Below the pieces are notes generated by a model. The model worked only from the letters and a program-made list of their open reading frames with translations, did not search any database and was not told the origin of the DNA. Below, in pieces: positions 1-43,663 of a stretch of DNA of 43,663 nucleotides. Source of the DNA: a phage. Positions within the stretch are counted from its first letter, which is position 1. Every line of letters begins with the position of its first letter. Location of the stretch: sequence record PZ445529.1. The stretch is one strand, 5' to 3'. The translations under genes and the position numbers were made by a program.

Positions 1-121
1 GGGGTGCTGTCCCGCTGTCCCGATCGGCTAAACCCCGCGGCAGCACTGGTGGGGACGGGGTGCTGTCCCGCTTTGTCCCGCCCCTTGTTTGTCCCGCTTT
101 TTGTCCCGCTTAGTTTATGCA
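1..121. repeat. 3' part of copy A of a 169-bp dispersed element; six GTCCCG iteron cores (mostly TGTCCCGC) and a 15-bp direct repeat ggggtgctgtcccgc at 1-15 and 57-71
   Basis: 1-121 is identical to 27667-27787; with 43616-43663 it reconstitutes the full element found intact at 27619-27787. Confidence 0.9.
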
Positions 122-159
122 GTTTTATTGCATAACTATTCAATATATTTACACTACAC

Positions 160-207
160 GGCAACCAATGCGACCAGCTAAAAACACTCGAAATGGCAAC
201 CAATGCG
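160..207. repeat. two copies of 13-bp motif CGCATTGGTTGCC (reverse orientation) at 160-172 and 195-207; a third forward copy lies at 43540-43552
   Basis: Exact 13-mers read directly; they flank element copy A in inverted orientation, just 3' of the primase/helicase gene. Confidence 0.8.
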
Positions 208-215
208 CGCAACAT

Positions 216-2480
216 TTAATCTTTTAAATCATCATCGGTCGCAGAAAGCGTGATGGGTATACTCGTTTTAATGACAATATTCGACGACCCGTAGATGGCC
301 CCGGTGTGCGGATCGGTATAAAAACCGAGCACGCCGCGCTCGACCATATCGTCGATTGCCTTCGTCGATGTGCCACCTTTCGCAAGCCCAGCCTGGCGGA
401 CAATTGCCGATTTACTGAATCCGGTATGGTCCGGGTTATCTTCCATCAGTTTTTCCAGTGCCGCATAAAGCACTTTCTCTTTTTCGTTGCGCGGTCCGGC
501 GGCGTTTTCTTCCTTAACTGCGGCTTTGCCAGCGGCCTTCGCCTGTTCGATGGCGAACGGTGCCAGGGCGACCGGTACGAGGTAAAGAGTCTCGTCGCGT
601 GGCGTGGATGCGATCGGCTTGACGTCCCAACCGGCAACCACATCGCCGAAGTCTGGCCCGGCGCTGGTGGACTGGTGGGCTTCGAACGCTTCGGACTTGC
701 GGAGATCTACCTTAACTTTGCACTTAAGCAGGACGAATCCGCGCGGCGCTTGCTTGATGCCGTTACGCGCCTTTTCGTGATACAGGTTCAATTGTCCGGG
801 CTGGTTGTCGTCCGGTTGTTCCAGGAAGAACGCGGAATCGACAGCACCATGAAGCGCGCCGGACCCGCGAGGCGTTCTGCTGCCGTTTGCACCTTTAGCC
901 GGGTGGTGGATGACGCCCGCACTGCCGCCTGTATTTTCCGCAATGGCCTTCAGCGCCTTGACCACTTCGCCCATATCGCTGGCGTTGTTCTCGTCGAACG
1001 GTTTAGCATCGGCGGACCGCAGCGCAACAGTCTGGTTGAGTGAGTCGAACGCCACCAGGCCAACCGGTTCGCCGTTAGCGGTGCGGTTGATAAAGCTGAT
1101 AACTTCGCGCAAGCCCGACTTGCTGGTGATATCCCAGCCGCGTGATTGCAGGTCAATAATGTGCAGCTTGTCCAGGTCGTGCTCGTATTTGATCTGCAAT
1201 GCTTCCTTACGCTGGTTGGAGGCTTCGCCACCTTCCGCGTCGAAATAGAAGCAATGGGACTGGACGACCTTCGCACCGCCAAACGGGATACCCGCGGCAA
1301 CCGCACCCATCTGCCCCAGCACGTAGAACGATTTACCGATGTTCGACTCACCCGCCATGTACCAGGTCGATTTAAAGTTAATCAACCCCTCGATGATCGG
1401 GTCGTGCTTACTGAACAGCGCAACCGGCTCGTTATCCAGATCCGCATCGGTGCACACGCCGTATTCTTCGCCGTCGCCAACCGCATCAACAATATGTTCA
1501 TATAAGGATTCGACTTCCTCGTCGTCCAGCCCTGGGAGGATGGCGGCGATTTGCTTACGTGACATGTTGTGCGGCTCGACGTTCAGGTGGTCCGGTATCC
1601 CGATAAGACGTAGCGCCAGGTGCTGGTGTCTGTTCAGCTCAGAGCAACACTCGTTGCCGGTGTGCATACACTTGAAACGGATCTCGCCATCCTTGACCAT
1701 AATAGCCGTCGACCCTTCGCCGCTGTGCAGATGTTCGTTCGGGCACGGCACTTCATAACCGCGACCGGAGGATAACTCCTCGAATCCTGCTTGGAAGCAC
1801 CAGTCCAGAATGCCGTCAGCCACTGCGTCGTCGCCCTGGGTAAGCTCGCGGCGTACTTCCTCTTTCTCCACTCCCAGCCTGTCAGCCCGGCGAAGCAGAC
1901 GACGCACACTGGCGCGCTTTCCGTAGTGGCACTTAATGACAGACTGCTGGTGTGGTAGGTACATCAGGCGGTTTGTGTCTTTGGTGCAATCGTCGAAGTC
2001 CACATCAGACAGGCCCAGTTGGTCTAACAGCGCGTACTGGACGCGGCCCAGGTCTTCCGCCGGTACGGGCTTGTCTGTGAGCACAAGGAAACGTGCGCAA
2101 CGCGTGCCGCCTTTCAGCGGGTGGCGGTCGCCGGTTGTTGTATGGAATACGTGCTCCAGCCCCGCATCGATGAAAGCCTTACGGCAGCGGCGCAAGGTGC
2201 GAGTGTCGGTACGGTCGATATCAAAGAACAGGATCGAGCGGTCCACCGCGCTGGTCTTACGGCGTAGGCCGTCACTGGTATATGCCACGATGCCATCGGC
2301 CTTGCGCTTGCGGCGCGCATACTCGGCTTTATCCTCGGTCTTGTTGATATGCACTGATGATATTTCTTTCGCATCATTGATAAATTCGAAAAATTCATCA
2401 GTTGTCATCTGGAAGTTTTCCGCCCTGGCTTTTTCGCCTTTTTTAGCGGGTCTTGTTACAGCGAATTTAATTAAGCTCAT
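216..2480 (-). CDS. bifunctional DNA primase/helicase (primase-type N-terminal region with Cys/His zinc motif, RecA-like P-loop helicase C-terminal region)
   Basis: 754-aa ORF; zinc motif CPNEHLHSGEGS...KCMHTGNECC; Walker A GESNIGKS; VIHHPAKG motif typical of RepA/DnaB-like phage helicases; stop 11 nt after the upstream HTH gene. Confidence 0.8.
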   Translation of the reverse strand: MSLIKFAVTRPAKKGEKARAENFQMTTDEFFEFINDAKEISSVHINKTEDKAEYARRKRKADGIVAYTSDGLRRKTSAVDRSILFFDIDRTDTRTLRRCRKAFIDAGLEHVFHTTTGDRHPLKGGTRCARFLVLTDKPVPAEDLGRVQYALLDQLGLSDVDFDDCTKDTNRLMYLPHQQSVIKCHYGKRASVRRLLRRADRLGVEKEEVRRELTQGDDAVADGILDWCFQAGFEELSSGRGYEVPCPNEHLHSGEGSTAIMVKDGEIRFKCMHTGNECCSELNRHQHLALRLIGIPDHLNVEPHNMSRKQIAAILPGLDDEEVESLYEHIVDAVGDGEEYGVCTDADLDNEPVALFSKHDPIIEGLINFKSTWYMAGESNIGKSFYVLGQMGAVAAGIPFGGAKVVQSHCFYFDAEGGEASNQRKEALQIKYEHDLDKLHIIDLQSRGWDITSKSGLREVISFINRTANGEPVGLVAFDSLNQTVALRSADAKPFDENNASDMGEVVKALKAIAENTGGSAGVIHHPAKGANGSRTPRGSGALHGAVDSAFFLEQPDDNQPGQLNLYHEKARNGIKQAPRGFVLLKCKVKVDLRKSEAFEAHQSTSAGPDFGDVVAGWDVKPIASTPRDETLYLVPVALAPFAIEQAKAAGKAAVKEENAAGPRNEKEKVLYAALEKLMEDNPDHTGFSKSAIVRQAGLAKGGTSTKAIDDMVERGVLGFYTDPHTGAIYGSSNIVIKTSIPITLSATDDDLKD

Positions 2481-2490
2481 TGCCGTTGCC

Positions 2491-2820
2491 TTACTTCGAA
2501 GTTTTGTTATTGCGTACCCAAGAGCGCACGGTGCTTTGGTTAATTCCTGTCAACTCCGCGATCATTGCCCATGACTTCCCCTCATCGCGCAAACGGATAA
2601 CCTGTTTTTTGTATTCTTCCATTTCCTCATTGTGCTTTTGCAGCTTGCTTGCTGCCGTACCGTTGAGTAATTCCAGCTTCGCGCGCAATTCTTTTTCGGT
2701 AAGTCGCAGACGTTCGATCTCAAATAGCACCGCACCCACGGCATCGGTATATGCCCAGGACCGGCTTGTCTCACTGCAAACAGTCTTAGTTAACATTTCG
2801 ATTGCGTCGTCAATATTCAT
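2491..2820 (-). CDS. small helix-turn-helix DNA-binding protein (candidate transcriptional regulator)
   Basis: 109-aa ORF; C-terminal HTH-like segment GKSWAMIAELTGINQSTVRSWV; RBS GGAGA 8 nt upstream of ATG; first gene of the operon with the primase. Confidence 0.65.
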   Translation of the reverse strand: MNIDDAIEMLTKTVCSETSRSWAYTDAVGAVLFEIERLRLTEKELRAKLELLNGTAASKLQKHNEEMEEYKKQVIRLRDEGKSWAMIAELTGINQSTVRSWVRNNKTSK

Positions 2821-2834
2821 TTTTCTGTCTCCGG

Positions 2835-2849
2835 TTGGTTAATGACCAA
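2835..2849. promoter_or_regulatory. operator-like imperfect palindrome TTGGTtaatgACCAA over the predicted transcription start of the HTH gene
   Basis: Inverted TTGGT/ACCAA half-sites; same half-site as the recurring TTGGTTGCA motif. Confidence 0.4.
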
Positions 2850-2851
2850 CG

Positions 2852-2880
2852 AAACTACACCTAAAACCGCGGGGTGTCAA
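2852..2880 (-). promoter_or_regulatory. sigma70-like promoter for the HTH-primase operon (-35 TTGACA, 17-bp spacer, -10 TAGTTT with upstream TG)
   Basis: Reverse complement of 2875-2880 is TTGACA; -10 region is the reverse complement of 2852-2857. Confidence 0.45.
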
Positions 2881-2893
2881 CTCCTTTGGAATA

Positions 2894-2922
2894 TTGAAAC
2901 GGGCGCGCACGCGTGTAATAAT
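2894..2922 (+). promoter_or_regulatory. sigma70-like promoter P1 (-35 TTGAAA, 17-bp spacer, -10 AATAAT with TG), back-to-back with the HTH promoter
   Basis: Hexamers read directly; a terminator lies only about 30-60 nt downstream. Confidence 0.4.
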
Positions 2923-2950
2923 ACTCCCGTCTCATTGTCTCTTATTGGTT

Positions 2951-2985
2951 AGCGCCGTTGCATTTTGCCTCGGCGCTTTTTTTTT
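2951..2985 (+). terminator. Rho-independent terminator (stem agcgccg/cggcgct, 13-nt loop, run of 9 T)
   Basis: Perfect 7-bp GC-rich stem followed by TTTTTTTTT, between promoter P1 and the main early promoter. Confidence 0.6.
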
Positions 2986-2995
2986 AAATTAGTTG

Positions 2996-3025
2996 TTGAC
3001 ACCTATCCTGCAACCAATCTATTAT
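2996..3025 (+). promoter_or_regulatory. main early promoter (-35 TTGACA, 18-bp spacer, -10 TATTAT) with TGCAACCAAT motif in the spacer
   Basis: ttgacacctatcctgcaaccaatctattat; drives the plus-strand early block through a ~195-nt leader. Confidence 0.55.
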
Positions 3026-3221
3026 TCCCCCCGTCGACAGGATGCAGGACGCAAACTGGAGAGGGGCAACGCAGGGGCCGGATCGAAGTGTCAGGATTCC
3101 CAACCGTGATTATATAACCCGGTCCACTACCCGAACGGGAGAACGCGCAACCGGGCAATATGTTAAGGCCACCGACGAAGTTAACTGCCGACACCTAAAC
3201 TTAACCAATCGGAGATATACC

Positions 3222-3728
3222 ATGTTTGAGCAAATCGTAAACCTGATCACTCGCGGCGTAGTAGCACTGGAAACCATCGCAAAGCATTATGAAACTGTTG
3301 GCGCTGCCGTTGGTAAGCAGGAAGACAAGAAGCCGTCTAAGGCCAAAAAAGAAGATGACGACGATGCCGCCGAAGACGAAAAACCGGCTAAAGCTAAAAA
3401 AGCACCGGCGAAAGGTAAGGCCAAAAAAGAAGTCGTAGAAGATGACGACGAAGACGCCGAAGACGAAAAACCGGCTAAGGCTAAAAAAGCACCGGCGAAC
3501 GGCAAAGGTAAGAAAGATGCTGATCCGCTGGCGGAGATGCGCGACGAAATCAAACAGTATGCCGCGATTATCGCCGGTGGTGATGACGACGATGCGAACG
3601 ACGAATTCGACGACCTGCTGGAGTCGTTCGAGATCAAATCAATCGCCAAGCTGGAAGATGACGACGTCGAAGACTTCCACACAGAGTTAAAAGAAATCGT
3701 CGAAACCTATTTCGAACTGGAAGATTAA
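3222..3728 (+). CDS. highly acidic low-complexity protein with alternating D/E and K/A-rich stretches; first gene of the early operon
   Basis: ATG at 3222 with RBS GGAG; 168 aa; contains in-frame 87-bp tandem repeat; upstream part of ORF 3042-3728 judged 5' UTR. Confidence 0.65.
   Translation: MFEQIVNLITRGVVALETIAKHYETVGAAVGKQEDKKPSKAKKEDDDDAAEDEKPAKAKKAPAKGKAKKEVVEDDDEDAEDEKPAKAKKAPANGKGKKDADPLAEMRDEIKQYAAIIAGGDDDDANDEFDDLLESFEIKSIAKLEDDDVEDFHTELKEIVETYFELED
3351..3518. repeat. in-frame tandem repeat (87-bp unit, about 2 copies) encoding EDDD(D/E)A(A/E)DEKPAKAKKAPA(K/N)GK
   Basis: Near-identical units starting 3351 and 3438. Confidence 0.8.
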
Positions 3729-3736
3729 TATATTCC

Positions 3737-3763
3737 GGCCCGCTAATCTGCGGGCCTCTTTTT
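3737..3763 (+). terminator. Rho-independent terminator (ggcccgc-taatct-gcgggcc followed by tcttttt)
   Basis: Perfect 7-bp stem plus T-run 9 nt after the stop of the acidic-protein gene. Confidence 0.7.
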
Positions 3764-3776
3764 AGAGGACGAGACA

Positions 3777-4028
3777 ATGGCACGCTTCACGCTAATCGAG
3801 GCGGTGGACTCCCGCGACCAGCGCCCGTATTATTGGCTATTCGAACGCATCGGCAATTTTCAGTCACGCGTTGCCGTAATAGATAAACGCCGCAATACTC
3901 CCGCGCAAATTAAGCGCACCACCTTTATTAATCCCGACTTTTATATTTGGGCAGACTCCAATCTGGAATATGTTCGCTTTGCAGTTGCATCCGAAGCAAG
4001 AACGATTGACCGCTGGGAGACGAAATAA
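3777..4028 (+). CDS. hypothetical protein (83 aa)
   Basis: ORF with RBS GAGG 8 nt upstream; stop overlaps next start (TAATG). Confidence 0.55.
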   Translation: MARFTLIEAVDSRDQRPYYWLFERIGNFQSRVAVIDKRRNTPAQIKRTTFINPDFYIWADSNLEYVRFAVASEARTIDRWETK

Positions 4029-4207
4029 TGAAATTCTTCGTGCTGGCAACATGCCACGAATTAGACGATCACACTTCTTTTATTGTTGAAAACACCAACG
4101 CAAGCAATTGCTTTGTGGACGCGCAAAATGAAGTTAAGCGCCGAGTCGAAAAAGCGGGCCTGGCGAATGTGAAATATGTAATTGTCCAGTTTACACGGGT
4201 GGAATAA
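4028..4207 (+). CDS. hypothetical small protein (59 aa), below the ORF-track size cut-off
   Basis: Hand-translated MKFFVLATCHELDDHTSFIVEN...; start overlaps upstream stop and stop overlaps downstream start (TAATG both ends). Confidence 0.45.
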   Translation: MKFFVLATCHELDDHTSFIVENTNASNCFVDAQNEVKRRVEKAGLANVKYVIVQFTRVE

Positions 4208-5637
4208 TGGCGATTAAACCAAAACGTAAAACGCAATCCGGTAGCAATACGGAACACTCATTACTCGGCCCGTCCGGTGCTAAAAAATGGATGGGTTGCC
4301 CTGCCGCCCTGGTGGTGGAAAAAGATATCCCGAACGAATCCGGGCAGGCGGCGATTAACGGTACGAGTATGCACACCGTATCTGAAGTCGTGCTAAACCG
4401 CATTATCGCCGGTGAAAAGCGGATAACAGCAAAGACGTATAAAGGATGTTACGTCGAGAATGAAGGCAAGGGGCCAGTAAAGGCGCACCCGAAAGCGCCG
4501 AAAGGCGGCGTACTGGTCAATGACGACATGGTGAAACAGTGCGATGCATACATCGACCACTGGCGCCCGCTCCTCGAAGTGGCGGAGTTTGTTCAGCTTG
4601 AGATGCGCGCCGATCTGACCCGCGTCCTTCATTCAGGCTTCGAGATCGACGGCAACAGGATTAAAACGTTCGGCACTGCCGATATGGTCATGGTCATGAA
4701 GAAGACCGACGGCACGTACATGCTGATTGTTGGCGACCTGAAGACGGGGCGGCATAAGGTCGAGGCGAAAGAAAACAAACAGCTTATGTTGTACGCGCTC
4801 GGCCTGCTGCGCAAGCTGCAATACATGTACGACATTACGACCGTGCGTCTGGTTATCTTCCAGCCATATTGTGGCGGGGCGTCGGAGTGGGATATTACAG
4901 TGGAAGCGCTGGAGATATTCGCGAAGTTTGCGTCCAAGCGTGCAATCGCCGCCCTGGAAGCGTACACCCGCGGCAAGAAGGGACTAACCCGCGCCGACTT
5001 CCGACCCAGCGTTGATGCGTGCCAGTGGTGCCGATTTGCGGACCAATGTAGTGCCCGGGCGAAGGCCGCAATCGACACGATGACACCACCAACGGCAACC
5101 GACGAAGACCTGGGCGACGACGTGAGTATCGCTACAGAGGAGGAATGCGCCAACCACGATCGCAATATGGCCCGCGAAGCCCGGAAGGCGGCACGACGTG
5201 CGAAGCGAGGCAAGAAAGAAGCGGCCCCCGGCGCTATGAGCGCGGCTGAACTGCGCAAGGCTTATGAAGGTCTGGACGCAATGCGCCAGCACATCAAAGC
5301 AATCGAGTCCGCGGTATTTAAGGCTGTGATGGCGGGTGATGGCGAATCGCTTGGCCTCAAGATGGTTGCCGGTAAGGAAGGGATCCGCAAGTGGGCGGAC
5401 GAGAGCGAAGTGATTGAAATCTTCACGAAGGCCCGGATCAAGCGCGATGTGATGTACAAAGAAACATTGCTCAGCCCTACTGATGCCGAGAAGGTACTGA
5501 AGGACGAGAAACCGAAAGTATGGGCGAAGCTGTGTGATAAAATCACGCGCGCACCGGCAAAACCGGTATTAGCACCAATCGACGATCCGCGCCCTGCGTG
5601 GTCGGAAGCTACTGACGAGGACTTAAGCAATGAATAA
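4207..5637 (+). CDS. PD-(D/E)xK exonuclease of the Cas4/RecB-like phage type (DUF2800-like)
   Basis: 476 aa; nuclease-core motifs GTADMVMV...IVGDLKTGRH; C-terminal Cys cluster CQWCRFADQC typical of Cas4-type nucleases; sits beside a putative SSB. Confidence 0.7.
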   Translation: MAIKPKRKTQSGSNTEHSLLGPSGAKKWMGCPAALVVEKDIPNESGQAAINGTSMHTVSEVVLNRIIAGEKRITAKTYKGCYVENEGKGPVKAHPKAPKGGVLVNDDMVKQCDAYIDHWRPLLEVAEFVQLEMRADLTRVLHSGFEIDGNRIKTFGTADMVMVMKKTDGTYMLIVGDLKTGRHKVEAKENKQLMLYALGLLRKLQYMYDITTVRLVIFQPYCGGASEWDITVEALEIFAKFASKRAIAALEAYTRGKKGLTRADFRPSVDACQWCRFADQCSARAKAAIDTMTPPTATDEDLGDDVSIATEEECANHDRNMAREARKAARRAKRGKKEAAPGAMSAAELRKAYEGLDAMRQHIKAIESAVFKAVMAGDGESLGLKMVAGKEGIRKWADESEVIEIFTKARIKRDVMYKETLLSPTDAEKVLKDEKPKVWAKLCDKITRAPAKPVLAPIDDPRPAWSEATDEDLSNE

Positions 5638-5872
5638 AGTATTCGCAATCTTATTGATGTTTTTGCTCGGCGCGCTGGGCTTTCTCCTGCATTGCGTGCA
5701 AGGCGTGTTAATGGTGGCCTGGATGATTCGCCATCCAACCCAATGGCTTGATGACGGCTATAGCGAAGCTGCCGTCGATTGGGTGGCGAAGAACATTAAC
5801 CGCCCGCCGTTAAGCTGGATCGAGAACGCGACCAACTACGTTACCAGAAATCTTTTTAATGAAAATGCTTGA
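5630..5872 (+). CDS. small membrane protein (80 aa, N-terminal transmembrane helix)
   Basis: Hydrophobic N-terminus ILLMFLLGALGFLLHCV; RBS GAGGA 9 nt upstream; ATG overlaps upstream gene end. Confidence 0.5.
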   Translation: MNKVFAILLMFLLGALGFLLHCVQGVLMVAWMIRHPTQWLDDGYSEAAVDWVAKNINRPPLSWIENATNYVTRNLFNENA

Positions 5873-5961
5873 CCGCTTAGGCACAACCAAGTAGATTAGC
5901 AACCAAGCCGGACGGGGTGGCTTCCAATAACCCCGATACATGTGAAATGAGGAATTGGAAA

Positions 5962-6690
5962 ATGGCTAAAGTCAACCTGAAAAATGTGCGCGTATGCTTC
6001 CTGAAAATTTGGGAACGTGACACCCCTAAACAGGATGGACAAAAACCGGCATACCGTGCCGTGATTCTTCTGGATAAAGAAGATCCGCAGGTGGACAAAG
6101 TGGAAGCGGCAGCGCGCGCAGTGCTCACCGACAAGCTGAAATCCGAGAAGAATGCCGATAAGTGGATGGACCGCCACTACGCCCAGGATTCGAAGGAATG
6201 CGCAGTTCGTGACGGTGACGAGCGCGACGAAGTATCCGAAGAATTCGAAGGCATGTTGTACATCAACGCTAAATCGTTCAAACAGCCAAACATTCAAACG
6301 TCACTCGGCGAGAAGCAGACCGAACAGGGTCTGACCGTAGAAGGCGACGAGATCGAAGGCCAGGAGATCTACTCCGGTTGTTATTGCAACGTGTCCCTTG
6401 ATATCTGGGCGTGGAACAACACCAACGGCAAGGGACTCGGTGCTGGCTTGCTGGGTTTACGCTTCCGTGATGACGGTGAAGCCTTCGGCGGTGGCGGGTC
6501 TTCTTGCTCCGATGAAGACCTGGACAACGACGACGAAGACGAAGCACCGCGCAAGTCCAAGAAATCCAAGCGCCGCGATGACGACGATGAGGAAGATGAA
6601 AAACCTCGCAAACGCCGCAAGTCCCGCGATGACGAAGATGAGGACGAAGACGACGAAGACGAAGCACCACGCAAACGTCGCCGCCGTTAA
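5962..6690 (+). CDS. putative single-stranded DNA-binding protein (DUF2815-like) with acidic/basic repeat tail
   Basis: N-terminus MAKVNLKNVRVCF... characteristic of the phage SSB family paired with Cas4-like exonucleases; start chosen at ATG 5962 (RBS GAGG); C-terminal DE/KR tail. Confidence 0.6.
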   Translation: MAKVNLKNVRVCFLKIWERDTPKQDGQKPAYRAVILLDKEDPQVDKVEAAARAVLTDKLKSEKNADKWMDRHYAQDSKECAVRDGDERDEVSEEFEGMLYINAKSFKQPNIQTSLGEKQTEQGLTVEGDEIEGQEIYSGCYCNVSLDIWAWNNTNGKGLGAGLLGLRFRDDGEAFGGGGSSCSDEDLDNDDEDEAPRKSKKSKRRDDDDEEDEKPRKRRKSRDDEDEDEDDEDEAPRKRRRR

Positions 6691-6708
6691 GGGCAAAGCC
6701 CACTATTC

Positions 6709-6733
6709 AAGCCCGCTTAATGCGGGCTTTTTA
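6709..6733 (+). terminator. Rho-independent terminator (aagcccgc-ttaat-gcgggctt + TTTTT)
   Basis: Perfect 8-bp stem and T-run 19 nt after the SSB stop. Confidence 0.7.
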
Positions 6734-6748
6734 ATAGGACAATGAAAA

Positions 6749-6919
6749 ATGCGTATTAAAGCCAGCGAAGTGAAAGTCGGAATGCAGGTATGGTCCAAAT
6801 TGCTGGGCGAGTATTTCACAGTTGCCGAGATTCGTAACAACGGTGAAGAGATCGCCCTGTCCGACGGCATCTTCTCCATGATCGGCAGCGCTGACGCCGT
6901 AGTGAGGATTAAGCAATGA
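6749..6919 (+). CDS. hypothetical small protein (56 aa), below the ORF-track cut-off
   Basis: Hand-translated MRIKASEVKVGMQVWSKLLGEYF...; stop overlaps polymerase ATG (ATGA). Confidence 0.45.
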   Translation: MRIKASEVKVGMQVWSKLLGEYFTVAEIRNNGEEIALSDGIFSMIGSADAVVRIKQ

Positions 6920-9207
6920 AAGACTTCGAACGCCTGTTTCTCGATACCGAGACATTTAGCGGGGTGGACCTGAAGAAAGTAGGGGCGTACGCCTACGCAG
7001 AGCACCCAACCACCGAGATTATGATTTGCACATACGCCATCGACGAGGGTCGCGTGCAGACATGGGACGCCACTGAATCCCCCACAATGCCGCGTGAACT
7101 GCGCAAGGCGCTCCGCCGGGTAACCCGCAAGAAAGCAAAAATCGTGATGGCTAACGGCCTCCTGTTTGACCGCCTGGTTATCCGTGAGAAGTGGGGTATT
7201 GACCTGCCCGTAAGCCAGATCGAAGACACCATGATTATGGCCTTTCGCCACGCGCTGCCCGGTAGCCTCGATATGCAGTGCCAGGTGTTGGGCGTTGACG
7301 CAGAGCACGCGAAGGATAAGGCAGGCAAGGCGCTGATCAAACGATTCTGTAAGCCTACCCCTAAGACCTACAAAATACGCCGCTACACTCGCGAGACTCA
7401 CCCAGAAGAGTGGGCCAAGTTTCTGCGCTATGCCGCGCTGGATATTGTTGCCATGCGTGAAGTCTACTGGCGCATACCGGACTGGGGCAACTCACCGAAG
7501 GAAGATGAAATCCTGCTCATCGACCAGTTGATCAACGACCGCGGCTTCTATGTGGACGTTGACCTGGCGAACGCCGCGATCAAAGCGGTGCAGGCGCATA
7601 AGGAAGAATTGAAGGAAGAAGCCTGGGAGCGATTTGGCGGTAAACTGACAGGCAATGACTTTCTGCCAATCCTGCGTGATATCGCACCGGCGTTTACAAT
7701 CCACAACGCGCAGAAATCCACACTTAACGACCTGCTTGAAGACCCGGACTTCCCCGACGAAGGCAAAGCGCTTATCGAAATGCGCCTCGGAGCGTCATCA
7801 ACGGCATCGACTAAGTACAATCCGCTAGTTAATGGCCTGTCGGCCGATGGTCGCCGCCGTGGGTGTCTTCAGTATGGTGGTGCAAAGCGCACGCTGCGCT
7901 GGGCGGGTAAAGGCTTCCAGCCTCAAAACCTGGCACGCGGCGAGTATAGCGACGATCACGAAGGGAAGATTAAGCGCCGCGAAGGCGAGAGCGACGTCGC
8001 TTTCTGGGTCCGGTCGCATATGCTCACCAACGGCATAAACTCCCTGTTACGCGGGACCGCACACTGGGCGTATGACATATCTAAGCTGACCGCCTCGACC
8101 GTTCGCGGGTGCATCATTCCGGCGAAGGGCAAGAAGTTTGTCGTCGCGGACTACTCCAACGTGGAAGGGCGTGGCCTTGCCTGGATCGCGGGCGAGAAAA
8201 CCGCGCTAATGGTGTTTAAGGCCGGACGCGATATCTATTGCGAGACTGCCGGTAAGATGTTCGGCCTTGACCCGGATTACATTAAAGCCAACCGCAAGGA
8301 CTTACGCCAGATTGGTAAGGCGTGCGAATTGGGACTGGGCTATGGTGGCGGCGTCGCGGCGTTCTTGCAGTTCGCTAAAAACCTGGGCCTCGACCTTTAC
8401 ACTATGGCGGACGTGATGAAAGGCACGTTCCCGGATCACATTTGGGCGGCGGCGAAACGTGGTTATGAGTACGCCCGCATTAACGAAGCGAAGCGCCCGC
8501 CGAAGCCCGGTAAGAAAGACGAGCGCCCAACATACATACTGCCGAAAAACGTATGGCTTACCTGTGACGCGATCAAACGTATGTGGCGTGAGGCTCACCC
8601 GAAGACGGTAGCCTTTTGGGCCGAGCTTGAGGACGCGGTGTTGTGTGCAATCCGCAATCCGGGCAAAGCATACTGGGCTGGCGCGAACGTTCGCCCGGAC
8701 GGTAGGAAAGCGCTCAAGATTGTGCGCACGAAGGCGAAGCACGACCCAACCTTCGACGAGGAGCGCGACGACCCGAACGCCGCGGGGTGGTGGTTGAAAA
8801 TTGAGTTGCCGTCCGGGCGCATCATGAGCTACCCAGGCATCGCACTGTCGGTCACGACCGAGATCGACGAAGACACCGGCAAGAAGCGCACCAGTACCCG
8901 CATCAAATATCAGGGCGAGAATCAGACGACGCGCCAATGGGGGTTCCAGTACACCTACGGCGGCAAACTTACAGAGAACATCGTGCAAGCGTTGTGCCGC
9001 GATATTCTCGCGTGGTCCATGCCTGGCGTTGAAGCCGCGGGCTATGAGATCGTACTGTCAGTGCACGATGAATTGATAACCGAAGTGCCGGATACTGACG
9101 ACTACACGACCGAGGAGCTATGCGCGCTGATGTGCGACCTGCCTGTTTGGGCGAAAGGCTTCCCACTTGCCGCCGAAGGCGACATTATGATGCGCTACCG
9201 CAAATAA
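6916..9207 (+). CDS. family A DNA polymerase (Pol I-like) with 3'-5' exonuclease domain
   Basis: 763 aa; exo motif LDTETFSG; Pol A motif A ADYSNVEGRGLAW, motif B RQIGKACELGLGYGGG, motif C VHDELITEV. Confidence 0.9.
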   Translation: MKDFERLFLDTETFSGVDLKKVGAYAYAEHPTTEIMICTYAIDEGRVQTWDATESPTMPRELRKALRRVTRKKAKIVMANGLLFDRLVIREKWGIDLPVSQIEDTMIMAFRHALPGSLDMQCQVLGVDAEHAKDKAGKALIKRFCKPTPKTYKIRRYTRETHPEEWAKFLRYAALDIVAMREVYWRIPDWGNSPKEDEILLIDQLINDRGFYVDVDLANAAIKAVQAHKEELKEEAWERFGGKLTGNDFLPILRDIAPAFTIHNAQKSTLNDLLEDPDFPDEGKALIEMRLGASSTASTKYNPLVNGLSADGRRRGCLQYGGAKRTLRWAGKGFQPQNLARGEYSDDHEGKIKRREGESDVAFWVRSHMLTNGINSLLRGTAHWAYDISKLTASTVRGCIIPAKGKKFVVADYSNVEGRGLAWIAGEKTALMVFKAGRDIYCETAGKMFGLDPDYIKANRKDLRQIGKACELGLGYGGGVAAFLQFAKNLGLDLYTMADVMKGTFPDHIWAAAKRGYEYARINEAKRPPKPGKKDERPTYILPKNVWLTCDAIKRMWREAHPKTVAFWAELEDAVLCAIRNPGKAYWAGANVRPDGRKALKIVRTKAKHDPTFDEERDDPNAAGWWLKIELPSGRIMSYPGIALSVTTEIDEDTGKKRTSTRIKYQGENQTTRQWGFQYTYGGKLTENIVQALCRDILAWSMPGVEAAGYEIVLSVHDELITEVPDTDDYTTEELCALMCDLPVWAKGFPLAAEGDIMMRYRK

Positions 9208-9220
9208 CGGAAATAAGATT

Positions 9221-9583
9221 ATGAAAGCACCGATTAGCAAAATATTACACTTCCCAGCGAGGGTGCGGCTTATGTGCCCCAACTGTGGCACGGTGAGCAA
9301 CAACCACAAGCCTCACTCCATGCGTACTGAGTACTACTGGGACACGCGCGTGAGGCCGTCAACCGTGTTTTTGCATACGTGCTGCCGGTGTGGGTACACG
9401 GATAGCGACGGGCCTGGGTTTATTGACAGTGGGAACGACCATACCGAGGATTTCGTGAATATGGCGGAGTGGGAGCGCGAGGAGCGCAGACTGCAAGACG
9501 CACTTGACGAATTGAGACGTAAAATCGCGCGGGGGAAAGCGCTATGGGACCGCCGCTGGAACTCGACGGAGGATAGCCAGTAA
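9221..9583 (+). CDS. zinc-ribbon protein (120 aa)
   Basis: Cys pairs CPNCG...CCRCG; weak RBS. Confidence 0.5.
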   Translation: MKAPISKILHFPARVRLMCPNCGTVSNNHKPHSMRTEYYWDTRVRPSTVFLHTCCRCGYTDSDGPGFIDSGNDHTEDFVNMAEWEREERRLQDALDELRRKIARGKALWDRRWNSTEDSQ

Positions 9584-9861
9584 TGACACCAGAAGGCAAG
9601 GTTCAAAGTCACCTGATGAAGCTGGTTAAAGCAGTTGGTGGATTCTGCCGCAAAGTGGCATGGGAGGGGCGCGCAGGCGCGCCCGACCTGATTATCATCA
9701 TCAACGGCCGCATAGTATTCGTCGAAGTGAAGCGCCCAGGCGGAAAACCGAAGCCGCACCAGGTACGTGAACATGAGAGGATGGCCCGCCGCGGCGCGGA
9801 CGTTCGCGTTATAGACAACATCGCCGACTGTGATTTGTTGGTTGCTGAATTGGTCGCATAG
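9583..9861 (+). CDS. VRR-NUC domain nuclease
   Basis: 92 aa; PD-(D/E)xK-type motifs GAPDLIII...FVEVKRPGGK...QVREH; RBS GGAGG. Confidence 0.7.
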   Translation: MTPEGKVQSHLMKLVKAVGGFCRKVAWEGRAGAPDLIIIINGRIVFVEVKRPGGKPKPHQVREHERMARRGADVRVIDNIADCDLLVAELVA

Positions 9862-9901
9862 CGGTATAGTGTGCCGGTTAGCCATATCGAGGATTTTAGA
9901 G

Positions 9902-10075
9902 ATGATTGAAGAAAAACGTTGCAGTAATTGCGGCTGCGTTAAACCGCTATCCCAGTTCCATAAATACACCGGTAAGACTGCGCGAAGCCCGGACGGGTAT
10001 CGGGCAGAGTGCAAATCGTGCCGCAATAAAAAAGAGCGCGAACGGCAGCGCCGCTACCGCGCAGAGCAAAAATAA
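9902..10075 (+). CDS. small Cys-rich (zinc-finger-like) protein, 57 aa
   Basis: CSNCGC...ECKSCRNKK; start chosen at ATG 9902 preceded by GAGGA. Confidence 0.45.
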   Translation: MIEEKRCSNCGCVKPLSQFHKYTGKTARSPDGYRAECKSCRNKKERERQRRYRAEQK

Positions 10076-10082
10076 TTAATAC

Positions 10083-10105
10083 GGCGGGCTTGTCCCGCCA
10101 TTTTT
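10083..10105 (+). terminator. Rho-independent terminator (ggcggg-cttgt-cccgcc + ATTTTT)
   Basis: Perfect 6-bp GC stem and T-run 8 nt after the stop. Confidence 0.6.
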
Positions 10106-10118
10106 GGGAGACATGACG

Positions 10119-10337
10119 ATGAAAGAACATTACCGACTCACCAAGCTGGGCGAATGTAAACCGGGCGATCGCGTGTGGTTTATTGCTGGCCTGAATTACC
10201 CGCTGCCGTTGACGGTGTGCTGGCAGAAGTTTAAGAGCTTCCGGGCTACCGGTGTCCACATCGGACACGCCACCAACTACGACGCCACAAAGAGGAACTT
10301 GGATAGTGAAACTGAAGTCTGGAAAAAGGCGGAATAA
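10119..10337 (+). CDS. hypothetical protein (72 aa)
   Basis: ATG 10119 with RBS GGGAG 8 nt upstream; in frame with ORF 10104-10337. Confidence 0.45.
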   Translation: MKEHYRLTKLGECKPGDRVWFIAGLNYPLPLTVCWQKFKSFRATGVHIGHATNYDATKRNLDSETEVWKKAE

Positions 10338-10341
10338 AGAG

Positions 10342-11766
10342 ATGGCACGATTCCGACGTCGCGAATATCAGAAGTTGATTACCGCGTTCATCCTCAAGCA
10401 TAAGCGATGTAATATCTGGGCGACAATGGGATCCGGGAAAACCGGCGCGACAATGTGGGCGCTGAATAAAATGTTCCAGACTGGCGTCCTGTCCCATCAT
10501 GAGGACCGCGTACTGGTGCTGGCCCCGCTGCGTGTTGCGTCAGGTACATGGCCCCCGGAACAGGAGAAATGGCGGTTCTCATCCCTGCTGGTCGTAGACG
10601 GCACCGGACCGGAGAAGGACCGTATTGCCGCGCTTGAGAGCGACGCTAACGTGGTTTGTGTTAACTACGATGTGGTTGAGTGGCTGGTTGACTATTACGG
10701 CGATGCGTGGCCCTTTACGGTCGTTGTTGCCGATGAATCGACTAAGCTGAAAGGCTATCGTAGCAAGCAAGGCAGTAAGCGCGCACGCGCACTGGCAGCG
10801 ATTGCACATAAACACGTCAAGCGCTGGATTAATCTGACCGGCACACCAGCGCCAAACGGCTTGAAAGACTTATGGGGTCAGACGTGGTTTGTCGACGGTG
10901 GCGAACGACTCGGCAGTAGTTATAAGGCATTTACCGATCGCTGGTTCATTAGCAAGCCTGTTAAGCCTGGCAGCTTCACGATGCAGCACGCTCCGCTAAA
11001 GAACTCCGAGAAAGAAATACAACAACGCCTGTCTGACGTATCACTAACCGTTGACGCTGCTGAATACTTCGGGTGCGACAAGCCAATCTATACGCCGGTT
11101 GTTGTGGACCTGCCGAAGAAAGCCCGCAAGATTTACGACCAGTTTGAAAGCGAGCTATTTGCCGAACTGGAAAGCGGAACAGTGGAAGCGGCGAACGCGG
11201 CATCGAAGACAATTAAGTGCCTTCAGCTTGCTTCCGGCGCTGTGTATAAGGTGGACGAAGACGGCGAACGGACCGACGAGTGGGTGAAGATTCACGACGC
11301 CAAACTGGACGCGCTGGAAAGTATCGTGGAGGAGTTGAACGGCGCGCCGTTGCTCGTTGCGTATCAGTACAAGCATGATCTGGCGCGTCTCAAGAAGAAA
11401 TTTCCGCACGGCGTAGCGCTGGGTAAGGGTAAGCAGGGGAATAAGGATATGGAAGCGTGGAACAGGGGCGAGATCCCCATCATGTTTGCACACCCGGCAT
11501 CCGCAGGCCACGGCCTTAACTTGCAGGACGGCGGACACCACCTGGCAATCTTCTCCGATACCTGGAACTTTGAGCACTTTTCGCAGATCGTGGAGCGTAT
11601 CGGGCCGGTTCGACAGATGCAGGCCGGACACCCTAGACCGGTATTCGTATACATTATCCAGGCGCGCGGAACACTGGATGAACTTGTCGCCGAGCGTCGC
11701 GACAGTAAGCGCGATATCCAGGACGATTTAATGGAATACATGAAAGCTAAAAAGGCGCGCAAATGA
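10342..11766 (+). CDS. SNF2/DEAD-like superfamily 2 helicase
   Basis: Walker A TMGSGKTGAT, DExx box VVVADESTKLKG; start at ATG 10342 immediately after the upstream stop. Confidence 0.75.
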   Translation: MARFRRREYQKLITAFILKHKRCNIWATMGSGKTGATMWALNKMFQTGVLSHHEDRVLVLAPLRVASGTWPPEQEKWRFSSLLVVDGTGPEKDRIAALESDANVVCVNYDVVEWLVDYYGDAWPFTVVVADESTKLKGYRSKQGSKRARALAAIAHKHVKRWINLTGTPAPNGLKDLWGQTWFVDGGERLGSSYKAFTDRWFISKPVKPGSFTMQHAPLKNSEKEIQQRLSDVSLTVDAAEYFGCDKPIYTPVVVDLPKKARKIYDQFESELFAELESGTVEAANAASKTIKCLQLASGAVYKVDEDGERTDEWVKIHDAKLDALESIVEELNGAPLLVAYQYKHDLARLKKKFPHGVALGKGKQGNKDMEAWNRGEIPIMFAHPASAGHGLNLQDGGHHLAIFSDTWNFEHFSQIVERIGPVRQMQAGHPRPVFVYIIQARGTLDELVAERRDSKRDIQDDLMEYMKAKKARK

Positions 11767-12053
11767 TAATCTGGTCATTGTTTGACGGCAGCGGCTTGAT
11801 GATTGAGCGTGCTGCCGAGATGGGGCATAAGTGTTATTGCTTCAACTACTCCGAAGCCGATCACGGGTCGTACCTTGACTACCGTATTTATGGTCGCGGA
11901 ATCCGGTATCGCAATGAGTTTATCGATCTGGACTTCGTGGACCGCGCGATGAATGGCGATTTCGGTACGCCAGATATCATCTATGCATTCCCTCCGTGCA
12001 CGGATCTAGCTGTGAGCGGTGCGCACCGCGAAGATCGCAGCTTACCTGGGTGA
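11763..12053 (+). CDS. C5-cytosine methyltransferase-like, N-terminal segment (motif I FDGSG, motif IV-like FPPC); frame ends at 12053
   Basis: SLFDGSGLM and AFPPCTDLAVSG resemble C5-MTase motifs I and IV; ATG overlaps SNF2 stop (ATGA). Confidence 0.5.
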   Translation: MIIWSLFDGSGLMIERAAEMGHKCYCFNYSEADHGSYLDYRIYGRGIRYRNEFIDLDFVDRAMNGDFGTPDIIYAFPPCTDLAVSGAHREDRSLPG

Positions 12054-12402
12054 CTTCTTCGAAGTGCCATATATGATTGAGAATCCGCGCAGTGTGCTTT
12101 CCACCCAGTGGCGTAAGCCGGACCACTCGTTTGATCCGTGGGAGTATGGGGGATATCTGCCGGAGGATGACGTACACCCGCTCTTCCCGGAATACATCAA
12201 CGCCCGCGATTCATATCCGAAGCTGACCTGCTTATGGACCGGCAACGGCTTCCGTATGCCTGAGAAAAAGCCTGTATTCGTTGAAAAAGGGTACTCGAAG
12301 CAGTATAGTCGCCTCGGAGGCAAATCAGCCCGCACAAAATTAATCCGGTCGCTCACCCCGCGCGGCTTCGCGATAGCAGTCAATGAGGAAAATTTAGAAT
12401 GA
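12019..12402 (+). CDS. C5-cytosine methyltransferase-like, C-terminal segment in +1 frame (motif VI-like ENP)
   Basis: VPYMIENPRS resembles the ENV motif; frame is open only from 12016; overlaps upstream segment by about 35 nt, suggesting a frame disruption or recoding. Confidence 0.45.
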   Translation: MRTAKIAAYLGDFFEVPYMIENPRSVLSTQWRKPDHSFDPWEYGGYLPEDDVHPLFPEYINARDSYPKLTCLWTGNGFRMPEKKPVFVEKGYSKQYSRLGGKSARTKLIRSLTPRGFAIAVNEENLE

Positions 12403-12722
12403 ACACTACATTCGAAGCCATCGATTTTTCGGTTGCAATGACTAACCAGTTATTCTCCTACGACAGCAAAACCGGCGTCATTCGTCTGAAGTCCACCGGC
12501 TGCAAAATTGGCAACATCAATACTGCCGATGGAGGCACCCGTATCGAATGCAATGGTAAGACGCTGTCGGGCGCGCGCGTGGCGTGGATTATTGAGACGG
12601 GCAATACAATCCCCCCGGGCTTCGCCGTAGTGTGTCGCCAGCGCACACCAGGGCACTACGGCAACCGAATCAGCAATCTGTATCTGGTAGACGTTGCACG
12701 CGATCCGAATTTTTATTCGTAA
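12399..12722 (+). CDS. HNH-type homing-endonuclease-like protein (NUMOD4-like + HNH-like region, possibly degenerate)
   Basis: 107 aa; YDSKTGVIRLKSTGCKIGN...ECNGK and GHYGNRISNLYLV resemble phage HNH endonuclease motifs; RBS GAGGA. Confidence 0.5.
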   Translation: MNTTFEAIDFSVAMTNQLFSYDSKTGVIRLKSTGCKIGNINTADGGTRIECNGKTLSGARVAWIIETGNTIPPGFAVVCRQRTPGHYGNRISNLYLVDVARDPNFYS

Positions 12723-12727
12723 ATTGG

Positions 12728-12756
12728 TTGCATAACCATATTGGTTGCATTATATT
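12728..12756 (+). promoter_or_regulatory. sigma70-like promoter (-35 TTGCAT, 17-bp spacer, -10 TATATT) built on two direct ATTGGTTGCAT copies
   Basis: aaattggttgcataaccatattggttgcattatatt; contains TGGTT-gcat-AACCA inverted repeat. Confidence 0.5.
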
Positions 12757-12758
12757 GA

Positions 12759-12783
12759 GGGTGTCCGGTTGGACGCCCTTTTT
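12759..12783 (+). terminator. leader hairpin/attenuator (gggtgtcc-ggtt-ggacgccc + TTTTT) between promoter and gene start
   Basis: 7 of 8 bp stem followed by T-run, lying after the promoter and before the ATG at 12803. Confidence 0.45.
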
Positions 12784-12802
12784 AATAACTGGAGACAGTG
12801 CG

Positions 12803-13054
12803 ATGAAATCATTATTTTTCGACTACGACGGCGACCTTCGATTTTGGGTGCTCCTCACCCTCATGATTGCCGTTTGTGTTTGCGTACCTGCCGCGGGTGT
12901 CGCGGGTGTCTACTACTCGGAACGCTACGAATGCCGGACTGTGTACGCAGAGCAAACAGGTCGCAACACCCAATGGCGCTATGGTGTCTGCTGGGTAGAG
13001 ATGGACGGCAAATTTATTCCACGCGATGAAATCCGCACTACGGAGACTAAATAG
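12803..13054 (+). CDS. small membrane protein (83 aa)
   Basis: ATG 12803 with RBS GGAGA; hydrophobic helix FWVLLTLMIAVCVCVPAAGVAGV. Confidence 0.5.
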   Translation: MKSLFFDYDGDLRFWVLLTLMIAVCVCVPAAGVAGVYYSERYECRTVYAEQTGRNTQWRYGVCWVEMDGKFIPRDEIRTTETK

Positions 13055-13510
13055 ATGAAAATTTTACAAGAAGAAAAAGATTACTGGGCCGCGCAATGCC
13101 TCGAAGCCCGCGAACAGGCCGAACGGGCTAACTCGGTGGCGGACACCAACCAGGCGCTATATGAAGGAGAGAAGAAAGTGCGCCGGGAGTTAGAGGAACG
13201 CTTCGAACTGCTTTTCGAATTGATGGGGATTATGCAGCGCACCGGGTACACAACCAGCGTTGCGCTAAACCGCGTCACGGCTGATGCGTTGCGCGAGCAT
13301 TGCAAACGGGCCGAGGAATACGTGCGCTCGAAGGGCCGCCAGTCTTCGATCGCCCGGAAAGACCTTGTGCTCATGGCGTGGCGCAACCCTACAAACGGCA
13401 GCATCTACCCGAACGCGCGCCCGCTTAGTGTCGAAGAAGCAAAGCGCGTCATCAATAAAGGTGGTAAGACTCCACTTTATGCGATAGACACCGACCATGC
13501 AGAAGAGTGA
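13055..13510 (+). CDS. hypothetical protein (151 aa)
   Basis: ORF abutting upstream stop; RBS GGAGA. Confidence 0.5.
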   Translation: MKILQEEKDYWAAQCLEAREQAERANSVADTNQALYEGEKKVRRELEERFELLFELMGIMQRTGYTTSVALNRVTADALREHCKRAEEYVRSKGRQSSIARKDLVLMAWRNPTNGSIYPNARPLSVEEAKRVINKGGKTPLYAIDTDHAEE

Positions 13511-13982
13511 GCAAAAAGATAGCTGGCGCACGCCGCCAGCTTTATTTAAACCGCTGCGCCGTAAGTTCCGATTCCGTTACGATATGGCGGCGAGCGACGC
13601 CAATCATCTGCTACCGCGTTACTTCACGGCAGAGCACAGCGCGCTTGATGTGGACTGGGCAGAGTTGAAAGGGTGGAAGTGGTGCAATCCGCCGTATTCC
13701 GATCCGTTGCCGTGGGTGGAATGCGCAGCGCACGGACGACGTACTGTCATGCTGCTGAATCAGGACACGTCGACGAAGTGGGCGAAGTTGGCCCGGAAGA
13801 CTGCAAACCTGATAATTCTTCTGGACTGGCGTATTAGATTCATTCACGCCGTCACCGGCGAAGTCGGTCCGAGCAATAACAAGTGCCAGCAATTGATAAT
13901 CTTTGACGAAGCGCCACCAATCGGCAGCGCACAAATTGAAATAATGAGCGAAGGAGAACTCCTTGAATATCTTAATCGTTGA
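13497..13982 (+). CDS. phage Dam-type DNA N6-adenine methyltransferase
   Basis: 161 aa; N-terminal WRTPPALF and catalytic NPPYS motifs of the phage Dam family. Confidence 0.8.
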   Translation: MQKSEQKDSWRTPPALFKPLRRKFRFRYDMAASDANHLLPRYFTAEHSALDVDWAELKGWKWCNPPYSDPLPWVECAAHGRRTVMLLNQDTSTKWAKLARKTANLIILLDWRIRFIHAVTGEVGPSNNKCQQLIIFDEAPPIGSAQIEIMSEGELLEYLNR

Positions 13983-14187
13983 CCGCGACCCCGCGGTAGT
14001 AGACCAAATGCAAAAAGACTTCTGCATCGACCCACGCCGCGATCGTGTGCGTCGCGTGTCGCGGCCTGAATACCTTCTGGGCCTGGACCTTACCGGCTGG
14101 CTTGTCATGACTCAGCGTTGCCATTTCGTGTGTAACTCCTTCACCGCGCGCAGCGCCCGATACACCCTTATTGAGAGCTTAAAATGA
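13963..14187 (+). CDS. hypothetical protein (74 aa), TTG start
   Basis: ORF with AAGGAG 6 nt upstream of TTG; overlaps Dam 3' end. Confidence 0.3.
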   Translation: MNILIVDRDPAVVDQMQKDFCIDPRRDRVRRVSRPEYLLGLDLTGWLVMTQRCHFVCNSFTARSARYTLIESLK

Positions 14188-14654
14188 AATTACTGATTTG
14201 CGATTTGGATGGCGTTATTAATGGTTCAAGCGATGCGCGTGCCGACCTGGTGCCGGGGATAAAAACGAAATCAACCTTTTGGGCAAAGTGGCACAAAGCG
14301 CATGTACGCGAAGACCTGAACATGGATATGCTGCCGCTGTTGCGCATGTACAAAGAGCAAGGCTTCGAGATCGCGTATCTGACCAACCGGCAGCTAGAAT
14401 GCTGGGAGACTACCGCCGAGCAACTGGAGGTATTCCCGGCAGGCCGGTTGTTTATGCGCCACATGCTGGACGACACCCCGCCGCCAGAGTTTAAGGCGTG
14501 CGCTGTGTTCAAAATGGTCTGCTATGCAGACGTGTCTGAACTTGTCATCATTGAGGACTGCGAGAAGAACATCGCGGCAATTCGTCGGGCGTGCGGCGAT
14601 TTGGTCCCGAAAATTTACGCAATAAACGTTGCAAAATTCACTTGCAACCAATAG
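14184..14654 (+). CDS. HAD-superfamily hydrolase (nucleotidase/phosphatase-like)
   Basis: 156 aa; motif I LICDLDGVI (DxDG). Confidence 0.55.
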   Translation: MKLLICDLDGVINGSSDARADLVPGIKTKSTFWAKWHKAHVREDLNMDMLPLLRMYKEQGFEIAYLTNRQLECWETTAEQLEVFPAGRLFMRHMLDDTPPPEFKACAVFKMVCYADVSELVIIEDCEKNIAAIRRACGDLVPKIYAINVAKFTCNQ

Positions 14655-14660
14655 GTTGGT
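14632..14660 (+). promoter_or_regulatory. promoter-like element with perfect palindrome TGCAACCAA-tagg-TTGGTTGCA
   Basis: cttgcaaccaataggttggttgcattatag; -35 TTGCAA, 17-bp spacer, -10-like TTATAG. Confidence 0.45.
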
Positions 14661-14717
14661 TGCATTATAGTTAACGCGTCGGGGGGCAATACGGCCTCCC
14701 ATAAAAAGGACCACATA

Positions 14718-15176
14718 ATGAAAGCATACGAATACTGCAAAAACGCCGCCACCACTATGGAACAGCGCGGAAAAGAAAACGGCTATGGCAACGCGAAAGA
14801 AGAACGCATCGCTAAACAAATAGCTGCCGTGTTTAACGCGCTTACCGGTCGCGACCTGACCGAGCAAGAAGCCTGGACTTTCTTGATTTGCCTGAAGCTG
14901 GTACGCCAGCACCGCAAGCACCGGGAAGACAATATCGTCGACCTGGTAGCGTATGCGGCCTTGCTTGGCGAATCCCACATGACCGTTCATGATGAGATTC
15001 AGGTTGATACAACGGCAGCGCAATACGACAGCCTCAAGGCCACCAATTTCGGCGTCGTAGACCAGGACGTCCAGCCTATGGTCGTGCTCACTGGCGAGGA
15101 TGGGTCCAAAATCCTCATGACGCCGGAAGACTTCCGCAACATGGAAAAAACACTGGTACGTAGCGCACTGAAATAA
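14718..15176 (+). CDS. hypothetical protein (152 aa) with conserved-looking N-terminal segment KENGYGNAKEERIAKQIAAVFNALTG
   Basis: ORF with RBS AAGGA 7 nt upstream. Confidence 0.5.
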   Translation: MKAYEYCKNAATTMEQRGKENGYGNAKEERIAKQIAAVFNALTGRDLTEQEAWTFLICLKLVRQHRKHREDNIVDLVAYAALLGESHMTVHDEIQVDTTAAQYDSLKATNFGVVDQDVQPMVVLTGEDGSKILMTPEDFRNMEKTLVRSALK

Positions 15177-15184
15177 TTCTAATC

Positions 15185-15200
15185 GCGGGCTTCGGCCCGC
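15185..15200 (+). promoter_or_regulatory. GC stem-loop with UUCG tetraloop (gcgggc-ttcg-gcccgc), no T-run
   Basis: Perfect 6-bp stem 9 nt after the stop at 15176. Confidence 0.35.
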
Positions 15201-15218
15201 ATCAATGAGGGATTCACA

Positions 15219-15794
15219 ATGTACGGCGAATATGAAATAACCGGTAAACAATTCCACTTGGCGGCAATGATTGCAAGCATCGAGTTTGAACAGTGGCGAT
15301 ACAAGTCTGACGCGTGCAAGCAAAGCAGACTCGTCGGTGTGCTGGGCGAAATGTTTGCAGGCATGTACCTCGAAGGGCAGGCGGGCGGGCGTAGCTGTAT
15401 CCCGCAAGGTTTGCTAATGCGTACCGGCCTGTTTAGCGCTAACACTATCGACCGCGGCGATATTATCATGGTCGGCAAGCGCAAGGTAAAATCCGGTCCC
15501 GACTTCCGCGAACATATGATTGATGCCGTCTGGACCTACGAGGTTAAGGCCACCAGCGGCATCCGTCGGGGGTTGGTGGAGGCGCGTTGCGCTCGTGAGT
15601 ATCTCACTCGTCGAGTTGCCGGTGTTATTCTGGTGGGAGTGTCGTTCGGGCAGCATAGCGCCAGCGGCGTTATTGAGGATATTGCGGAGCCATACGTGAT
15701 TGTGAACGACTGGCCCCTGGTGGAAGTGGAAGGAAAGGAATATTACGAAAGCCCGTTGGTACGGCGTAAAATGGACTGGGAAAACTCAAACTAA
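15219..15794 (+). CDS. hypothetical protein (191 aa); possible PD-(D/E)xK-like core (IDAVWTYEVK)
   Basis: ATG with RBS GAGGG 7 nt upstream; last plus-strand gene before the convergent terminator. Confidence 0.5.
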   Translation: MYGEYEITGKQFHLAAMIASIEFEQWRYKSDACKQSRLVGVLGEMFAGMYLEGQAGGRSCIPQGLLMRTGLFSANTIDRGDIIMVGKRKVKSGPDFREHMIDAVWTYEVKATSGIRRGLVEARCAREYLTRRVAGVILVGVSFGQHSASGVIEDIAEPYVIVNDWPLVEVEGKEYYESPLVRRKMDWENSN

Positions 15795-15795
15795 A

Positions 15796-15816
15796 AAGGG
15801 GGCCACGCAGCCCCTT
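15796..15816. terminator. bidirectional terminator between convergent early (+) and late (-) blocks
   Basis: aaaaaggggg-ccacgcag-cccctt; A-run on one side, T-rich on the other. Confidence 0.6.
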
Positions 15817-15820
15817 CTCC

Positions 15821-17389
15821 TTATTTACCTTCCAGCTTTTCCACTTTCCGCAACAGGTGAACGAAGGCGGCACACAGATCCATCAACAGCACGTTACTAT
15901 CTAGTGACAGCACATCGTCCGTATACCCGATTTCCTTTCGGTCGACTACAACTTCGTTGCCTTCCTCGTCCACCCCCTTGATATCCTCATAAATGGCATA
16001 ACCCGGCAGCAAGTGCACATATTCTGGGTCAATCCTTGCCAGATCCTGTGCGATAAGGCCGTATCGCTGTACGTCAGACTCCTTATACTTGAACATTGCC
16101 GGAAGCCATTGACGAACGCGGTTGTAGCTTTCCTCGCCGTCAGTGTATTGGATTTCTTTTTTAAGGTCGCGGTCCGATAGCGCCGCTTTCTGGAACTCGT
16201 TAACCGAAGGGTTGCTGCTGTTACCACTAATCAGCCTGCCGTCCGGTAGGAAGCGGAATAAAGCCTCCGCATAACCATCCTTCCACACGTGGACACGGTA
16301 GTCCGATAAGTGGGCATCGCCGCCCCTGACCAAGCCAGATCGTGTCCAATCCGTGTACCACTTATGCATCGTCTGCCCGACCCAGCTATCCATCCCGAAA
16401 GACGCGTTTGATATAATCAAACCGTTTCTTTCGACATCATTGAAGGTTAGCGATTCGCCTCCGTTCAGACGTAATGTTGCGTGTTTAACGATACTATCAT
16501 CACCAACGCCAAGATTAGCGCGTGCCGCCGATTTATCTGCGACGTCTGCCAGGTTCTGCGACTTCTTCATGAATTGCGTAGGGTCGATCGCGTTTTTGAA
16601 GTCTTCGGCTTCGTCCCGATACCCCTGCGCGGCATCGCGGGCGGCTTGCGCGTCCCTCTTCGCTGTATTGGCCTGATCTCGAATAACGCCGGTGTCAGTC
16701 TTGATCTGGTTCGTCTGCGTCTTGATGGCCTGCGTATCCGTCTTGATCTGGTTCGTCTGCGTCTTGATGGCCTGCGTATCCGTCTTGATCTGGTTCGTCT
16801 GCGTCTTGATGGCCTGCGTATCAGTTTTGATCTGGTTCGTCTGCGTCTTGATGGTATTGGTGGCGTCGCGAATACCCGCCGTCTCGGTCTTGAAGCCTTC
16901 TGCCTCATTGCGAAATCCTTGCGCGGCTGCTTCCGATGCGGCGGCTTGTTGTTGCAGGTCGCGCATTTCCACTGGGTCGATCTGTTTCATCAACTGCGAC
17001 AGATAGCCCCATGACATACCCTGCATGACTTGCCCGTTCGGCAGCGTTACGGTGATTTCTTCAGCGTCGCCGAAGATTGCACGCCAGTTGTTTTCATCGG
17101 CGATCATCAAACGAAATGCTTTCTGTGCCTGGACGGTAACGCCCATCGTAGTCAATGACATGGTGTCACGTTTGATGCCGTCCCAGGCTAGGCCGGTTGC
17201 CGTCGGGCCGTCGAACGGCAGCACCAGCGTAAGCGCCGTGTTACTTTTGATTGATGCGATCGCCACGGTGTAAGGAACTTGCCCTACCACCAGCGTTAAG
17301 AAGTCGCCAGCTTTAAACGCGGTAAACGTTGTGCCGACCCCTACTACCGCCTTGCTATTGTTCGTTACGGATAGCGTACCCGCTGCCAT
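15821..17389 (-). CDS. tail fibre with coiled repeat region and C-terminal intramolecular chaperone (peptidase S74-like) domain
   Basis: C-terminal SDRDLKKEI...YGLIAQDL...LLMDLCAAFVHLLRKVEKLEGK resembles autoproteolytic chaperone domains; start set at ATG 17389 (RBS GAGGA) rather than 17416. Confidence 0.65.
   Translation of the reverse strand: MAAGTLSVTNNSKAVVGVGTTFTAFKAGDFLTLVVGQVPYTVAIASIKSNTALTLVLPFDGPTATGLAWDGIKRDTMSLTTMGVTVQAQKAFRLMIADENNWRAIFGDAEEITVTLPNGQVMQGMSWGYLSQLMKQIDPVEMRDLQQQAAASEAAAQGFRNEAEGFKTETAGIRDATNTIKTQTNQIKTDTQAIKTQTNQIKTDTQAIKTQTNQIKTDTQAIKTQTNQIKTDTGVIRDQANTAKRDAQAARDAAQGYRDEAEDFKNAIDPTQFMKKSQNLADVADKSAARANLGVGDDSIVKHATLRLNGGESLTFNDVERNGLIISNASFGMDSWVGQTMHKWYTDWTRSGLVRGGDAHLSDYRVHVWKDGYAEALFRFLPDGRLISGNSSNPSVNEFQKAALSDRDLKKEIQYTDGEESYNRVRQWLPAMFKYKESDVQRYGLIAQDLARIDPEYVHLLPGYAIYEDIKGVDEEGNEVVVDRKEIGYTDDVLSLDSNVLLMDLCAAFVHLLRKVEKLEGK
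16698..16865. repeat. in-frame 42-bp tandem repeat (about 4 copies, 21-bp sub-period) encoding TDTQAIKTQTNQIK heptad repeats
   Basis: Unit gtcttgatctggttcgtctgcgtcttgatggcctgcgtatcc repeated head-to-tail. Confidence 0.85.
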
Positions 17390-17410
17390 AGCTAAATCCT
17401 CGTAAATTGG

Positions 17411-17439
17411 TTGCAATCCAGGTTGAGCGGTGTAATACT
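17411..17439 (+). promoter_or_regulatory. promoter-like element with ATTGGTTGCAA motif (-35 TTGCAA, -10-like TAATAC) upstream of the lipoprotein gene
   Basis: cgtaaattggttgcaatccaggttgagcggtgtaatact. Confidence 0.4.
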
Positions 17440-17469
17440 AAAACTCAACCAAATATAGGGGATGATACC

Positions 17470-17688
17470 ATGAAAACTTTAATTATGATTTGTGCGGTTC
17501 TTTTGTCCGGTTGTGCCAACATGCCCGCTAAAGTCTGCGACGCCACATACCAGAATAGCGGCATTGATTATGCGGTCCCTGTGTATGGTGTCGCAGACTT
17601 CTCCGGGCATAAAATGCTAAGGGCGGGTTATCCGTTTAGCTTCCAGTACGTGTCGGTAGACCATTTCAAAAACACCACCTGCGAATAA
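17470..17688 (+). CDS. small lipoprotein (73 aa) encoded antisense inside the tail gene block; candidate receptor-blocking/superinfection-exclusion protein
   Basis: Signal peptide with lipobox MKTLIMICAVLLSGC; RBS GGGGA; own promoter and terminator. Confidence 0.6.
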   Translation: MKTLIMICAVLLSGCANMPAKVCDATYQNSGIDYAVPVYGVADFSGHKMLRAGYPFSFQYVSVDHFKNTTCE

Positions 17689-17708
17689 TCCCCGAAAGGG
17701 GATTTTCC
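17687..17708 (+). terminator. terminator (aatcccc-gaaa-ggggatt + TTTT)
   Basis: Perfect 7-bp stem with GAAA loop directly after the lipoprotein stop. Confidence 0.6.
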
Positions 17709-18383
17709 TCAGTCGTAGTTGGCAGTGTTAATCGCCATGATTGCGTTGCCGTTATTCGTATACCCCACCACATCCCCCGTGGCGTTCCCTGACGACGCTG
17801 CCGATATACGCGTTCGCGACCCATCAAATCTGGCCCCCGTGTACGCCGTTACCGATACTACCTGCGGCTGGCCCTGCACAAAAAACCGGATCAGCGTTGA
17901 CCCCAATATGCCCGGTGCGACGGCGTAGCTGCCGTTTAGCGTCTGGTCAATGTTAATCCCCCCGTTAGCGCCAGGAGATCCGACGGTAACTAAATCGCTT
18001 AATACGCGACTCTCATTAGTAAGCACTAGCTTCCCCGTCTTACCCCAAATAGCGAAGCCCCACCGCGGAAGGGTCTGTGGGAATATGGCAAAGATGTAAG
18101 CCGTCATAGTGAAGCCTTGCCCGAATGGATTGCTGGCGCTCACCTTCACCACATTACCAACGCGAGAAGACCCTACGACGGTCGGCTGGGCGGTGTGCGT
18201 AGTTTTCACAAACGCTATTGCAGGGTAGTCACCGCCCAAATTAATATCGGCAGCCGCCGACTGCGCAGTGCCGTTAGCCGAAGACCCAACAACCACACGG
18301 CGGAATAGACAAAACGGCGTCGATTCTGGCGTGATAAACGGGTTGCCGTTTGGTAAGTCAATCAACGCGCCGTAATTAGCCAT
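17709..18383 (-). CDS. hypothetical tail-associated protein (224 aa)
   Basis: ORF downstream of the J-like gene; start overlaps upstream stop. Confidence 0.5.
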   Translation of the reverse strand: MANYGALIDLPNGNPFITPESTPFCLFRRVVVGSSANGTAQSAAADINLGGDYPAIAFVKTTHTAQPTVVGSSRVGNVVKVSASNPFGQGFTMTAYIFAIFPQTLPRWGFAIWGKTGKLVLTNESRVLSDLVTVGSPGANGGINIDQTLNGSYAVAPGILGSTLIRFFVQGQPQVVSVTAYTGARFDGSRTRISAASSGNATGDVVGYTNNGNAIMAINTANYD

Positions 18384-18685
18384 TAAGCTCGCTCCACAAA
18401 AACAATAACGTCACATTCAGATGCGGAGTAAACCCCGCCACCTACCGCACTTGCCGCGGAAACCGTGATAGTGTTCCCGCTGGCGGTTATTCTGCGTCCT
18501 GGCCCGACCGCGCCTTTATCCAGTGCGACCACGTATCCGACCCTCATCCCCGCCGGTACTGGGAACGACCACGCGCCTGATTTTTGTCCTTCCGCAAGAT
18601 GAATCCTTCCGATCACGCTTACCGGTTTAATGCCGTAGTTGTTTGGGCGTCCTTGCGCGTCCCACGTTGCGATACCGAATGCCAT
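18383..18685 (-). CDS. hypothetical protein (100 aa)
   Basis: ORF with RBS GAGG after the J terminator. Confidence 0.5.
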   Translation of the reverse strand: MAFGIATWDAQGRPNNYGIKPVSVIGRIHLAEGQKSGAWSFPVPAGMRVGYVVALDKGAVGPGRRITASGNTITVSAASAVGGGVYSASECDVIVFVERA

Positions 18686-18696
18686 AAATAACCTCG

Positions 18697-18719
18697 TTAA
18701 AAAGGGGCCAAAGCCCCTA
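18697..18719 (-). terminator. terminator/attenuator hairpin after the J-like gene
   Basis: aggggc-tttg-gcccct followed by TTTTT on the minus strand. Confidence 0.45.
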
Positions 18720-18721
18720 TA

Positions 18722-21700
18722 CTACCAGCGACCAGTAAGCTCGCCAATTTGCACGCGTAAAACACCGTTCGCGTCTTTAACGCTGTAGTTGGTGTTGGTC
18801 TGCTTTGTACCACCACCGCTTCCAGTACCCAGGTTGATAAACGTCCCGTCTTTGCCTAAGCGCCATCCGCGCGTGCTGCCGTCGTAGTTATTCGATTGCA
18901 GCGTGTCTGTGATCTGCGCGAAGTTGATGGACGCGTTCTTGATGCGGGCGGTGTCGATGTACACCTGACCACCGTCAACGATAAACGCGGACGAAAGCGA
19001 CCCATTAGACGGGTGCATGATGTAGAACTGGTCCGCCTTGAACGCGATGCGGGATTTAACCGCGCCACCTTCCGCAACAACTGAAAGCTGCATACCGGCA
19101 TCGTAGTAAGTCCCGTTATACGTCACGCCCGCCTTAAGGCTGTATGTGGCGTTGCCACCGGCATGGTTAAACGTGGACGTCATCTTCTGCTCGATAGCGG
19201 CGGACTGCTGACCGAACTGTGCCGCGACCTGGGTCTTGTACTCCGCCAGCGCGCCCGCTACGTCTGCCGTTGCTGTTTGTACCTGCTGGATGGCAGCTTC
19301 CTGTTCCGAAAACTTAGCGGCAACAGTTTGCTGGTACTGGGCGAAGGCTTGCTCGTGCGTGCTTTGCGCTGTCTGCAACGTGTGGATCGCCGCTTCCGCA
19401 TCGTCAAGTCGCGTGCCGATCAACGTTTCCAGTTGAGCTACCGCCTTGTGGGCGTCCGCCGCCACGTTATACGCCACCTTGATTTCCGCATAAATGCCCT
19501 TGTACTCGGCGCGGGCGTTGAACAATTGCTGCGCGTCGGTGAGCATCGCCTCATAAATGCCTTGCGGCATGGTGTCGATCGCTTCCTGGAAGCGTTTACC
19601 ATCTTTGGAAGTCAGGAACTCGTCATCAAGCCCCTTCATATACTCGTCAACATTGTCACTCACCTGCCCTTCAAACGGGGCAGACCAGTCAGACAGGTTG
19701 CCGATTTTATCCGCTACACGGGCGCGCAACTGCTGATAGATGCCGAACTCCAGCGACGTTTGCGCATACTCCGACCCAGGATATGGGACGTTGGTTAAGA
19801 ACTTCCATTCCGTTTCACCGGTCTTGCGCACTTCAAGCTCGGTGTACGAAATATCCGTCGCGGCGTTGTTGTGGTTCCACTTCCACAAAATCTGGTGAAG
19901 GCCGGAAACTGCTGCCGTAATGATAGGCGCGTTAAGACCGCCGAGACGACCTTCGATCGGCGTGATGGCAGACGACACCCACGGTGATGAAATCTCGCCC
20001 ATACCGATCGCGCGAACGCGTGCCTGATAGTTACCGGAAAACACGTTTGGGATATGCGCGCCATTCGATGCCGTGCGGGGAATGTTCACCCAGTCGTTAC
20101 CCCACTGGATTTCCATATTCTGTAAGCTGGTACGTCGCCACTGGATTTCATACACCACGGCATCCTTCACCGGCGGGAATACAATATCCACGTTGGTGAT
20201 TAGCTGGCCTTGCGATGAAATCTGCGACTGGGTGATGGTCACGGACTCCGGCCCCTTCATTACGCCGTCAGGAACTTGCGTAAAGATGCCTGGGTCAAGG
20301 CGAGCGCCATTATCGACGGCATCATATTTGCTATCGTTGTACTCGATCCCGCGCACTGAAAAAGTGCTGGTAGAGTCGTCATATTCCAGGTCGGTAATGC
20401 GGAACTTCTGCAACTGGATATCGTTGCCATCAACGCAAAACGGCTGGTCTGGAATAGGGTCGGCGTCCAGTGCGGTTTTTAGCGTAACCTTGTTGCCGTT
20501 GACGCTGGCGATCTCGCGAGTCTCCACATTACCGCTATCGGTGCGTACAAGGAACTTATCGCCAGGGCGGAACGTGATTTCGCAGTCCGTGTTCAGCACG
20601 GTGCGAGTGCCCGGATCTGACAACAGGCGACCGCCGCGTGTCTCGAAGCCGCCAGAAATGTTTGTATCGGCGATCGCGACTACGCTACCCGGAATAAAGA
20701 AAAGTCCCTCCATGCCAACCTTAAAGCTAACTTGCTGGTCAAGCTGGTTGGAGATTAGCGCCCAGTGCCCACGTCGTTGCGCTTCTGATTCACGCGTACA
20801 TCCGATCGCCGTAATATCCAGACGATTAATCTTATGGCGGCGTACCAGTTCGACACGCTGTCCCGTTGCGATGGCGTCTTCATAGTGGTTCTTCGGGTTG
20901 CCGTATGCTACCGCGAATGTGGAATACCGAGTTTTCTGGCTGCCGGACGCGTAGTCGAATCGGCCATCAATTACCGAGGCGTTGGTGATGGTGTGCGATA
21001 CCGCTGCGACCGGCTGATCGCTTACGATATTCAACATCTGGTTGCCCCACCAGGTCATACCAGCAAAGATAGCGGCTAAATCCTTAAGCACGGTCCAGGC
21101 GTCGGTCTGCGACTGAATGTACATATCATTCTTAAATCGGATTTCCCGCCCGCCGTTGCCATCACTAACCAGCTGATCGCATCGCTGCGCAATCTGGTAG
21201 AGCGCGTACCGGTTCAGCATTTGCGGTTTGATCCGGCGACCTAGGCCGAAGCGTTCAGTAATACAAATATCGTACCAGTGCCACGCAGGATTATCCGTCC
21301 ATGCGCGTTTAAACGTGCCGTCCCAGTCGCCCGAATATGTATGATTAATCGGGTCGTAGTTGTTCGGGACCAGCACTTTGCGGCCTTTGCACTTGATGGA
21401 CACGCGCGGAATGTTCTGGAACGCTTTGGCGTCGAACTCCACGAACAACAGCGCAGTTAGCGGGTATCGCAGGCGGGCGTCGATAATCTCAGTGATGGAT
21501 TGCACCCGGATATCATTAACCACTTTCGCCGATGTGGAGTCTGCCGTTATGCGGTGCACCTCCACTCGCCAGCCAGTATTCACGTTCGGCGGTAATTCGA
21601 TGCGGTGGTCGCGCTCATATAGCGACATTGTTTTACCAACGGCGGCGAATCTGAACTCACGCGGGTCTGCGTTATCCGTATACACAACGATCTTATAGTC

Positions 21701-22141
21701 GATGCGCCCGCCCACCAGGTCGCCATTATCTTCGTTTGTGTACAGGGCCGGAATGCCGATTCGAATGCGCACGGCGTCAAGACTGGTGTCGTTAATCAGG
21801 CGCACCCACGGCGTGCCGTTTTCCAGTTTTACGCCTACGGATTGCTCACTTTCCACCGCTGAAAACCCGTGGATCACATCCTGGTGCTGTGTTCCTGGGC
21901 GGAACTCCACACGAGCGCCAGGGAAGTTTTCAGACAGATCGGCGTTCTGGATCGGTGTTCCGTCCAGATATACACGCTGCCGCAATTCGCTGGCGCTGGT
22001 AATACTTTCGAACTCACCTTCTCCCAGTGCGAGCAAGATGCGGATTTTAGCCAGGGAATGCAGGCTATCCGGCGTTTCCTGCGGGGTGTGCTGTTTGCCG
22101 CCGCCGCCTTTATGCCCTGTGACGTCGTAGATAATCGTCAT
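18722..22141 (-). CDS. central tail fibre / host specificity protein (lambda J-like)
   Basis: 1139 aa; position after I/K/L/M-like genes. Confidence 0.75.
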   Translation of the reverse strand: MTIIYDVTGHKGGGGKQHTPQETPDSLHSLAKIRILLALGEGEFESITSASELRQRVYLDGTPIQNADLSENFPGARVEFRPGTQHQDVIHGFSAVESEQSVGVKLENGTPWVRLINDTSLDAVRIRIGIPALYTNEDNGDLVGGRIDYKIVVYTDNADPREFRFAAVGKTMSLYERDHRIELPPNVNTGWRVEVHRITADSTSAKVVNDIRVQSITEIIDARLRYPLTALLFVEFDAKAFQNIPRVSIKCKGRKVLVPNNYDPINHTYSGDWDGTFKRAWTDNPAWHWYDICITERFGLGRRIKPQMLNRYALYQIAQRCDQLVSDGNGGREIRFKNDMYIQSQTDAWTVLKDLAAIFAGMTWWGNQMLNIVSDQPVAAVSHTITNASVIDGRFDYASGSQKTRYSTFAVAYGNPKNHYEDAIATGQRVELVRRHKINRLDITAIGCTRESEAQRRGHWALISNQLDQQVSFKVGMEGLFFIPGSVVAIADTNISGGFETRGGRLLSDPGTRTVLNTDCEITFRPGDKFLVRTDSGNVETREIASVNGNKVTLKTALDADPIPDQPFCVDGNDIQLQKFRITDLEYDDSTSTFSVRGIEYNDSKYDAVDNGARLDPGIFTQVPDGVMKGPESVTITQSQISSQGQLITNVDIVFPPVKDAVVYEIQWRRTSLQNMEIQWGNDWVNIPRTASNGAHIPNVFSGNYQARVRAIGMGEISSPWVSSAITPIEGRLGGLNAPIITAAVSGLHQILWKWNHNNAATDISYTELEVRKTGETEWKFLTNVPYPGSEYAQTSLEFGIYQQLRARVADKIGNLSDWSAPFEGQVSDNVDEYMKGLDDEFLTSKDGKRFQEAIDTMPQGIYEAMLTDAQQLFNARAEYKGIYAEIKVAYNVAADAHKAVAQLETLIGTRLDDAEAAIHTLQTAQSTHEQAFAQYQQTVAAKFSEQEAAIQQVQTATADVAGALAEYKTQVAAQFGQQSAAIEQKMTSTFNHAGGNATYSLKAGVTYNGTYYDAGMQLSVVAEGGAVKSRIAFKADQFYIMHPSNGSLSSAFIVDGGQVYIDTARIKNASINFAQITDTLQSNNYDGSTRGWRLGKDGTFINLGTGSGGGTKQTNTNYSVKDANGVLRVQIGELTGRW

Positions 22142-22755
22142 TCGTTCAAGTCCTCGGTTACGATTCCGGCTGAAATAATAGCGCCGCCGATCTCACGCTC
22201 GCCCCATAATACACCAAGTGCCGTGCCTTGCGCGGTTGTGTTCACTGGCCCGCCGAACGCGTACGACGCTTTGTTATCCACGTCCTGCCTTGTCTGCAAT
22301 CCTTTCGGTTGTGGCGACAGCAATTGCATAACGCCACCCAGCGCCATCGACATCCCGAACGAAAACGTCGCCGTTCCGATAGCGGCAGCGGTTGAAGCCG
22401 AAGCCCCGAAAGCGGCAGTAGCAAATCCGCCCGTATAGAACGACGCCACAACGATCGCGACACCCGCCAGCAATTGTCCCAACCCTCTTTTTGCGCCCGT
22501 CATAACCGGCGCGATGGTAACTACGCGGTTGCCGTGGAACTCGCCCAGCTCATCATAGCCGGTCATCGTGTGGTCGCCTTTGCGCACCTTGAACATCATA
22601 TTGTCCAGGTGGGCCGACATTAGAAAGTCCTGTAAGCCGGGTAACTTCACGCACAGGCCGGTGATACCCTCTCCCGGAGTGAAGCAGTCCAGCTTATGCA
22701 CTTTACCGAATCGACGTCCTAAAACGCCGTATAATTTAAATGTGGTCATTGCCAT
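22138..22755 (-). CDS. tail assembly protein (lambda I-like)
   Basis: 205 aa; position between K-like and J-like genes. Confidence 0.6.
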   Translation of the reverse strand: MAMTTFKLYGVLGRRFGKVHKLDCFTPGEGITGLCVKLPGLQDFLMSAHLDNMMFKVRKGDHTMTGYDELGEFHGNRVVTIAPVMTGAKRGLGQLLAGVAIVVASFYTGGFATAAFGASASTAAAIGTATFSFGMSMALGGVMQLLSPQPKGLQTRQDVDNKASYAFGGPVNTTAQGTALGVLWGEREIGGAIISAGIVTEDLNE

Positions 22756-23486
22756 TCTGTTATATTCCCCGGTAGGTCTTTATGACGTACCCATTTAACC
22801 ACATTGTCCCGGAAAAATCCTGACCGGAAGGGTATCACGCTCGACAGGCTGCCGTAGATATGGTGGAGTAGTTGGTTGCCCGGAAGGAATATCCCGGCGT
22901 GGTTAGGCACTGGCGCGCTAATCTGCATGATGACCATCGCCCCCGGCGTATTCTCCTCACACTCCCGGAAGCCCGCGCCATACCAATTGTCCATATACAG
23001 GTTTTCGCCTGTCTCCCACCAGTTATACGGCACGCGGAAGTCTGGAAGGTTTACTCCCTGCTTTTTGTGCCAGTCCATAACGAGGCCATAACAATCCGTA
23101 ATTCCGAGAACAAATCGGCGACCCACCAGCGGCGGGTCTTCTGGGTCGATCTCGATAAAGTCGCCATATTCGTTAGTGATGGTCCAGACGACGCCGCTGC
23201 CGTTGCATCCGTTAACGTCGCCCAACGACGGGGTTAGCTCTCGCTGACCTGGGTGCGAGTGGACTACACGCACGACGTCGCCCATATCCTCGGCATCCAT
23301 CCAGGCCATATCACTAATCGTGAAAGCGTCTTTGCGTGAGCGCACGCCGGTCGGGTCTTCAAACACGTTAAGGCACGGGACGAATACTTGCTTACGGCCC
23401 ACCATGACAACCAGGCCGCAGGCTTCTTCCGGCAGACATGCCGCGACGTGTGCGGCGATATCGCTTTTAACCTTCTTCGTTAACAT
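22746..23486 (-). CDS. tail tip assembly protein (lambda K-like; MPN/JAMM + NlpC/P60 motifs)
   Basis: JAMM-like VVHSHPG...S..GD; Cys in GITDCYGLV. Confidence 0.7.
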   Translation of the reverse strand: MLTKKVKSDIAAHVAACLPEEACGLVVMVGRKQVFVPCLNVFEDPTGVRSRKDAFTISDMAWMDAEDMGDVVRVVHSHPGQRELTPSLGDVNGCNGSGVVWTITNEYGDFIEIDPEDPPLVGRRFVLGITDCYGLVMDWHKKQGVNLPDFRVPYNWWETGENLYMDNWYGAGFRECEENTPGAMVIMQISAPVPNHAGIFLPGNQLLHHIYGSLSSVIPFRSGFFRDNVVKWVRHKDLPGNITEWQ

Positions 23487-23488
23487 GA

Positions 23489-24277
23489 CTACCCCTTAAT
23501 TAATCTGGACCCTGGAAAGCCGCCGAAGTCCAGCACCGCCGCTTTAGGGTCCGCAAGCCCTTGCCCAAATCGAAGATAACAGTCGGACAAACAGCCGCCG
23601 CATCGGTCCATGTTCATCGCGATGACTTCATTACCTCGCTCGTCGTAATACTTGATACCAGGCTTCGCAAGGTTCCAGGTGCACCCGTCCCCGCTGGCGT
23701 ACTTCCCGTTGAGCGCCCACTCGCACATATTCATGATTTGGCGACGTGGAACGACCTGCCCTTCCATATCCGCAGGCGAGGATAGTGCGAAGGTAATTTG
23801 CTTGCCCGGATTGCGCCCGACCTGCGAGTCGATGTAATACTCCTGAACTCGTTTCTGCGTCGGGTCTGGATCTGTCCCGTTATCCAGGAACTTCGCGAAC
23901 GTATCAATGATCTCAACCTTCGCGCCAAGTAGTTGGTCGTGGTTCAGCGACAGCCGGGTTATTATGCCGCCAATATCGACGATTGTTAGTTGCGGTTCTG
24001 CCGCCGTCGATGTGGAGAAGTTAAGGCCGGACAAATCAAAGGGCCAAAATTCGAACTCCTGCCCACCGAAGAATATGGATTTAGGTTTTAGCTTGTCCTC
24101 GTCACCACCAGCGGCAGCAATATCCTCGGCAGTGTGCGGAATAAAGCAATAGTGAAAATAGTGATGACCCGCGCCGATCGCGCCGTCGCCCGGCTCCACG
24201 TCCTGCGCGTCAATGTGAATCAGGCGAACGCGTCCCGATGGGTCAAAGCGCGTCGCCTCGCGATATAGTTTATTCAT
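23489..24277 (-). CDS. minor tail protein (lambda L-like) with C-terminal Cys cluster
   Basis: 262 aa; C-terminal DGCTWN...DRCGGCLSDC. Confidence 0.65.
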   Translation of the reverse strand: MNKLYREATRFDPSGRVRLIHIDAQDVEPGDGAIGAGHHYFHYCFIPHTAEDIAAAGGDEDKLKPKSIFFGGQEFEFWPFDLSGLNFSTSTAAEPQLTIVDIGGIITRLSLNHDQLLGAKVEIIDTFAKFLDNGTDPDPTQKRVQEYYIDSQVGRNPGKQITFALSSPADMEGQVVPRRQIMNMCEWALNGKYASGDGCTWNLAKPGIKYYDERGNEVIAMNMDRCGGCLSDCYLRFGQGLADPKAAVLDFGGFPGSRLIKG

Positions 24278-24912
24278 CTTACGAATCCGATAGCTGTCTT
24301 AAGGGTGACGGACACCGTTGCCGTGTTATGCCCGTTGTCAGTGTACGACAAGCTCGAACGCTCGACCACGAATAAACCTGTTTCGCCATCCGGCGCGGTG
24401 ACGACAAACGGCTTGACGAAGTGCCCGCGAAGGAAGTTGTAAACCAGTTTGGGGTCGCACCACTTGTCAGTAGTCAGTCCGATGAATTGCACGGGGAACT
24501 GTTTCGTTTCGGCGTTCGGGCCGTCCGCGATGTTCTGACCGTAACCGTTACCGAATTGCAATTCCTCGGACCGGAAAGACAACTGCACGTCTCCGCCGCC
24601 TTGCAATTGCATATGCCAGTAATAGGGCCATTCGTTTGACCGCGGGTCGTGCGCTTCGATTAGCTCATAAACCACACCGGCTTTTGTCGGTCCTGCCCAG
24701 TTATCCGCCAGGGTGATGACGGTGTTAGAGTTGAATGCCGCAATTTTTCCGGTGTAGTCGTTGCCGTCGATGCGGGTAAATACGCGGACCTTCCCGATCT
24801 CGCTCAAGAACGCCGTTCCCGCGCCCGTTACGGTCTTACTTCCTTTCGTTAGTGTGATTGTACCTTGCGCCATAAAAAAGCCCCCACGTTGTAGTGAGGG
24901 CCATTTTATCAT
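24274..24912 (-). CDS. minor tail protein (lambda M-like)
   Basis: 212 aa; start overlaps tape measure stop (ATGA). Confidence 0.6.
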   Translation of the reverse strand: MIKWPSLQRGGFFMAQGTITLTKGSKTVTGAGTAFLSEIGKVRVFTRIDGNDYTGKIAAFNSNTVITLADNWAGPTKAGVVYELIEAHDPRSNEWPYYWHMQLQGGGDVQLSFRSEELQFGNGYGQNIADGPNAETKQFPVQFIGLTTDKWCDPKLVYNFLRGHFVKPFVVTAPDGETGLFVVERSSLSYTDNGHNTATVSVTLKTAIGFVR

Positions 24913-27551
24913 CGTTTGTAAAGTACACCACCCGGTTTCGTCGCTTTCACGATCTCGGCCTTGACCGCCTCGGTGATTTGCTTTCCGAACGCCTGCGCGG
25001 TGCGTGGGTCCGGCCCGCTCACACTGGCATCCGTCTTACCGGTCCCCATGTTCACGTTGGTCGTTACAATCATCCCACCCCCAACACCGGCAGCGGCAAC
25101 GCCCAGCTTACCGTCAGGCCCGCGCTTCAGTGGCATGATGGCCTCGGGTCCGGCCTCACCCATCAATCCAGCGCCTTTAGCGAACGCCTGGACGCCATAA
25201 CTGAAAAAGGTAGGCTGGCTTACCACTTTCCCCGAATAGGCAGCGAGATTGCCTCCTGCGTACGCTCCGCCGTCCGCATTCTTAGTGAGGCCGGAGAAGA
25301 TAGCGCCGAACAATCCGTTTTTGCCGCCGTCGCCACCGAAAGCGCTAACGATGGACTTGAATGCTTGCGATGTAGCCAGCTTGATTAATTCGCTCAGGAT
25401 GGACTTAACCATATCCTTTGCGTTCAGCTTGCCAGTCTCGAAAAACTCGTTCATCGTGTCCTGCATAGCGCCGAACGTGAATTTTGTGAGTGACGTCATC
25501 TGCGTATAGCCGTTACCCATTTCATCCACGCTATCCTTAAGCCCGCGGCTGAATCCATCCCATAGCGAGGCGTTAGCACCGGTCTGTGCTTCCTGCACTT
25601 CGCGCAGTTTAGACACCGCCAGATCAATATCGGTATCGCTAGCGCCCACCCGCTTAAGGCGGTCAATTAGCTGCAATTCTTCGCGCAGGTTAGCCGCTTC
25701 GCGAGTGGAAAGCGCATAGCCCGCCGCGGTGGCTTTTAGCTCGGCGTTCTGGTTCTTGACGAAGGCGTCGATCTGCGCGTGCGCCTTGACCTGCTTCTCT
25801 TTCGCGTCCAGCAATTTGGCTTCTTCGACGATCTGCTCGCGTACTTCCTTCACGCGTCCGAATTCGACCATCTGCTGCTTTTCTGCTGCCGTTAGTGCTC
25901 TTTCTTTGCTTGCTGCGATTAACTGTTCATTATCCGCGATCAGCTTGTTTAGGGCCGCTTGAGCGCGTTGCGTGCGGGTCTGCGTAGACGCGTTGGCTTC
26001 GATCTGCTTGCCGGATTCTCGAAGCTGGGCCAGTTCGCTCCGTGCAACTTCCAGCATTTTCATACCGGCATCCACGCGAACAGCCGCGGCCTTCTTCGGG
26101 GCGGGGTCTTTGTAACGCTCGTTTACCTGCTTCACCGCCTCGGCAAGCTCTTTCTCGTCAATCACGCCGCGCTTATTCAGCAAATTGAGGCGGGCGATCT
26201 CGTCGGCGCGCCTCTTCGCGTTGGTTGCGTACTCCTTCTCAAACGCGGCGCGGTCGCGGGCGGTGCGGTTGGCCTCCTCGTTCGCCTTTGCTGCTTCGTC
26301 CGCGGCGCTGGCGTTGTCCCGCTCCGCACGGTTGCGCAGGGTGAGCGACGCCACTACTTTCTCCTGGGCGACCAGTTCGCTGTAAAGCATGTTAATACGC
26401 GCTTTCTGCGCTTCAGTCATTACCCCACCGGCAGCGTTTACCGCTTTCATCTCGGCATAGTAAGCCGTGGTTAGTCGCTGCAATGACTCACGCGCTTTCA
26501 TCTCGGATTCATTGGAGGACTGCGCGCGGCCCACATCCAGGATGGCGTCCCACATTGATTTGGCTGCCGATGTGACGACGTTCATCGACCGCTCAAGCGT
26601 ACCCATGTTGGACTTGATTTCATTGGTCATGCTGGTGAACGACGCAGCGGCTGTTTTGTTAGCCAACGCAACTGCGTCTGTCTCACGACCCGCATCAACG
26701 AGCGACTGTACCTGCTGGATCTGCGCTTCGTTTACGACGTGATACTTATCCGCCAGCGCACGCAGTCCGCCAACGGGGTCGGTTGACAGCTTCGCCACCG
26801 CCGCGACCACATCCTCGATCGGCTGGCTGGACACCTTCGCGAAGTCATTCACTACCTTCGCCAGTGCGCCGAAGTCACCCCCCGCTTTCACACCCGCCGC
26901 CGCCAGCGCCTGGATTGTGTCACGCGTCTTGCGGAACGACCCGCCCATGCGCTCGGCGTTCTCGGATAGCACCAGGATCTGGTTTGCCGTCAGGCCGGAA
27001 ATGTTACCGGAAAGTGCCAGCGTCTTGTTAAGCGCGGCGACCTGGTTCTCCGCGCGGGACGTAATTGCCACCCCTACGCCTAACGTTGCCGTTAGTGCTG
27101 CAATGCCGATCCCTACCGGACCGAGGAAGCCAGCAACAAAACGCAGCGTGTTACCCAATCCACCGAACGCCCCAGTTAACTGCGGTAACTGCTGAAGCAT
27201 GACGCGGTGCACCGGCATACCCATCTCAAGCGTTACAGCGATATCCTGTAACTGGAATGCGGCGTTACGCGAGGCAAAGCCCAGGTTTTTGGTCGACATG
27301 CCTAACCTGTTGGCAAGTCGCTCCTGTTTCGTCATGCCATCGGCGGCGCGCTGCGATTCAGTCGCCAGCTTCTCCATTCCGCCCGCGGCGTCACTCGTCA
27401 CCTTTTTGGATTTGCCGAGGGTGTCGTTTAATTTCTTAACCTTGTTTTCTGTGTTCTCGGATTTCTGTGCGAAGGAGTCCAGCACAGTATTTGCCGTTCT
27501 GATTTGTGCAACATCAGCCTTCAGCGTGATGCCTGCCGCTTGATCTGCCAT
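24909..27551 (-). CDS. tail tape measure protein
   Basis: 880 aa, Ala/coiled-coil-rich, between chaperone genes and the M/L/K/I/J-like genes. Confidence 0.8.
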   Translation of the reverse strand: MADQAAGITLKADVAQIRTANTVLDSFAQKSENTENKVKKLNDTLGKSKKVTSDAAGGMEKLATESQRAADGMTKQERLANRLGMSTKNLGFASRNAAFQLQDIAVTLEMGMPVHRVMLQQLPQLTGAFGGLGNTLRFVAGFLGPVGIGIAALTATLGVGVAITSRAENQVAALNKTLALSGNISGLTANQILVLSENAERMGGSFRKTRDTIQALAAAGVKAGGDFGALAKVVNDFAKVSSQPIEDVVAAVAKLSTDPVGGLRALADKYHVVNEAQIQQVQSLVDAGRETDAVALANKTAAASFTSMTNEIKSNMGTLERSMNVVTSAAKSMWDAILDVGRAQSSNESEMKARESLQRLTTAYYAEMKAVNAAGGVMTEAQKARINMLYSELVAQEKVVASLTLRNRAERDNASAADEAAKANEEANRTARDRAAFEKEYATNAKRRADEIARLNLLNKRGVIDEKELAEAVKQVNERYKDPAPKKAAAVRVDAGMKMLEVARSELAQLRESGKQIEANASTQTRTQRAQAALNKLIADNEQLIAASKERALTAAEKQQMVEFGRVKEVREQIVEEAKLLDAKEKQVKAHAQIDAFVKNQNAELKATAAGYALSTREAANLREELQLIDRLKRVGASDTDIDLAVSKLREVQEAQTGANASLWDGFSRGLKDSVDEMGNGYTQMTSLTKFTFGAMQDTMNEFFETGKLNAKDMVKSILSELIKLATSQAFKSIVSAFGGDGGKNGLFGAIFSGLTKNADGGAYAGGNLAAYSGKVVSQPTFFSYGVQAFAKGAGLMGEAGPEAIMPLKRGPDGKLGVAAAGVGGGMIVTTNVNMGTGKTDASVSGPDPRTAQAFGKQITEAVKAEIVKATKPGGVLYKR

Positions 27552-27618
27552 TATGCAGTCCCCTTTTTATGCAGTTGCCGATTGTCATTGTATCAGCGAT
27601 TTTAAAACAATCCTTATT

Positions 27619-27787
27619 CAGTCTCAGACGAGGGGGGCCACTGACCCCCGTCTAGTCTGAAAGACTGGGGTGCTGTCCCGCTGTCCCGATCGGCTAAACC
27701 CCGCGGCAGCACTGGTGGGGACGGGGTGCTGTCCCGCTTTGTCCCGCCCCTTGTTTGTCCCGCTTTTTGTCCCGCTTAGTTTATGCA
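27619..27787. repeat. copy B of the 169-bp element (palindrome + GTCCCG iterons), in the gap between the GT chaperone stop and the tape measure start
   Basis: Exact match to 43616-43663 + 1-121; followed at 27826-27857 by extra inverted GGGACA/GTCCCG copies (gggacaaaacgggacgtcccgatctgtcccgc). Confidence 0.9.
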
Positions 27788-27856
27788 ATAAATTCGAATA
27801 GGTATGCACATTTCAGGGGTGGGACAAAACGGGACGTCCCGATCTGTCCCGCTGCA

Positions 27857-28533
27857 TTATGCGGGGTTCTGCTGCGCCATTTCATCAAGCGCGATTCGTT
27901 CCATTAGCTTGATATCTTTAAACGCGCGCTGTTCGTTTTCGATACCGTGCATCTTAAATAGCCACTCCAGCACGCCGTAGTCGATGCCGTATGCGCCACC
28001 AAATCCGGTGCGCCATTGCGTGGAGCAATCTGTGAAGACTGCGACTACCTTCGCGTTGTCGGGCCATAGCGCAACAGGCGGACAAACATCTTCGGGGGCC
28101 GCACCCCATAAACTTGCGGCTAAATCTTCGGAGGGTGGCGGCGGGCCATAAAAGCGTCGCGCCGCCTCAATTAGTTTTTTTCACGCAACCCCATCAGCTC
28201 GAGATAGTACGACGTGTGAAACACACCGAACGCGCGCGGATAGTTGACCACCAGGCGGCGGACGTTCTCCGCGTTAAATTCGTCTGGCAGATTCCAGCCT
28301 TCCGCGACGTGCATGATGGCCTCGACCATAACGTTAAAGCCGTCTGGGTCATTGTCGTCATATTCCGATAGCTTTCGTTCGGTGTCCTGCATGGTTTGCG
28401 AAAATTCGTCGATCGGGCGGTGGCGTACGGTAAACGTCATCTTGCCCGGCTCGTTCTCGCCAGGACGCGGGATCTCAATCGGCAGCTTAAAGGTCGGTTT
28501 AGGGTCAAGTGTGAAGAGTGGTGCTTTAGCCAT
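27857..28533 (-). CDS. tail assembly chaperone GT-like fusion made by programmed -1 frameshift
   Basis: Slippery heptamer A-AAA-AAC at the last sense codons of G; the -1 frame is open for 105 codons to a stop at 27857-27859 with no start codon near its beginning. Confidence 0.6.
28171..28533 (-). CDS. tail assembly chaperone (lambda G-like)
   Basis: 120 aa; ATG 28533 with RBS GGAGA; between major tail protein and tape measure; ends ...R E K N * over a run of seven A. Confidence 0.65.
   Translation of the reverse strand: MAKAPLFTLDPKPTFKLPIEIPRPGENEPGKMTFTVRHRPIDEFSQTMQDTERKLSEYDDNDPDGFNVMVEAIMHVAEGWNLPDEFNAENVRRLVVNYPRAFGVFHTSYYLELMGLREKN
28174..28180 (-). promoter_or_regulatory. slippery heptamer AAAAAAC for the G/GT -1 frameshift
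   Basis: Plus-strand gtttttt; XXXYYYZ pattern in register with the zero frame. Confidence 0.6.
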
Positions 28534-28545
28534 TGTAGTATTCTC

Positions 28546-28572
28546 CAATAAAAAAGGGGCCGTGCTGGCCCC
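28546..28572 (-). terminator. Rho-independent terminator after the major tail protein gene
   Basis: ggggcc-agcac-ggcccc followed by TTTTTTATT on the minus strand. Confidence 0.65.
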
Positions 28573-28589
28573 ATATTAACACCCGCTAT

Positions 28590-29306
28590 TTAAGCGACCA
28601 GATCCTTACGGTAGATAACCATGTCAGACTGCATGGTCAGAGTGGCTTGTACGGTTTCCACGTTGTTTACTTCAGCGGACGGAATCTTCTGGAAAGATAC
28701 CTTAGCCGGGTAAATACGGATCTCACCTTTGCCGCTTGCTGCCGCTGGGTTCGTGAACTTAATCACAGTGGTTTTCTGTGTGTCGTCCAGGTCTTCCAGG
28801 ATTGGGCGGATCGGGTCTTCTTCGTCGTGGGTGAAGGTGTAAGTCTGGACCAACGGGTTTTTCGTGGTGTTAAGACTGATTGCGGTGTTCACCTGCAACG
28901 GCTGGAAGGTAGTAGTCTGCTGGTCGCCACCAGACACGGCGACGTTAGTAATGAAAGGGAAGTCGATAAAGCCCGACACCTTCACCACTTCGCCCGGAGT
29001 GCCTGCGCTGAAAGCGCCGGTCGGGTATTTTGTGACGTCTTTGGTGTCGAAGCGCGCCAGCGTAACGTCGTTGGTGTCTACTTTACCCACGATGAATGCG
29101 CGGTTAAGCGCTCGGACCCACGGGGTTTTAGTGAACATAACAACGTCGCCAACAACCAGACCATGCGAAGCCGCACAGGTAATTACGCAACCTTGCGTAA
29201 GGTCGGAGATCGACGCTGCGGCGTTGGTAGCTGCCGTAACAGCGATGCCGCTACCCAGTACGGACCCGATCTGGACGCTGGACCCGTTAGGAAGTTGATA
29301 ACCCAT
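28590..29306 (-). CDS. major tail protein
   Basis: 238 aa; RBS AGGAG; followed by terminator then chaperone genes. Confidence 0.7.
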   Translation of the reverse strand: MGYQLPNGSSVQIGSVLGSGIAVTAATNAAASISDLTQGCVITCAASHGLVVGDVVMFTKTPWVRALNRAFIVGKVDTNDVTLARFDTKDVTKYPTGAFSAGTPGEVVKVSGFIDFPFITNVAVSGGDQQTTTFQPLQVNTAISLNTTKNPLVQTYTFTHDEEDPIRPILEDLDDTQKTTVIKFTNPAAASGKGEIRIYPAKVSFQKIPSAEVNNVETVQATLTMQSDMVIYRKDLVA

Positions 29307-29366
29307 AATGAAGCTCCTGTTTAGATATACGGATTAATGATACAGCACGCGCAGAAATGCGCCAAA

Positions 29367-29789
29367 TCAGGCGCAACAGGTGTAGGGGACTGTAACCACG
29401 ATGCGGGCGCGATCAACATCCTCAATCACTGAACTGGTGTATGGCGCGTCCTGAAGCTGGAATGAAGCGCCTGCAAGCCTTACGGCCCGCCACTTGTCAG
29501 ACGTCGCGATGGTGTCCGCCAGTTCGCTCGCATACTGTGTGCCAGTGCCCGCAGGAAATACCACGGCGACCTGATACACACCTGCATAGATCCGGCCCTT
29601 CTGCTGGAAGCCCACAAACTGGGTCGGGGCCGGAAGCAGATATGGTTCCAGGTAGACACCGCTGCCGTTTGCGTGGTCGCCGCTCACGTTCTCCCAGTTA
29701 ACCTTTATCGGGCGCGTGCTAGTGCTCAGGCTCCCCGCTAATTCTTCAACTACGCTGTTAAGCGCCTTGCGGATTAGTGTATTGCTCAT
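29367..29789 (-). CDS. tail terminator / tail completion protein (positional call)
   Basis: 140 aa ORF directly upstream of the major tail gene. Confidence 0.5.
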   Translation of the reverse strand: MSNTLIRKALNSVVEELAGSLSTSTRPIKVNWENVSGDHANGSGVYLEPYLLPAPTQFVGFQQKGRIYAGVYQVAVVFPAGTGTQYASELADTIATSDKWRAVRLAGASFQLQDAPYTSSVIEDVDRARIVVTVPYTCCA

Positions 29790-30382
29790 TATTTCACCTT
29801 AGAATTGATTTCTGCCGCTACGACGCGAACAATCCCCGCGGGCGCTTGTTTACTCCAGCCATACTCCAGCCGCTGCGCGTACGGCACATTGTTCGTAAAC
29901 CAGATCGACCCGTATTCGCCAGAATCATAATGTGCCAGCACTTCACGCCCTGCGGCTAATGTTGCCGTTCCGGCCTTGTCCACGCGGTCGATAGCGCCTA
30001 CAGCTGGGCGGTCGAACGTAACCTGCCAGTTTCCCCGGAAGCGTCCGCCGGTGTAATTTTTCGCGGCCCAGCCACGCTGGCGGAACGTGACGTTGCCGTT
30101 TTTAGTTTTGAATGAGACGAGCACACTGGCGTGCTTCTTCTGCCCGCGCTTCAGTTTGCCGCCATTCTTGCGGCGCTGTGCGGCGTTCACCTTGTTCGCG
30201 TGCTGGCGGGCCATTGCATAAGCCTTGTTAATCTTCCACCGGCGAGGGTCGCCAACCGGGGAGATCTCAATAAGGCGTCCGAGTATTTGCATCCCGTACG
30301 CCCGCACCGCCTTATCGTTGTTCTCCTTCGTCTTATCCACCCACGTAGCAATAGTGGCGGCGAATGAGTATACTTCAGCCAC
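29789..30382 (-). CDS. head-tail joining protein (HK97 gp10-like)
   Basis: 197 aa; C-terminal WFTNNVPYAQRLEYGWSKQAP; GTG start overlapping upstream stop. Confidence 0.6.
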   Translation of the reverse strand: MAEVYSFAATIATWVDKTKENNDKAVRAYGMQILGRLIEISPVGDPRRWKINKAYAMARQHANKVNAAQRRKNGGKLKRGQKKHASVLVSFKTKNGNVTFRQRGWAAKNYTGGRFRGNWQVTFDRPAVGAIDRVDKAGTATLAAGREVLAHYDSGEYGSIWFTNNVPYAQRLEYGWSKQAPAGIVRVVAAEINSKVK

Positions 30383-30383
30383 G

Positions 30384-30737
30384 TCAGCCCCTTAGCTGTA
30401 GTTGAAACAGCATGGTCGTGCCTGCCGGTTGCAGTGGGTTTGGATTGACGACCCGGTAGTCGGCACCGTTCAGATTAACCAGGTCGCCTACCCGCAATTG
30501 CTCAACCGCCCGACATAAAAACTTCACATCACCGGCAACGATACGCGTTCCGTCGATCTCGCTCGGCTTGTACTCCTCGCGAAGACCGATGACGTCAAAC
30601 GAGGTCGGTGGGATGACAACTTCTTCGCCGTCTACACGGTCAACCGACCCCGGACGCGTAACCGTAACGGTCATGCCGAATTTTTTAATCAGCGGATTCA
30701 CTTTCCGCTTTAATCCTGCGTAATTAAAGCCCGCCAT
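30384..30737 (-). CDS. head closure / head-tail connector protein (positional call)
   Basis: ORF 30384-30746 trimmed to ATG 30737. Confidence 0.5.
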   Translation of the reverse strand: MAGFNYAGLKRKVNPLIKKFGMTVTVTRPGSVDRVDGEEVVIPPTSFDVIGLREEYKPSEIDGTRIVAGDVKFLCRAVEQLRVGDLVNLNGADYRVVNPNPLQPAGTTMLFQLQLRG

Positions 30738-30841
30738 CTTCTTCACGCTCCTGTGCCGGTGGTACTGGTTCTGGCTCCGGTTGTTCTGGTTGCCGTTTAG
30801 CGTTGGCGGCGATTATCGCCGCGAGTAATGCAGGATTCATA

Positions 30842-31342
30842 TTACCCCCTGAATACGTCGAAATTGCCTGCGGCGTTGCCGCCTGAATCAACCCAGTGCC
30901 CTAACAAGCCATCCCACCACGGGAACGACACCCCGCTACCAATAGACGCCGGGTCATACTCCATCGTGATCGGGCCGACCGTTTCGCGAATAGTCTCTTT
31001 ACCATCGCCGACAGGAGAAATATCGATCTCGTCTGCCACCAACAGCGCCAGCCGGTAAACGGCTTGTTCAACGGCGACGGGGATTGATGCAAAGTCTACG
31101 ATTTGCCCGACAGGCACTACCGCCACGACTTCGGTTAGCGTGTCGCGCACCGGCTTCCCGTCCGATGGGTAATTGATGCGGGGCCATGCGTCTAGTCCTG
31201 TCTGGTCCGCCTGTTCGCCGATCCAGTTGATGCCGTTAAGGAAGTCATTAACGATGGTAAGGTGTCGCGTTGCATCGCCCAACGTGACTTCAACGCCTCG
31301 CGCGGCGGCATAATCGACAAAGGTTTGCGGGTCGCCATACAT
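30842..31342 (-). CDS. head-tail adaptor protein (positional call)
   Basis: Start set at ATG 31342 (RBS GGAG) because the longer ORF runs into the capsid-gene terminator. Confidence 0.55.
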   Translation of the reverse strand: MYGDPQTFVDYAAARGVEVTLGDATRHLTIVNDFLNGINWIGEQADQTGLDAWPRINYPSDGKPVRDTLTEVVAVVPVGQIVDFASIPVAVEQAVYRLALLVADEIDISPVGDGKETIRETVGPITMEYDPASIGSGVSFPWWDGLLGHWVDSGGNAAGNFDVFRG

Positions 31343-31355
31343 TAGATTCACTCCT

Positions 31356-31381
31356 ATAAAAAAGGCGGGCATAAGCCCGCC
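31356..31381 (-). terminator. Rho-independent terminator after the major capsid gene
   Basis: ggcgggc-ttat-gcccgcc followed by TTTTTT on the minus strand. Confidence 0.7.
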
Positions 31382-31400
31382 CATTTGGGATGTGCGCCCG

Positions 31401-32495
31401 TTAAGACGCGGTGGTCGCAGTCAGCGTAACCAGTACGCCAGCGGTTTCCTTGATGTGACGGGTAGGCACTGCCTGTGCGGCCTGGGTCTTACGACGGCCT
31501 TTAGTATCGCTATCGCCGCCAACATCCTGAACGGTTGCCGGTGCGTTGTCTACCTGGCCCTGGTCCAGTTCCCAGTTATCGACATTGGTAATATCGTCCA
31601 GTTTGAACGAGCGCACACCTTCGATCGGGGTTCGAGCGGACGCCGTCAGACGGTAACCTTTAACAGCCACGTTGAAGTCGAACTCGCCCTGCCACCAGCG
31701 CTCGATGTTCTCGTTACCGCCTTTCTCCTGCGCCAGCATATCGAGGCCGTTGGTGGTAACCGCAACCGCGCCAGGGACCAGGCCCAGCATTTTGCCAGCG
31801 CCCATAGCACCGGCAGCGGCATCGGAGATAATAAAACGGCGGCCCAGGCCGTCGCCCATCACTTGCAGATCGCCGATCGCGAATACCTGCTCGGCGGAAG
31901 GGAGCGCCTGGTAAGCAATGAAGTTTGCCCAGGTAACGCCGTCCATAAACCAGGATTTAATCAAAGACGCCTGATCGCCGAACTTAGAAGCCGCCAGCGG
32001 GAAGTCTGCCAGGGTTGGGAAGGTACGACCGCCAACGCCGTCAACGCGCGCCGGTTGGGTGTATTTTGCTTCTATGTTGCTTTCAATAGCTGCTTTGCCC
32101 GCACCGATACCAGCTTTGAGGTAATGCAGCATAATCGCTTGAGTAGCCTGTGCCGCAATCTCAGCCGCAACGCTGTTAACGTTGGTTTCGATCTTAGCCA
32201 TCATGGCCTTAGTGATCGCCACCGGACCCACTTTCGCGGACAGGTTAACGGAGTTGGTCAGCATACGCGCCAGCACTTTTGCGGTAGCCGGAGTACCTAC
32301 AGGGGCGTAGGCGTTACGGTCGGTAACGAGGTTGGCGATCAAGCCTACGGACATTTTTTCTACAACGTCCTTCAGCACTTCACCCGTGCCGAGAACAACA
32401 GCGCCGTTAGCGGCAGCGTTGAACACGTTCAGGTTATCGGGGATCATTTGCGTAACCGCGGTAACGAGTTTACGCTGGAACACTGTTAAAGACAT
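31401..32495 (-). CDS. major capsid protein
   Basis: 364 aa; RBS AAGGA; after scaffold gene and before terminator. Confidence 0.75.
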   Translation of the reverse strand: MSLTVFQRKLVTAVTQMIPDNLNVFNAAANGAVVLGTGEVLKDVVEKMSVGLIANLVTDRNAYAPVGTPATAKVLARMLTNSVNLSAKVGPVAITKAMMAKIETNVNSVAAEIAAQATQAIMLHYLKAGIGAGKAAIESNIEAKYTQPARVDGVGGRTFPTLADFPLAASKFGDQASLIKSWFMDGVTWANFIAYQALPSAEQVFAIGDLQVMGDGLGRRFIISDAAAGAMGAGKMLGLVPGAVAVTTNGLDMLAQEKGGNENIERWWQGEFDFNVAVKGYRLTASARTPIEGVRSFKLDDITNVDNWELDQGQVDNAPATVQDVGGDSDTKGRRKTQAAQAVPTRHIKETAGVLVTLTATTAS

Positions 32496-32592
32496 ATCGA
32501 AATCCTTTGAGTTGTGAGCATTCGCCCAGTGACGTTAATGTTACCTTAGATTTCCGCGCTAGCAAAATCGCCCGCGAAAGCGGGCGATCTGC

Positions 32593-33297
32593 TTACTCGT
32601 CGTCGCCCATCTTCGCGATGATATCCCCCGCCTGTTTGGTGAGATCGGTGATACCGAAGCTGTGGCCCATAGAGATTTTCGACTTCACATCTTCGACAAC
32701 ATGCGTCGGTTTGCTCGGCGCACCACCGGCTGGCGTGCCAGCCAGGACGGATGCAAAATCGGCGTTATTACGGAACTCTTTTTCAAGCTCTTCCATAGTC
32801 AGCGCGGATGGTTTGCCATCCTGCAAGACACGCACCTTCAAGCTGCCGTCTTCGCCGTCTTCCAGCGTCAGGCGGTCCATAACGTGGCGTTGCATGATGC
32901 CAGCATTCTTACCGAACAGCTTCGAGGCCAGGTCTTTGGCAGCGCTGCCGATGGTTAGATCGTGGATCTGCTTGCGGTAGGCTTCGATTTTTCCCGATGT
33001 GTCTGCTTCGTGTTTCGCAAACTTATCTTTCCAGGACTTGTCGATCGCTTCGAGGTCACCATTTTTTCGCGCGGCGGCTTCCTCTTTCTCTTTCGCAAGT
33101 CGCTCGGCTTCGGCGCGGCGTTCAGCTTCTGCTTTCTTCTCGCTCACCAGCTTCGCGTTATTGTCTTTCAGACCCTTGATTTCCGCCTGTACTTCTTCTG
33201 CGGTCATGAACGTTGATTTATACCCGTCGCCATCGGCAACAAAAAGCGCCTTCATACCTTCCGGCAACGCGTCATATTCTGCTTTAGTAAGTTTCAT
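32593..33297 (-). CDS. head scaffolding protein
   Basis: Start at ATG 33297 (RBS GGGGGA); charged helical sequence AEAERRAEAERLAKEKEEAAARK; immediately upstream of capsid gene. Confidence 0.6.
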   Translation of the reverse strand: MKLTKAEYDALPEGMKALFVADGDGYKSTFMTAEEVQAEIKGLKDNNAKLVSEKKAEAERRAEAERLAKEKEEAAARKNGDLEAIDKSWKDKFAKHEADTSGKIEAYRKQIHDLTIGSAAKDLASKLFGKNAGIMQRHVMDRLTLEDGEDGSLKVRVLQDGKPSALTMEELEKEFRNNADFASVLAGTPAGGAPSKPTHVVEDVKSKISMGHSFGITDLTKQAGDIIAKMGDDE

Positions 33298-33387
33298 GCT
33301 ATCCCCCTGGGATTGTGGCAGAGCAGGCCACCCGCTCGACTTCACGCTTCTAATATTATCAGCGATAAAAATAATCGCAAAATTCGC

Positions 33388-33416
33388 TTGCAATCCTCAT
33401 ATTGGTTGCATATATT
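33388..33416 (+). promoter_or_regulatory. sigma70-like promoter (-35 TTGCAA, 17-bp spacer, -10 TATATT) with two ATTGGTTGCA copies
   Basis: cttgcaatcctcatattggttgcatatattggttgcacaccaaca; the 21-mer tatattggttgcacaccaaca recurs on the minus strand at 43413-43433. Confidence 0.55.
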
Positions 33417-33445
33417 GGTTGCACACCAACAACGAGGACACACTA

Positions 33446-34210
33446 ATGAGACTGACGAAAGACATTAAAAACCAGATTCTGGCTAACATCCTGCGCGACC
33501 ACGAAATCGCAACCGAAGCCAAACAAATCATGATGGACTCTCGCGATCTGGCGTACGCAATCACGCTGGACTGTATGCCGGACGGCATTCGCACATTCGC
33601 AGCGCTCCGCGAGCATATCAAGGAAATCCGCGACGACCAGTCGCAGATGTACGGCGTCAGCGTATACACCAACAAGGCGACGTATAGTTATAACTCCGAC
33701 CGCCCGAAGGGTATCGGCAGCGTCTATAACGCCACCTTTGAAATCAACGCAGGCGGCAATGTTCGCACCTTGTCATTGAGCGGTGACGGTCGCCAATACC
33801 GCGTACATCGCGGATACTGGGAAGAGAAATATATGAATAAGCTTGCGCCTGATCTCGGCGATATCGTTCCGGGGTTCGAGACAGTTATGCTCGCGTCGGT
33901 GTGTGAAGTGGACGAGGACGGGAATGCGCTGCCGATATATCTCCCTCGCGGTCGCGTAGATTACCCGGCAGACCATGACTTCTGTAAACGCTTGGACCGC
34001 AACGACAAGGCCCGTAGCGAGTTGCGCGCGAAGTATGATGCGTTCAAACTAACCGTTACCGGTGTTCTGGACCTGCACAATACTGACAAGAAGCTGATTA
34101 AGGCATGGCCTGAAGTTGAGCAATTCATCCCTTACCCGGACAAGCCGAAGTCCACGGCGGTGGCGCTGGATGTGAAAACTCTCAACGAGATTTGCGGTAT
34201 TCCGCGCTAA
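33446..34210 (+). CDS. hypothetical protein (254 aa) on a moron transcribed antisense to the structural operon
   Basis: ATG 33446 with RBS GAGGA 7 nt upstream; no signal peptide or TM segment seen; own promoter and terminator; no motif I recognise. Confidence 0.65.
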   Translation: MRLTKDIKNQILANILRDHEIATEAKQIMMDSRDLAYAITLDCMPDGIRTFAALREHIKEIRDDQSQMYGVSVYTNKATYSYNSDRPKGIGSVYNATFEINAGGNVRTLSLSGDGRQYRVHRGYWEEKYMNKLAPDLGDIVPGFETVMLASVCEVDEDGNALPIYLPRGRVDYPADHDFCKRLDRNDKARSELRAKYDAFKLTVTGVLDLHNTDKKLIKAWPEVEQFIPYPDKPKSTAVALDVKTLNEICGIPR

Positions 34211-34212
34211 CG

Positions 34213-34237
34213 AAAAAGGGGCCATTACGGCCCCTTA
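34213..34237. terminator. bidirectional terminator between the moron (+) and the Rz1-like gene (-)
   Basis: aggggcc-attac-ggcccct with A-run upstream and T-rich downstream. Confidence 0.65.
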
Positions 34238-34455
34238 ATTATTTGCTGCAACTCCAGGACCTGCGCCCTCAGCTTAGCACCGCACTCCATATTTTTAACA
34301 TCAACCAGCAAATCTTCGTCTGGATCTGCCGAGGCATTCTCAAAGGTGCAAGGTGGCCTATAGACCGACTCGGTTAGCGGCGTCGATGGCACGTTGCTTG
34401 ATCCGCACGCGCTCATCATCAAAACTGCAATCAGGACGGTTAGGACGCGTAACAT
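34225..34455 (-). CDS. o-spanin (Rz1-like outer-membrane lipoprotein) overlapping the Rz-like gene in another frame
   Basis: 76 aa; signal peptide with lipobox LIAVLMMSACGSS; Pro-rich; RBS AGAGG. Confidence 0.65.
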   Translation of the reverse strand: MLRVLTVLIAVLMMSACGSSNVPSTPLTESVYRPPCTFENASADPDEDLLVDVKNMECGAKLRAQVLELQQIIKGP

Positions 34456-34666
34456 ATTTTACAACCTCTTTCGTGATAGTCCGGTATTCCACATCGCGGG
34501 TCTGTTCTGCTTGCACCGCCCCCTCGACGACCTTAGTTTGCTGCCGTTGGGCTTTCGCTTGCGCTTCTTGCGCCGCTCTCGCCTCAACGCCTGCGCGGTA
34601 GGAATCCCCCTGCCAGAATCCAACCGCCAGGCCTATTACCAGCCCAATCGCTGCGTATTTAATCAC
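34358..34666 (-). CDS. i-spanin (Rz-like)
   Basis: 102 aa; N-terminal TM helix AAIGLVIGLAVGFW then charged coiled segment; GTG start with GGGGG RBS. Confidence 0.65.
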   Translation of the reverse strand: MIKYAAIGLVIGLAVGFWQGDSYRAGVEARAAQEAQAKAQRQQTKVVEGAVQAEQTRDVEYRTITKEVVKYVTRPNRPDCSFDDERVRIKQRAIDAANRVGL

Positions 34667-35762
34667 GCCATAACCCCCGGTTTTTAAGCTGTGCGATAGT
34701 CATCAGTTCGCCAGAATCGGTGAACATCTTCGGCACTCTCACGCCTCGCATAATCTGGTCTGCGCGCTGCACTCCATATAATTCCTCCAGAATATGGCGC
34801 GGCTGGCGCTGCACCCATGAGAAGAAATCAGTCTGCGCGTCGACCTGCTCACTCAGCAATCTGCCCGCTTCAGCCTTCAGTGCCGGACGCTTACCACTGG
34901 GCCAATCTTCCATGCCCTTAACTTTCCACGTCTCCGTCGAACGGCAGCAATAATGTAGCTTGCCCGGACCAGCGCCATATTGTGATCCAGCCACCACTTT
35001 CCCGCCGCGCTTTCCTTTGGTGTCGGGAGTGACGTCAACAGGATAAAACAGGCGATCGCGTAGCTGGCACATTGGGGAAGTATGAGTGTCCAATGTAGCC
35101 AACCATTGGCGACCTTCGAGAATATCGTCATTAGCTTTTACCATTAATTCGCGGGCGGTAGCCGCGTAGTGGTTGACCGCGGACTTAACAACGCTTGAGA
35201 TTGCTTGCGCACTACGACCGCCTAGCGCGCGCCTCACATCCGCAATAATTTCCATCGTTGGCTTGCCCTGGATGAATCCGGCGCGCACCTGATTACCGAT
35301 CTGCGTCCTGGTCCACTCGGAAAGTGAATCAGGCCACTGCATCATGGTGTTACCCTGGAACGGGTTTCTCATTGCAGTCGCTGCGATCTGCGCGCCAGTC
35401 ACTACACTCACCACCTCCACCGCGGGTATGGCGACCGCGGGCTGGATCGCTGCCGTTAGTGTGTCCGAGAGATAATCAGCCTCGGTGTCGGCGAACTCCT
35501 GAAGGCTCTCCGCCAGCACTTTAAACTCGGCGCGCAGTTCCGTTTTGACGGTCTTGTCGATTCGGGTTAACAGTGTGGTAAGTGCCTTGTTGCTCATGGA
35601 CTTTTTGCCATCAAGTAACTCGGTCAACTTACCCAGTAAAGCGGGCCGGAACTTCTCCCACATAGCCAGCACCCGTCGCGCCTGATCATTGCTCAGGCGC
35701 TGGGTGAAGATGTGACGGCGAATCATTCGATCCGCCATATATTGATTAATTGTCTTCGCCAT
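34659..35762 (-). CDS. head morphogenesis / minor head protein (Mu F / SPP1 gp7-like)
   Basis: 367 aa directly downstream of portal. Confidence 0.6.
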   Translation of the reverse strand: MAKTINQYMADRMIRRHIFTQRLSNDQARRVLAMWEKFRPALLGKLTELLDGKKSMSNKALTTLLTRIDKTVKTELRAEFKVLAESLQEFADTEADYLSDTLTAAIQPAVAIPAVEVVSVVTGAQIAATAMRNPFQGNTMMQWPDSLSEWTRTQIGNQVRAGFIQGKPTMEIIADVRRALGGRSAQAISSVVKSAVNHYAATARELMVKANDDILEGRQWLATLDTHTSPMCQLRDRLFYPVDVTPDTKGKRGGKVVAGSQYGAGPGKLHYCCRSTETWKVKGMEDWPSGKRPALKAEAGRLLSEQVDAQTDFFSWVQRQPRHILEELYGVQRADQIMRGVRVPKMFTDSGELMTIAQLKNRGLWRD

Positions 35763-37266
35763 TGTCCGCTACCTTGTCCGGGTCTTCTTCGGTGGATTCT
35801 ACCGCATCAGGGGACATTTGAGGCAATGGATTCTGATTTCGCAGTTCGTCTTCCACCTGCTCGACGGTTTGCGAGTCATCAATGACGCCCTGGGCCATCA
35901 TCCACTTGATAAAGTCCGCCAGCCGGACCGTACCGGTCTGCACACCCGCCATCATTGCGGTCATAAGCTGTGCGTCAACCGTGATTTCGGTGTAGAACTT
36001 ATTCAGCGTTACGCGTTGATCTGCGGTGTCGCCCGTGAACAGCTTGACGATTTGCAGCGCACGGTTGAAAGCCTTCTCGACGTTACCGGCAATCAGTGAC
36101 AGGATACTGTTATCAGTCTGCGCATCGTAGGCCGCTTCGGTTGCCGTCTTAGGTGCGGTCCCCTTCTCGACCAGGGCCGCGCCAAGTTTAGCCATTTGCA
36201 GCTCTCGGCGTTCACACAGTGCGACCGATAGGTTTCGTTCTTCGGCCTGAAGCAGTTTGGCGTCCATGTTCTGACCCAGGATAACGCCCTTAGTCGCACC
36301 GAGCGCGATGCCGCCTTTCAGGTTTTTGTCCGCCCATGATTGAGTCAAGCCCGTCGCAACCAGGGTTGGTTGGCCCACTATGTGCGCAATCTCGGCGACG
36401 TCCGCTTCGGCGTTGTAGTGCTTAATGTTGATGGACGCAATATCAGCCAGCGGCGCGGCGTCCGGCGTTGCGTTGTTGTCCACCGCACCACACCAGCAAA
36501 ACGGGAGTTGTGTCAGCGCCTTACCGGCTGCATCCACCAGCGGCACAAGATCGGTACGGGTAAACCCCCGCGGCAAGTCCATTTGCACCTCGGACGTGTC
36601 CGCATTATAAAACCAGCGGCGGGCGTGTGCCGCACCGTTAATCATGCGAAGCTCGGTCCAGATTGTTACTTCGTGGTTTGCGAAGTCGTCCGGGTCTTCG
36701 GTGCTGATTTCGTCCGTTTCCTTCAGAACAATCAGCGTATCGACGCCGTGGGTCTGCCGCCAGTTGATGATCTGTTCTGCCGTATATAGGCGGATAAGCG
36801 GGCGGTGTGACGCCATCTCGGCGGCTGTCTGCGGCACTACGTTACCCAGTTCGTCAAAATGCGCCTGGCGGTCGTAGTCAACCATAAAGCCTGCGCGGCC
36901 AGATTGCAGAACTTCAGACATAGCACCGCGCAGGAGTTGCGGCAGCGGCATTCCGCTGCCGTCTACGTCGTCAATCAGGTCAGCCATCGCCCCGGAAAGG
37001 TCGAGACTTACCGGTTTAGCAAAGGCAACTCCTAACAGCGCGTTAAGTGTGCGGGCGGTGGCGTTCAGGAATACAGCGCGTTGCTTGTACGCCTTATACC
37101 GCGCCCGTGCTTTCGGGTCAGTATTGTCGCCACTGGCGGGATGAGGCAGGTACAAGGGGCCGCACGCCTTCACGGCGCGCTCCCCTGCCACACAATCGCG
37201 GATCATCTTCCACTCGGGCGCGATGCGCGCATAAAGTGGGTGCTGGTTGTCAACGTTAACGGTCAT
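35746..37266 (-). CDS. portal protein
   Basis: 506 aa directly downstream of terminase large subunit. Confidence 0.7.
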   Translation of the reverse strand: MTVNVDNQHPLYARIAPEWKMIRDCVAGERAVKACGPLYLPHPASGDNTDPKARARYKAYKQRAVFLNATARTLNALLGVAFAKPVSLDLSGAMADLIDDVDGSGMPLPQLLRGAMSEVLQSGRAGFMVDYDRQAHFDELGNVVPQTAAEMASHRPLIRLYTAEQIINWRQTHGVDTLIVLKETDEISTEDPDDFANHEVTIWTELRMINGAAHARRWFYNADTSEVQMDLPRGFTRTDLVPLVDAAGKALTQLPFCWCGAVDNNATPDAAPLADIASINIKHYNAEADVAEIAHIVGQPTLVATGLTQSWADKNLKGGIALGATKGVILGQNMDAKLLQAEERNLSVALCERRELQMAKLGAALVEKGTAPKTATEAAYDAQTDNSILSLIAGNVEKAFNRALQIVKLFTGDTADQRVTLNKFYTEITVDAQLMTAMMAGVQTGTVRLADFIKWMMAQGVIDDSQTVEQVEDELRNQNPLPQMSPDAVESTEEDPDKVADNGEDN

Positions 37267-37276
37267 GGTCGTTTCC

Positions 37277-38662
37277 TTAGTAGAAGTCTACAGTTGGAAC
37301 AACGGCGATAGGGCGAATCACCGGGAACAGGTGCGCGATTGGATAGCCTGCGGCATCGTTCATGTGGTCCACACCGGCGGTTTTATCCGGCTCGCCTTTC
37401 TTCAGGTCGTAAACCTGCTGTTCCAGACATTTCGCTAGTGTAGGGCATTTATCCAGGTTGACAAAATACTGGCGCACGCCCTTCGAGTTGCACATCATCG
37501 TATTCATCGCGATCAATCGGTCTTTCACAGGCGGGTTAACGCTGTCGTACTCCACCTCGAAGCCCGCGTCTTCCAGTTGTGCGATATCTGACGACGATGC
37601 GTTGACAGTCTTGCGGGACTTGCCGCTGCTATCCGGGTAAACGACAACCCGACCGGCAGCACAATGATCGGGGTAGCGCGCCTCGATCGCCTCAATCATA
37701 GCCGGGGTGTCAAACAGGTCCACAAATTCATCCACCGCGTGAATCTCGTCGCGGAACTCCTTGTTCTCGGTGACTCGCTGCCGTCTGACGTACACAACCG
37801 CCGCCATCTTCGTGACGTTAAAGTCCATACCGATAATCAGCGTGTCGTCCGGCTGCACTTCTTCGGTGCTGGCGTTCTCCTCGCGATTAAACATCTTGTA
37901 CACCGCGCCCGACGTAAGGTTAACAAACAGGCCGTTCAGGTACGCATCAATCAGGTTAGCTGGGTACTGACTGCGGAGCGTGTCGATAAAGTCCGCCGGT
38001 AAATGGGGGTTGTCCGTGGTCTTCGCCCGGATCAGGCGTTTCTGGTTGTCTTTCTCCACCTCGAAAATTTGGTACATCGCCCGGTAGCCTTCAGGCGTCG
38101 ATACGATGACGAACTGGCGGACGAAGCCAGCACGCAGACGACCGAGCAATTTGTGATACGCCGCCAGCGCGACGTCTTGTTTCGTGGTGTCGAACTCGTC
38201 GGCAACAATCCACGCGGCGTTGACCCCGATCAGGCGGGTATAGTTCTCCATTGATTCACAGATCACGCGGGTCCATTTGCCTTTTACCAGCACGTTGTAG
38301 ATCTTATCCTGCTTATTGAATTTCCACCGGAATCCAGCCTCGTCGAATGCCTTCTCCAGTTCCGGATACATGATTTTAACCAGGAGGGGAATCGTCGGTT
38401 CTGTAACGATGCCGTCATGACCGGGGTTCAGGGTTAAAAGCTGGATGACCTTACGCGCAGCGACCCACGACTTTCCACCGCCGAAGCCGGAACACAGGCC
38501 GAGGATTTTAGTCTTTGTGTCGCGCAGTAGTTCAACCTGGTGCGGCAAGCAATCAGGCTGGTAAAGGCGGACGGCCTGCGCAACGCGTGTCGGGCGTGGC
38601 GGTCGGTTGCGCTTTGCGATCGCGCGTTCCAGTGCGCGGTGTTCTGCCGCATAGTTACGCAT
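37277..38662 (-). CDS. terminase large subunit
   Basis: 461 aa; P-loop-like LGLCSGFGGGKS, acidic IVADEFD; start overlaps small-subunit stop (TAATG). Confidence 0.8.
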   Translation of the reverse strand: MRNYAAEHRALERAIAKRNRPPRPTRVAQAVRLYQPDCLPHQVELLRDTKTKILGLCSGFGGGKSWVAARKVIQLLTLNPGHDGIVTEPTIPLLVKIMYPELEKAFDEAGFRWKFNKQDKIYNVLVKGKWTRVICESMENYTRLIGVNAAWIVADEFDTTKQDVALAAYHKLLGRLRAGFVRQFVIVSTPEGYRAMYQIFEVEKDNQKRLIRAKTTDNPHLPADFIDTLRSQYPANLIDAYLNGLFVNLTSGAVYKMFNREENASTEEVQPDDTLIIGMDFNVTKMAAVVYVRRQRVTENKEFRDEIHAVDEFVDLFDTPAMIEAIEARYPDHCAAGRVVVYPDSSGKSRKTVNASSSDIAQLEDAGFEVEYDSVNPPVKDRLIAMNTMMCNSKGVRQYFVNLDKCPTLAKCLEQQVYDLKKGEPDKTAGVDHMNDAAGYPIAHLFPVIRPIAVVPTVDFY

Positions 38663-39234
38663 TATTCACCCTGGCCTTTGCCGGAAGGTTCCACTACGAC
38701 GTCGCCGTTATCATCTTCGTCGTCATCCAGCGGCACATCGTCGCGGACGCCGTGGTTTGCTTTAAGCAGGAATGTTGCGAAGCCCGCCGCGATGGTCACG
38801 CCGCCAGCTTCCATCAGGAAGGTTTTTTGTAACTCCATTGCGTCCGCCATCGCCTCAGCGAACTCCTCATGCGCACGCGCCCAGCGATACAGGCAAGCTA
38901 CGCCCACGCCGATTTCCGCGGCAAATCGACCGAAGGTTGGCATTTTGTTGCGGGGGATTACTTGCGCAGCGCCTTTAGCGGAGTAGTTGACCTGCCAGGC
39001 GTCGGCGTCGGCGAAATAGCGACGAAGCTGGTCGCAGTAAACGGATCGGTAGTCAGTAGGGCGTCCACATTTGCCGCCTTTACGACGCTTTCCGTACTCG
39101 ATCTCCGGTCCGAGATTAGTATGCTCGGTTTGCTCGCCTGGTTTACGGCGCGGGGTTACCGCCACTCGTCCGTCCAGTTTGGCGCGTCGGCCCTTAACTT
39201 TGATTTCTGCCATGATATAAGCCCTTTTGTTCAT
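38662..39234 (-). CDS. terminase small subunit
   Basis: HTH-like FGRFAAEIGVGVACLYRWARAHEEF; start uncertain (ATG 39234 or 39213; longer GTG-initiated ORF to 39312 seems unlikely). Confidence 0.6.
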   Translation of the reverse strand: MNKRAYIMAEIKVKGRRAKLDGRVAVTPRRKPGEQTEHTNLGPEIEYGKRRKGGKCGRPTDYRSVYCDQLRRYFADADAWQVNYSAKGAAQVIPRNKMPTFGRFAAEIGVGVACLYRWARAHEEFAEAMADAMELQKTFLMEAGGVTIAAGFATFLLKANHGVRDDVPLDDDEDDNGDVVVEPSGKGQGE

Positions 39235-39343
39235 ATGCGCCGACCATCGGCAACATAGGAGACGGCCCTGCCATCTAACGGGGATTATAACAGGCACAAA
39301 AAAGCCCACCAAATCGGCAGGCTGGGAGGGGTACGGGTTGCCG

Positions 39344-40486
39344 TTACTTCAACATTTCCGGGCTAATGGTTAAGCGCGCTACTTCGCCGTAATTGGCGCT
39401 GTAGGTGATGACGTTGGCACTGCGGCCGGACATCCAACCGCCGCGGCTTGCGTATGCGTCTTTCGCTGCGAGTGTCCGGTGCTGTTCAACAATCATGTTG
39501 CGGGATTCTACAATCTTCTGGTGGTGCAAGTGGCCTACGTGCGCGTAGCTGTACTCACTGGACCCGAAAGCCTGTCTGAATTTAGAAATCATAACCTGCT
39601 CGATCGCATCGAATCGCGCTTTGTGCCCGTGGTGGAAGAATAGCGTGGTCTTGCCGTGCTGCACCATTTTGTAGACGTCAGGGGACGTATCCACATCGAC
39701 GCGCGGCTCGTTCTCGTACAGAGTATTGAACATCTCAGCCAGCCAAATCATACCCGACTCGTCATGATTCCCCTGGACGATTAGCAGTTTGACTTTGTGG
39801 TGTTTTTGCAGCGCCAGGTCTACCACGTTACGCACCATGCGAATCATGTAGCGGACCAACTTCTGGTATCGGGTATCTGCGTCCAGTATGTGACCACTGG
39901 CAGGAGTGACGGCATCGAGGCTATCAAAGTGCGCCATATCACCGAGGATATTAATCACGGCAGTGCCTGCGTCCGGTGCGCGTGCGAAGGCTTCGACAAA
40001 CCAGCGGTAAAACAGGTCTTCGGCGATCGCCATATCCCAGTCCTCGCCAGTCTCCTCGCCCCAGGCCAACATGCCCAGGTGGAAGTCGGACACGGTGTAC
40101 AGGTTGAGTAGGTCAAGTGCCTGGATCGGGACTGGTGGGGCGCTTACTGGTGCTGCCGGTGTGATCTCGCTGTTCATACCCTCGACAACGGCGCGCATTG
40201 CTTCAAGCTGGCGCTCCTTGTCCTGCTCAGTGATAACCCACGACATGACCTCTTCGCCATTGCCGCGTACCAGGGCGGATACGCGCTTAACACCAAAGCC
40301 ATCGGCAACGCGCTTACGGATTACATCATCGTTACCATGACCAATACCTTTCTTCGACAGGCGGGCTTTGCGCATGTAGACATTTCGGAGGGAAAGGCCG
40401 TACTTCTTAGAAATCTCTTTCGATGTAGCGCCGGATTGTAATTCAGCAATCAATTGCTCGTCGGTGATTTTAGTTTGCGGGTGCAT
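39344..40486 (-). CDS. HTH domain fused to calcineurin-like metallophosphoesterase
   Basis: 380 aa; N-terminal HTH-like GATSKEISKKYGLSLRNVY; metallophosphatase motifs DFHLG, GDMAHFD, GNHDE, HHGH, GHLHH. Confidence 0.7.
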   Translation of the reverse strand: MHPQTKITDEQLIAELQSGATSKEISKKYGLSLRNVYMRKARLSKKGIGHGNDDVIRKRVADGFGVKRVSALVRGNGEEVMSWVITEQDKERQLEAMRAVVEGMNSEITPAAPVSAPPVPIQALDLLNLYTVSDFHLGMLAWGEETGEDWDMAIAEDLFYRWFVEAFARAPDAGTAVINILGDMAHFDSLDAVTPASGHILDADTRYQKLVRYMIRMVRNVVDLALQKHHKVKLLIVQGNHDESGMIWLAEMFNTLYENEPRVDVDTSPDVYKMVQHGKTTLFFHHGHKARFDAIEQVMISKFRQAFGSSEYSYAHVGHLHHQKIVESRNMIVEQHRTLAAKDAYASRGGWMSGRSANVITYSANYGEVARLTISPEMLK

Positions 40487-40547
40487 ATTAATTCACTTCC
40501 AGATTATGGGACCGAGGACAATATACCACGGCCCATATTGTGGCGGG

Positions 40548-40628
40548 TTATAGCAATTCGCAAATAACCATACCGATAAACGCTGCGGCGGACCAGATTG
40601 CCAATACCCAAATATCATTACGTGCCAT
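40548..40628 (-). CDS. small hydrophobic peptide (26 aa) with strong RBS
   Basis: Hand-translated MARNDIWVLAIWSAAAFIGMVICELL; GAGGAG 8 nt upstream. Confidence 0.35.
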   Translation of the reverse strand: MARNDIWVLAIWSAAAFIGMVICELL

Positions 40629-40658
40629 AGTGTAATACTCCTCTTGTTGATTGGTCGC

Positions 40659-40688
40659 AGTATGGCGTCTATGTTGGTTGCAAGTCAA
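40659..40688 (-). promoter_or_regulatory. sigma70-like promoter (-35 TTGACT, 18-bp spacer, -10 CATACT) with TGCAACCAA motif at the -35
   Basis: Reverse complement of 40659-40688; sits just after the terminator that follows the Ig-like gene. Confidence 0.4.
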
Positions 40689-40690
40689 GC

Positions 40691-40718
40691 AATAAAAAGC
40701 CCGGAATTAACCGGGCTT
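40691..40718 (-). terminator. Rho-independent terminator after the Ig-like gene
   Basis: aagcccgg-ttaatt-ccgggctt followed by TTTTTATT on the minus strand. Confidence 0.7.
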
Positions 40719-40724
40719 GTGGTT

Positions 40725-41138
40725 TTATTCTTCTGCTCCCGTTACGGTGAAGATGGCGGACGCCATCGCCCCGCCTCCATCAGATGCCACCCAAAAGATG
40801 TGAGCGCTACCTGCCGTTTGGGGTGTGATTTTGCCGGTAGTCTGATCGATTTCCGCACAGGCAGGATTCGACGACACCCACTTCCCTGCCTTGTTAGTTG
40901 CGTCGGATGGCTGTACCGCAACCGAAGCGGCGGCCTTTGCACCAACTGCGGCGGATTTCGGTGTGATAGTTACGGTGGCACTTGTCACCGGCTTACTTTC
41001 CGGCGGGCTGGGTAACTTCGCGTCGAATACCCCCGCATGGCTGATCGTATCCGCTACAATAGCGCGTGCGCCTGGGTCTTCGGTTTTAGCCAGCGCGGCG
41101 AGCGCGTCGGCGTTATGATCAAGAATACTTTTTAACAT
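40725..41138 (-). CDS. bacterial Ig-like (Big_2-type) domain protein, 137 aa
   Basis: VTITPKSAAVGAKAAASVAVQPSDATNKAGKWVSSNP...TAGSAHIFWVASDGG resembles Big_2 domains; downstream of endolysin. Confidence 0.55.
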   Translation of the reverse strand: MLKSILDHNADALAALAKTEDPGARAIVADTISHAGVFDAKLPSPPESKPVTSATVTITPKSAAVGAKAAASVAVQPSDATNKAGKWVSSNPACAEIDQTTGKITPQTAGSAHIFWVASDGGGAMASAIFTVTGAEE

Positions 41139-41154
41139 ACTGTGTTACCCCGTA

Positions 41155-41646
41155 TTATGCTGCGTTACGTCCGATCTTCTCGGCAACGTCCCACTGCTTA
41201 CCATCGAATAGCGCCTGCCTGCCGATTGCTCGACGGACTAACCCCTTCAGCACTTCCCCACCTTGCTTGCGGAATTGTGGCAGTATAGCCCGCACCTTTG
41301 CCCAGTCGCCCCGGCGGATCGCATCGTCGAAATCACCGGCTACGTCGTCCGGCATGATCGGACCAGGACCGGCATTGATTACCAGGTCCACCAGCGCGTC
41401 GAATTGCGCCTGATTGATGCTCGGGTGTGCGTACTTGTTCACCCAGTTCTCGGCATATGCCACATCGCGCTTGAGTAGCTCCAGTGCTTCCGCACGGGTA
41501 ATGCTTCGTGGCGGAGTAGTGCCAGTGTGCCCATAACCCCAGGTGTACAGGCCGCGGGCCTGCTCTTTCTTGGTCGCGAAATACGGCACCGGGCTGAAAG
41601 CCTCCCATGCTGCCGTAAATCGTAGACCGTTATCACTGAATCGCAT
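41155..41646 (-). CDS. endolysin (T4-lysozyme-like muramidase)
   Basis: 163 aa; N-terminal EAFSPVPY and TWGYGHT motifs. Confidence 0.75.
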   Translation of the reverse strand: MRFSDNGLRFTAAWEAFSPVPYFATKKEQARGLYTWGYGHTGTTPPRSITRAEALELLKRDVAYAENWVNKYAHPSINQAQFDALVDLVINAGPGPIMPDDVAGDFDDAIRRGDWAKVRAILPQFRKQGGEVLKGLVRRAIGRQALFDGKQWDVAEKIGRNAA

Positions 41647-41878
41647 GTTTTACCCCATTCAAAACAGCATTACGCAGCGTGCGCAATGCAAACAGCCAGA
41701 TTAACGCGGTCCAGGTGGTATCTGATACGTCTCCCGTTTGCAACAGCCCGACAATACAGGTCATTGCTGTTAGCAGATATAACACCCGACCGAAGAAGCC
41801 ATCCTGAACGGACGGCGCATACACGTTAAACAGGGACGAAGCCCCTATGATAACAAACAACAGGACGGAGATAATCAT
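41633..41878 (-). CDS. second membrane protein of the lysis cassette (holin/antiholin-like)
   Basis: 81 aa MIISVLLFVIIGASSLF...; ATG overlaps holin stop (ATGA). Confidence 0.5.
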   Translation of the reverse strand: MIISVLLFVIIGASSLFNVYAPSVQDGFFGRVLYLLTAMTCIVGLLQTGDVSDTTWTALIWLFALRTLRNAVLNGVKHAIQ

Positions 41879-42165
41879 TTTGCGCCCCCCGGAAGGTGTA
41901 GCGTCGCAATTGTCTCCCGGATCCGGTCGGCGATTGGCATCCAGAAGATGGCAGTTACGAAGCCCAAACCGGCGACAGTGCGCTCGCCAGACAAACCAGA
42001 CCACTCGGCAATAGCTGGCGCACCAAATATGGCACACAGGAAGCCAACTACGACATATAAAACGAAGTTCAACGGCCCTTTCGTTGCCTCGCCGTGAATG
42101 CGTGCGCCCACGAAGCCACCAGCAAGACACGCAAGGGCGAATAACCACTCGTTTAGCTTATCCAT
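41875..42165 (-). CDS. holin (three predicted TM segments, charged C-terminus)
   Basis: 96 aa; hydrophobic segments WLFALACLAGGFVGA, FVLYVVVGFLCAIFGAPAIA, VAGLGFVTAIFWMPI; immediately upstream of endolysin. Confidence 0.6.
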   Translation of the reverse strand: MDKLNEWLFALACLAGGFVGARIHGEATKGPLNFVLYVVVGFLCAIFGAPAIAEWSGLSGERTVAGLGFVTAIFWMPIADRIRETIATLHLPGGAK

Positions 42166-42200
42166 AAAAAAGTCCCAGTAAGTTTTAGCTCACTGGGACT
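42166..42200 (-). terminator. intrinsic terminator (9-bp stem, 12-nt loop, TTTTTT) abutting the holin start codon
   Basis: Minus strand agtcccagt-gagctaaaactt-actgggact-tttttt-ATG. Confidence 0.6.
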
Positions 42201-42217
42201 ATATCACGCTTGCGTAA

Positions 42218-42391
42218 TTAATCGAAAATGGACCACTTACCGACGCCTTTCCATTCCCACCCTTCCGATCGGACGGCCTCGAACATCCTGCCCCCTATCA
42301 TATCCCGATACCATAGCCACCACATGCGCAACCTGGTAGGGTGCTCCGTGATACCACGGCGCTTGTATACCTCGAACGTCATGCGGGCCAT
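42218..42391 (-). CDS. hypothetical small protein (57 aa)
   Basis: ATG-initiated ORF overlapping upstream ORF end; no clear RBS. Confidence 0.3.
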   Translation of the reverse strand: MARMTFEVYKRRGITEHPTRLRMWWLWYRDMIGGRMFEAVRSEGWEWKGVGKWSIFD

Positions 42392-42480
42392 ACGACGAAC
42401 ATCAGGATGCCAAACAGCACCGCGGTAAGCAGGCACAGCCCGCAGATCAAACCAAACCAATAAATCACATCATGAATCAT
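42379..42480 (-). CDS. small hydrophobic peptide (33 aa)
   Basis: Hand-translated MIHDVIYWFGLICGLCLLTAVLFGILMFVVWPA; overlaps neighbours by about 12 nt. Confidence 0.3.
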   Translation of the reverse strand: MIHDVIYWFGLICGLCLLTAVLFGILMFVVWPA

Positions 42481-42595
42481 AATCTGCCCCATAGGTATTT
42501 AGCCAGACTACCGCGAAGACGTATAGCATCGAATTGCCCCTACCGCCTATCTCAAAGCGGTTGTGCATCAGCATATCACGGATAGCCACACTCAT
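42470..42595 (-). CDS. hypothetical small protein (41 aa)
   Basis: Hand-translated ORF; stop overlaps next start. Confidence 0.25.
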   Translation of the reverse strand: MSVAIRDMLMHNRFEIGGRGNSMLYVFAVVWLNTYGADYDS

Positions 42596-42626
42596 TTCAG
42601 AATCACCGAGCGCGGGTCAATGGCGT

Positions 42627-42818
42627 TCATGCTGCCGTCACGGCATCAAAGCGATTGACTATCTCATGCGTGACAATATCGTATTTCTCCGGCAGCTTTG
42701 CCTTACTCGCCCACCAGACACGATCGCTTGCGGCGTGGTGCAAGCGGACGTGTGCCGCAAGGGTCTGTATTGGCCTCAGGATTTTGCCATCTGCTTTACG
42801 GCGGAATAGTAATTTCAT
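42627..42818 (-). CDS. hypothetical protein (63 aa)
   Basis: ORF; start overlaps upstream stop. Confidence 0.45.
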   Translation of the reverse strand: MKLLFRRKADGKILRPIQTLAAHVRLHHAASDRVWWASKAKLPEKYDIVTHEIVNRFDAVTAA

Positions 42819-43084
42819 TTGCTCAGTCTCCAGTGTTTGCCTACCCGCTCAACGGCGGGCTTCCGGCGTAATGTAATACGGATCCCCATTGGTTGCAAGG
42901 AGGTCCGCACCCTGAAATCGTGTTGTGCTGCGAACTGGTGCAAGTAGCGAGTCTGCGTCAACGGCTTTACGTCGTCGCGATAGCACCAGAATACAGATTC
43001 ACCCTCAACCGCATTCTCAGCCCATATTCGTATGCAATGCAGGGGAATATGCCACGAAAGCTGTTTGGCGCGCCTACGGCTCAT
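42815..43084 (-). CDS. hypothetical basic protein (89 aa)
   Basis: ORF 10 nt after upstream stop. Confidence 0.45.
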   Translation of the reverse strand: MSRRRAKQLSWHIPLHCIRIWAENAVEGESVFWCYRDDVKPLTQTRYLHQFAAQHDFRVRTSLQPMGIRITLRRKPAVERVGKHWRLSK

Positions 43085-43093
43085 TTTGGCCCC

Positions 43094-43399
43094 TTATTTC
43101 GCAAGCTGGGCGAATAGTTCGCGCTGGGCTTTAATCCGGGCGACGTTTGTCACTGCCGTCTCACCGATCCCGAAGCGATACGCCAGGCGCTCACGGGCAA
43201 ATGCCTTGGCATATTCGTGAATTGCCATACGCAACGGCTTCAGGTCATCCAGGCTGGCGTCCATGCGGTAGAGCGCGTCACGAATTGATTGGTGCGCCAG
43301 TACCGCAATCTGCAGCGCCTGGTCTACGTTGCCGTTCAGTGCTTTCGCTTCTTCCAGCTTTGCCACGGCCAGGGTGTAATTCCAGATAATTGCTTTCAT
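43094..43399 (-). CDS. hypothetical protein (101 aa), first gene of the minus-strand operon leading into the lysis cassette
   Basis: ATG with RBS AGGA; promoter immediately upstream. Confidence 0.5.
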   Translation of the reverse strand: MKAIIWNYTLAVAKLEEAKALNGNVDQALQIAVLAHQSIRDALYRMDASLDDLKPLRMAIHEYAKAFARERLAYRFGIGETAVTNVARIKAQRELFAQLAK

Positions 43400-43427
43400 T
43401 GTTCAGTCCTCATGTTGGTGTGCAACC

Positions 43428-43456
43428 AATATAGCAAGGTGCCAGGCCGGATGCAA
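43428..43456 (-). promoter_or_regulatory. sigma70-like promoter (-35 TTGCAT, 17-bp spacer, -10 TATATT) with two ATTGGTTGCA copies
   Basis: Reverse complement gives ttgcat-ccggcctggcaccttgc-tatatt; shares an identical 21-mer with the promoter at 33388-33416. Confidence 0.55.
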
Positions 43457-43539
43457 CCAATATTAATCACGCGCATGAAAAAGTTGATCGCTATCTGCTG
43501 AGACTGCAAACCGCATTTTTCACTCAACATAATACAACC

Positions 43540-43552
43540 CGCATTGGTTGCC
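43540..43552. repeat. forward copy of CGCATTGGTTGCC motif
   Basis: Exact match to the reverse complement of 160-172 and 195-207. Confidence 0.8.
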
Positions 43553-43615
43553 TAGTTCCGCGACGACCGCAATCCGCAACATGCTGCCGTGTATTTTGCA
43601 ATCCAGGATTTTATG

Positions 43616-43663
43616 CAGTCTCAGACGAGGGGGGCCACTGACCCCCGTCTAGTCTGAAAGACT
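43616..43663. repeat. 5' part of copy A of the 169-bp element (imperfect GC-rich palindrome cagtctcagacgaggggggccactgacccccgtctagtctgaaagact)
   Basis: 43616-43663 is identical to 27619-27666; window end joins window start seamlessly as in copy B. Confidence 0.9.

What the first reader, a model, noticed from the sequence alone, without database searches (positions are those of the whole stretch)
12723..12783. Recurring ATTGGTTGCA motif defines a promoter/operator family across early, moron and late-upstream promoters
The same 9-11-mer (either orientation) sits at or beside sigma70-like hexamers at 3010-3020, 12723-12749 (two copies), 14632-14652 (perfect palindrome TGCAACCAA-tagg-TTGGTTGCA), 17405-17416, 33401-33424 (two copies), 40672-40682, 42886-42897 and 43421-43460 (two copies), with related half-sites in TTGGTtaatgACCAA at 2835-2849. 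Most are intergenic and placed so TTGCA(T/A) serves as a -35 17 bp before a TATATT-like -10; the palindromes suggest a dimeric DNA-binding protein. Candidates are the small HTH protein (2491-2820) or the HTH domain of the metallophosphoesterase fusion.
Basis: seen in the sequence. Interest (0 to 1): 0.62.

Follow-up and report, generated by a model that had tools for sequence, protein, structure and literature searches.

The report
Phage-wide promoter operator motif ATTGGTTGCA
A 10-base word, ATTGGTTGCA, is built into nearly every promoter of this E. coli phage and its whole genus, and is most likely the docking site of a small phage-encoded DNA-binding protein that controls all phage transcription units; the kind of system is familiar, but this one has not been described.

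Summary
TTGGTTGCA occurs 12 times against 0.4 expected. Ten of the 12 copies are intergenic, and seven more TTGGTTGC variants exist. The window is a complete, circularly permuted Dhillonvirus genome (HK578/SSL-2009a-like virulent siphophage). The motif is equally enriched in every relative examined, down to 72% nucleotide identity, and is absent from four outgroup genera.

Copies sit inside about ten sigma70-like promoter cores, at the -35, in the spacer, or over the -10/+1. They occur in either orientation, usually as direct pairs 12-31 bp apart. In alignments, motif columns are as conserved as the hexamers (0.965 and 0.949), while the remaining promoter positions drift (0.837).

This fits an asymmetric operator for a dedicated protein. 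Its TTGCA(A/T) end also serves as the -35 in about six promoters. The best candidate binder is the 109-aa protein at 2491-2820. It is genus-restricted like the motif, its C-terminal resolvase/sigma-4-type HTH is invariant, and a site lies in its own promoter. The phosphoesterase fusion is disfavoured.

Binding, the sign of regulation and transcription starts remain untested. I found no published description. Verdict: new member of a known kind, moderate interest.

The parts
2996..3025 (+). P1, promoter of the replication/recombination operon (gene 3042->): TTGACA 2996-3001, inverted motif TGCAACCAA 3009-3017 in the spacer, TATTAT 3020-3025
   Evidence: Top promoter-scan hit, 11/12; block conserved in 7 genomes; conservation profile
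2835..2880 (-). Promoter of the HTH gene itself: TTGACA 2880-2875, 17 bp, TAGTTT 2857-2852, then the half-site palindrome TTGGTcattaACCAA (2849-2835) over the predicted start, then SD and ATG 2820
   Evidence: Read from the sequence and the alignment. In divergent relatives L167, L168, L169 and L170 a full or 1-mismatch inverted motif sits between the -10 and the SD of the HTH gene
2491..2820 (-). HTH-109: 109-aa protein and candidate motif-binding regulator. It has a variable N-terminal ~40 aa, a long helix (residues 21-79) and a C-terminal tri-helical HTH (84-107)
   Evidence: Pfam HTH_23, Sigma70_r4_2 and HTH_28 above their cut-offs; alignments; AlphaFold model with pLDDT 88; fold matches for the HTH part only; family limited to Dhillonvirus-size contigs
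5869..5906 (+). P5917 (ssDNA-binding protein/DNA polymerase genes): TTGACC 5869-5874, ACAACCAA 5883-5890, TAGATT 5892-5897, AGCAACCAA 5898-5906 (two degenerate copies, inverted relative to transcription)
9838..9870 (+). P9902: TTGGTTGCT 9838-9846 (TTGCTG as the -35), TTGGTCGCA 9850-9858 in the spacer, TATAGT 9865-9870
   Evidence: an orthologous block occurs in L169/L170
12724..12756 (+). The terminator hairpin of the upstream operon, 12759-12778 plus a T-run, follows immediately, so the predicted start falls inside its 5' arm
   Evidence: the terminator is annotated at the orthologous place in PTXU06
14642..14671 (+). P3: TTGCAACCAA (inverted copy 14643-14651, with TTGCAA as the -35), direct copy 14656-14664, TATAGT 14666-14671. 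This is the only palindromic pair
   Evidence: in slur05 the second copy is flipped but kept next to the -10
17407..17439 (+). P4, promoter of the cor-like superinfection-exclusion moron: motif 17407-17415 (TTGCAA as the -35), AATACT 17434-17439
33388..33423 (+). P5, moron promoter (Nmad5 gene 33446-34210): TTGCAA 33388-33393, motif 33402-33410 in the spacer, TATATT 33411-33416, motif 33415-33423 over the -10/+1
   Evidence: the block is present in 148 phage records, with variable cargo downstream
40651..40688 (-). P6, upstream of the phosphoesterase/terminase/structural operon: TTGACT 40688-40683, TGCAACCAA (40682-40674) abutting it, CATACT 40664-40659, TGCGACCAA (40659-40651)
   Evidence: relatives swap which of the two copies is perfect
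42870..42898 (-). P8, an internal promoter-like block inside the 89-aa ORF 42815-43084: TTGCAACCAAT (motif 42889-42897), 17 bp, TACATT 42875-42870
43421..43460 (-). P7, promoter of the gp01...holin/lysin operon: motif 43460-43452 (TTGCAT as the -35), 17 bp, TATATT 43433-43428 overlapped by motif 43429-43421
161..204 (-). Two GCATTGGTTGCC variant copies, 35 bp apart, in the primase-gp01 intergenic region. A third copy lies at 43544-43552 (+)
   Evidence: conserved in L167 and L169

Best explanation
ATTGGTTGCA is an asymmetric, genus-specific operator built into the core of essentially every sigma70-type promoter of this virulent Dhillonvirus.

Shown:
- The word is about 30-fold over-represented.
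- It lies almost only in promoter-like intergenic blocks, in one or two copies per promoter.
- It occupies three kinds of position: over the -35, in the spacer next to the -10, and over the -10/+1.
- It occurs in either orientation, and is as conserved as the promoter hexamers while neighbouring bases drift.

Inferred:
- A dedicated sequence-specific protein binds each copy, as a monomer or as a flexibly linked dimer taking two copies.
- Because most copies overlap RNA polymerase contact points, binding mainly throttles transcription. This would be a Cro-like, genome-wide turn-down that includes autoregulation.
- At promoters whose -35 is only the motif's TTGCA(A/T), the same word also serves as the weak -35. 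A bound protein could alternatively help polymerase there.
- The most likely binder is the 109-aa early protein encoded at 2491-2820, divergently from P1. It has a long helical stalk and a C-terminal resolvase/LuxR/sigma-region-4-type helix-turn-helix.
For: Enrichment: 12 against 0.40.

Location: 10 of 12 nine-mers and 15 of 19 eight-mers are intergenic (p = 2.5e-10 and 2.6e-14).

Distribution: 9-12 copies in each of six complete relatives, where it ranks among the three to five most over-represented 9-mers. It persists in lineages at about 69-72% nucleotide identity (L167, L169, L170).

Phylogenetic footprint over 10 promoter blocks and up to 20 distinct sequences: motif columns 0.965, hexamer columns 0.949, other columns 0.837 (Mann-Whitney p = 4.8e-9).

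Constraint beyond RNA polymerase contacts: the footprint covers ATTGG upstream of the -35 hexamer, and it covers whole 9-mers in spacers.

Orientation: in slur05 the P3 spacer copy is inverted yet retained next to the -10. At P6, relatives alternate which copy is perfect.

Promoter coverage: nearly all good intergenic promoter candidates carry the motif, and the late region has no other convincing promoter.

For HTH-109 as the binder:
- Pfam HTH_23, Sigma70_r4_2 and HTH_28 score above their cut-offs.
- The family comprises only 24 clusters among 5.8 billion proteins. It is found on Dhillonvirus-size contigs or short fragments and in 155 phage records. This matches the motif's distribution.
- The motif is absent from Kagunavirus, Jerseyvirus, Braunvirinae and Bonnellvirus genomes.
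- The C-terminal module, including the recognition helix, is invariant while the N-terminus is hypervariable.
- A site lies between the -10 and the SD of its own gene in L167, L168, L169 and L170. In the window a TTGGT/ACCAA half-site palindrome sits at the same place.
- The model shows a long helix plus a tri-helical HTH that superposes at about 1 A on DNA-binding domains recognising short half-sites.
Against: No binding, footprint, transcription-start or expression data exist for any Dhillonvirus in the literature I could search.

The phyletic match is necessary but not specific, because other genus-restricted proteins of unknown fold could be the binder.

Every promoter has the motif, so a site at the HTH gene's own promoter is not discriminating. 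In the window that promoter has only half-sites.

A repressor sitting on all promoters, including the late one (P6), needs an extra mechanism for temporal control, and none was found.

The window's 12 copies have a -10-like TAnATT just upstream, which permits a polymerase-only reading for some copies.

The fold search gave no significant full-length match (best E = 0.88).
Confidence: 0.5

Rival explanations
1. Positive control or polymerase retargeting. The motif-binding phage protein is an activator, working like lambda CII on direct TTGC repeats or like T4 MotA at middle promoters. It recruits host RNA polymerase to promoters whose -35 is only TTGCA(A/T). The motif would then define 'phage promoter identity' rather than repression.
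For: About six promoters (P2, P3, P4, P7, P8, P9902) have a weak -35, 3-4 of 6 matches to TTGACA, supplied by the motif itself. Pairs are direct repeats, as at CII-dependent promoters (CII recalled from my own knowledge). HTH-109 scores on the sigma-70 region 4 model.
Against: Copies over the -10/+1 (P5, P7, P6, P5917) and inside spacers are at positions where a bound protein normally blocks polymerase. Position and orientation relative to the -10 are not fixed, unlike MotA boxes. Promoters with near-consensus -35 elements (P1, P6, P5917) carry the motif too. No MotA- or AsiA-like domains appeared in the roughly 30 proteins scanned.
Confidence: 0.15
2. No separate factor. The word is a promoter-intrinsic sequence read by host sigma70 polymerase alone: TTGCA(A/T) as the -35, or TAtATT+GGTTGC+A as -10, discriminator and start site. 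It recurs because promoter modules were duplicated and shuffled within the genome.
For: In the window, 10 of 12 copies have A at -3 and 10 of 12 have A at -1, so TAnATT precedes GGTTGCA with CA at the expected start distance. P3 and P5 share about 45 bp of extended similarity, P5 and P7 share 21 bp, and P2 and P4 share cgTAAATTGGTTGCA. This shows that the modules are paralogous.
Against: Genus-wide, position -3 is A in only 45 of 112 distinct sites and G in 37. At P5 site 1 most relatives have G there, which abolishes a -10. Inverted copies (14643, 42889, 5898) lack a -10-like flank. Spacer copies have no hexamer partner at a usable distance. Polymerase does not constrain 9 contiguous spacer bases, nor ATTGG upstream of a -35. 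Flanks have diverged completely while the 9-mer is exact, so duplication alone does not explain the pattern.
Confidence: 0.15
3. The binder is another protein: the N-terminal HTH-like segment of the 380-aa metallophosphoesterase (39344-40486), a different small phage protein, or a host factor.
For: The phosphoesterase N-terminus gives a weak, sub-threshold GerE/LuxR match (E = 9e-4). The SO-1 record calls its homolog a putative transcriptional regulator. P6, with two copies, lies just upstream of its gene. An unrelated viral contig (L099) has one motif pair next to a 34%-identical homolog. The half-site ATTGGT resembles GntR/FadR-type half-sites such as the PdhR box (from my own knowledge).
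Against: The phosphoesterase, N-terminus included, is 75-76% identical in Kagunavirus and Jerseyvirus, and those genomes lack the motif. The family occurs in 2,034 phage records of many genera. L169 and L170 keep 13 copies per 20 kb but have no homolog in the region where it lies in Dhillonviruses. In the L099 phage group the pair is the only occurrence in 21 kb and is lost in relatives. A host factor would not explain absence from other E. coli and Salmonella siphophages. The sites are asymmetric, unlike GntR-type palindromes.
Confidence: 0.15
4. The repeats matter mainly as recombination modules. Short identical promoter-associated sequences would give microhomology for exchanging cargo genes, as proposed for promoter-stem-loop repeats in T4-type phages. 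Regulation would be secondary.
For: Downstream of the invariant P5 block the genes differ between phages. BLAST matches in dozens of records stop right after TTGGTTGCACACCAAC. The gene set after site 42889 also varies.
Against: Most copies flank conserved, syntenic genes. Microhomology use does not require exact conservation of a 9-mer in both orientations at defined places inside promoter cores. This is better seen as a by-product.
Confidence: 0.05

Closest known systems
Promoter-associated direct repeats of T1-like phages (TLS 21-nt repeat aaATAGCACnnnTTGnTAAAA; PMC11447400)
   Same: A lineage-specific short repeat found about 20 times, almost always intergenic, in a virulent E. coli siphophage that uses host RNA polymerase. 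Its function is unknown and it has been discussed as an operator, enhancer or stoperator. I found the same type of repeat (ATAGCACGAATTG) in the T1-like phage TR3.
   Different: The sequence is different, and the TLS repeat is longer and occurs as direct repeats. The Dhillonvirus word is embedded in the -35, spacer and -10 themselves and occurs in both orientations. No binder is proposed for TLS.
Mycobacteriophage L5 gp71 repressor and its 13-bp asymmetric 'stoperators' (Brown et al. 1997, cited in PMC11447400; details from my own knowledge)
   Same: Many copies of an asymmetric site per genome, bound by a small HTH protein without a need for dyad symmetry. Some copies overlap promoters.
   Different: Stoperators lie mostly inside transcription units in one orientation and stop elongation in a prophage. 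Here the sites are at promoter cores, in both orientations, in a virulent phage.
Lambda Cro/CI operators (from my own knowledge)
   Same: A small early HTH protein encoded divergently from the replication operon, with sites overlapping early promoters and its own promoter. Turn-down of early transcription during lytic growth is a plausible analogy.
   Different: Lambda operators are 17-bp pseudo-palindromes clustered at two loci. Here the sites are 10-bp asymmetric words spread over about 10 promoters, mostly as direct pairs with 12-31 bp spacing.
Lambda CII-dependent and T4 MotA-dependent promoters (from my own knowledge)
   Same: A phage factor recognises a short word that overlaps or replaces a weak -35. 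CII uses direct TTGC repeats, and the motif contains TTGC.
   Different: The position relative to the -10 is not fixed. Copies also cover the -10/+1. No MotA or AsiA homologs were found.
Serine-recombinase (resolvase/invertase) C-terminal DNA-binding domain
   Same: HTH-109 has a long helix followed by a tri-helical HTH. The HTH part superposes at 0.7-1.5 A on the Sin, Tn3 and gamma-delta resolvase domains, and Pfam HTH_23 matches. Some GenBank records call the protein a resolvase or transposase.
   Different: It has no catalytic domain and is only 109 aa. The full-length fold match is not significant (E = 0.88 or worse).

Membership tests
Sigma70-type promoter | -35-like and -10-like hexamers 16-18 bp apart, with A at position 2 and T at position 6 of the -10 | tested here: met
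   Met at scan thresholds for P1, P5917, P3, P4, P5, P6 and P8. P2, P7 and P9902 have TTGCAT/TTGCTG (3 of 6) plus good -10 elements, read directly.
Sigma70-type promoter | Lies upstream of, and points toward, a gene or operon; conserved in relatives | tested here: met
Sigma70-type promoter | Mapped transcription start | not testable with these tools
   No TSS or RNA-seq data for Dhillonviruses were found.
Operator set of a phage HTH regulator (Cro/CI-like) | Sites overlap the promoter core | tested here: met
   Copies lie at the -35, in the spacer and over the -10/+1 of about 10 promoters.
Operator set of a phage HTH regulator (Cro/CI-like) | Dyad-symmetric operator bound by a symmetric dimer | tested here: not met
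   The logo is asymmetric. There are 30 direct against 6 inverted pairs, with spacings of 12-31 bp.
Operator set of a phage HTH regulator (Cro/CI-like) | A cognate DNA-binding protein encoded by the phage, with a site in its own promoter | tested here: inconclusive
   HTH-109 fits by distribution and by its own-promoter sites, but binding is untested.
L5-type stoperators | Many asymmetric sites per genome | tested here: met
L5-type stoperators | Sites inside transcription units, in one orientation relative to transcription | tested here: not met
   The sites are at promoters, and both orientations occur relative to the downstream gene.
T4 MotA-box middle promoters | The box sits at a fixed distance (about -30) from the -10 and replaces the -35 | tested here: not met
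   Copies take three position classes and two orientations.
T4 MotA-box middle promoters | MotA/AsiA-type proteins are encoded | tested here: not met
   No such Pfam hits in the 30 proteins scanned. The remaining proteins were not scanned.
Sigma54 promoter (TGGCAC-N5-TTGCA) | GG and GC elements 10-11 bp apart | tested here: not met
   Read directly from the sites. GG and GC are 4 bp apart within a copy, and no pair gives the required spacing.
Serine recombinase | N-terminal catalytic domain with an active-site serine | tested here: not met
   The protein is 109 aa with no resolvase catalytic-domain hit. Only the HTH part matches.
TLS/T1-like 21-nt direct repeat | Consensus aaATAGCACnnnTTGnTAAAA | tested here: not met
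   The word here is different. The TLS-like word is enriched in TR3, not in the window.

The most novel reading that the evidence does not exclude
HTH-109 is a stand-alone resolvase-type DNA-binding module on a coiled-coil stalk with a hypervariable N-terminal head. It would act as the master specificity factor of the phage: it sits on every promoter, silences those with consensus -35 elements and licenses those whose -35 is the motif itself. Its titration by replicating genomes (each new genome copy adds about 20 sites) would set the early-to-late switch. The fast-evolving head would be the surface that contacts host polymerase or that escapes host defence sensing.
Probability: 0.1. Interest if true: 0.65.

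Novelty: new member of a known kind. Interest (0 to 1): 0.45.

Why it matters
Dhillonviruses are common, easily isolated E. coli phages. They are part of the BASEL collection and are used in defence-system and therapy work, yet nothing is known about how they time their transcription.

This result gives a concrete, testable map:
- about ten promoters
- one 10-bp word
- one prime candidate regulator

If confirmed, it would explain how a virulent siphophage without its own polymerase coordinates all its transcription units. It would supply portable promoter/operator parts for phage engineering. It would also explain why accessory (moron) genes are exchanged behind an invariant promoter block.

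The idea may extend to the unexplained promoter-associated repeats of T1-like phages. This is a solid, ordinary type of regulatory system rather than a new principle.

Tried and rejected
1. Embedded -10/discriminator/start-site reading (TAtATT+GGTTGC+A). It looks attractive in the window. Genus-wide, position -3 is A or G, and inverted and spacer copies do not fit. It is kept only as a minor rival.

2. Sigma54 and GntR/PdhR-type readings. Rejected by spacing and asymmetry, read directly from the sites.

3. Scan of 2.9 million viral contigs for paired copies. Apart from six Dhillonvirus-like loci, it returned mostly tandem coding repeats or iteron-like arrays in unrelated contigs. It was not informative.

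4. Lead from that scan: contigs L087 and L099 carry one motif pair next to a 34% phosphoesterase homolog. Wider flanks and 17 relatives showed no genome-wide enrichment, so this is a chance or local feature. That phage has no match in GenBank phages.

5. Remote HTH-like hits L023 and L024 (30-32% identity, low GC) have no motif and are uninformative.

6. The Kagunavirus small HTH upstream of its primase shows only generic HTH similarity to HTH-109.

7. HTH-109 against the phosphoesterase N-terminus: no similarity.

8. PDB sequence search: nothing useful. Rfam: no hit in the window.

9. Literature. Searches for the word itself, Dhillonvirus with promoter or transcriptome, HK578/SSL-2009a and SO-1 found no description of the motif and no TSS data.

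10. Co-variation between HTH alleles and the motif. The DNA-reading part is invariant, so the test could only show consistency, not specificity.
Full report
**What the window is**

The 43,663-bp window (54.7% G+C) is 89-93% identical over long stretches to many Escherichia phages of the genus Dhillonvirus: SM_S22, PTXU06, SSL-2009a, Envy and others. Its two ends are contiguous. The sequence that follows the repeat block at 27640-27790 is found at the window's far end, and window 1-125 is 100% identical to that block. The window is therefore a circularly permuted whole genome.

The gene layout comes from the ORF list, Pfam/PHROG hits and annotated relatives:
- Minus strand, 2820->216: a 109-aa HTH protein and the primase/helicase.
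- Plus strand, 3042->15794: replication, recombination and methylase genes.
- Plus strand, ending at 17688: a cor-like superinfection-exclusion moron.
- Plus strand, 33446-34210: an Nmad5 moron.
- Minus strand, 43399->40725: small genes plus holins and lysin.
- Minus strand, 40486->17709: phosphoesterase, terminase, head and tail genes.

Yes. TTGGTTGCA occurs 12 times on both strands against 0.40 expected from dinucleotide-preserving shuffles. No shuffle exceeded 4.

The one error is that the perfect palindrome is at 14643-14664 rather than 14632-14652.

Ten of the 12 copies are intergenic in a genome that is about 93% coding (p = 2.5e-10). The 8-mer TTGGTTGC occurs 19 times, 15 of them intergenic (p = 2.6e-14).

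The extra degenerate copies reveal two more promoter-like blocks, at 5869-5906 and 9838-9870. They also reveal three GCATTGGTTGCC variants in the primase-gp01 intergenic region.

In the window the flank reads t-A-t-A before TTGGTTGCA. Over 112 distinct sites from eight genomes, only the A at -1 is clearly preferred, so the core is A-TTGGTTGC-A.

**Where the copies sit**

I read each site with its flanks and aligned the orthologous regions of seven complete genomes. Every copy turned out to lie inside a block that also has sigma70-like hexamers, pointing at the downstream gene. The exact coordinates are given under parts. The positions fall into three classes:
- Over the -35, where TTGCA plus A or T forms the hexamer. 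This applies to P2, P3, P4, P7, P8 and P9902.
- In the spacer, 0-2 bp from the -10 in most cases (6 bp at P9902). This applies to P1, P2, P3, P5, P5917 and P9902.
- Over the -10/+1. This applies to P5, P7, P6 and P5917.

Promoters with a near-consensus -35 of their own carry the word in inverted orientation. These are P1 (TTGACA), P6 (TTGACT) and P5917 (TTGACC).

A simple consensus scan recovers P1, P5917, P3, P5 and P6 among its best intergenic hits. It finds no other convincing promoter in the 23-kb late region, which does contain several strong terminators.

The HTH gene has its own promoter: TTGACA, 17 bp, TAGTTT. A half-site palindrome, TTGGTcattaACCAA, lies over the predicted start.

**Selection**

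Using up to 20 distinct orthologous sequences per block, the mean column identity to the window was:
- 0.965 for motif columns (n = 152)
- 0.949 for hexamer-only columns (n = 82)
- 0.837 for the remaining columns of the same blocks (n = 205)

The difference between motif and remaining columns is significant (Mann-Whitney p = 4.8e-9). The variable positions are exactly the spacer stretches that are neither motif nor hexamer.

The constraint covers ATTGG upstream of -35 hexamers and complete 9-mers inside spacers. RNA polymerase contacts do not explain either.

Two natural experiments point the same way. In slur05 the P3 spacer copy is inverted but kept next to the -10. At P6, relatives alternate which of the two copies is perfect.

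**Distribution**

The word is present 9-12 times in each of six complete Dhillonvirus genomes, and is among the three to five most over-represented 9-mers in each. It is present in all partial Dhillonvirus loci collected.

It persists in clearly more divergent Dhillon-like phages. L167 has a primase at 69% nucleotide identity. L169 and L170 are about 72% identical over the alignable part and carry 13 TTGGTTGC copies per 20 kb, at orthologous promoter positions.

It is not enriched in Kagunavirus, Jerseyvirus, Braunvirinae or Bonnellvirus genomes (0-2 copies). The T1-like TR3 instead has its own repeat, ATAGCACGAATTG, like the 21-nt repeat described for TLS (PMC11447400).

**Geometry**

Pairs within 40 bp are direct in 30 cases and inverted in 6, across eight genomes. 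The spacings are 12, 13, 14, 17, 23 and 31 bp. The only inverted locus is P3, and it is direct in slur05.

This is not the geometry of a symmetric dimer on a palindrome. It fits independent binding of an asymmetric reader, or a dimer with flexibly tethered DNA-binding heads.

**Who binds?**

*HTH-109 (2491-2820).* This protein scores above the Pfam cut-offs for HTH_23, Sigma70_r4_2 and HTH_28 in residues 65-105.

By tblastn it is found in 155 phage records, essentially all Dhillonviruses. There are two main alleles, at 91% identity or more and at about 78%, plus a few variants. In a database of 5.8 billion proteins it has only 24 relatives, on contigs of Dhillonvirus size or on short fragments.

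Alignments show an invariant C-terminal module, AKLELLNGTAASKL.KHN.EME.YK.QVI.LR.EGKSWAMIAE.TGIN.STVRSWVRN. It follows an N-terminal stretch of about 40 residues that is swapped or hypervariable. So wherever the motif is conserved, the DNA-reading part is too.

The AlphaFold model (mean pLDDT 88) has a short helix, one 59-residue helix and a tri-helical HTH. Foldseek finds no significant full-length match. The HTH does superpose at 0.7-1.5 A on several DNA-binding domains: serine recombinases (Sin, Tn3/gamma-delta), DeoR, LuxR/GerE/NarL and sigma region 4. These are domains that read short half-sites.

In L167, L168, L169 and L170, a full or 1-mismatch inverted copy lies between the TATATT -10 and the ribosome-binding site of this very gene. 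That position is typical of autoregulation.

*The phosphoesterase fusion (39344-40486).* Its N-terminus gives only a sub-threshold GerE match. The protein, N-terminus included, is 75-76% identical in Kagunavirus and Jerseyvirus, which lack the motif. The family occurs in 2,034 phage records. L169 and L170 show no homolog in the 20 kb that spans its usual place. It is therefore disfavoured, though not excluded.

*A host factor.* This is unlikely, because other coliphage and Salmonella siphophage genera do not use the word.

**Mechanism**

The anatomy, the enrichment, the conservation and the phyletic patterns are shown. The rest is inferred.

I infer that a phage-encoded protein, most probably HTH-109 made early from its own strong promoter, binds the 10-bp words. 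Most words overlap the -35, the spacer next to the -10 or the -10/+1, so occupancy should compete with RNA polymerase. It would then turn promoters down, including the protein's own. This resembles what Cro does in lambda, but spread over all transcription units.

At the promoters whose -35 is only the motif's TTGCA(A/T), the word has a double role. Activation there, in the manner of CII or MotA, cannot be excluded.

How a factor bound at all promoters would produce temporal order is open. Differences in copy number, position and match quality are one possibility. Titration by replicating genomes is another.

**Comparison with known systems and novelty**

The closest analogue in kind is the promoter-associated repeat of T1-like phages (PMC11447400), whose function is also unknown. 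In logic, the closest are the asymmetric L5 stoperators and lambda Cro/CI operators. Each fails on at least one defining feature tested here: orientation and location for stoperators, dyad symmetry for Cro/CI, and fixed position for MotA boxes.

None of the 148 GenBank records that contain the P5 block annotates a regulatory feature there. No paper in the searchable library mentions the motif or Dhillonvirus transcription.

I therefore classify it as a new member of a known kind: phage-specific promoter/operator words with a cognate small HTH regulator. Interest is moderate.

**Limits**

Gene starts are approximate. Promoters are consensus predictions without mapped starts. Conservation statistics come from related sequences that are not independent. 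Only part of the L169/L170 genomes could be seen. No protein-DNA interaction has been tested.

Noticed in passing
window 1-125 (continuing across the ends to ~43600-43663) and 27640-27790: Two copies of a >125-bp block are 100% identical within the genome. Both are rich in TGTCCCGC(T)/AGCGGGACA iteron-like repeats (10 copies of the 9-mer against 0.28 expected). One lies between the primase/helicase and gp01, the other between the tail-chaperone and tape-measure genes. They correspond to 'repeat regions B and A' annotated in Sodalis phage SO-1. They could be origins or packaging sites, and the perfect identity suggests homogenisation.
   Followed up: partly
window 2894-2985 (+): A possible short transcript lies between the HTH promoter and P1. 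It has TTGAAA-17-AATAAT with TG before the -10 (10/12 in the scan), then about 55 nt ending in a strong terminator (GCGCCG...CGGCGC plus T9; fold z = -3.2). The stretch is nearly invariant across seven genomes. It has no Rfam match and contains ATTGGTTAGC, a near-copy of the motif.
   Followed up: partly
window 2491-2820 (-), residues 1-45 of the protein: The N-terminal ~40 residues of HTH-109 are hypervariable or swapped between otherwise close phages, while the C-terminal 60 residues are invariant. This pattern suggests a diversifying interaction surface.
   Followed up: partly
window 12751-12785: The P2 -10 (12751-12756) directly abuts the intrinsic terminator of the upstream operon (hairpin 12759-12778 plus T-run). 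Transcripts started at P2 would lack the 5' arm and escape termination, a compact terminator/promoter overlap.
   Followed up: no
window 33388-33431 and downstream; L001, L002, L005, L006: The P5 promoter block is invariant, but the genes behind it differ between phages: Nmad5 alone, extra ORFs, or a gene annotated as DNA polymerase III beta subunit or RusA-like resolvase (possible moron) in SO-1/CHD5UKE2. Many BLAST matches end right after TTGGTTGCACACCAAC, so the block looks like a cargo-exchange junction.
   Followed up: partly
window 17709-40486 (-): The late operon has strong intrinsic terminators on the coding strand, at about 39323, 34236, 31382, 28572 and 24902. There are no convincing promoters after them, so late expression needs read-through or antitermination.
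   Followed up: no
L166 (Escherichia phage TR3, Braunvirinae): This phage has its own over-represented word, (T)CGTGCTATT/ATAGCACGAATTG (5-6 copies against 0.06-0.11 expected). It matches the core of the 21-nt direct repeat reported for phage TLS.
   Followed up: no
L045:2750-3100 (viral contig IMGVR_UViG_3300038463_000167): An unrelated 19-kb contig (56% G+C) has 9 copies of cctaATTGGTTGCATCC within 350 bp, in both orientations, resembling an iteron or operator array. No HTH-109 or phosphoesterase homolog lies nearby.
   Followed up: no
window 40530-40630 (-): A short conserved ORF of about 30 codons (ATGGCACGTAATGAT...) lies between P6 and the phosphoesterase gene. It is deleted in SO-1.
   Followed up: no

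What the first reader, a model, noticed from the sequence alone, without database searches (positions are those of the whole stretch)
17411..17708. Small lipoprotein moron between tail fibre and tail tip genes: candidate receptor-masking superinfection exclusion factor
A 73-aa protein with a classic lipobox (LLSGC) is encoded on the plus strand with its own promoter and terminator, antisense to the flanking tail genes and next to the receptor-binding genes. This is the arrangement known for the small lipoproteins of T5 (Llp) and T1/phi80-type phages (Cor) that inactivate the phage's own outer-membrane receptor.
Basis: partly seen in the sequence, partly recalled or inferred. Interest (0 to 1): 0.62.

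Follow-up and report, generated by a model that had tools for sequence, protein, structure and literature searches.

The report
Cor receptor-blocking lipoprotein of a Dhillonvirus

The parts
17411..17439 (+). Candidate sigma-70 promoter of cor: -35 TTGCAA (17411-17416), 17-nt spacer, extended -10 TGtAATACT (17431-17439)
   Evidence: Read from the sequence. It scores 8/12 plus TG, below the scan threshold. Only 5 such sites occur in the window. Both hexamers are invariant in 6 dhillonviruses. T1 cor has TTGCAA-17-TACAAT. Not shown experimentally.
17457..17462 (+). Shine-Dalgarno-like AGGGGA, 7 nt before the ATG (AGGAGA in most relatives)
17470..17688 (+). cor: 72-aa prolipoprotein plus stop. 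Signal peptide is aa 1-14 and the lipobox LSGC has Cys15 at 17512-17514. Mature protein is 58 aa, with the conserved Cys23/Cys71 pair and the (R)AGYPF motif.
17687..17704 (.). Stem-loop AATCCCC-GAAA-GGGGATT between the convergent cor and 224-aa genes. It is a candidate, possibly bidirectional, terminator and overlaps the cor stop codon.
   Evidence: dG -14.1 kcal/mol and z -3.1. A compensatory T-A to G-C change and a loop flip occur in relatives. It was not listed by the terminator scan because the T-run is short.
17709..18383 (-). 224-aa gp23-like protein (PHROG 425), part of the FhuA-type host-recognition cassette downstream of J
   Evidence: It is 53-64% identical to the T1/phi80/N15/HK022 homologues and 99% to JLBYU37. 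The literature treats this locus as the bona fide RBP locus (PMC8594841; bioRxiv 10.64898/2026.04.02.716166).
18383..18685 (-). 100-aa gp22-like protein (PHROG 557), part of the same cassette
   Evidence: It is 52-72% identical to the T1/phi80/N15/HK022 homologues.
18722..22141 (-). J-like central tail fibre / tail tip protein, 1139 aa
   Evidence: 97% identical over its full length to J of the FhuA-dependent phage JLBYU37 (PMC10373560)
15821..17389 (-). Lateral tail fibre gene, divergent from cor. The likely ATG is at 17389, as annotated in the relatives.
   Evidence: PHROG 1980 at E 1e-123 and a Peptidase_S74 domain. The start is inferred from the Envy and JLBYU37 annotations.

Best explanation
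The gene is cor of a Dhillonvirus. It encodes a 72-aa prolipoprotein. The steps below are inferred from the sequence signals, from the homologues and from the T5 Llp paradigm; none was tested here.

Sec exports the protein. Lgt, LspA and Lnt lipidate it at Cys15 and remove the signal peptide. [quoted passage not shown] The 58-residue mature domain is a small beta-barrel, presumably clamped by a Cys23-Cys71 disulfide. It binds the periplasmic face of FhuA, the phage's own terminal receptor, and locks FhuA in a state whose surface loops (notably L8) no longer accept the phage's receptor-binding proteins.

The gene is transcribed on its own from a host-type promoter, antisense to the late tail genes. 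Cor would therefore be made early in infection. It would block superinfection by FhuA-dependent phages and stop progeny from being wasted on the debris of the lysed cell.
For: Shown here:
- Lipoprotein signal and lipobox.
- Cor family membership by two independent curated profiles and by direct BLASTP to the characterised Cor proteins of T1 and phi80, plus tblastn to N15 and HK022.
- Invariant Cys15, Cys23, Cys71, Gly53 and Pro55 in 83 family members.
- Purifying selection.
- Conserved cassette J / 100 aa / 224 aa / cor in T1, phi80, N15, HK022 and dhillonviruses.
- J is 97% identical to that of JLBYU37.
- HK578, which has a different cassette (Rtp44/45-like), lacks cor at the same slot.
- The best PDB sequence-profile hit is also Llp (E 0.004).

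From the literature:
- JLBYU37, JLBYU60, Teewinot, Envy and bob are FhuA-dependent, and the first three need loop L8 (PMC10373560).
- Cor of HK022, N15 and phi80 inactivates FhuA and reduces ferrichrome uptake (PMC3594210, citing Uc-Mass 2004).
- Llp binds periplasmically and makes EL7/EL8 fold inward (PMC9586334).
- The Cor cassette tracks FhuA use in BASEL Drexlerviridae and Dhillonvirus phages (PMC13164509).
Against: Nothing has been measured for this protein or for any Dhillonvirus Cor that I could find. The molecular mechanism of Cor is described as not yet elucidated (bioRxiv 10.64898/2026.03.26.714494). Work cited in PMC13164509 (Arguijo-Hernandez 2018) reports that Cor interacts with other outer-membrane proteins. 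Some Cor-like proteins occur in BtuB-using phages (PMC13164509), so family membership alone does not fix the target. The Foldseek match to Llp is weak (E 0.05) and similar in score to Tudor/SH3-like barrels. The promoter is below the consensus threshold and the terminator U-tract is short. Arg51 of the RAGYPF motif is replaced in two dhillonviruses.
Confidence: 0.85

Rival explanations
1. It is a Cor-family lipoprotein, but it excludes phages by a mechanism unlike that of Llp. For example, it might act together with other outer-membrane proteins, or block a step after reversible binding such as TonB-dependent irreversible adsorption or DNA ejection, rather than closing FhuA loops allosterically.
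For: The Cor mechanism is stated to be unresolved (bioRxiv 10.64898/2026.03.26.714494). Arguijo-Hernandez 2018, cited in PMC13164509, reports that Cor interacts with several outer-membrane proteins. Sequence identity to Llp is only about 22%.
Against: The predicted fold is that of Llp and the Cys pair is shared. A published AF3 model docks a T1-type Cor onto the periplasmic side of FhuA with ipTM 0.84 (PMC13164509). The close relatives depend on L8, the loop that Llp displaces (PMC10373560; PMC9586334).
Confidence: 0.12
2. It is a Cor-like lipoprotein that targets an outer-membrane protein other than FhuA, such as BtuB or another TonB-dependent transporter.
For: Cor-like proteins are reported in BtuB-using Tempevirinae and Markadamsvirinae phages (PMC13164509).
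Against: The complete three-gene cassette, which the literature associates with FhuA users, is present. J and the 224-aa protein are 97% and 99% identical to those of the experimentally FhuA-dependent JLBYU37.
Confidence: 0.03
3. It is an o-spanin (Rz1-like outer-membrane lipoprotein) used for lysis rather than an exclusion factor.
For: It is a small outer-membrane-type lipoprotein. There is a weak PHROG 456 spanin hit (E 0.077), restricted to the signal peptide.
Against: The window already encodes an overlapping Rz/Rz1-like pair at 34225-34666, with E 2.6e-25 and 1e-35. No i-spanin partner lies next to this gene. The Cor profiles score far higher.
Confidence: 0.01

Closest known systems
Cor of Dhillonvirus phages (e.g. 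Envy gp20 YP_009288142.1; JLBYU37_19; SM_W22 cor)
   Same: Same length (72 aa), 96% protein identity, same position and orientation, same promoter and hairpin.
   Different: Two or three amino-acid substitutions. The neighbouring lateral fibre is shorter here (522 aa against 805 aa).
Cor of phage T1 (Drexlerviridae)
   Same: 45% identical. Lipobox, Cys pair and RAGYPFSF motif are shared. It lies antisense to the same J / about 100 aa / about 225 aa cassette, with a TTGCAA-17 promoter and a GC hairpin after the stop.
   Different: In T1 the gene beyond cor is a recombination exonuclease rather than the lateral tail fibre. T1 Cor is 75 aa.
Cor of temperate phages phi80, N15, HK022 and mEp167 (experimentally shown to inactivate FhuA)
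   Same: 39-43% identical, with the same cassette order J / gp22 / gp23 / cor / side fibre.
   Different: There cor is co-oriented with the tail genes and is expressed from the prophage as a moron. It carries a 3-residue insertion before Cys23.
Llp of phage T5 (PDB 8A60 chain B; 7QJF)
   Different: Only about 22% identity. The sequence profile match (E 0.004) covers mainly the signal peptide and N-terminus. The partner RBP (pb5) is unrelated to the J-cassette proteins.
Rtp45-type exclusion lipoprotein (LptD-targeting), as in HK578 gp24
   Same: It occupies the same slot between J and the lateral fibre in other dhillonviruses. It is also a 76-aa lipoprotein, antisense to J (PMC12685063).
   Different: There is no significant sequence similarity beyond the signal peptide (E 0.013 pairwise). 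It targets LptDE and is paired with a different RBP (Rtp44-like).

Membership tests
Cor (phage exclusion lipoprotein; NCBIfam NF047972 / PHROG 1119) | Sequence match to the curated family model above its cut-off | tested here: met
   NF047972 equivalog at 55.7 bits against a cutoff of 31, E 3.7e-15. PHROG 1119 at E 7e-26 over residues 1-72.
Cor (phage exclusion lipoprotein; NCBIfam NF047972 / PHROG 1119) | Direct homology to experimentally characterised Cor proteins (T1, phi80, N15, HK022) | tested here: met
   BLASTP gives 45% (1e-22) to T1 and 42% (1e-18) to phi80. tblastn gives 40% to N15 and HK022.
Cor (phage exclusion lipoprotein; NCBIfam NF047972 / PHROG 1119) | Prolipoprotein of about 70-80 aa with a signal peptide and a lipobox cysteine | tested here: met
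   72 aa with LLSGC and Cys15, which is invariant in the 83-sequence alignment.
Cor (phage exclusion lipoprotein; NCBIfam NF047972 / PHROG 1119) | Conserved mature-domain cysteine pair and AGYPF motif | tested here: met
   Cys23, Cys71, Gly53 and Pro55 are invariant. Ala52, Tyr54 and Phe56 are at least 90% conserved.
Cor (phage exclusion lipoprotein; NCBIfam NF047972 / PHROG 1119) | Location in the J / gp22-like / gp23-like / cor cassette of FhuA-dependent siphophages | tested here: met
   Nearest relative JLBYU37 is FhuA-dependent (PMC10373560) and J is 97% identical.
Cor (phage exclusion lipoprotein; NCBIfam NF047972 / PHROG 1119) | Excludes FhuA-dependent phages and impairs FhuA functions when expressed | not testable with these tools
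   This needs plating, adsorption and ferrichrome-uptake assays.
Cor (phage exclusion lipoprotein; NCBIfam NF047972 / PHROG 1119) | Lipidation and outer-membrane localisation | not testable with these tools
   Only predicted, from the lipobox and Ala at +2 (the Lol sorting rule is established knowledge).
Llp (T5 lytic conversion lipoprotein) structural superfamily | Llp-like small beta fold | tested here: met
Llp (T5 lytic conversion lipoprotein) structural superfamily | Detectable sequence relationship to Llp | tested here: inconclusive
   The Cor profile against PDB gives 8a60_B as best hit at E 0.004, but the aligned stretch is residues 1-45, dominated by the signal peptide.
o-spanin (Rz1-like) | Match to spanin profiles, and an adjacent or embedded i-spanin partner | tested here: not met
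   There is only a signal-peptide hit at E 0.077. The true Rz/Rz1 pair is at 34225-34666.
Rtp45-type LptD exclusion lipoprotein | Sequence similarity to Rtp45 / HK578 gp24 | tested here: not met
   Pairwise E is 0.013, restricted mostly to the signal peptide.

The most novel reading that the evidence does not exclude
In virulent phages (Dhillonvirus, T1) cor has been inverted relative to its orientation in temperate phages. Its early transcript would then run head-on into the late tail operon. The conserved hairpin between cor and the 224-aa gene has a stem kept by a compensatory change and a loop that flips between GAAA and TTTC in different phages. Together with the unusually conserved 80-nt cor/fibre divergent region, it might act as a bidirectional terminator and timing switch. 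Such a switch would couple Cor shut-off to lateral-fibre expression through transcriptional interference or antisense RNA. My evidence does not exclude this, but it does not specifically support it either.
Probability: 0.1. Interest if true: 0.35.

Novelty: already known. Interest (0 to 1): 0.12.

Why it matters
Its practical value is for annotation. Together with the J / 100-aa / 224-aa cassette, the gene predicts that this phage uses FhuA as terminal receptor and that infected cells become refractory to T1-, T5- and phi80-type phages. That is relevant when designing phage cocktails. It adds no new biology. Cor in dhillonviruses is already annotated in GenBank and RefSeq, and its link to FhuA use is already described (PMC8594841, PMC13164509). 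The real open question is the experimental structure and mechanism of any Cor-FhuA complex, and this locus does not make that question easier to test than T1 or phi80 cor already do.

Tried and rejected
- Pfam and PADLOC give no hit for the lipoprotein or its two neighbours. Cor has no Pfam family, so absence there says nothing.
- Rfam at gathering threshold and a tRNA scan of the whole window found nothing, so no known RNA explains the region.
- The first word-index protein search with the single sequence found only 6 close relatives. A profile of dhillonvirus, T1, phi80, N15 and HK022 Cor proteins was needed to reach 264 family members.
I therefore assessed them by hand, by a custom count, by conservation and by folding.
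- The o-spanin reading was considered and rejected.
- Relationship to the alternative Rtp45-like lipoprotein of HK578 was tested and not found.
- I did not model the 100-aa or 224-aa proteins. Published Foldseek and HHpred searches found nothing for them (PMC13164509).

Full report
**Observation.** The sequence is MKTLIMICAVLLSGCANMPAKVCDATYQNSGIDYAVPVYGVADFSGHKMLRAGYPFSFQYVSVDHFKNTTCE.

The N-terminus is a textbook lipoprotein signal. It has Lys2, an uncharged hydrophobic core, and the lipobox L-S-G-C with Cys15. Residue +2 is Ala, which by the established Lol sorting rule predicts the outer membrane.

I applied a lipoprotein-signal pattern to all 1655 start codons followed by at least 40 codons, in six frames. 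Six ORFs passed the relaxed pattern, and this ORF was the only one to pass the strict pattern. The only other credible hit was an ORF at 34225-34455. That ORF is the phage's Rz1-like o-spanin and overlaps an Rz-like i-spanin.

The gene is antisense to both neighbours:
- On one side is the lateral tail fibre (15821-17389, -; PHROG 1980 at E 1e-123; Peptidase_S74 chaperone domain).
- On the other side are a 224-aa gene (17709-18383, -), a 100-aa gene (18383-18685, -) and the 1139-aa J-like tail tip gene (18722-22141, -).

Fifteen pairwise comparisons among six dhillonvirus copies give dN/dS of 0.06-0.26, with dS up to 0.8. The reading frame is therefore under purifying selection.

**Regulatory signals.** Seventeen nucleotides later comes TGtAATACT (17431-17439), an extended -10 element. 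The match is 8/12 plus the TG, below the 9/12 threshold of the consensus scan, which therefore did not report it.

Sites of this quality are rare. There are 5 in the whole window on both strands, against 6.7 +/- 2.8 in simulated sequence. By my estimate the chance of one falling in this particular 80-nt gap on the correct strand is about 0.006.

Both hexamers are invariant in six dhillonviruses, and the few substitutions fall in the spacer. T1 cor carries TTGCAA-17-TACAAT at the equivalent position. A Shine-Dalgarno-like AGGGGA lies 7 nt before the ATG.

After the stop codon there is a 7-bp stem-loop, AAUCCCC-GAAA-GGGGAUU (17687-17704). Its folding energy is -14.1 kcal/mol, with z -3.1 against shuffles. 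In Envy, JLBYU60 and jat the outer T-A pair is replaced by G-C, a compensatory change, and the loop reads TTTC instead of GAAA. The U-tract is short, so the terminator scan did not list it. An independent transcription unit is thus plausible and conserved, but it has not been demonstrated.

**Identity.**
- The protein matches PHROG 1119 "Cor superinfection exclusion protein" over its whole length (E 7e-26).
- It matches the NCBIfam equivalog model NF047972 "phage exclusion lipoprotein Cor" at 55.7 bits against a curated cut-off of 31.
- Pfam and PADLOC have no family for it.
- BLASTP gives 45% identity to T1 Cor (1e-22) and 42% to phi80 Cor (1e-18).
- tblastn finds HK022 Cor and N15 gene 24 at about 40%.
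- In an 83-member family alignment Cys15, Cys23, Cys71, Gly53 and Pro55 are invariant, and the AGYPF motif is nearly so.

**Genome context.** The window as a whole is a Dhillonvirus genome, about 92% identical over 93-97% of its first 25 kb to many sequenced members. The 501 bp around the gene are 95.6% identical to phage JLBYU37. The homologous 72-aa gene is already annotated as "Cor superinfection exclusion protein" or "super-infection exclusion protein cor" in Envy, Sloth, Gluttony, SM_W22 and others. The JLBYU37 copy is annotated as a putative super-infection exclusion protein.

The order J / about 100 aa / about 224 aa / cor is shared with T1, phi80, N15 and HK022. The two intervening proteins are 52-72% identical across these lineages, so they are better conserved than Cor itself.

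In the temperate phages cor is co-oriented with the tail genes, and HK022 annotates it as a moron. In T1 and the dhillonviruses it is inverted.

The type species HK578 carries a different cassette at the same slot. It has an Rtp44-like protein and a 76-aa Rtp45-like lipoprotein, and that lipoprotein is not detectably related to Cor beyond the signal peptide. The slot is therefore an exchangeable receptor-specificity module. The BASEL papers describe the same thing (PMC8594841; PMC11990801).

**Receptor inference.** J here is 97% identical, and the 224-aa protein 99% identical, to those of JLBYU37. JLBYU37, JLBYU60 and Teewinot are experimentally FhuA-dependent and require FhuA loop L8. Envy and bob are also FhuA-dependent (PMC10373560). 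A 2026 analysis found the full Cor cassette in the BASEL Drexlerviridae and Dhillonvirus phages that use FhuA (PMC13164509).

**Mechanism.** An AlphaFold2 model built on the 83-sequence alignment is confident over the mature domain. Mean pLDDT is 82.6, and about 92 for residues 21-70. The domain is beta-rich.

Llp binds FhuA from the periplasm and makes extracellular loops 7 and 8 fold inward (PMC9586334). Others have already concluded that Cor and Llp share a fold and probably a mechanism (PMC13164509; bioRxiv 10.64898/2026.03.26.714494). The latter source also notes that the Cor mechanism itself has not been resolved experimentally.

My best explanation, with export, lipidation, sorting and FhuA binding all inferred rather than shown, is that this is an outer-membrane lipoprotein made from its own host-type promoter. 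It would bind periplasmic FhuA and render it non-functional as a receptor. That would prevent superinfection and loss of progeny on cell debris.

**Rivals.**
- A non-Llp mechanism that involves other outer-membrane proteins remains possible (about 0.12).
- A target other than FhuA is unlikely given the cassette identity (about 0.03).
- An o-spanin role is excluded for practical purposes.

**Verdict.** The feature is an already annotated, well-populated family in a well-sampled phage genus. Novelty: already known. Interest: low.

Noticed in passing
window 34225-34666 (-): An overlapping Rz-like i-spanin (34358-34666, 102 aa) and an Rz1-like o-spanin lipoprotein (34225-34455, 76 aa, lipobox MSAC) lie beside head-morphogenesis and scaffold genes. 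They are about 7 kb from the two holins (41633-42165) and the endolysin (41155-41646), so the lysis genes are split between two places.
   Followed up: partly
window 16698-16854 (within the lateral tail fibre gene, -): A 42-bp tandem repeat is present in 3.7 copies with 98% matches. It encodes the 14-aa unit IKTQTNQIKTDTQA in the fibre shaft. The fibre is 522 aa here against 805 aa in JLBYU37 and Envy, and ends in a Peptidase_S74 intramolecular chaperone domain.
   Followed up: no
window 17687-17704 and homologous sites in L001, L006-L009: The hairpin between cor and the 224-aa gene keeps its stem through a T-A to G-C compensatory change. Its tetraloop is GAAA in some phages and the reverse complement TTTC in others, as if the loop had been inverted. 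It may act on both convergent transcripts.
   Followed up: partly
window 17390-17469: The 80-nt divergent region between cor and the lateral fibre gene is 97% conserved among six dhillonviruses, although synonymous divergence in cor reaches 0.6-0.8. This suggests regulatory constraint or a recombination boundary for module exchange.
   Followed up: partly
window 17709-18685 (-): [quoted passage not shown] By eye they have no signal peptide and no obvious transmembrane segment. They are better conserved across T1, phi80, N15, HK022 and Dhillonvirus (52-72%) than Cor is. The literature regards the locus as encoding the actual FhuA-binding proteins, so the labels look like legacy misnomers.
   Followed up: partly
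L011 (HK578) 8389-9551: The Dhillonvirus type species carries an Rtp44/Rtp45-like pair, consisting of an RBP and a 76-aa lipoprotein, in the slot that the gp22/gp23/cor cassette occupies here. This is a clear case of cassette swapping at a fixed genomic position.
   Followed up: partly
window 17482-17594 (-): Two sigma-70-like sites (9/12 each) lie on the minus strand inside cor and point toward the lateral fibre gene. They could be fibre promoters or chance matches.
   Followed up: no

What the first reader, a model, noticed from the sequence alone, without database searches (positions are those of the whole stretch)
27619..27787. 169-bp iteron-bearing element present twice, one copy inserted between the GT chaperone and the tape measure gene
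27619-27787 is identical to 43616-43663 joined to 1-121. Each copy has a GC-rich imperfect palindrome (cagtctcagacgaggggggccactgacccccgtctagtctgaaagactg) followed by six direct GTCCCG cores about 10-17 bp apart. Copy B is flanked by two more inverted copies at 27826-27857. It fills a ~300-bp non-coding gap inside the tail operon, where the chaperone and tape measure genes are normally adjacent. Candidate roles, all inference: iterons for a replication or packaging protein, a cis-acting RNA element acting on late transcription, or a small mobile insertion. The copies are roughly 16 kb apart on the circle.
Basis: seen in the sequence. Interest (0 to 1): 0.78.

Follow-up and report, generated by a model that had tools for sequence, protein, structure and literature searches.

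The report
Paired iteron-and-hairpin elements, likely replication origins
A common lytic E. coli phage (genus Dhillonvirus) carries the same short-repeat-plus-hairpin DNA element at two places, after its primase-helicase gene and inside its tail operon, and it most likely serves as a pair of replication-origin-type protein binding sites, though no experiment has tested this.

Summary
Window 27619-27787 is identical to 43616-43663 joined to 1-121 (169 bp, 15,997 bp apart).

The window is a Dhillonvirus (HK578/SO-1-like coliphage). Both loci match in all 159 Dhillonvirus records in GenBank. The SO-1 record of 2009 already labels them "region A/B; direct, inverted and palindromic repeats".

In transcription sense (window minus strand) each element consists of:
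- an AT-rich stretch;
- four GCGGGACA boxes;
- a ~35-40-bp spacer;
- two more boxes;
- a near-invariant 49-nt imperfect palindrome.

In most relatives the spacer is specific to its locus. The window's perfect identity reflects tail-locus-to-primase-locus gene conversion, also seen in SM_S22 and SM_W22.

A more distant relative (eiAU) keeps the two-locus design with different boxes. Salmonella phage SE1 keeps a single element next to its primase-helicase gene.

The primase-helicase has a predicted C-terminal winged helix.

The best reading is a pair of initiator-binding, origin-type sites, like SPP1 oriL/oriR or P4 ori/crr (confidence about 0.45).

The main rival is a terminase (pac) recognition site. 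Five linear records break about 115 bp downstream of the primase-side copy, but that cut sequence is absent from the tail copy.

A cos site, an intrinsic terminator, a known RNA family and a mobile insertion are not supported. Interest is moderate.

The parts
27619..27787 (-). Tail-locus copy of the repeated element (SO-1 'region A' core), between the tail chaperone T frame and the tape measure gene
   Evidence: Identical to 43616-43663+1-121. Homologous segment present in 159 Dhillonvirus records.
27619..27667 (.). 49-nt imperfect palindrome (CAGTC..TCAGAC..GACGGGGG / CCCCC..GTCTGA GACTG). Stems invariant and loop variable in 37 distinct sequences.
   Evidence: Folds at -31.8 kcal/mol, z -2.9 (minus strand) and -2.7 (plus strand). 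No T-run follows it.
27674..27688 (-). Proximal pair of boxes (CGGGACAGCGGGACA in transcription sense)
27689..27722 (-). Spacer of the 'tail-locus type' (GTCCCCACCAGTGCTGCCGCGGGGTTTAGCCGAT). In this genome it is also present at the primase locus (23-56).
27730..27775 (-). Four direct GCGGGACA boxes separated by A-tracts, start-to-start spacing 12, 16 and 10 bp
27776..27820 (.). AT-rich stretch (67% A+T against 45% for the genome), a candidate unwinding element
   Evidence: alignment
27821..27852 (.). Palindromic cluster of four boxes (GCGGGACA-n-CGGGAC|GTCCCG-n-GTCCC). Together with 27730-27775 it forms a large inverted repeat around the AT-rich stretch. Most relatives carry this module twice (79 bp more).
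27587..27595 (-). Conserved extended -10-like TGATACAAT, 35 nt upstream of the tape measure ATG (unique flank, not part of the repeat)
   Evidence: Conserved in all tail-locus sequences aligned; coordinates. Consensus match only.
43616..43663 (-). Primase-locus copy, palindrome part (continues at 1-121 across the window ends)
1..121 (-). Primase-locus copy, box part (boxes at 8-22 and 64-109, spacer at 23-56), followed by an AT-rich stretch at 110-160 (75% A+T). It lies 95 nt downstream of the primase-helicase stop.
216..2480 (-). Primase-helicase gene (754 aa). N-terminal primase-like region with a conserved DxD and a Cys/His cluster, and an AAA_25/RepA-like helicase at 357-531.
270..485 (-). 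Predicted C-terminal winged-helix domain of the primase-helicase (residues 666-737), the candidate box-binding domain
   Evidence: AlphaFold2 pLDDT 80-87 over this stretch. Foldseek matches to MarR/ArsR, histone H1 and ORC winged helices, with high probability scores but weak E-values, 0.009 or worse. Its recognition helix varies along with the box sequence.
43486..43510 (-). Sequence around the inferred packaging-series terminus (TTTGCAGTCT|CAGCAGATAGCGATC; break between 43500 and 43499), about 115 bp downstream of the primase-side palindrome. Absent from the tail locus.
   Evidence: Records PTXU06, WFI, Zar3M, Pandora71 and UDS3lw start or end here. PhageTerm 'headful, pac' reported for UDS3lw (PMC13348001).
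38662..39312 (-). Small terminase subunit (weak P22 gp3 / Sf6-like matches), the rival candidate box-binding protein
27857..28548 (-). Tail assembly chaperone G (Phage_TAC_4, 28171-28548) and T frame (DUF1799, ends 27857)
24909..27551 (-). Tape measure protein gene

Best explanation
The two elements are a matched pair of double-stranded-DNA binding sites for one phage protein, and they most likely act as replication-origin-type sites.

Proposed mechanism (inferred, not shown):
1. The C-terminal winged helix of the 754-aa primase-helicase binds the GCGGGACA boxes cooperatively. These are six per core element, with more in the tail locus.
2. The oligomer melts the adjacent AT-rich stretch.
3. 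The unwound 49-nt palindrome folds into a hairpin that positions the primase domain.
4. The copy after the primase-helicase gene would be the primary origin.
5. The copy in the tail operon would be a second origin or an initiator-bound barrier, as proposed for SPP1 oriR.

Because both copies must fit the same protein, they evolve together, helped by gene conversion between them.
For: What the sequence shows:
- The boxes are strongly over-represented and confined to the two loci.
- They are direct repeats spaced 8-16 bp apart, separated by A-tracts.
- Each array abuts a 67-75% A+T stretch in a genome that is 45% A+T.
- In the tail locus, oppositely oriented boxes flank the AT-rich stretch.
- The box region has no single-strand structure (z 0.05 and 1.0). 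This points to protein binding on duplex DNA.

Conservation:
- Both loci are present in 159 of 159 Dhillonvirus records.
- The palindrome stems are invariant in 37 distinct sequences.
- A relative with only 68% primase-helicase identity keeps the same boxes and hairpin.

Concerted change:
- eiAU (47% identity) keeps arrays at the same two loci, with TCGCCCCG-type boxes and an 88%-identical 52-nt block shared by its two loci. It also keeps the GACGGGGG...CCCCTCGTC hairpin before its tape measure gene.
- SE1 (43% identity, different tail module) has one element directly after its primase-helicase gene: an AT-rich stretch, five GGGGGAGA boxes and a GC hairpin. It has none in its tail operon.

Sequence exchange between the loci:
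- The tail-type spacer sits at the primase locus in the window, SM_W22 and SM_S22.
- SM_S22 has the whole box array duplicated in tandem.
- The window lacks a 79-bp module that most relatives have.

Candidate binding protein:
- The primase-helicase C-terminus is predicted to be a winged helix.
- Its recognition helix is similar in lineages that share the boxes and different in SE1.

Precedents:
- SPP1 has two origins about 13 kb apart in a 44-kb headful-packaging siphovirus. Each has direct repeats plus an AT-rich unwinding element, and oriR interrupts the late structural genes (PMC6316719).
- The phage P4 alpha protein is a primase-helicase with a winged helix that binds origin repeats (PMC2777425, PMC4234260).
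- RSF1010 oriV combines iterons with ssi stem-loops and uses a RepA helicase (PMC4234260).
- The pRN1 origin is a stem-loop just downstream of its primase-helicase gene.
Against: - There is no experimental evidence for binding or for initiation.
- The small terminase is homologous in the same set of relatives. Its HTH shows the same pattern as the winged helix: conserved where the boxes are conserved, different in SE1. Co-variation therefore cannot choose between the two proteins.
- An inferred packaging terminus lies only about 115 bp from the primase-side copy.
- The winged-helix fold matches have weak E-values (0.009 or worse), and the model's overall pLDDT is 69.
- GC skew follows transcription and gives no origin signal.
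- A relative with a 34%-identical primase-helicase (DUEC01) shows no box array beside that gene.
- The two copies have the same orientation, unlike the oppositely oriented ssiA and ssiB of RSF1010 (orientation from my own knowledge).
Confidence: 0.45

Rival explanations
1. The boxes are recognition sites for the small terminase subunit. The primase-side element would be the upstream part of the pac site where the headful packaging series starts. The tail-side element would be a second, weaker or regulatory, terminase binding site.
For: - Dhillonviruses are reported as headful/pac phages by PhageTerm: UDS3lw (PMC13348001), Opt-212 (PMC9022532) and BF9 (PMC10059673).
- Five independently deposited linear records start or end within 3 nt of window 43500, about 115 bp downstream of the primase-side palindrome and oriented towards the late genes.
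- The small terminase has weak P22 gp3 / Sf6-like matches.
- It is homologous in L043 (54%) and SE1 (37%). Its HTH is conserved where the boxes are conserved.
- Arrays of short phased repeats next to a cut site are the architecture of the P1 and SPP1 pac sites (my own knowledge of those systems).
Against: - The cut-site sequence (TTTGCAGnnnCAGCAGATAGCGATC) and the 115 bp between it and the element are unique to the primase locus. The tail copy is followed directly by the tape measure gene. What the two loci share is therefore not the cleavage region.
- No record starts downstream of the tail copy in the same way.
- No role is known for a second pac-type site in the middle of the tail operon.
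- That record starts reflect PhageTerm termini is stated for only one of the five records.
- One paper reports a 5' cos end elsewhere for EE09, so published terminus calls in this genus are inconsistent.
Confidence: 0.25
2. The elements are transcription-control sites. The boxes would bind a phage regulator, or the transcribed palindrome would act as an RNA signal (processing site or antitermination-type hairpin), at the start of two late transcription units: the units beginning at gp49 and at the tape measure gene.
For: - Both copies have the same orientation relative to transcription.
- Each lies a short distance upstream of a promoter-like sequence. One is the extended -10-like TGATACAAT at 27587-27595. 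The other is TTGCAT-17-TATATT at 43428-43456.
- The palindrome folds stably as RNA (z -2.9).
- Annotators of HK578 and PTXU06 marked 'terminators' inside the tail-locus region.
Against: - There is no Rfam match at gathering threshold, and only junk microRNA-like hits at permissive threshold.
- No T-run follows the palindrome on either strand, and the terminator scan finds none.
- Folding is equally good on both strands, and there is no covariation.
- The boxes lie 75-230 bp upstream of the promoter-like sites, which is far for a classical activator.
- The genome has a separate, much more widespread promoter-associated motif, ATTGGTTGC, that fits the regulator role better.
- The small HTH protein encoded upstream of the primase-helicase gene has no detectable homologue in SE1 or eiAU, which still have arrays.
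Confidence: 0.15
3. The element is a small mobile or selfish insertion, or the perfect duplicate is an assembly artefact, with no function for the phage.
For: - The window's ends lie inside one copy, at a 15-nt sub-repeat that occurs four times.
- Another record (CHD5UKE2) breaks inside the tail-locus copy, with a terminal overlap of about 130 bp.
Against: - Both loci are occupied in all 159 records and in IMG/VR contigs.
- The homologous loci carry arrays in eiAU.
- The palindrome is more conserved than the surrounding genes.
- No empty site was found.
- The tail-type spacer at the primase locus is independently present in SM_W22 and SM_S22. The perfect identity is therefore most simply a real gene conversion.
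Confidence: 0.05

Closest known systems
Bacillus phage SPP1 oriL / oriR (bound by the origin-binding protein gp38)
   Same: - SPP1 is a 44-kb lytic siphovirus with headful (pac) packaging.
- It has two related elements 13-16 kb apart on the circular map.
- Each consists of direct repeats plus an AT-rich stretch.
- One lies in or next to a replication gene, and the other interrupts the late structural gene cluster (PMC6316719).
   Different: - There is no sequence or protein homology. SPP1 uses a separate initiator (gp38), a loader and a DnaB-type helicase. Here the only candidate is a primase-helicase with a winged helix.
- SPP1 origins have no counterpart of the conserved 49-nt palindrome.
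- Function here is untested.
Satellite phage P4 ori / crr, bound by the alpha protein
   Same: - One polypeptide combines primase, helicase and a C-terminal winged helix that binds the origin repeats (PMC2777425 and PMC4234260).
- Octamer repeats are present at two separate loci, both needed in cis (my own knowledge of Ziegelin and Lanka 1995).
   Different: - P4 alpha has a DnaG/Toprim-type primase and an SF3 helicase. The protein here has a different N-terminal primase-like region (DxD plus a Cys/His cluster) and an AAA_25/RepA-like helicase.
- P4 has no conserved hairpin next to its repeats.
Plasmid RSF1010 oriV (RepC iterons, AT-rich region, ssiA/ssiB hairpins; RepA helicase, RepB' primase)
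   Same: - Iterons, an AT-rich region and a conserved stem-loop that would be exposed on unwinding and recognised by a primase (PMC4234260).
- The helicase domain here falls in the same Pfam family (AAA_25). RepA is the only PDB sequence hit, and it is a very weak one (E 0.53).
   Different: - RSF1010 uses three separate proteins.
- Its two ssi hairpins lie on opposite strands within one origin.
- Here there is one palindrome per element, and the two elements are in the same orientation 16 kb apart.
P1 and SPP1 pac sites
   Same: - Short repeated motifs spread over 100-170 bp near the first cut of a headful packaging series.
- An inferred terminus lies 115 bp from the primase-side copy.
   Different: - Those pac sites are single-copy and surround the cut.
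- Here the element is duplicated, and the cut-site sequence is not part of the duplicated block.
Sodalis phage SO-1 'region A' and 'region B' (GenBank NC_013600 / GQ502199 annotation)
   Same: These are the same two loci and homologous sequence (88-92% identity). They are described there as direct, inverted and palindromic repeats with mutual similarity.
   Different: This is only an annotation note, and the tool showed it truncated. No analysis or experiment was found in the searchable literature.

Membership tests
Iteron-type phage/plasmid replication origin | Cluster of three or more direct repeats of a short motif | tested here: met
   Six boxes per core element with spacings of 8-16 bp. 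TGTCCCGC occurs 13 times against 1.96 expected, and 11 of the 13 lie in the two loci.
Iteron-type phage/plasmid replication origin | Adjacent AT-rich DNA unwinding element | tested here: met
   27776-27820 is 67% A+T and 110-160 is 75% A+T, against 45% for the genome. Actual unwinding was not tested.
Iteron-type phage/plasmid replication origin | Location in or beside a replication initiator/helicase gene | tested here: met
   One copy lies 95 nt downstream of the primase-helicase stop. The same position is kept in L043, eiAU and SE1. The second copy lies in the tail operon.
Iteron-type phage/plasmid replication origin | Sequence-specific binding of the repeats by an initiator protein | not testable with these tools
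   There is only a candidate: the predicted winged helix at residues 666-737 of the primase-helicase.
Iteron-type phage/plasmid replication origin | Replication initiates there, or the site supports replication in cis | not testable with these tools
   This needs marker-frequency analysis, 2D gels or a plasmid replication assay. GC skew is uninformative.
pac site of headful-packaging phages | Lies at the first cut of the packaging series | tested here: inconclusive
   Five records break about 115 bp downstream of the primase-side copy. The cut sequence lies outside the duplicated block and is absent from the tail locus.
pac site of headful-packaging phages | Bound by the small terminase subunit | not testable with these tools
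   A small terminase homologue co-occurs with the element in all relatives examined, as does the primase-helicase.
cos site | Fixed genome ends with cohesive overhangs at the site | tested here: not met
   The genus is reported as headful and circularly permuted. The window's ends match no other record's ends and coincide with a sub-repeat edge. The one published cos call (EE09, ATCTTAAGGG) is not found in the window.
Intrinsic (rho-independent) terminator | GC-rich hairpin followed directly by a T/U run | tested here: not met
   The scan finds none in 27300-28300. The palindrome is followed by AATAAGG or CATAAAA on the minus strand and by GGGGTGC on the plus strand.
Known structured RNA family (Rfam), including antitermination hairpins | Match to a curated covariance model, or covariation supporting a structure | tested here: not met
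   No match at gathering threshold in the whole window. At permissive threshold there are only weak generic microRNA-type hairpin matches and one weak antisense-RNA match, all far below gathering. The stems are invariant, so there is no covariation.
Small mobile element (MITE-like insertion) | Presence/absence polymorphism among relatives | tested here: not met
   Both loci are occupied in 159 of 159 records. No empty site was found.

The most novel reading that the evidence does not exclude
The tail-operon copy may not be a firing origin. It could instead be a programmed binding platform for the same primase-helicase that couples replication to late functions. For example, it could arrest forks coming from the primase-side origin and so trigger the switch to concatemer synthesis, as proposed but never proven for SPP1 oriR. 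The primase-side copy would then serve at once as origin and as the upstream half of the pac site. That would make a single conserved element class link initiation, the change of replication mode and packaging in a whole genus of therapeutic coliphages.
Probability: 0.12. Interest if true: 0.7.

Novelty: new member of a known kind. Interest (0 to 1): 0.45.

Why it matters
Dhillonviruses are among the most frequently isolated lytic coliphages and are used in phage-therapy and model collections. Neither their origin of replication nor their pac site has been defined.

This analysis gives a concrete and cheap set of tests:
- two defined DNA elements;
- two candidate binding proteins;
- one inferred terminus.

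If the origin reading holds, several things follow.
- It would be a Gram-negative counterpart of the SPP1 two-origin layout.
- It would be an example of a primase-helicase with a winged helix acting as its own initiator, outside P4 and pRN1.
- It would explain why about 300-400 bp of non-coding DNA is tolerated between the tail chaperone and tape measure genes.

For genome engineering, it flags two non-coding regions that should not be deleted or used as insertion sites. It also flags a pair of repeats that recombine with each other and break assemblies.

Tried and rejected
- **cos site.** Rejected. The literature reports headful packaging, and the window's ends coincide with a four-copy sub-repeat and with no other record's ends.
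- **Assembly artefact for the perfect identity.** Considered seriously, because five relatives have locus-specific spacers. Rejected as the main reading once SM_W22 and SM_S22 showed the same tail-type spacer at the primase locus. It cannot be fully excluded without reads.
- **Intrinsic terminator and Rfam families.** Negative.
- **Covariation test of the hairpin.** Not possible, because the stems are invariant in 37 sequences.
- **GC skew as an origin signal.** It follows the transcription strand only.
- **Using distant relatives to separate terminase from primase-helicase as the binding partner.** Failed. Both proteins are homologous in L043, eiAU-type and SE1-type phages, and both DNA-binding helices track the boxes.
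- **DUEC01 (34% primase-helicase identity, rearranged genome).** No clear array near the gene, so it is uninformative.
- **The small HTH protein upstream of the primase-helicase as box binder.** Unlikely, since it has no detectable homologue in SE1 or eiAU. It fits the separate ATTGGTTGC motif better, though that link is also unproven.
- **An apparent AGTCT motif shared by the palindrome and the terminus.** Dismissed. The three bases at the cut vary among genomes.
- **Literature.** Searches found no paper analysing these regions. Grose and Casjens 2014 is not held.

Full report
**1. The observation**

Window 27619-27787 is identical, base for base, to 43616-43663 joined to 1-121. The two copies are 15,997 bp apart on the circular map.

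- Each copy has a 49-nt imperfect palindrome (27619-27667) and six GTCCCG cores.
- The octamer TGTCCCGC occurs 13 times in the window against 1.96 expected from shuffles. Eleven of the 13 lie in the two loci.
- The tail-side copy sits in a 305-bp non-coding gap. The gap runs from the stop of the DUF1799 (T) frame of the tail chaperone at 27857-27859 to the tape measure ATG at 27551.
It holds two direct and two inverted boxes arranged as a palindrome.
- All genes flanking both copies are on the minus strand. In transcription sense each element therefore reads: AT-rich stretch, four boxes, spacer, two boxes, palindrome.

**2. What genome this is**

The window is a Dhillonvirus, an HK578/SO-1-like lytic coliphage. 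Its best relatives are about 93% identical.

- All 159 Dhillonvirus records in the phage collection match both loci.
- The most conserved 19-mer of the element occurs in IMG/VR only in 42-45-kb contigs of this type.
- The 2009 GenBank record of Sodalis phage SO-1 already annotates the two loci as "region A" and "region B". It describes them as "direct, inverted and palindromic repeat sequences" with mutual similarity.
- I found no paper that analyses these regions.

**3. Anatomy from comparison**

I aligned both loci from the window and from nine other genomes and compared 37 distinct sequences. The comparisons show the following.

- The left block, with four GCGGGACA boxes separated by A-tracts, is shared by both loci in all genomes.
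- The right block holds two boxes and then CCCAGTCTTTCAGACTAGACGGGGG-loop-CCCCCCTCGTCTGAGACTG. It is also shared by both loci in all genomes. The palindrome stems are invariant and only the loop varies.
- The ~35-40-bp spacer between the blocks is normally specific to its locus.
- The window carries the tail-type spacer at both loci. So do SM_W22 and SM_S22, making 3 of 21 primase-side copies. The 169-bp perfect identity is thus best explained by gene conversion from the tail locus to the primase locus in one lineage.
- Copy number also varies. SM_S22 has the whole array duplicated in tandem. Most relatives have two tandem "palindromic four-box cluster plus AT-rich" modules in the tail locus where the window has one, a 79-bp difference.
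- The window's own ends fall exactly at the edge of a 15-nt sub-repeat (GCGGGACAGCACCCC) that is present four times. Another record, CHD5UKE2, breaks inside the tail-locus copy with an overlap. I read both as assembler breaks at repeats rather than physical ends. This is inference.

**4. More distant relatives**

- A metagenomic relative with 68% primase-helicase identity keeps the same boxes and palindrome after that gene.
- Edwardsiella phage eiAU (47% identity) has long non-coding gaps at the same two loci. Its two loci share an 88%-identical 52-nt block and carry TCGCCCCG-type boxes. It also has a GACGGGGG...CCCCTCGTC hairpin just before its tape measure gene.
- Salmonella phage SE1 (43% identity, with a different tail module) has a single element directly after its primase-helicase gene. 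That element has an AT-rich stretch resembling the Dhillonvirus one, five GGGGGAGA boxes and a GC-rich hairpin. SE1 has no such element in its tail operon.

The design is therefore old. The boxes change between lineages but stay matched within a genome, as expected for sites read by one fast-evolving trans-acting protein.

**5. What it is not**

- **Known RNA family.** There is no Rfam match at gathering threshold. At permissive threshold there are only weak microRNA-type hairpin hits, caused by the large inverted repeat of boxes in the tail locus.
- **Intrinsic terminator.** No T-run follows the palindrome, and the terminator scan finds nothing.
- **Structured RNA in general.** The box region folds no better than shuffled sequence (z 0.05 and 1.0). 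The palindrome folds equally well on both strands (z -2.9 and -2.7).
- **cos site.** Published PhageTerm analyses report headful packaging for this genus. No other record shares the window's ends.
- **Mobile insertion.** No empty site was found in any relative.

**6. Candidate binding proteins**

- **Primase-helicase (216-2480, minus strand).** It has an AAA_25/RepA-like helicase core and an N-terminal primase-like region with a conserved DxD and a Cys/His cluster. Its C-terminal stretch is predicted, with pLDDT 80-87, to be a winged helix. Foldseek matches it to MarR/ArsR, linker-histone and ORC winged helices, with weak E-values.
- **Its recognition helix.** It reads GGTSTKAIDDMVER in HK578, SO-1 and the window. 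It is similar in the 68% relative, which has the same boxes, and different in SE1, which has different boxes.
- **Small terminase.** Its HTH shows the same pattern, so this comparison does not discriminate between the two proteins.
- **Small HTH protein upstream of the primase-helicase gene.** No homologue was detectable in SE1 or eiAU.

**7. The packaging lead**

Five linear records from several laboratories (PTXU06, WFI, Zar3M, Pandora71 and UDS3lw) begin or end within 3 nt of window 43500. This point is about 115 bp downstream of the primase-side palindrome, and the records are oriented towards the late genes. The UDS3lw paper reports "headful packaging with a preferred pac site" from PhageTerm.

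I infer that a pac cut lies there. However, the cut sequence and the 115 bp leading to it are unique to the primase locus. The tail copy runs straight into the tape measure gene. Whatever the two copies share is therefore not the cleavage region.

**8. Best explanation**

The features fit an origin-type, initiator-bound element best:

- phased direct repeats with A-tracts;
- an abutting AT-rich stretch;
- oppositely oriented boxes flanking that stretch in the tail locus;
- a conserved hairpin;
- a position beside the primase-helicase gene in four lineages;
- a winged helix on that protein.

There are published precedents.

- SPP1 has two origins about 13 kb apart in a 44-kb pac siphovirus. Each has direct repeats plus an AT-rich unwinding element. 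oriR interrupts the late structural genes, and gp38 bound at oriR is proposed to stall forks (PMC6316719).
- P4 alpha and pRN1 ORF904 are primase-helicase proteins with a winged helix, and the pRN1 origin is a stem-loop just downstream of its gene.
- RSF1010 combines iterons, an AT-rich region and primase-recognised stem-loops with a RepA helicase.

I put this reading at about 0.45, the terminase-binding rival at 0.25, a transcription or RNA signal at 0.15, and no function or artefact at 0.05. The remaining 0.10 is unassigned. All mechanistic steps are inferred. Only the anatomy, the conservation, the exchange of sequence between the loci and the fold prediction are shown.

**9. Novelty and interest**

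The repeats were already noted in a database record, so the bare observation is not new. What this analysis adds is:

- the anatomy of the element;
- the locus-specific spacers and the gene conversion between loci;
- the conservation of the two-locus design beyond the genus;
- the winged helix on the primase-helicase;
- the nearby inferred terminus.

If the origin reading is right, this is a new member of a known kind, namely iteron-type phage origins with an SPP1-like pair. Interest is moderate. A phage replication specialist would not be astonished, but origin and pac in a very common coliphage genus become directly testable.

Noticed in passing
window 161-204, 3010-3018, 12723-12748, 14644-14663, 17406-17414, 33401-33422, 42888-42896, 43422-43461, 43543-43551: A second repeated motif, ATTGGTTGC(A), occurs 13 times exactly against 0.54 expected. 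Copies are nearly all intergenic, often paired, and overlap sigma-70-like -35/-10 hexamers (for example TTGCAT-17-TATATT at 43428-43456). The motif is conserved as GCAACCAAC in eiAU and is almost absent from SE1. It is probably the operator or promoter motif of a phage regulon, distinct from the GCGGGACA boxes.
   Followed up: partly
window 43486-43510: Five independently deposited linear Dhillonvirus records start or end within 3 nt of 43500 (TTTGCAGnnn|CAGCAGATAGCGATC). This is probably the pac cut that PhageTerm reports. The three bases at the cut vary between genomes while the flanks are conserved.
   Followed up: partly
window 1 and 43663; sub-repeat at 1-15, 57-71, 27667-27681, 27723-27737: The window's ends coincide with the edge of a 15-nt sub-repeat (GCGGGACAGCACCCC) that is present four times. 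This suggests the linear record was broken by the assembler at a graph branch point rather than at a physical terminus.
   Followed up: partly
window 27587-27595 (minus strand): An extended -10-like TGATACAAT lies 35 nt upstream of the tape measure ATG and is conserved in every tail-locus sequence aligned. The tape measure and distal tail genes may have their own promoter.
   Followed up: no
L012 (PP627283 SM_S22, 39280-40044) and tail locus of most relatives (e.g. L001 3215-3660): The copy number of the sub-modules varies. SM_S22 has a tandem duplication of the entire box array at the primase locus. Most relatives have two tandem 'four-box palindrome plus AT-rich' modules at the tail locus, where the window has one (79 bp fewer).
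   Followed up: partly
window 16650-16896: An array of 21/42-bp tandem repeats (seven copies of a 79-nt register) lies inside the 531-aa tail-fibre-like ORF 15821-17416 (minus strand).
   Followed up: no
window 3348-3517 and 6511-6674: Repeated acidic and lysine-rich coding segments (GAAGATGACGACGA... AAACCGGCTAA) occur in two early-region ORFs, 3042-3728 and 5917-6690.
   Followed up: no
L009 (eiAU) 42121-43015 + 1-221: In eiAU the chaperone-to-tape-measure gap is about 1.1 kb and contains a reverse-strand ORF (gp54, 42365-42718) in addition to the box arrays. The eiAU record itself is also broken inside this gap.
   Followed up: no

What the first reader, a model, noticed from the sequence alone, without database searches (positions are those of the whole stretch)
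27857..28533. Programmed -1 frameshift at AAAAAAC producing a GT-like tail chaperone fusion
The G-like chaperone gene ends ...cgt gaa aaa aac taa. The heptamer A-AAA-AAC is in register for -1 slippage, and the -1 frame stays open for 105 codons to a stop at 27857-27859 with no start codon near its beginning. This matches the conserved G/GT arrangement of long-tailed phages, with an unusually late slip site at the final sense codons.
Basis: partly seen in the sequence, partly recalled or inferred. Interest (0 to 1): 0.4.

Follow-up and report, generated by a model that had tools for sequence, protein, structure and literature searches.

The report
Phage tail chaperone G/GT frameshift site
This is the ordinary, conserved -1 ribosomal frameshift that lets a long-tailed E. 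coli phage make a short and a long tail-assembly chaperone from one gene. It is almost certainly real, but it is a textbook arrangement that database records for this phage genus have simply not annotated.

Summary
On the minus strand, a 120-aa gene (28533-28171, Pfam Phage_TAC_4) ends CGT GAA AAA AAC TAA. The heptamer A_AAA_AAC (28180-28174) is in register. The -1 frame opens exactly at the heptamer, because a -1-frame TGA sits at 28183-28181. It then runs 105 codons to TAA at 27859-27857, with no ATG/GTG/TTG for its first 69 codons, and it encodes a DUF1799 domain.

The genes lie between the tail tube gene and the tape measure gene of a Dhillonvirus-like phage. Substitutions among 18 relatives fall on third codon positions of the -1 frame, so that frame is coding.

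The same heptamer, followed directly by a stop, is present in all 52 related IMG/VR loci and in T1-like phages. Two related records, which use other slip sites, already annotate a joined frameshift product. The "unusually late" slip site is therefore the norm for this family.

A 30-nt GC-rich hairpin (28166-28137) starts 7 nt after the heptamer. It coincides with the strongest suppression of synonymous variation in G-T and recurs in relatives, so it is probably the stimulator.

Verdict: a new member of a known kind, of low interest. No experimental data exist for this phage.

The parts
28171..28533 (-). Gene G: short tail assembly (tape measure) chaperone, 120 aa, 13.96 kDa, including the TAA stop at 28173-28171
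   Evidence: ORF and translation. Pfam PF08748 Phage_TAC_4, E 1.4e-23, full length. phrog_569, E 1e-40. Relatives annotate the same 363-nt gene. Variable sites at codon positions 1/2/3 are 10/6/78.
28543..28546 (-). GGAG ribosome-binding site, 9 nt upstream of the G start codon ATG at 28533
   Evidence: Read directly from the sequence.
28174..28180 (-). Slippery heptamer A_AAA_AAC, in register with the G frame (codons AAA 28179-28177 and AAC 28176-28174)
   Evidence: Invariant in 18 Dhillonvirus sequences, 52 IMG/VR loci, 3 metagenomic contigs and 5 T1-like phages. The same heptamer is the proven IS1 frameshift site (PMC4066793).
28181..28183 (-). TGA stop in the -1 frame immediately 5' of the heptamer; it limits productive shifting to the heptamer
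28171..28173 (-). 0-frame stop TAA directly abutting the heptamer; a possible 'shifty stop' contribution
   Evidence: A stop follows the heptamer directly in every relative that has a heptamer.
28137..28166 (-). Putative stimulatory hairpin GGCGGCG-(16 nt)-CGCCGCC, starting 7 nt after the heptamer; 30 nt, deltaG -15.6 kcal/mol
   Evidence: Folding.
- Only 0.25% of all 30-nt windows and 1.2% of GC-matched windows on this strand are as stable.
- deltadeltaG/nt is 0.313 and the hairpin ranks 1 of 168 in the 197 nt downstream.
- Synonymous variation among 18 relatives is suppressed exactly across it: 2/13 versus 142/205 third positions, p = 1.7e-4.
- A hairpin at 6-9 nt is found in 38 of 40 unique related junctions.
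27857..28174 (-). T segment: 105 codons in the -1 frame (CTA at 28174-28172 to GCA at 27862-27860) plus the TAA stop at 27859-27857. It is expressed only as the C-terminal part of GT. GT = join(28533..28174, 28174..27857) with base 28174 read twice; 225 aa, 25.6 kDa.
- Pfam PF08809 DUF1799, E 2.8e-21; phrog_680, E 8.5e-31.
- phrog_17368 is a 213-position profile that matches G at positions 1-107 and T at positions 150-212.
- Variable sites at codon positions 1/2/3 are 22/9/69, including the part upstream of any start codon.
- Masses.
28590..29306 (-). Upstream neighbour: tail tube (major tail) protein gene
   Evidence: Pfam PF08813, E 1.1e-32.
24909..27551 (-). Downstream neighbour: tape measure protein gene, 880 aa
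   Evidence: Pfam PF06791, E 1.4e-42, and PF09718.

Best explanation
The window is a Dhillonvirus-like E. coli siphophage genome. Its tail gene G (28533-28171, minus strand) is translated in two ways.

Most ribosomes stop at TAA (28173-28171) and make the 120-aa chaperone G.

A minority slip back one nucleotide on A_AAA_AAC (28180-28174). At that point tRNA-Lys sits on AAA in the P site and tRNA-Asn on AAC in the A site, and both re-pair with AAA AAA. Those ribosomes continue in the -1 frame for 105 codons to TAA at 27859-27857. The product is a 225-aa GT fusion with the junction ...L-R-E-K-N-L-I-E-A-A....

A GC-rich hairpin starting 7 nt downstream (28166-28137) probably slows the ribosome over the heptamer and raises the slip rate. 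The stop codon directly after the heptamer may add to this.

By analogy with lambda G/GT, many copies of G coat the tape measure protein. The rare GT uses its T (DUF1799) domain to recruit tail tube protein. The fixed slip frequency sets the G:GT ratio needed for tail assembly.

Shown here: the sequence anatomy, the domain identities, coding selection in the -1 frame, and conservation of the heptamer and hairpin.

Inferred: that slippage is ribosomal, its efficiency, the stimulatory role of the hairpin, and the protein functions.
For: - Anatomy: the heptamer is in register and the productive overlap is only 10 nt. The -1 frame has no start codon for 69 codons.
- Synteny: tail tube gene, G, T, tape measure gene.
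- Domains: G is PF08748 (E 1.4e-23) and T is PF08809 (E 2.8e-21).
- Fusion profile: one PHROG profile of 213 positions matches G at its N-terminal half and T at its C-terminal end, consistent with homologues being deposited as single polypeptides. Joined 'frameshift product' CDSs are annotated in related phages Scapp and Sin4.
- Selection: among 18 related genomes, variable sites in the T frame fall at codon positions 1/2/3 as 22/9/69. In the first 95 nt after the hairpin the counts are 8/2/25, far upstream of any start codon.
- Conservation: AAAAAAC plus a stop is invariant in 52/52 IMG/VR loci whose T domain is only 28-40% identical. It is also invariant in contigs with 58-61% identical G and in T1-like phages. 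The length of the A run varies from 6 to 8, while the in-frame heptamer does not vary.
- Hairpin: stability percentile, deltadeltaG/nt of 0.313 against the 0.09 threshold of PMC4066793, suppression of synonymous variation (p = 1.7e-4), and recurrence at 6-9 nt in 38/40 unique junctions with different arm sequences.
- Precedent: A_AAA_AAC is a proven natural -1 site in E. coli, in IS1. The lambda G:GT ratio of 30:1 is critical for tail assembly (PMC5009743).
Against: - There are no protein-level or reporter data for this phage or for any Dhillonvirus. Two literature searches for the genus or HK578 together with 'frameshift' found nothing relevant.
- In E. coli, A_AAA_AAC is much less shift-prone than A_AAA_AAG (PMC5009743), so the efficiency may be low.
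- The hairpin is not significantly more stable than dinucleotide shuffles of its own GC-rich segment (z = -1.5, 17/200).
- Within-clade covariation is weak, at 9/500 and 20/500 shuffles. The arms are triplet repeats that pair in several registers.
- Rtp and Stenotrophomonas S72 lack a qualifying hairpin.
- The suppression of synonymous variation over the hairpin could partly reflect other constraints.
- The function of the DUF1799 T domain rests only on analogy with lambda.
Confidence: 0.72

Rival explanations
1. Ribosomal -1 shift, but by single-tRNA 'shifty stop' slippage. After AAC is decoded and translocated, peptidyl-tRNA-Asn waits in the P site with UAA in the A site. Slow termination lets it slip from AAC to AAA, and CUA is read next. 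The product is the same as in tandem slippage (...E-K-N-L-I-E...), but the adjacent stop codon, not only the hairpin, sets the efficiency.
For: The 0-frame stop abuts the heptamer in every relative with a heptamer, even where the -1 frame is open up to 259 nt upstream and would allow an earlier site. In relatives with only an A_AAG or A_AAA site, the stop is one codon away. Stimulation of shifting by flanking stop codons in E. coli is established (Weiss et al. 1987, cited in PMC5009743).
Against: - The full heptamer, not just the AAC codon, is invariant. That is expected for two-tRNA slippage.
- With the P site on AAC, the hairpin would begin only 4 nt from the A-site codon, a less typical spacing.
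- A short overlap can also be explained by the cost of dual coding.
- Sequence alone cannot separate this from tandem slippage.
Confidence: 0.15
2. Transcriptional slippage. RNA polymerase adds one extra A in the A7 run (28181-28175), giving a subpopulation of mRNAs in which G and T are in one frame. The junction would read ...E-K-K-L-I-E....
For: There is a run of seven A residues in the window and eight in L052 and L053. Transcriptional slippage on A/T runs is a known alternative route to the same kind of fusion (PMC5009743).
Against: - Most relatives have only six A residues, while the in-frame register X_XXY_YYZ and the terminal C are invariant.
- Other relatives use G_GGA_AAC or A_AAG, which are ribosomal but not polymerase slip sites.
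- A hairpin conserved at the 6-9 nt spacing typical of ribosomal frameshifting has no role in polymerase slippage.
- Runs this short are, from general knowledge, poor slippage templates for E. coli RNA polymerase.
Confidence: 0.05
3. T is translated on its own, by internal initiation or reinitiation. One route is the GTG at 27973 or the ATG at 27952, giving the 38-aa or 31-aa 'hypothetical protein' annotated in public Dhillonvirus records. Another is a non-canonical start near the G stop.
For: Public records annotate exactly such fragments: SECphi18 gp35 'DUF1799' at 96 nt, and 117-nt hypothetical proteins in Opt212 and CS16. A 38-position PHROG exists for them (phrog_14875).
Against: - The DUF1799 match spans residues 25-101 of the 107-codon frame, so those starts would cut away two thirds of the domain.
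- The -1 frame shows codon-position selection from just after the hairpin, far upstream of these starts.
- There is no ATG/GTG/TTG and no Shine-Dalgarno sequence near the start of the frame.
- The N-terminal residues of the frame (KKLIEAA) are conserved right up to the heptamer in distant relatives.
Confidence: 0.03
4. Artefact. A homopolymer miscount in the A run splits what is really one continuous gene, or G-T is a decaying pseudogene.
For: Homopolymer runs are error-prone in several sequencing chemistries. Adding one A would fuse the frames.
Against: The same A count, the same abutting stop and the same frame relation recur in 18 unique Dhillonvirus sequences and dozens of independent metagenome assemblies. 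Both frames are under purifying selection. The stop after the heptamer is conserved, which a continuous gene would not need.
Confidence: 0.02

Closest known systems
Tape measure chaperone pair of T1-like phages (Drexlerviridae). Examples: Rtp rtp35/rtp36, T1 gp40/gp39, and Klebsiella phage Sin4 CPT_Sin4_039/040, which is annotated as a frameshift product.
   Same: - Same Pfam families (PF08748 and PF08809), with the T domain 33-40% identical.
- Same position between the tail tube and tape measure genes.
- In Rtp, KMB25, SH6, K50_evo24 and YP10S2, the same A_AAA_AAC followed directly by TAA.
- In four of those five, a hairpin 6-7 nt downstream.
- Genome papers on T1-like phages state that a conserved frameshift is present (PMC4319613 and PMC6763657).
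   Different: - The sequences are diverged; G is not detectably similar at the DNA level.
- The hairpin arms differ (GGCGGUUU/AAACCGCC versus GGCGGCG/CGCCGCC).
- Some T1-like lineages use A_AAG or A_AAA one codon before the stop instead (Sin4, phiJLA23).
- In Dhillonviruses, a 305-383 nt repeat-rich non-coding gap separates T from the tape measure gene, against roughly 35-45 nt in the T1-like phages checked.
Bacteriophage lambda G/GT (Levin, Hendrix & Casjens 1993) and the conserved tail chaperone frameshift of Xu, Hendrix & Duda 2004
   Same: - Two overlapping ORFs between the major tail gene and the tape measure gene.
- The second ORF is in the -1 frame without its own start.
- The slip site lies near the 3' end of G.
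- The expected result is a low GT:G ratio that matters for assembly (30:1 in lambda; PMC5009743).
   Different: - There is no sequence membership: neither ORF hits any other Pfam family at E <= 0.01.
- Lambda uses G_GGA_AAG several codons before the G stop (own knowledge). Here the site is A_AAA_AAC at the last two codons.
- A conserved downstream hairpin is present here.
IS1 insA-insB' -1 frameshift
   Same: The identical heptamer A_AAA_AAC works in E. coli and makes a low-abundance fusion protein (PMC4066793).
   Different: The proteins are unrelated. IS1 has no established stimulator, whereas a conserved hairpin follows the heptamer here.
E. coli dnaX and IS3/IS911-type frameshift cassettes (upstream SD-like element, heptamer, downstream structure)
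   Same: A heptamer is followed by a hairpin at 4-10 nt, meeting the empirical criteria of PMC4066793. The environmental relatives (L018-L054) also carry GGAG 8 nt upstream, within the proven 6-17 nt range.
   Different: The window and its genus have no SD-like element upstream. The heptamer ends in C rather than the far more slippery G. Here the shift lengthens the product, whereas in dnaX it shortens it.

Membership tests
Long-tailed phage G/GT tail assembly chaperone pair with conserved -1 programmed frameshift (Xu, Hendrix & Duda 2004) | The pair of ORFs lies between the major tail (tube) gene and the tape measure gene, on the same strand | tested here: met
   Tail tube gene at 29306-28590 (PF08813), G at 28533-28171, T to 27857, tape measure gene at 27551-24909 (PF06791, PF09718).
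Long-tailed phage G/GT tail assembly chaperone pair with conserved -1 programmed frameshift (Xu, Hendrix & Duda 2004) | The second ORF overlaps the end of the first, is in the -1 frame, and has no start codon or ribosome-binding site of its own | tested here: met
   10-nt overlap. The first ATG/GTG/TTG is at codon 70 of 107, and there is no SD-like motif upstream.
Long-tailed phage G/GT tail assembly chaperone pair with conserved -1 programmed frameshift (Xu, Hendrix & Duda 2004) | A slippery sequence (X_XXY_YYZ) lies in the 0-frame register inside the overlap | tested here: met
   A_AAA_AAC at 28180-28174.
Long-tailed phage G/GT tail assembly chaperone pair with conserved -1 programmed frameshift (Xu, Hendrix & Duda 2004) | The arrangement is conserved in relatives despite sequence divergence | tested here: met
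   Present in 52/52 IMG/VR loci, 3 metagenomic contigs and 11 annotated phages from other genera. All have a slip site within the last 2-3 codons of G.
Long-tailed phage G/GT tail assembly chaperone pair with conserved -1 programmed frameshift (Xu, Hendrix & Duda 2004) | Both G and GT are made, GT at a low fixed ratio; both are needed for tail assembly and both are absent from virions | not testable with these tools
   This needs proteomics, a reporter assay and genetics. No paper on this genus was found.
Pfam PF08748 Phage_TAC_4 (G) and PF08809 DUF1799 (T) | The whole-protein score exceeds the curated gathering threshold | tested here: met
   G scores 83.9 bits against a cutoff of 21.1. T scores 76.0 bits against a cutoff of 26.
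Lambda gpG / gpT sequence families | Detectable sequence match to the lambda-type G and T Pfam models | tested here: not met
   The Pfam scan at E <= 0.01 returned only PF08748 and PF08809. The NCBIfam scan of the fusion returned nothing.
dnaX/IS911-type tripartite -1 frameshift signal | [quoted passage not shown] | tested here: not met
   None is present in the window or in any Dhillonvirus sequence. One is present in the environmental clade (criteria from PMC4066793).
dnaX/IS911-type tripartite -1 frameshift signal | A hairpin of 17-140 nt starts 4-10 nt after the motif, has deltaG_unfold >= 7.6 kcal/mol, and is more structured than its surroundings | tested here: met
   30 nt, spacer 7 nt, 15.6 kcal/mol, deltadeltaG/nt 0.313 against a threshold of 0.09, rank 1 of 168.
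Any curated RNA family of frameshift elements (Rfam) | Match at the gathering score | tested here: not met
   No Rfam match at gathering score anywhere in the window. Only chance-level hits appear in 27400-28700.

The most novel reading that the evidence does not exclude
The heptamer A_AAA_AAC, the stop codon directly abutting it, and a hairpin 6-9 nt downstream form one conserved three-part cassette. It is shared by Dhillonviruses, T1-like phages and a large uncultured clade. In it the stop codon is a working part: competition between termination and slippage, rather than the hairpin alone, sets the G:GT ratio. The ratio would then depend on host release-factor activity and growth state.
Probability: 0.2. 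Interest if true: 0.4.

Novelty: new member of a known kind. Interest (0 to 1): 0.2.

Why it matters
- Annotation: the six Dhillonvirus records inspected list the T region only as 31-38-aa 'hypothetical' or 'DUF1799' fragments, or as spurious antisense ORFs. The correct feature is a joined 225-aa CDS.
- Biology: the G:GT ratio is a control point for tail assembly, and tail assembly chaperones have recently been reported as targets of bacterial Avs immune sensors (bioRxiv 10.64898/2026.01.04.697583).
- Frameshift research: the family offers a natural series for study. It has the same heptamer and abutting stop, hairpins with different sequences, and an upstream SD-like element in only one clade.
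- None of this changes current understanding.

Tried and rejected
- Protein homology search with the fused protein returned only 3 hits, so it could not give a survey of C-termini. The two G homologues do end in GLREKN.
- Sequence search of the PDB found nothing meaningful; best E was 0.84.
- AlphaFold2 on a 4-row alignment gave mean pLDDT 55.7 and pTM 0.39. That is too poor for a fold search, so none was run.
- Rfam gave no family at gathering score. NCBIfam gave no hit. No tRNA was found.
- Covariation counting on 21 environmental sequences: 92% of cells are paired, but only 2 pairs show double changes, and the result is marginal against shuffles. The (GCC)n/(GGC)n arms also pair when slid by 3. 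I therefore do not claim covariation proof of the hairpin.
- A shuffle test of the 54-nt segment gave z = -1.5, and the 91-nt segment gave z = +0.2. The hairpin is notable only against its genomic and GC-matched context and through conservation.
- An upstream SD-like stimulator was considered because of GGGG at 28191-28188. It was rejected because it does not match the tested motifs and the Gly codon's third base varies freely among relatives.
- My first script flagged L052 and L054 as exceptions. Inspection showed that both have the same heptamer and stop.
- The Xu et al. 2004 paper is not in the held library, so I could not check whether T1 or HK578-type phages are in its table.

Full report
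**What the window is.** A 1.9-kb stretch around the finding is 93-95% identical to 150+ Escherichia phages of the genus Dhillonvirus, including SECphi18, ZCEC10-12, mckay and several BASEL phages. All the genes discussed here are on the minus strand.

**Check of the observation.**
- The gene starts at ATG 28533, with GGAG 9 nt upstream. It ends CGT GAA AAA AAC TAA, with the stop at 28173-28171, and encodes 120 aa.
- AAAAAAC occupies 28180-28174 in X_XXY_YYZ register.
- The -1 frame carries TGA at 28183-28181, directly before the heptamer. It is then open through two AAA codons and 105 further codons to TAA at 27859-27857.
- A shift that yields a long product can therefore happen only within a 10-nt region made up of the heptamer and the stop.
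- The first ATG/GTG/TTG in that frame is GTG at 27973, codon 70 of 107.
- The heptamer by itself means little: there are 5 copies in the window against 8 expected. Long open off-frames are also frequent in this genome. The case therefore rests on the evidence below.

**What the two ORFs encode.**
- G is a full-length match to Pfam PF08748 Phage_TAC_4 (E 1.4e-23).
- The -1 frame matches PF08809 DUF1799 over residues 25-101 (E 2.8e-21).
- The upstream gene is a tail tube protein (PF08813). The downstream 880-aa gene is a tape measure protein (PF06791, PF09718).
- PHROGs agree. One 213-position profile (phrog_17368) matches G with its positions 1-107 and T with its positions 150-212. This suggests that homologues have been deposited as single polypeptides.
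- Joined CDSs labelled as frameshift products exist in Serratia phage Scapp and Klebsiella phage Sin4, whose T domains are homologous to this one.

**Is the -1 frame really translated from the heptamer onward?**
- I aligned G-T from 18 unique Dhillonvirus sequences: the window, 15 IMG/VR contigs and 2 RefSeq phages. The alignment has no gaps.
- In G, variable sites fall at codon positions 1/2/3 as 10/6/78. In the T frame they fall as 22/9/69.
- The stretch from +45 to +140 after the heptamer gives 8/2/25. This is well upstream of any possible start codon.
- No sequence has a stop in the frame. The frame is therefore under protein-level selection along its whole length, and there is no way to enter it except from G.

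**Conservation of the slip site.**
- A scan of IMG/VR with peptide patterns from the conceptual fusion gave 52 loci. The one pattern spanning the junction cannot match genomic DNA, because the fusion reads one base twice.
- Fifteen loci are close relatives. The other 37 share only 28-40% identity in T.
- All 52 have AAAAAAC followed directly by TGA or TAA, with T in the -1 frame. My script first flagged two as exceptions, but inspection showed the same arrangement.
- In many distant loci the -1 frame is open 70-260 nt upstream of the heptamer, yet the heptamer is still at the last two codons of G.
- Contigs encoding a 58-61% identical G also have it.
- Among annotated phages from other genera:
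  - Rtp, KMB25 (Tlsvirus), SH6 (Tunavirus), K50_evo24 and Yersinia YP10S2 end in A_AAA_AAC TAA.
  - Ralstonia YO156_1 and Stenotrophomonas S72 end in G_GGA_AAC TGA.
  - Scapp, phiJLA23, Sin4 and Diencephalon have A_AAG or A_AAA one codon before the stop.
- The 'unusually late' position is therefore the rule in this family.
- The A run varies from 6 to 8 residues, while the in-frame heptamer is constant. This argues for ribosomal rather than polymerase slippage.

**Downstream structure.**
- Seven nucleotides after the heptamer lies GGCGGCG-(16 nt)-CGCCGCC (28166-28137), with deltaG of -15.6 kcal/mol for 30 nt.
- Against shuffles of its own GC-rich segment it is unremarkable (z = -1.5).
- Only 0.25% of all 30-nt windows on this strand, and 1.2% of GC-matched windows, are as stable.
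- By the measure of Sharma et al. 2014 (PMC4066793) it scores deltadeltaG/nt of 0.313 against their 0.09 threshold. It is the most stable of 168 windows in the following 197 nt.
- Among the 18 Dhillonvirus sequences, only 2 of 13 third-codon positions from +8 to +44 vary, against 142 of 205 elsewhere in G-T (Fisher p = 1.7e-4).
- The least variable 13-codon run in the whole G-T starts at the heptamer, and variation resumes at the first base after the hairpin.
- Applying the same hairpin criteria to 40 unique junctions from all clades, 38 have a hairpin starting 6-9 nt after the motif. In most of them it ranks first.
- The arm sequences differ between clades: GGCGGCG/CGCCGCC, GCCGCCG/CGGCGGC and GGCGGUUU/AAACCGCC. 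They encode different amino acids on the 3' side (Pro-Pro, Gly-Gly, Lys-Pro-Pro).
- Formal covariation within the environmental clade is weak, and the triplet-repeat arms pair in more than one register.
- I therefore rate the hairpin as a probable stimulator, not a proven one.
- An SD-like GGAG 8 nt upstream is conserved in the environmental clade but absent from the window and its genus.

**Mechanism.**
- The best reading is tandem -1 slippage of tRNA-Lys and tRNA-Asn on A_AAA_AAC. It gives G (13.96 kDa) and GT (25.6 kDa) with the junction E-K-N-L-I-E (for the masses).
- A_AAA_AAC is the proven IS1 site. In E. coli it is much less slippery than A_AAA_AAG (PMC5009743). This fits a need for a low GT:G ratio; in lambda the ratio is 30:1 and is critical for assembly.
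- The abutting stop may contribute as a 'shifty stop'. This variant gives the same product and cannot be separated from tandem slippage by sequence.
- Polymerase slippage, independent initiation of T, and sequencing error are each contradicted by the comparative data.

**Comparison with what is known.**
- This is the standard tail-chaperone frameshift (Levin et al. 1993; Xu et al. 2004) in its T1-type sequence family.
- Papers on T1-like phages already note the conserved frameshift.
- The proteins are not members of lambda's own G and T sequence families.
- For Dhillonviruses I found no paper mentioning it.
- The records I opened annotate only G plus 31-38-aa fragments of T, or an antisense ORF. 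phrog_14875 is a 38-position family built from such fragments.

**Verdict.** The finding is real and correctly interpreted, except that its position is not unusual. It is a new, unannotated member of a well-known kind, and its interest is low. The only mildly novel possibility is that the heptamer, the abutting stop and the hairpin act as one conserved cassette.

**Limits.**
- No experimental data exist for this phage.
- The structure model was too poor to use.
- The protein database search returned almost nothing.
- I sampled only about 20 of the 1161 phage records that carry a T-domain homologue.

Noticed in passing
window 27552-27856 (minus strand, gap between the T stop and the tape measure start); second copy at 43611-43663 + 1-121: The 305-nt gap between GT and the tape measure gene is non-coding and packed with GCGGGACA motifs in direct and inverted orientation.

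- There are 13 copies in the window against 2.15 expected, reached by 0 of 100 shuffles.
- A 174-bp block (27614-27787) is repeated almost exactly (173/174) across the window's end-to-start junction, with the same motif spacing (10, 16, 12).
- The block contains a strong hairpin (CAGACUAGACGGGGGUCAGUGGCCCCCCUCGUCUG), and the whole gap folds far better than shuffles (z = -4.1).
- All 159 Dhillonvirus records that match it carry two copies.
- The gap is about 383 nt in relatives and 305 nt here.
- The function is unknown. It may be a binding-site array for a phage regulator, or a terminator/promoter boundary module.
   Followed up: partly
window 43611-43663 joined to 1-121: The repeat block runs continuously from the last 53 bases of the window into its first 121 bases. 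The window therefore appears to be a complete, circularly permuted genome opened inside this repeat.
   Followed up: partly
window 28556-28572 (minus strand), followed by a T6 run: There is an intrinsic-terminator-like hairpin (GGGGCCAGCACGGCCCC followed by TTTTTTATTG) between the tail tube gene and G. The equivalent site is annotated as a terminator in phage CS16 and in T1-like phage Sin4. It would lower transcription of G/GT and the tape measure gene relative to the tail tube gene.
   Followed up: partly
window 27857-27973 and 27857-27952 (minus strand); 27984-28151 (plus strand): Public Dhillonvirus records annotate short ORFs here: 38-aa and 31-aa 'hypothetical' or 'DUF1799' proteins, and a 55-aa antisense ORF in SECphi18. 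These look like by-products of the missed frameshift. phrog_14875 (38 positions, unknown function) is built from such fragments.
   Followed up: partly
loci L018-L054 (IMG/VR environmental clade), 8 nt upstream of the heptamer: This clade has a conserved SD-like GGAG (AAGGGAGCCAAGAG-AAAAAAC) at a spacing shown experimentally to stimulate -1 frameshifting. Together with the heptamer and hairpin it gives a dnaX-like three-part signal. The element is absent from the window's own genus.
   Followed up: partly
loci L055, L062, L063, L065 (Scapp, phiJLA23, Sin4, Diencephalon): Some homologous chaperone genes have replaced the heptamer with a bare A_AAG or A_AAA site one codon before the stop. The slip-site type therefore turns over within the family, while its position at the very end of G is kept.
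   Followed up: no

Follow-up and report, generated by a model that had tools for sequence, protein, structure and literature searches.

The antisense gene at 33446–34210 (+) of the window, by which we mean the whole stretch of 43,663 nucleotides analysed here (PZ445529.1), is, judged by its sequence, the Dhillonvirus gene nmad5, and its product belongs over its full length to the Nmad5 family. The gene is not new, as nmad5 has already been named and genetically studied in Dhillonvirus. Nmad5 is probably not the DNA-modifying enzyme that its name implies. We favour, tentatively and short of calling it probable, the explanation that Nmad5 acts early and without catalysis as an accessory protein in phage DNA replication or metabolism, and that a conserved site on it influences what the membrane NTPase Tmn senses. 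What is new here is the confident model of an orphan fold, the residues conserved family-wide, the absence of hypermodification genes and the distribution of genomic contexts. An earlier interpretation of the gene, made from the letters of the DNA (the sequence-only reading), was partly supported overall.

The window genome was identified as that of a Dhillonvirus coliphage, its first 25 kb being 92.6% identical to Escherichia phage SM_S22 over 97% of the length. The plus-strand open reading frame of 254 aa described by the sequence-only reading is present, antisense and flanked by the scaffold gene and the spanin pair. According to the annotation transferred from SM_S22, it is the sole plus-strand gene in a minus-strand run from ∼15.8 to 43.5 kb. 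In SM_S22 (CDS6) and SMA8 (CDS7), nmad5 occupies the same antisense locus with the same scaffold and spanin flanks; the window protein is 90% identical to that of SM_S22 (CDS0006), has the same 254 aa as that of SMA8, and keeps Lys216. The syntenic position, the strand and the high identity to the published gene fit membership of the window gene in the Dhillonvirus nmad5 ortholog group. A 1-kb query spanning the locus matched 154 phage records, almost all of them Escherichia or Shigella Dhillonviruses, and at least 80% of the query was present in 137 of them. The exact window allele is absent from a collection of 15 billion proteins, where the nearest protein is 96% identical.

When five Dhillonvirus nmad5 alleles were compared, the substitutions were concentrated at third codon positions. 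Between the window and EP23, we counted 7, 6 and 32 substitutions at codon positions 1, 2 and 3, respectively, with 33 synonymous and 9 non-synonymous codon changes. This third-position excess and the synonymous majority indicate that nmad5 is a real gene under purifying selection. Two longer in-frame starts, a GTG at 32999 (403 aa) and an ATG at 33206 (334 aa), both overlap the scaffold gene, and they were ruled out because the N-terminus M-R-L-T, conserved throughout the family, begins at 33446. Consequently the annotated SM_S22 CDS0006 of 334 aa, which starts at the ATG corresponding to window position 33206 and overlaps the scaffold gene, is 80 codons too long. We found no TM segment in the protein, in agreement with the sequence-only reading; the maximum Kyte–Doolittle average over 19 residues was 1.24.

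Upstream of the gene lies a sigma-70-like promoter (33388–33416, +) having a −35 element TTGCAA at 33388–33393, a 17-nt spacer and a −10 element TATATT at 33411–33416. It is the only such site between 32400 and 35000, where 1.3 sites were expected by chance, and the consensus match alone is not significant. Two ATTGGTTGCA boxes at 33401–33410 and 33414–33423 (+) overlap the promoter spacer and the −10 element. Allowing up to 1 mismatch, the ATTGGTTGCA motif has 17 copies in the window as compared to 2.9 ± 1.8 expected, a number reached in none of the 100 shuffles. Same-strand copies precede early operons: one of small genes starting at 43399, one with the primase-helicase and one with the methylase. 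The gene at 43399, an early one on the minus strand, is preceded by a 21-nt string, TATATTGGTTGCACACCAACA, that is also present in the nmad5 leader. Since the ATTGGTTGCA boxes mark early operons, the nmad5 promoter was read as one of the early class, and the early-type promoter with two boxes that had been proposed for this gene appears to be a reasonable reading. SSL-2009a and EP23 have kept the promoter block, even with another gene present between the promoter and nmad5.

The other elements of the transcription unit were also recovered as they had been described. A GAGGA ribosome-binding site at 33434–33438 (+), read directly from the DNA, stands 7 nt before the ATG. The hairpin AAGGGGCC-ATTAC-GGCCCCTT at 34216–34236, which is G+C-rich and has a stem of 8–9 bp with 6 G-C pairs, was called as a convergent terminator on both strands. 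The convergent o-spanin ORF (34225–34455, −) ends inside this hairpin, its stop codon being part of the overlap.

The sequence-only reading had called this unit a moron. Like phage morons, nmad5 is flanked by its own predicted promoter and terminator, lies on the opposite strand and is dispensable for plaque formation, so the independent antisense transcription unit stands. The idea of a sporadic insert does not; unlike morons, nmad5 occurs in the majority of sequenced Dhillonvirus records (137 of the 154 matching ones contain 80% or more of the locus), and its homologs usually reside in replication modules. Flanked as it is by the scaffold gene and by the head-morphogenesis and spanin genes, nmad5 could also be supposed to encode a protein of head structure or assembly. 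Nothing other than this position speaks for it, whereas the opposite strand, the early-class promoter, the homologs in replication modules and pL operons (see below) and the viability of a deletion mutant (PMC11846954) make such a role extremely improbable. Homology to a well-characterised structural or housekeeping protein, which would have contradicted the sequence-only reading, was not found.

The variable element of the locus is a cargo slot located between the promoter and the start codon of nmad5. It is empty in the window. In SSL-2009a it holds a 109-aa gene (PHROG 24635) and in EP23 a 170-aa gene, and behind each of these cargo genes stand a small GGGGCGAAAGCCCC hairpin and a duplicated ribosome-binding site. 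The EP23 cargo is annotated as "RusA-like", but what it encodes is a beta sliding clamp in truncated form. It aligns with DnaN residues 140–282 (E = 4.5e-8 against PDB chains), keeps the DGRFPDxRRV motif and ends in ...MPMRL as DnaN does. A homolog of this truncated clamp adjoins Nmad5 in an unrelated myovirus (L007), and others lie within 5–6 genes of Nmad5 in two IMG/VR clusters. The truncated-clamp family is present in 287 phage records, mostly under phage names absent among the Nmad5 matches listed. This number, together with adjacency in 2 lineages and proximity in 2 more, weakens the case for a specific partnership between Nmad5 and the truncated clamp.

The genetics of nmad5 in this genus comes from the study of Tmn by Yamashita et al. 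(Commun Biol 2025, PMC11846954). In their Tmn escape mutants, SMA8 carries K216E and SM_S22 lacking anti-Tmn carries K296E, which are changes of the same residue; the latter numbering equals K216E on a start 80 codons too early. Reverting the escape change restored the sensitivity to Tmn, while the deletion of nmad5 left the phage viable and gave no escape. Cloning of nmad5 failed, apparently owing to toxicity. These authors read Nmad5 as a modification enzyme, with Tmn sensing the modified DNA (PMC11846954). In the window, the Lys216 codon is AAG at 34091–34093 (+), and K216 was unchanged in the 40 Dhillonvirus-type alleles that span the motif (42 were retrieved). The sequence-only reading had expected a role in host–phage conflict, and this expectation was borne out by the published ortholog, which determines Tmn sensitivity and is toxic when cloned. 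It had also put the gene forward as a candidate for an undescribed function, a proposal that does not hold for a gene already named and genetically studied in the same genus (PMC11846954). Two other cases involving phage proteins are distinct from nmad5: Ksap1, the Dhillonvirus protein sensed by KpAvs2, is a different gene of 74 aa, and the SECphi18 escape mutants of Stokar-Avihail et al. map to SSB and DNA polymerase.

Tmn is a decameric membrane NTPase, the cytosolic arms of which bind directly to the T2 protein RIIB, and this binding triggers plasmolysis; RIIB is described as an early protein and a replisome–membrane anchor (Wu et al., bioRxiv 2026, PMC13001434). Nmad5 resembles RIIB of T2/T4 in being an early phage protein possibly tied to the replication machinery, point mutations in which give Tmn escape. 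The two differ in that RIIB nonsense mutations give escape and the nmad5 deletion does not. RIIB alone activates Tmn (PMC13001434). Following this precedent, Nmad5 could simply be the protein that Tmn recognises, and K216E would then remove the recognised surface. The recovery of the same substitution in independent escape mutants of two phages, the restoration of sensitivity upon reversion (PMC11846954) and the direct binding of a phage protein trigger by Tmn (PMC13001434) are consistent with this proposal. However, the phage stays Tmn-sensitive after nmad5 is deleted (PMC11846954), from which we infer that Nmad5 is not the sole Tmn trigger. Moreover, T1 is blocked by Tmn and yet its name is missing from the organisms listed with the Nmad5 tblastn matches, and we detected no homology between Nmad5 and T4 RIIB (hhalign probability 0.3%). 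We therefore consider a simple trigger to be improbable.

The sequence-only reading had recognised no motif in the protein. A profile search corrected this, as residues 1–253 matched positions 1–206 of the 206-position Pfam model PF18757 ("nucleotide modification associated domain 5") with E = 2.1e-61 (208.1 bits against a cut-off of 27). The protein also matched PHROG 1965 (E = 5.7e-63); a search of NCBIfam gave no match. When 1.84 billion representative proteins were searched with the Nmad5 profile (E ≤ 0.001), we obtained 531 relatives, which stand for clusters at 50% identity and are mostly of 190–230 aa, and a further homolog search using a broad alignment added few extra proteins. The pI across the family ranges from 5 to 10.

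We computed conservation over 138 diverse Nmad5 members, counting the positions that are conserved in at least 60% of them. These include R2, L3, T4, I7, I11 and N14 in the N-terminal part; G104, G113 and P167 in the middle; T213, L217, W221, P222, E223 and P229 further on; and L246, N247 (100%), G251, L252 and P253 at the C-terminus. No His, Cys or Asp was found among them. Residue 216, the site of the Tmn escape change, is K, R or Q in 122 of the 138 members. All the family signatures, R-L-T, the G-G hairpin, T-x-x-K-L-x-x-x-W-P-E and L-N-x-x-x-G-L-P, are present in the window protein, through R2, L3, T4, G104, T213, K216, L217, W221, P222, E223, L246, N247, G251 and P253.

An AlphaFold2 model built from the 138-sequence alignment reached a pLDDT of 91.1 and a pTM of 0.83. 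It begins with three helices at the N-terminus, which are followed by a beta-sheet region at ∼76–173, a long helix at 178–209 and two short helices carrying the K-L-x-x-x-W-P-E motif, and it ends in a C-terminal helix; the residues R2 and T213 are each classed as an isolated beta-bridge. A Foldseek search of this model against the BFVD viral models returned Nmad5 members only, and PDB searches with the protein and with the 138-sequence profile gave no match. The profile search and the structure prediction that had been suggested for this gene thus yielded a Pfam identity and a confident model, but no solved fold was matched. The model suggests that Nmad5 is an orphan fold, comprising a helical bundle and a small beta-sheet domain. 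We observed in it neither a recognisable catalytic fold nor conserved catalytic residues. A model having no fold matches lends no support to the assignment of Nmad5 as an enzyme, although it could still be a new one.

The family name reportedly goes back to Iyer et al. 2013. What this name refers to can be seen from the setting of Nmad5 in M6 (Yuavirus), MW2 (Vojvodinavirus) and SN1, where it lies inside a thymidine-hypermodification cluster, adjoining the thymidylate-synthase-like gene and upstream of PolA. The cluster encodes aGPT-Pplase, a 5-hmdU kinase, a radical-SAM enzyme, a PLP enzyme and the thymidylate-synthase-like enzyme. Pseudomonas M6 ORF056, SN1_019 and Bordetella MW2 gp16 belong to the same Pfam family as the window protein, the C-terminal third of which is 38% identical to that of M6. 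They differ from it in that their cluster has no counterpart in the window, and in that the Dhillonvirus protein is ∼70 aa longer. A search of the window for homologs of the M6 pathway gave Nmad5 alone; the kinase, aGPT-Pplase, radical-SAM, PLP and thymidylate-synthase-like genes are absent. The neighbours of nmad5 in the window are the scaffold and spanin genes, and Dam is 20 kb away.

These contexts bear on the possibility that Nmad5 is an enzyme, or an obligate subunit, of DNA or nucleotide modification and that Tmn senses the modified DNA. Such a role would explain the Pfam name, the discovery of the family by its association with modification genes and its presence inside the 5-hmdU hypermodification cluster of M6, MW2 and SN1. 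It would also agree with the Dam genes found nearby and with a DNA methyltransferase-like gene of PHROG 757 that stands directly downstream of Nmad5 in three loci (L004, L008 and L009) and whose family also occurs elsewhere in Dhillonvirus genomes. The latter adjacency is weak evidence, because the PHROG-757 family is present in 1531 phage records. A specific partnership of the two is further weakened by the absence of PHROG 757 from the 27 IMG/VR neighbourhoods surveyed below. In the window itself, the PHROG-757 gene is broken by a 56-bp frameshifting deletion and nmad5 is intact. Every other gene of the M6 pathway is missing, the confident model is unlike known enzyme folds, the family conserves no His, Cys or Asp, and the deletion of nmad5 leaves Tmn sensitivity unchanged (PMC11846954). 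The carriage of Nmad5 by lambdoid phages and the near absence of modification genes from the IMG/VR neighbourhoods, described below, point in the same direction. We thus regard a modifying enzyme or subunit as unlikely.

Replication genes form the commonest surroundings of Nmad5. In a sister siphovirus (locus L003, homolog P0043), nmad5 resides in an early operon upstream of a DUF2800 nuclease, an Enc34-type SSB, PolA, an SNF2 helicase and Dam. In the window we found this replisome set again, with DUF2800 at 4207–5637, the Enc34 SSB at 5917–6690, PolA at 6916–9207 and an AAA_25 primase-helicase. We surveyed IMG/VR with a 15-sequence subset of the alignment and obtained 80 Nmad5 loci, which were dereplicated to 27 clusters. 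Nmad5 is beside the DUF2800 nuclease, the Enc34-type SSB and/or PolA in at least 8 of these clusters, the commonest order being DUF2800, Enc34 SSB, Nmad5, PolA; in 6 more, it is within approximately three genes of a primase, a helicase or PolA. Among the modification genes that were searched within 6 kb, Dam alone was detected, in two of the 27 clusters.

The lambdoid phages present a different setting. The pL operon of mEp235 and of the Stx1 and Stx2 phages has, directly behind N or Nun, a gene for a full-length Nmad5 (E = 4e-72; mEp235_037 in mEp235). A single cluster of the lambdoid form, drawn at 90% identity, counts 2436 members, from E. coli and Salmonella. Like the Dhillonvirus gene, this is an early gene of an accessory region for a full-length Nmad5; unlike it, the gene lies in the pL operon and has no promoter of its own, and its 207-aa product is ∼34% identical to the window protein over the C-terminal 97 residues. 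Under standard lambdoid regulation, pL genes should be repressed in lysogens, and therefore the lambdoid gene is unlikely to be a prophage-expressed exclusion gene. On the lambda map, the position right after N is that of ral and other accessory genes. Lambdoid phages are not known to hypermodify their DNA.

The accessory position of the lambdoid gene raises the possibility of a dedicated host-takeover or counter-defence effector, which would bind and inhibit a target in the host (for example a nuclease, a restriction complex or the beta clamp) instead of serving the phage replisome. Opposite-strand Nmad5 islands inside structural modules recur in a Pbunavirus-like myovirus (L007) and in Vibrio phage VchM-138, which with the window makes three unrelated phages having early antisense units of this kind. 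The slot ahead of nmad5 holds other accessory cargo, including the truncated DnaN, and the published cloning toxicity would also fit an effector, as would a single substitution that gives Tmn escape as a gain of function. However, wild-type Nmad5 gives no protection against Tmn (PMC11846954), and neither the window protein nor the lambdoid homolog matched any PADLOC model. The range of pI in the family does not agree with the acidic character of a DNA mimic, and the commonest context of Nmad5 is the replication operon and not the accessory island. Overall, we find a host-directed effector about as unlikely as a modifying enzyme.

We return to the accessory role in replication that we favour. 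According to this explanation, Nmad5 would be made early in infection from its own early-class promoter, antisense to the late head and lysis genes. Three stretches, R2-L3-T4, T213-x-x-K216-L217-x-x-x-W221-P222-E223 and L246-N247-x-x-x-G251-L-P, may form one partner-binding site, a clustering that we infer from the secondary structure of the model only. Nmad5 would meet this partner at replicating phage DNA; a replisome protein, a DNA-modifying enzyme and the DNA itself are all candidates. Going by the published genetics, the phage can do without nmad5 under laboratory conditions, and expression of the gene on its own harms E. coli. K216E falls in this conserved site, and the mutant protein might either mask the true Tmn trigger, namely its partner, or gain the ability to block Tmn. 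Because the deletion of nmad5 is viable, any role in replication would be an accessory one.

The neighbourhoods containing DUF2800, Enc34 SSB and PolA, along with the same replisome set in the window, suggest such a role, and so may the truncated beta-clamp homolog that EP23 and an unrelated myovirus carry beside Nmad5. The lack of a fold match and of conserved His, Cys or Asp argues for a non-catalytic protein. By analogy, the T2 replisome–membrane anchor RIIB, which triggers Tmn directly, offers a precedent. On the other hand, the binding of Nmad5 to DNA or to a replisome protein is hypothetical, and lambdoid phages, which use the host polymerase, also carry Nmad5. Its neighbourhoods are equally rich in DNA-modification genes, as seen from the M6/MW2 cluster, PHROG 757 in three loci and Dam nearby. 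Replication modules are also large, and proximity to them may partly reflect a shared early timing. As for catalysis, R2, T213, K/R216, E223 and N247 could form a catalytic or nucleotide-binding pocket. The enzyme or subunit, the host-directed effector and the simple trigger keep real weight, and they are not mutually exclusive with an accessory role in replication.

A bolder form of the accessory role can be envisaged, in which Nmad5 is a widespread new-fold protein that docks on the replisome or on nascent phage DNA, where it might recruit DNA-modifying enzymes or engage the sliding clamp. It would also be the node through which membrane NTPases of the Tmn type read phage replication, and K216E would be a neomorphic allele that either conceals the real trigger or acts on Tmn directly to block it. 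This form is speculative, and we hold it to be rather doubtful. The beta-clamp-binding consensus is Q-L-x-L-x-L/F; the L-N-x-x-x-G-L-P tail, which was considered as a clamp-binding motif, misfits this consensus and is predicted to be helical.

Nmad5 is a common protein, as judged from its 531 clusters at 50% identity and the 2436 members in a single E. coli/Salmonella prophage cluster, and it already bears on the engineering of therapeutic phages to escape Tmn. The label "DNA modification enzyme" has been used to explain the Tmn phenotype, and the evidence presented here argues against taking the name as the function. The orphan fold, the missing modification pathway and the homologs in replication modules together shift the hypothesis from one in which Tmn senses modified DNA to one in which it would sense a replication-linked protein complex, and the latter agrees with the RIIB result for T2.

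A 10-mer, ATTGGTTGCA, recurs throughout the window, and with at most one mismatch allowed we counted 17 copies compared with 2.9 expected. The copies, which are frequently arranged in pairs, lie at 160-204, 3009-3018, 9849-9858, 12723-12749, 14643-14664, 17406-17415, 33401-33423, 40650-40682, 42888-42897, 43421-43461 and 43543-43552. Only one pair is inverted (TGCAACCAAT-ag-GTTGGTTGCA, at 14643-14664). Copies on the same strand precede early operons. This box looks like an operator or promoter element for a phage regulator.

Two of these boxes (12723 and 12740) are located in a promoter-like region ∼300 nt upstream of a 151-aa gene (13055-13510, plus strand), whose product has 84% identity to ORF35 of the Escherichia Dhillonvirus SM_S22, the published anti-Tmn protein directed at the Tmn host defence (Yamashita 2025, PMC11846954). 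The window homolog is a putative anti-Tmn protein; the activity varies among close homologs (PMC11846954), and this particular allele may or may not be active. We also observed that the PHROG-757 DNA methyltransferase-like gene (11763-12402, plus strand), intact in SM_S22 (231 aa), has a 56-bp deletion in the window, which falls between two GCGGTG(C/A)GC repeats and leaves two separate ORFs (96 and 127 aa). Either the gene has become a pseudogene or the assembly is wrong at this point.

We also compared the gene starts around nmad5, the antisense gene between the scaffold and spanin genes. In SM_S22 (locus L002), the annotated CDSs of nmad5 and scaffold (5005-6009 and 5804-6622) overlap by ∼200 bp, and the nmad5 start appears to be annotated 80 codons too early. 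The scaffold CDS is 272 aa long in SM_S22 versus 234 aa in Shigella phage EP23, and its start in SM_S22 also appears to be over-extended. In the window, the most likely start codon of the scaffold gene (region 32593-33393) is the minus-strand ATG at 33295-33297. The overlapping i-spanin/o-spanin genes (34225-34666, minus strand) reside inside the head-gene block, ∼7 kb away from the holin and endolysin genes (41155-42165, minus strand). The nmad5 locus of the window also has 94.6% identity to MG065648.1, an unannotated 35-kb record named 'Campylobacter phage A144', which probably carries a wrong host assignment or derives from the wrong sample.

The interval from the nmad5 promoter to its start codon serves as a cargo slot (regions 738-1067 of the SSL-2009a locus L010 and 4640-4760 of the EP23 locus L001). 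This slot is empty in the window, has a 109-aa gene (PHROG 24635) in the SSL-2009a-type phages and a PHROG 3007 gene in the EP23-type phages; every cargo insert ends with a duplicated RBS together with a hairpin, GGGGCGAAAGCCCC. PHROG 3007 genes are found in 287 phage records; we located copies in EP23 (L001, 4147-4659) and in a Pbunavirus-like contig, L007 (10618-11160). On the latter, an antisense island (9765-11637) adjoining the major capsid gene encodes an HTH protein, Nmad5, the PHROG 3007 product and a peptidase-like protein of the HslV family (PHROG 1040). The PHROG 3007 gene is annotated 'RusA-like Holliday junction resolvase'; its product aligns to residues 140-282 of DnaN (E=4.5e-8). 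It has a DGRFPDxRRV motif and a C-terminal MPMRL and is, by these sequence features, a truncated beta sliding clamp. This mini-clamp might serve to mimic the clamp or as a decoy for it.
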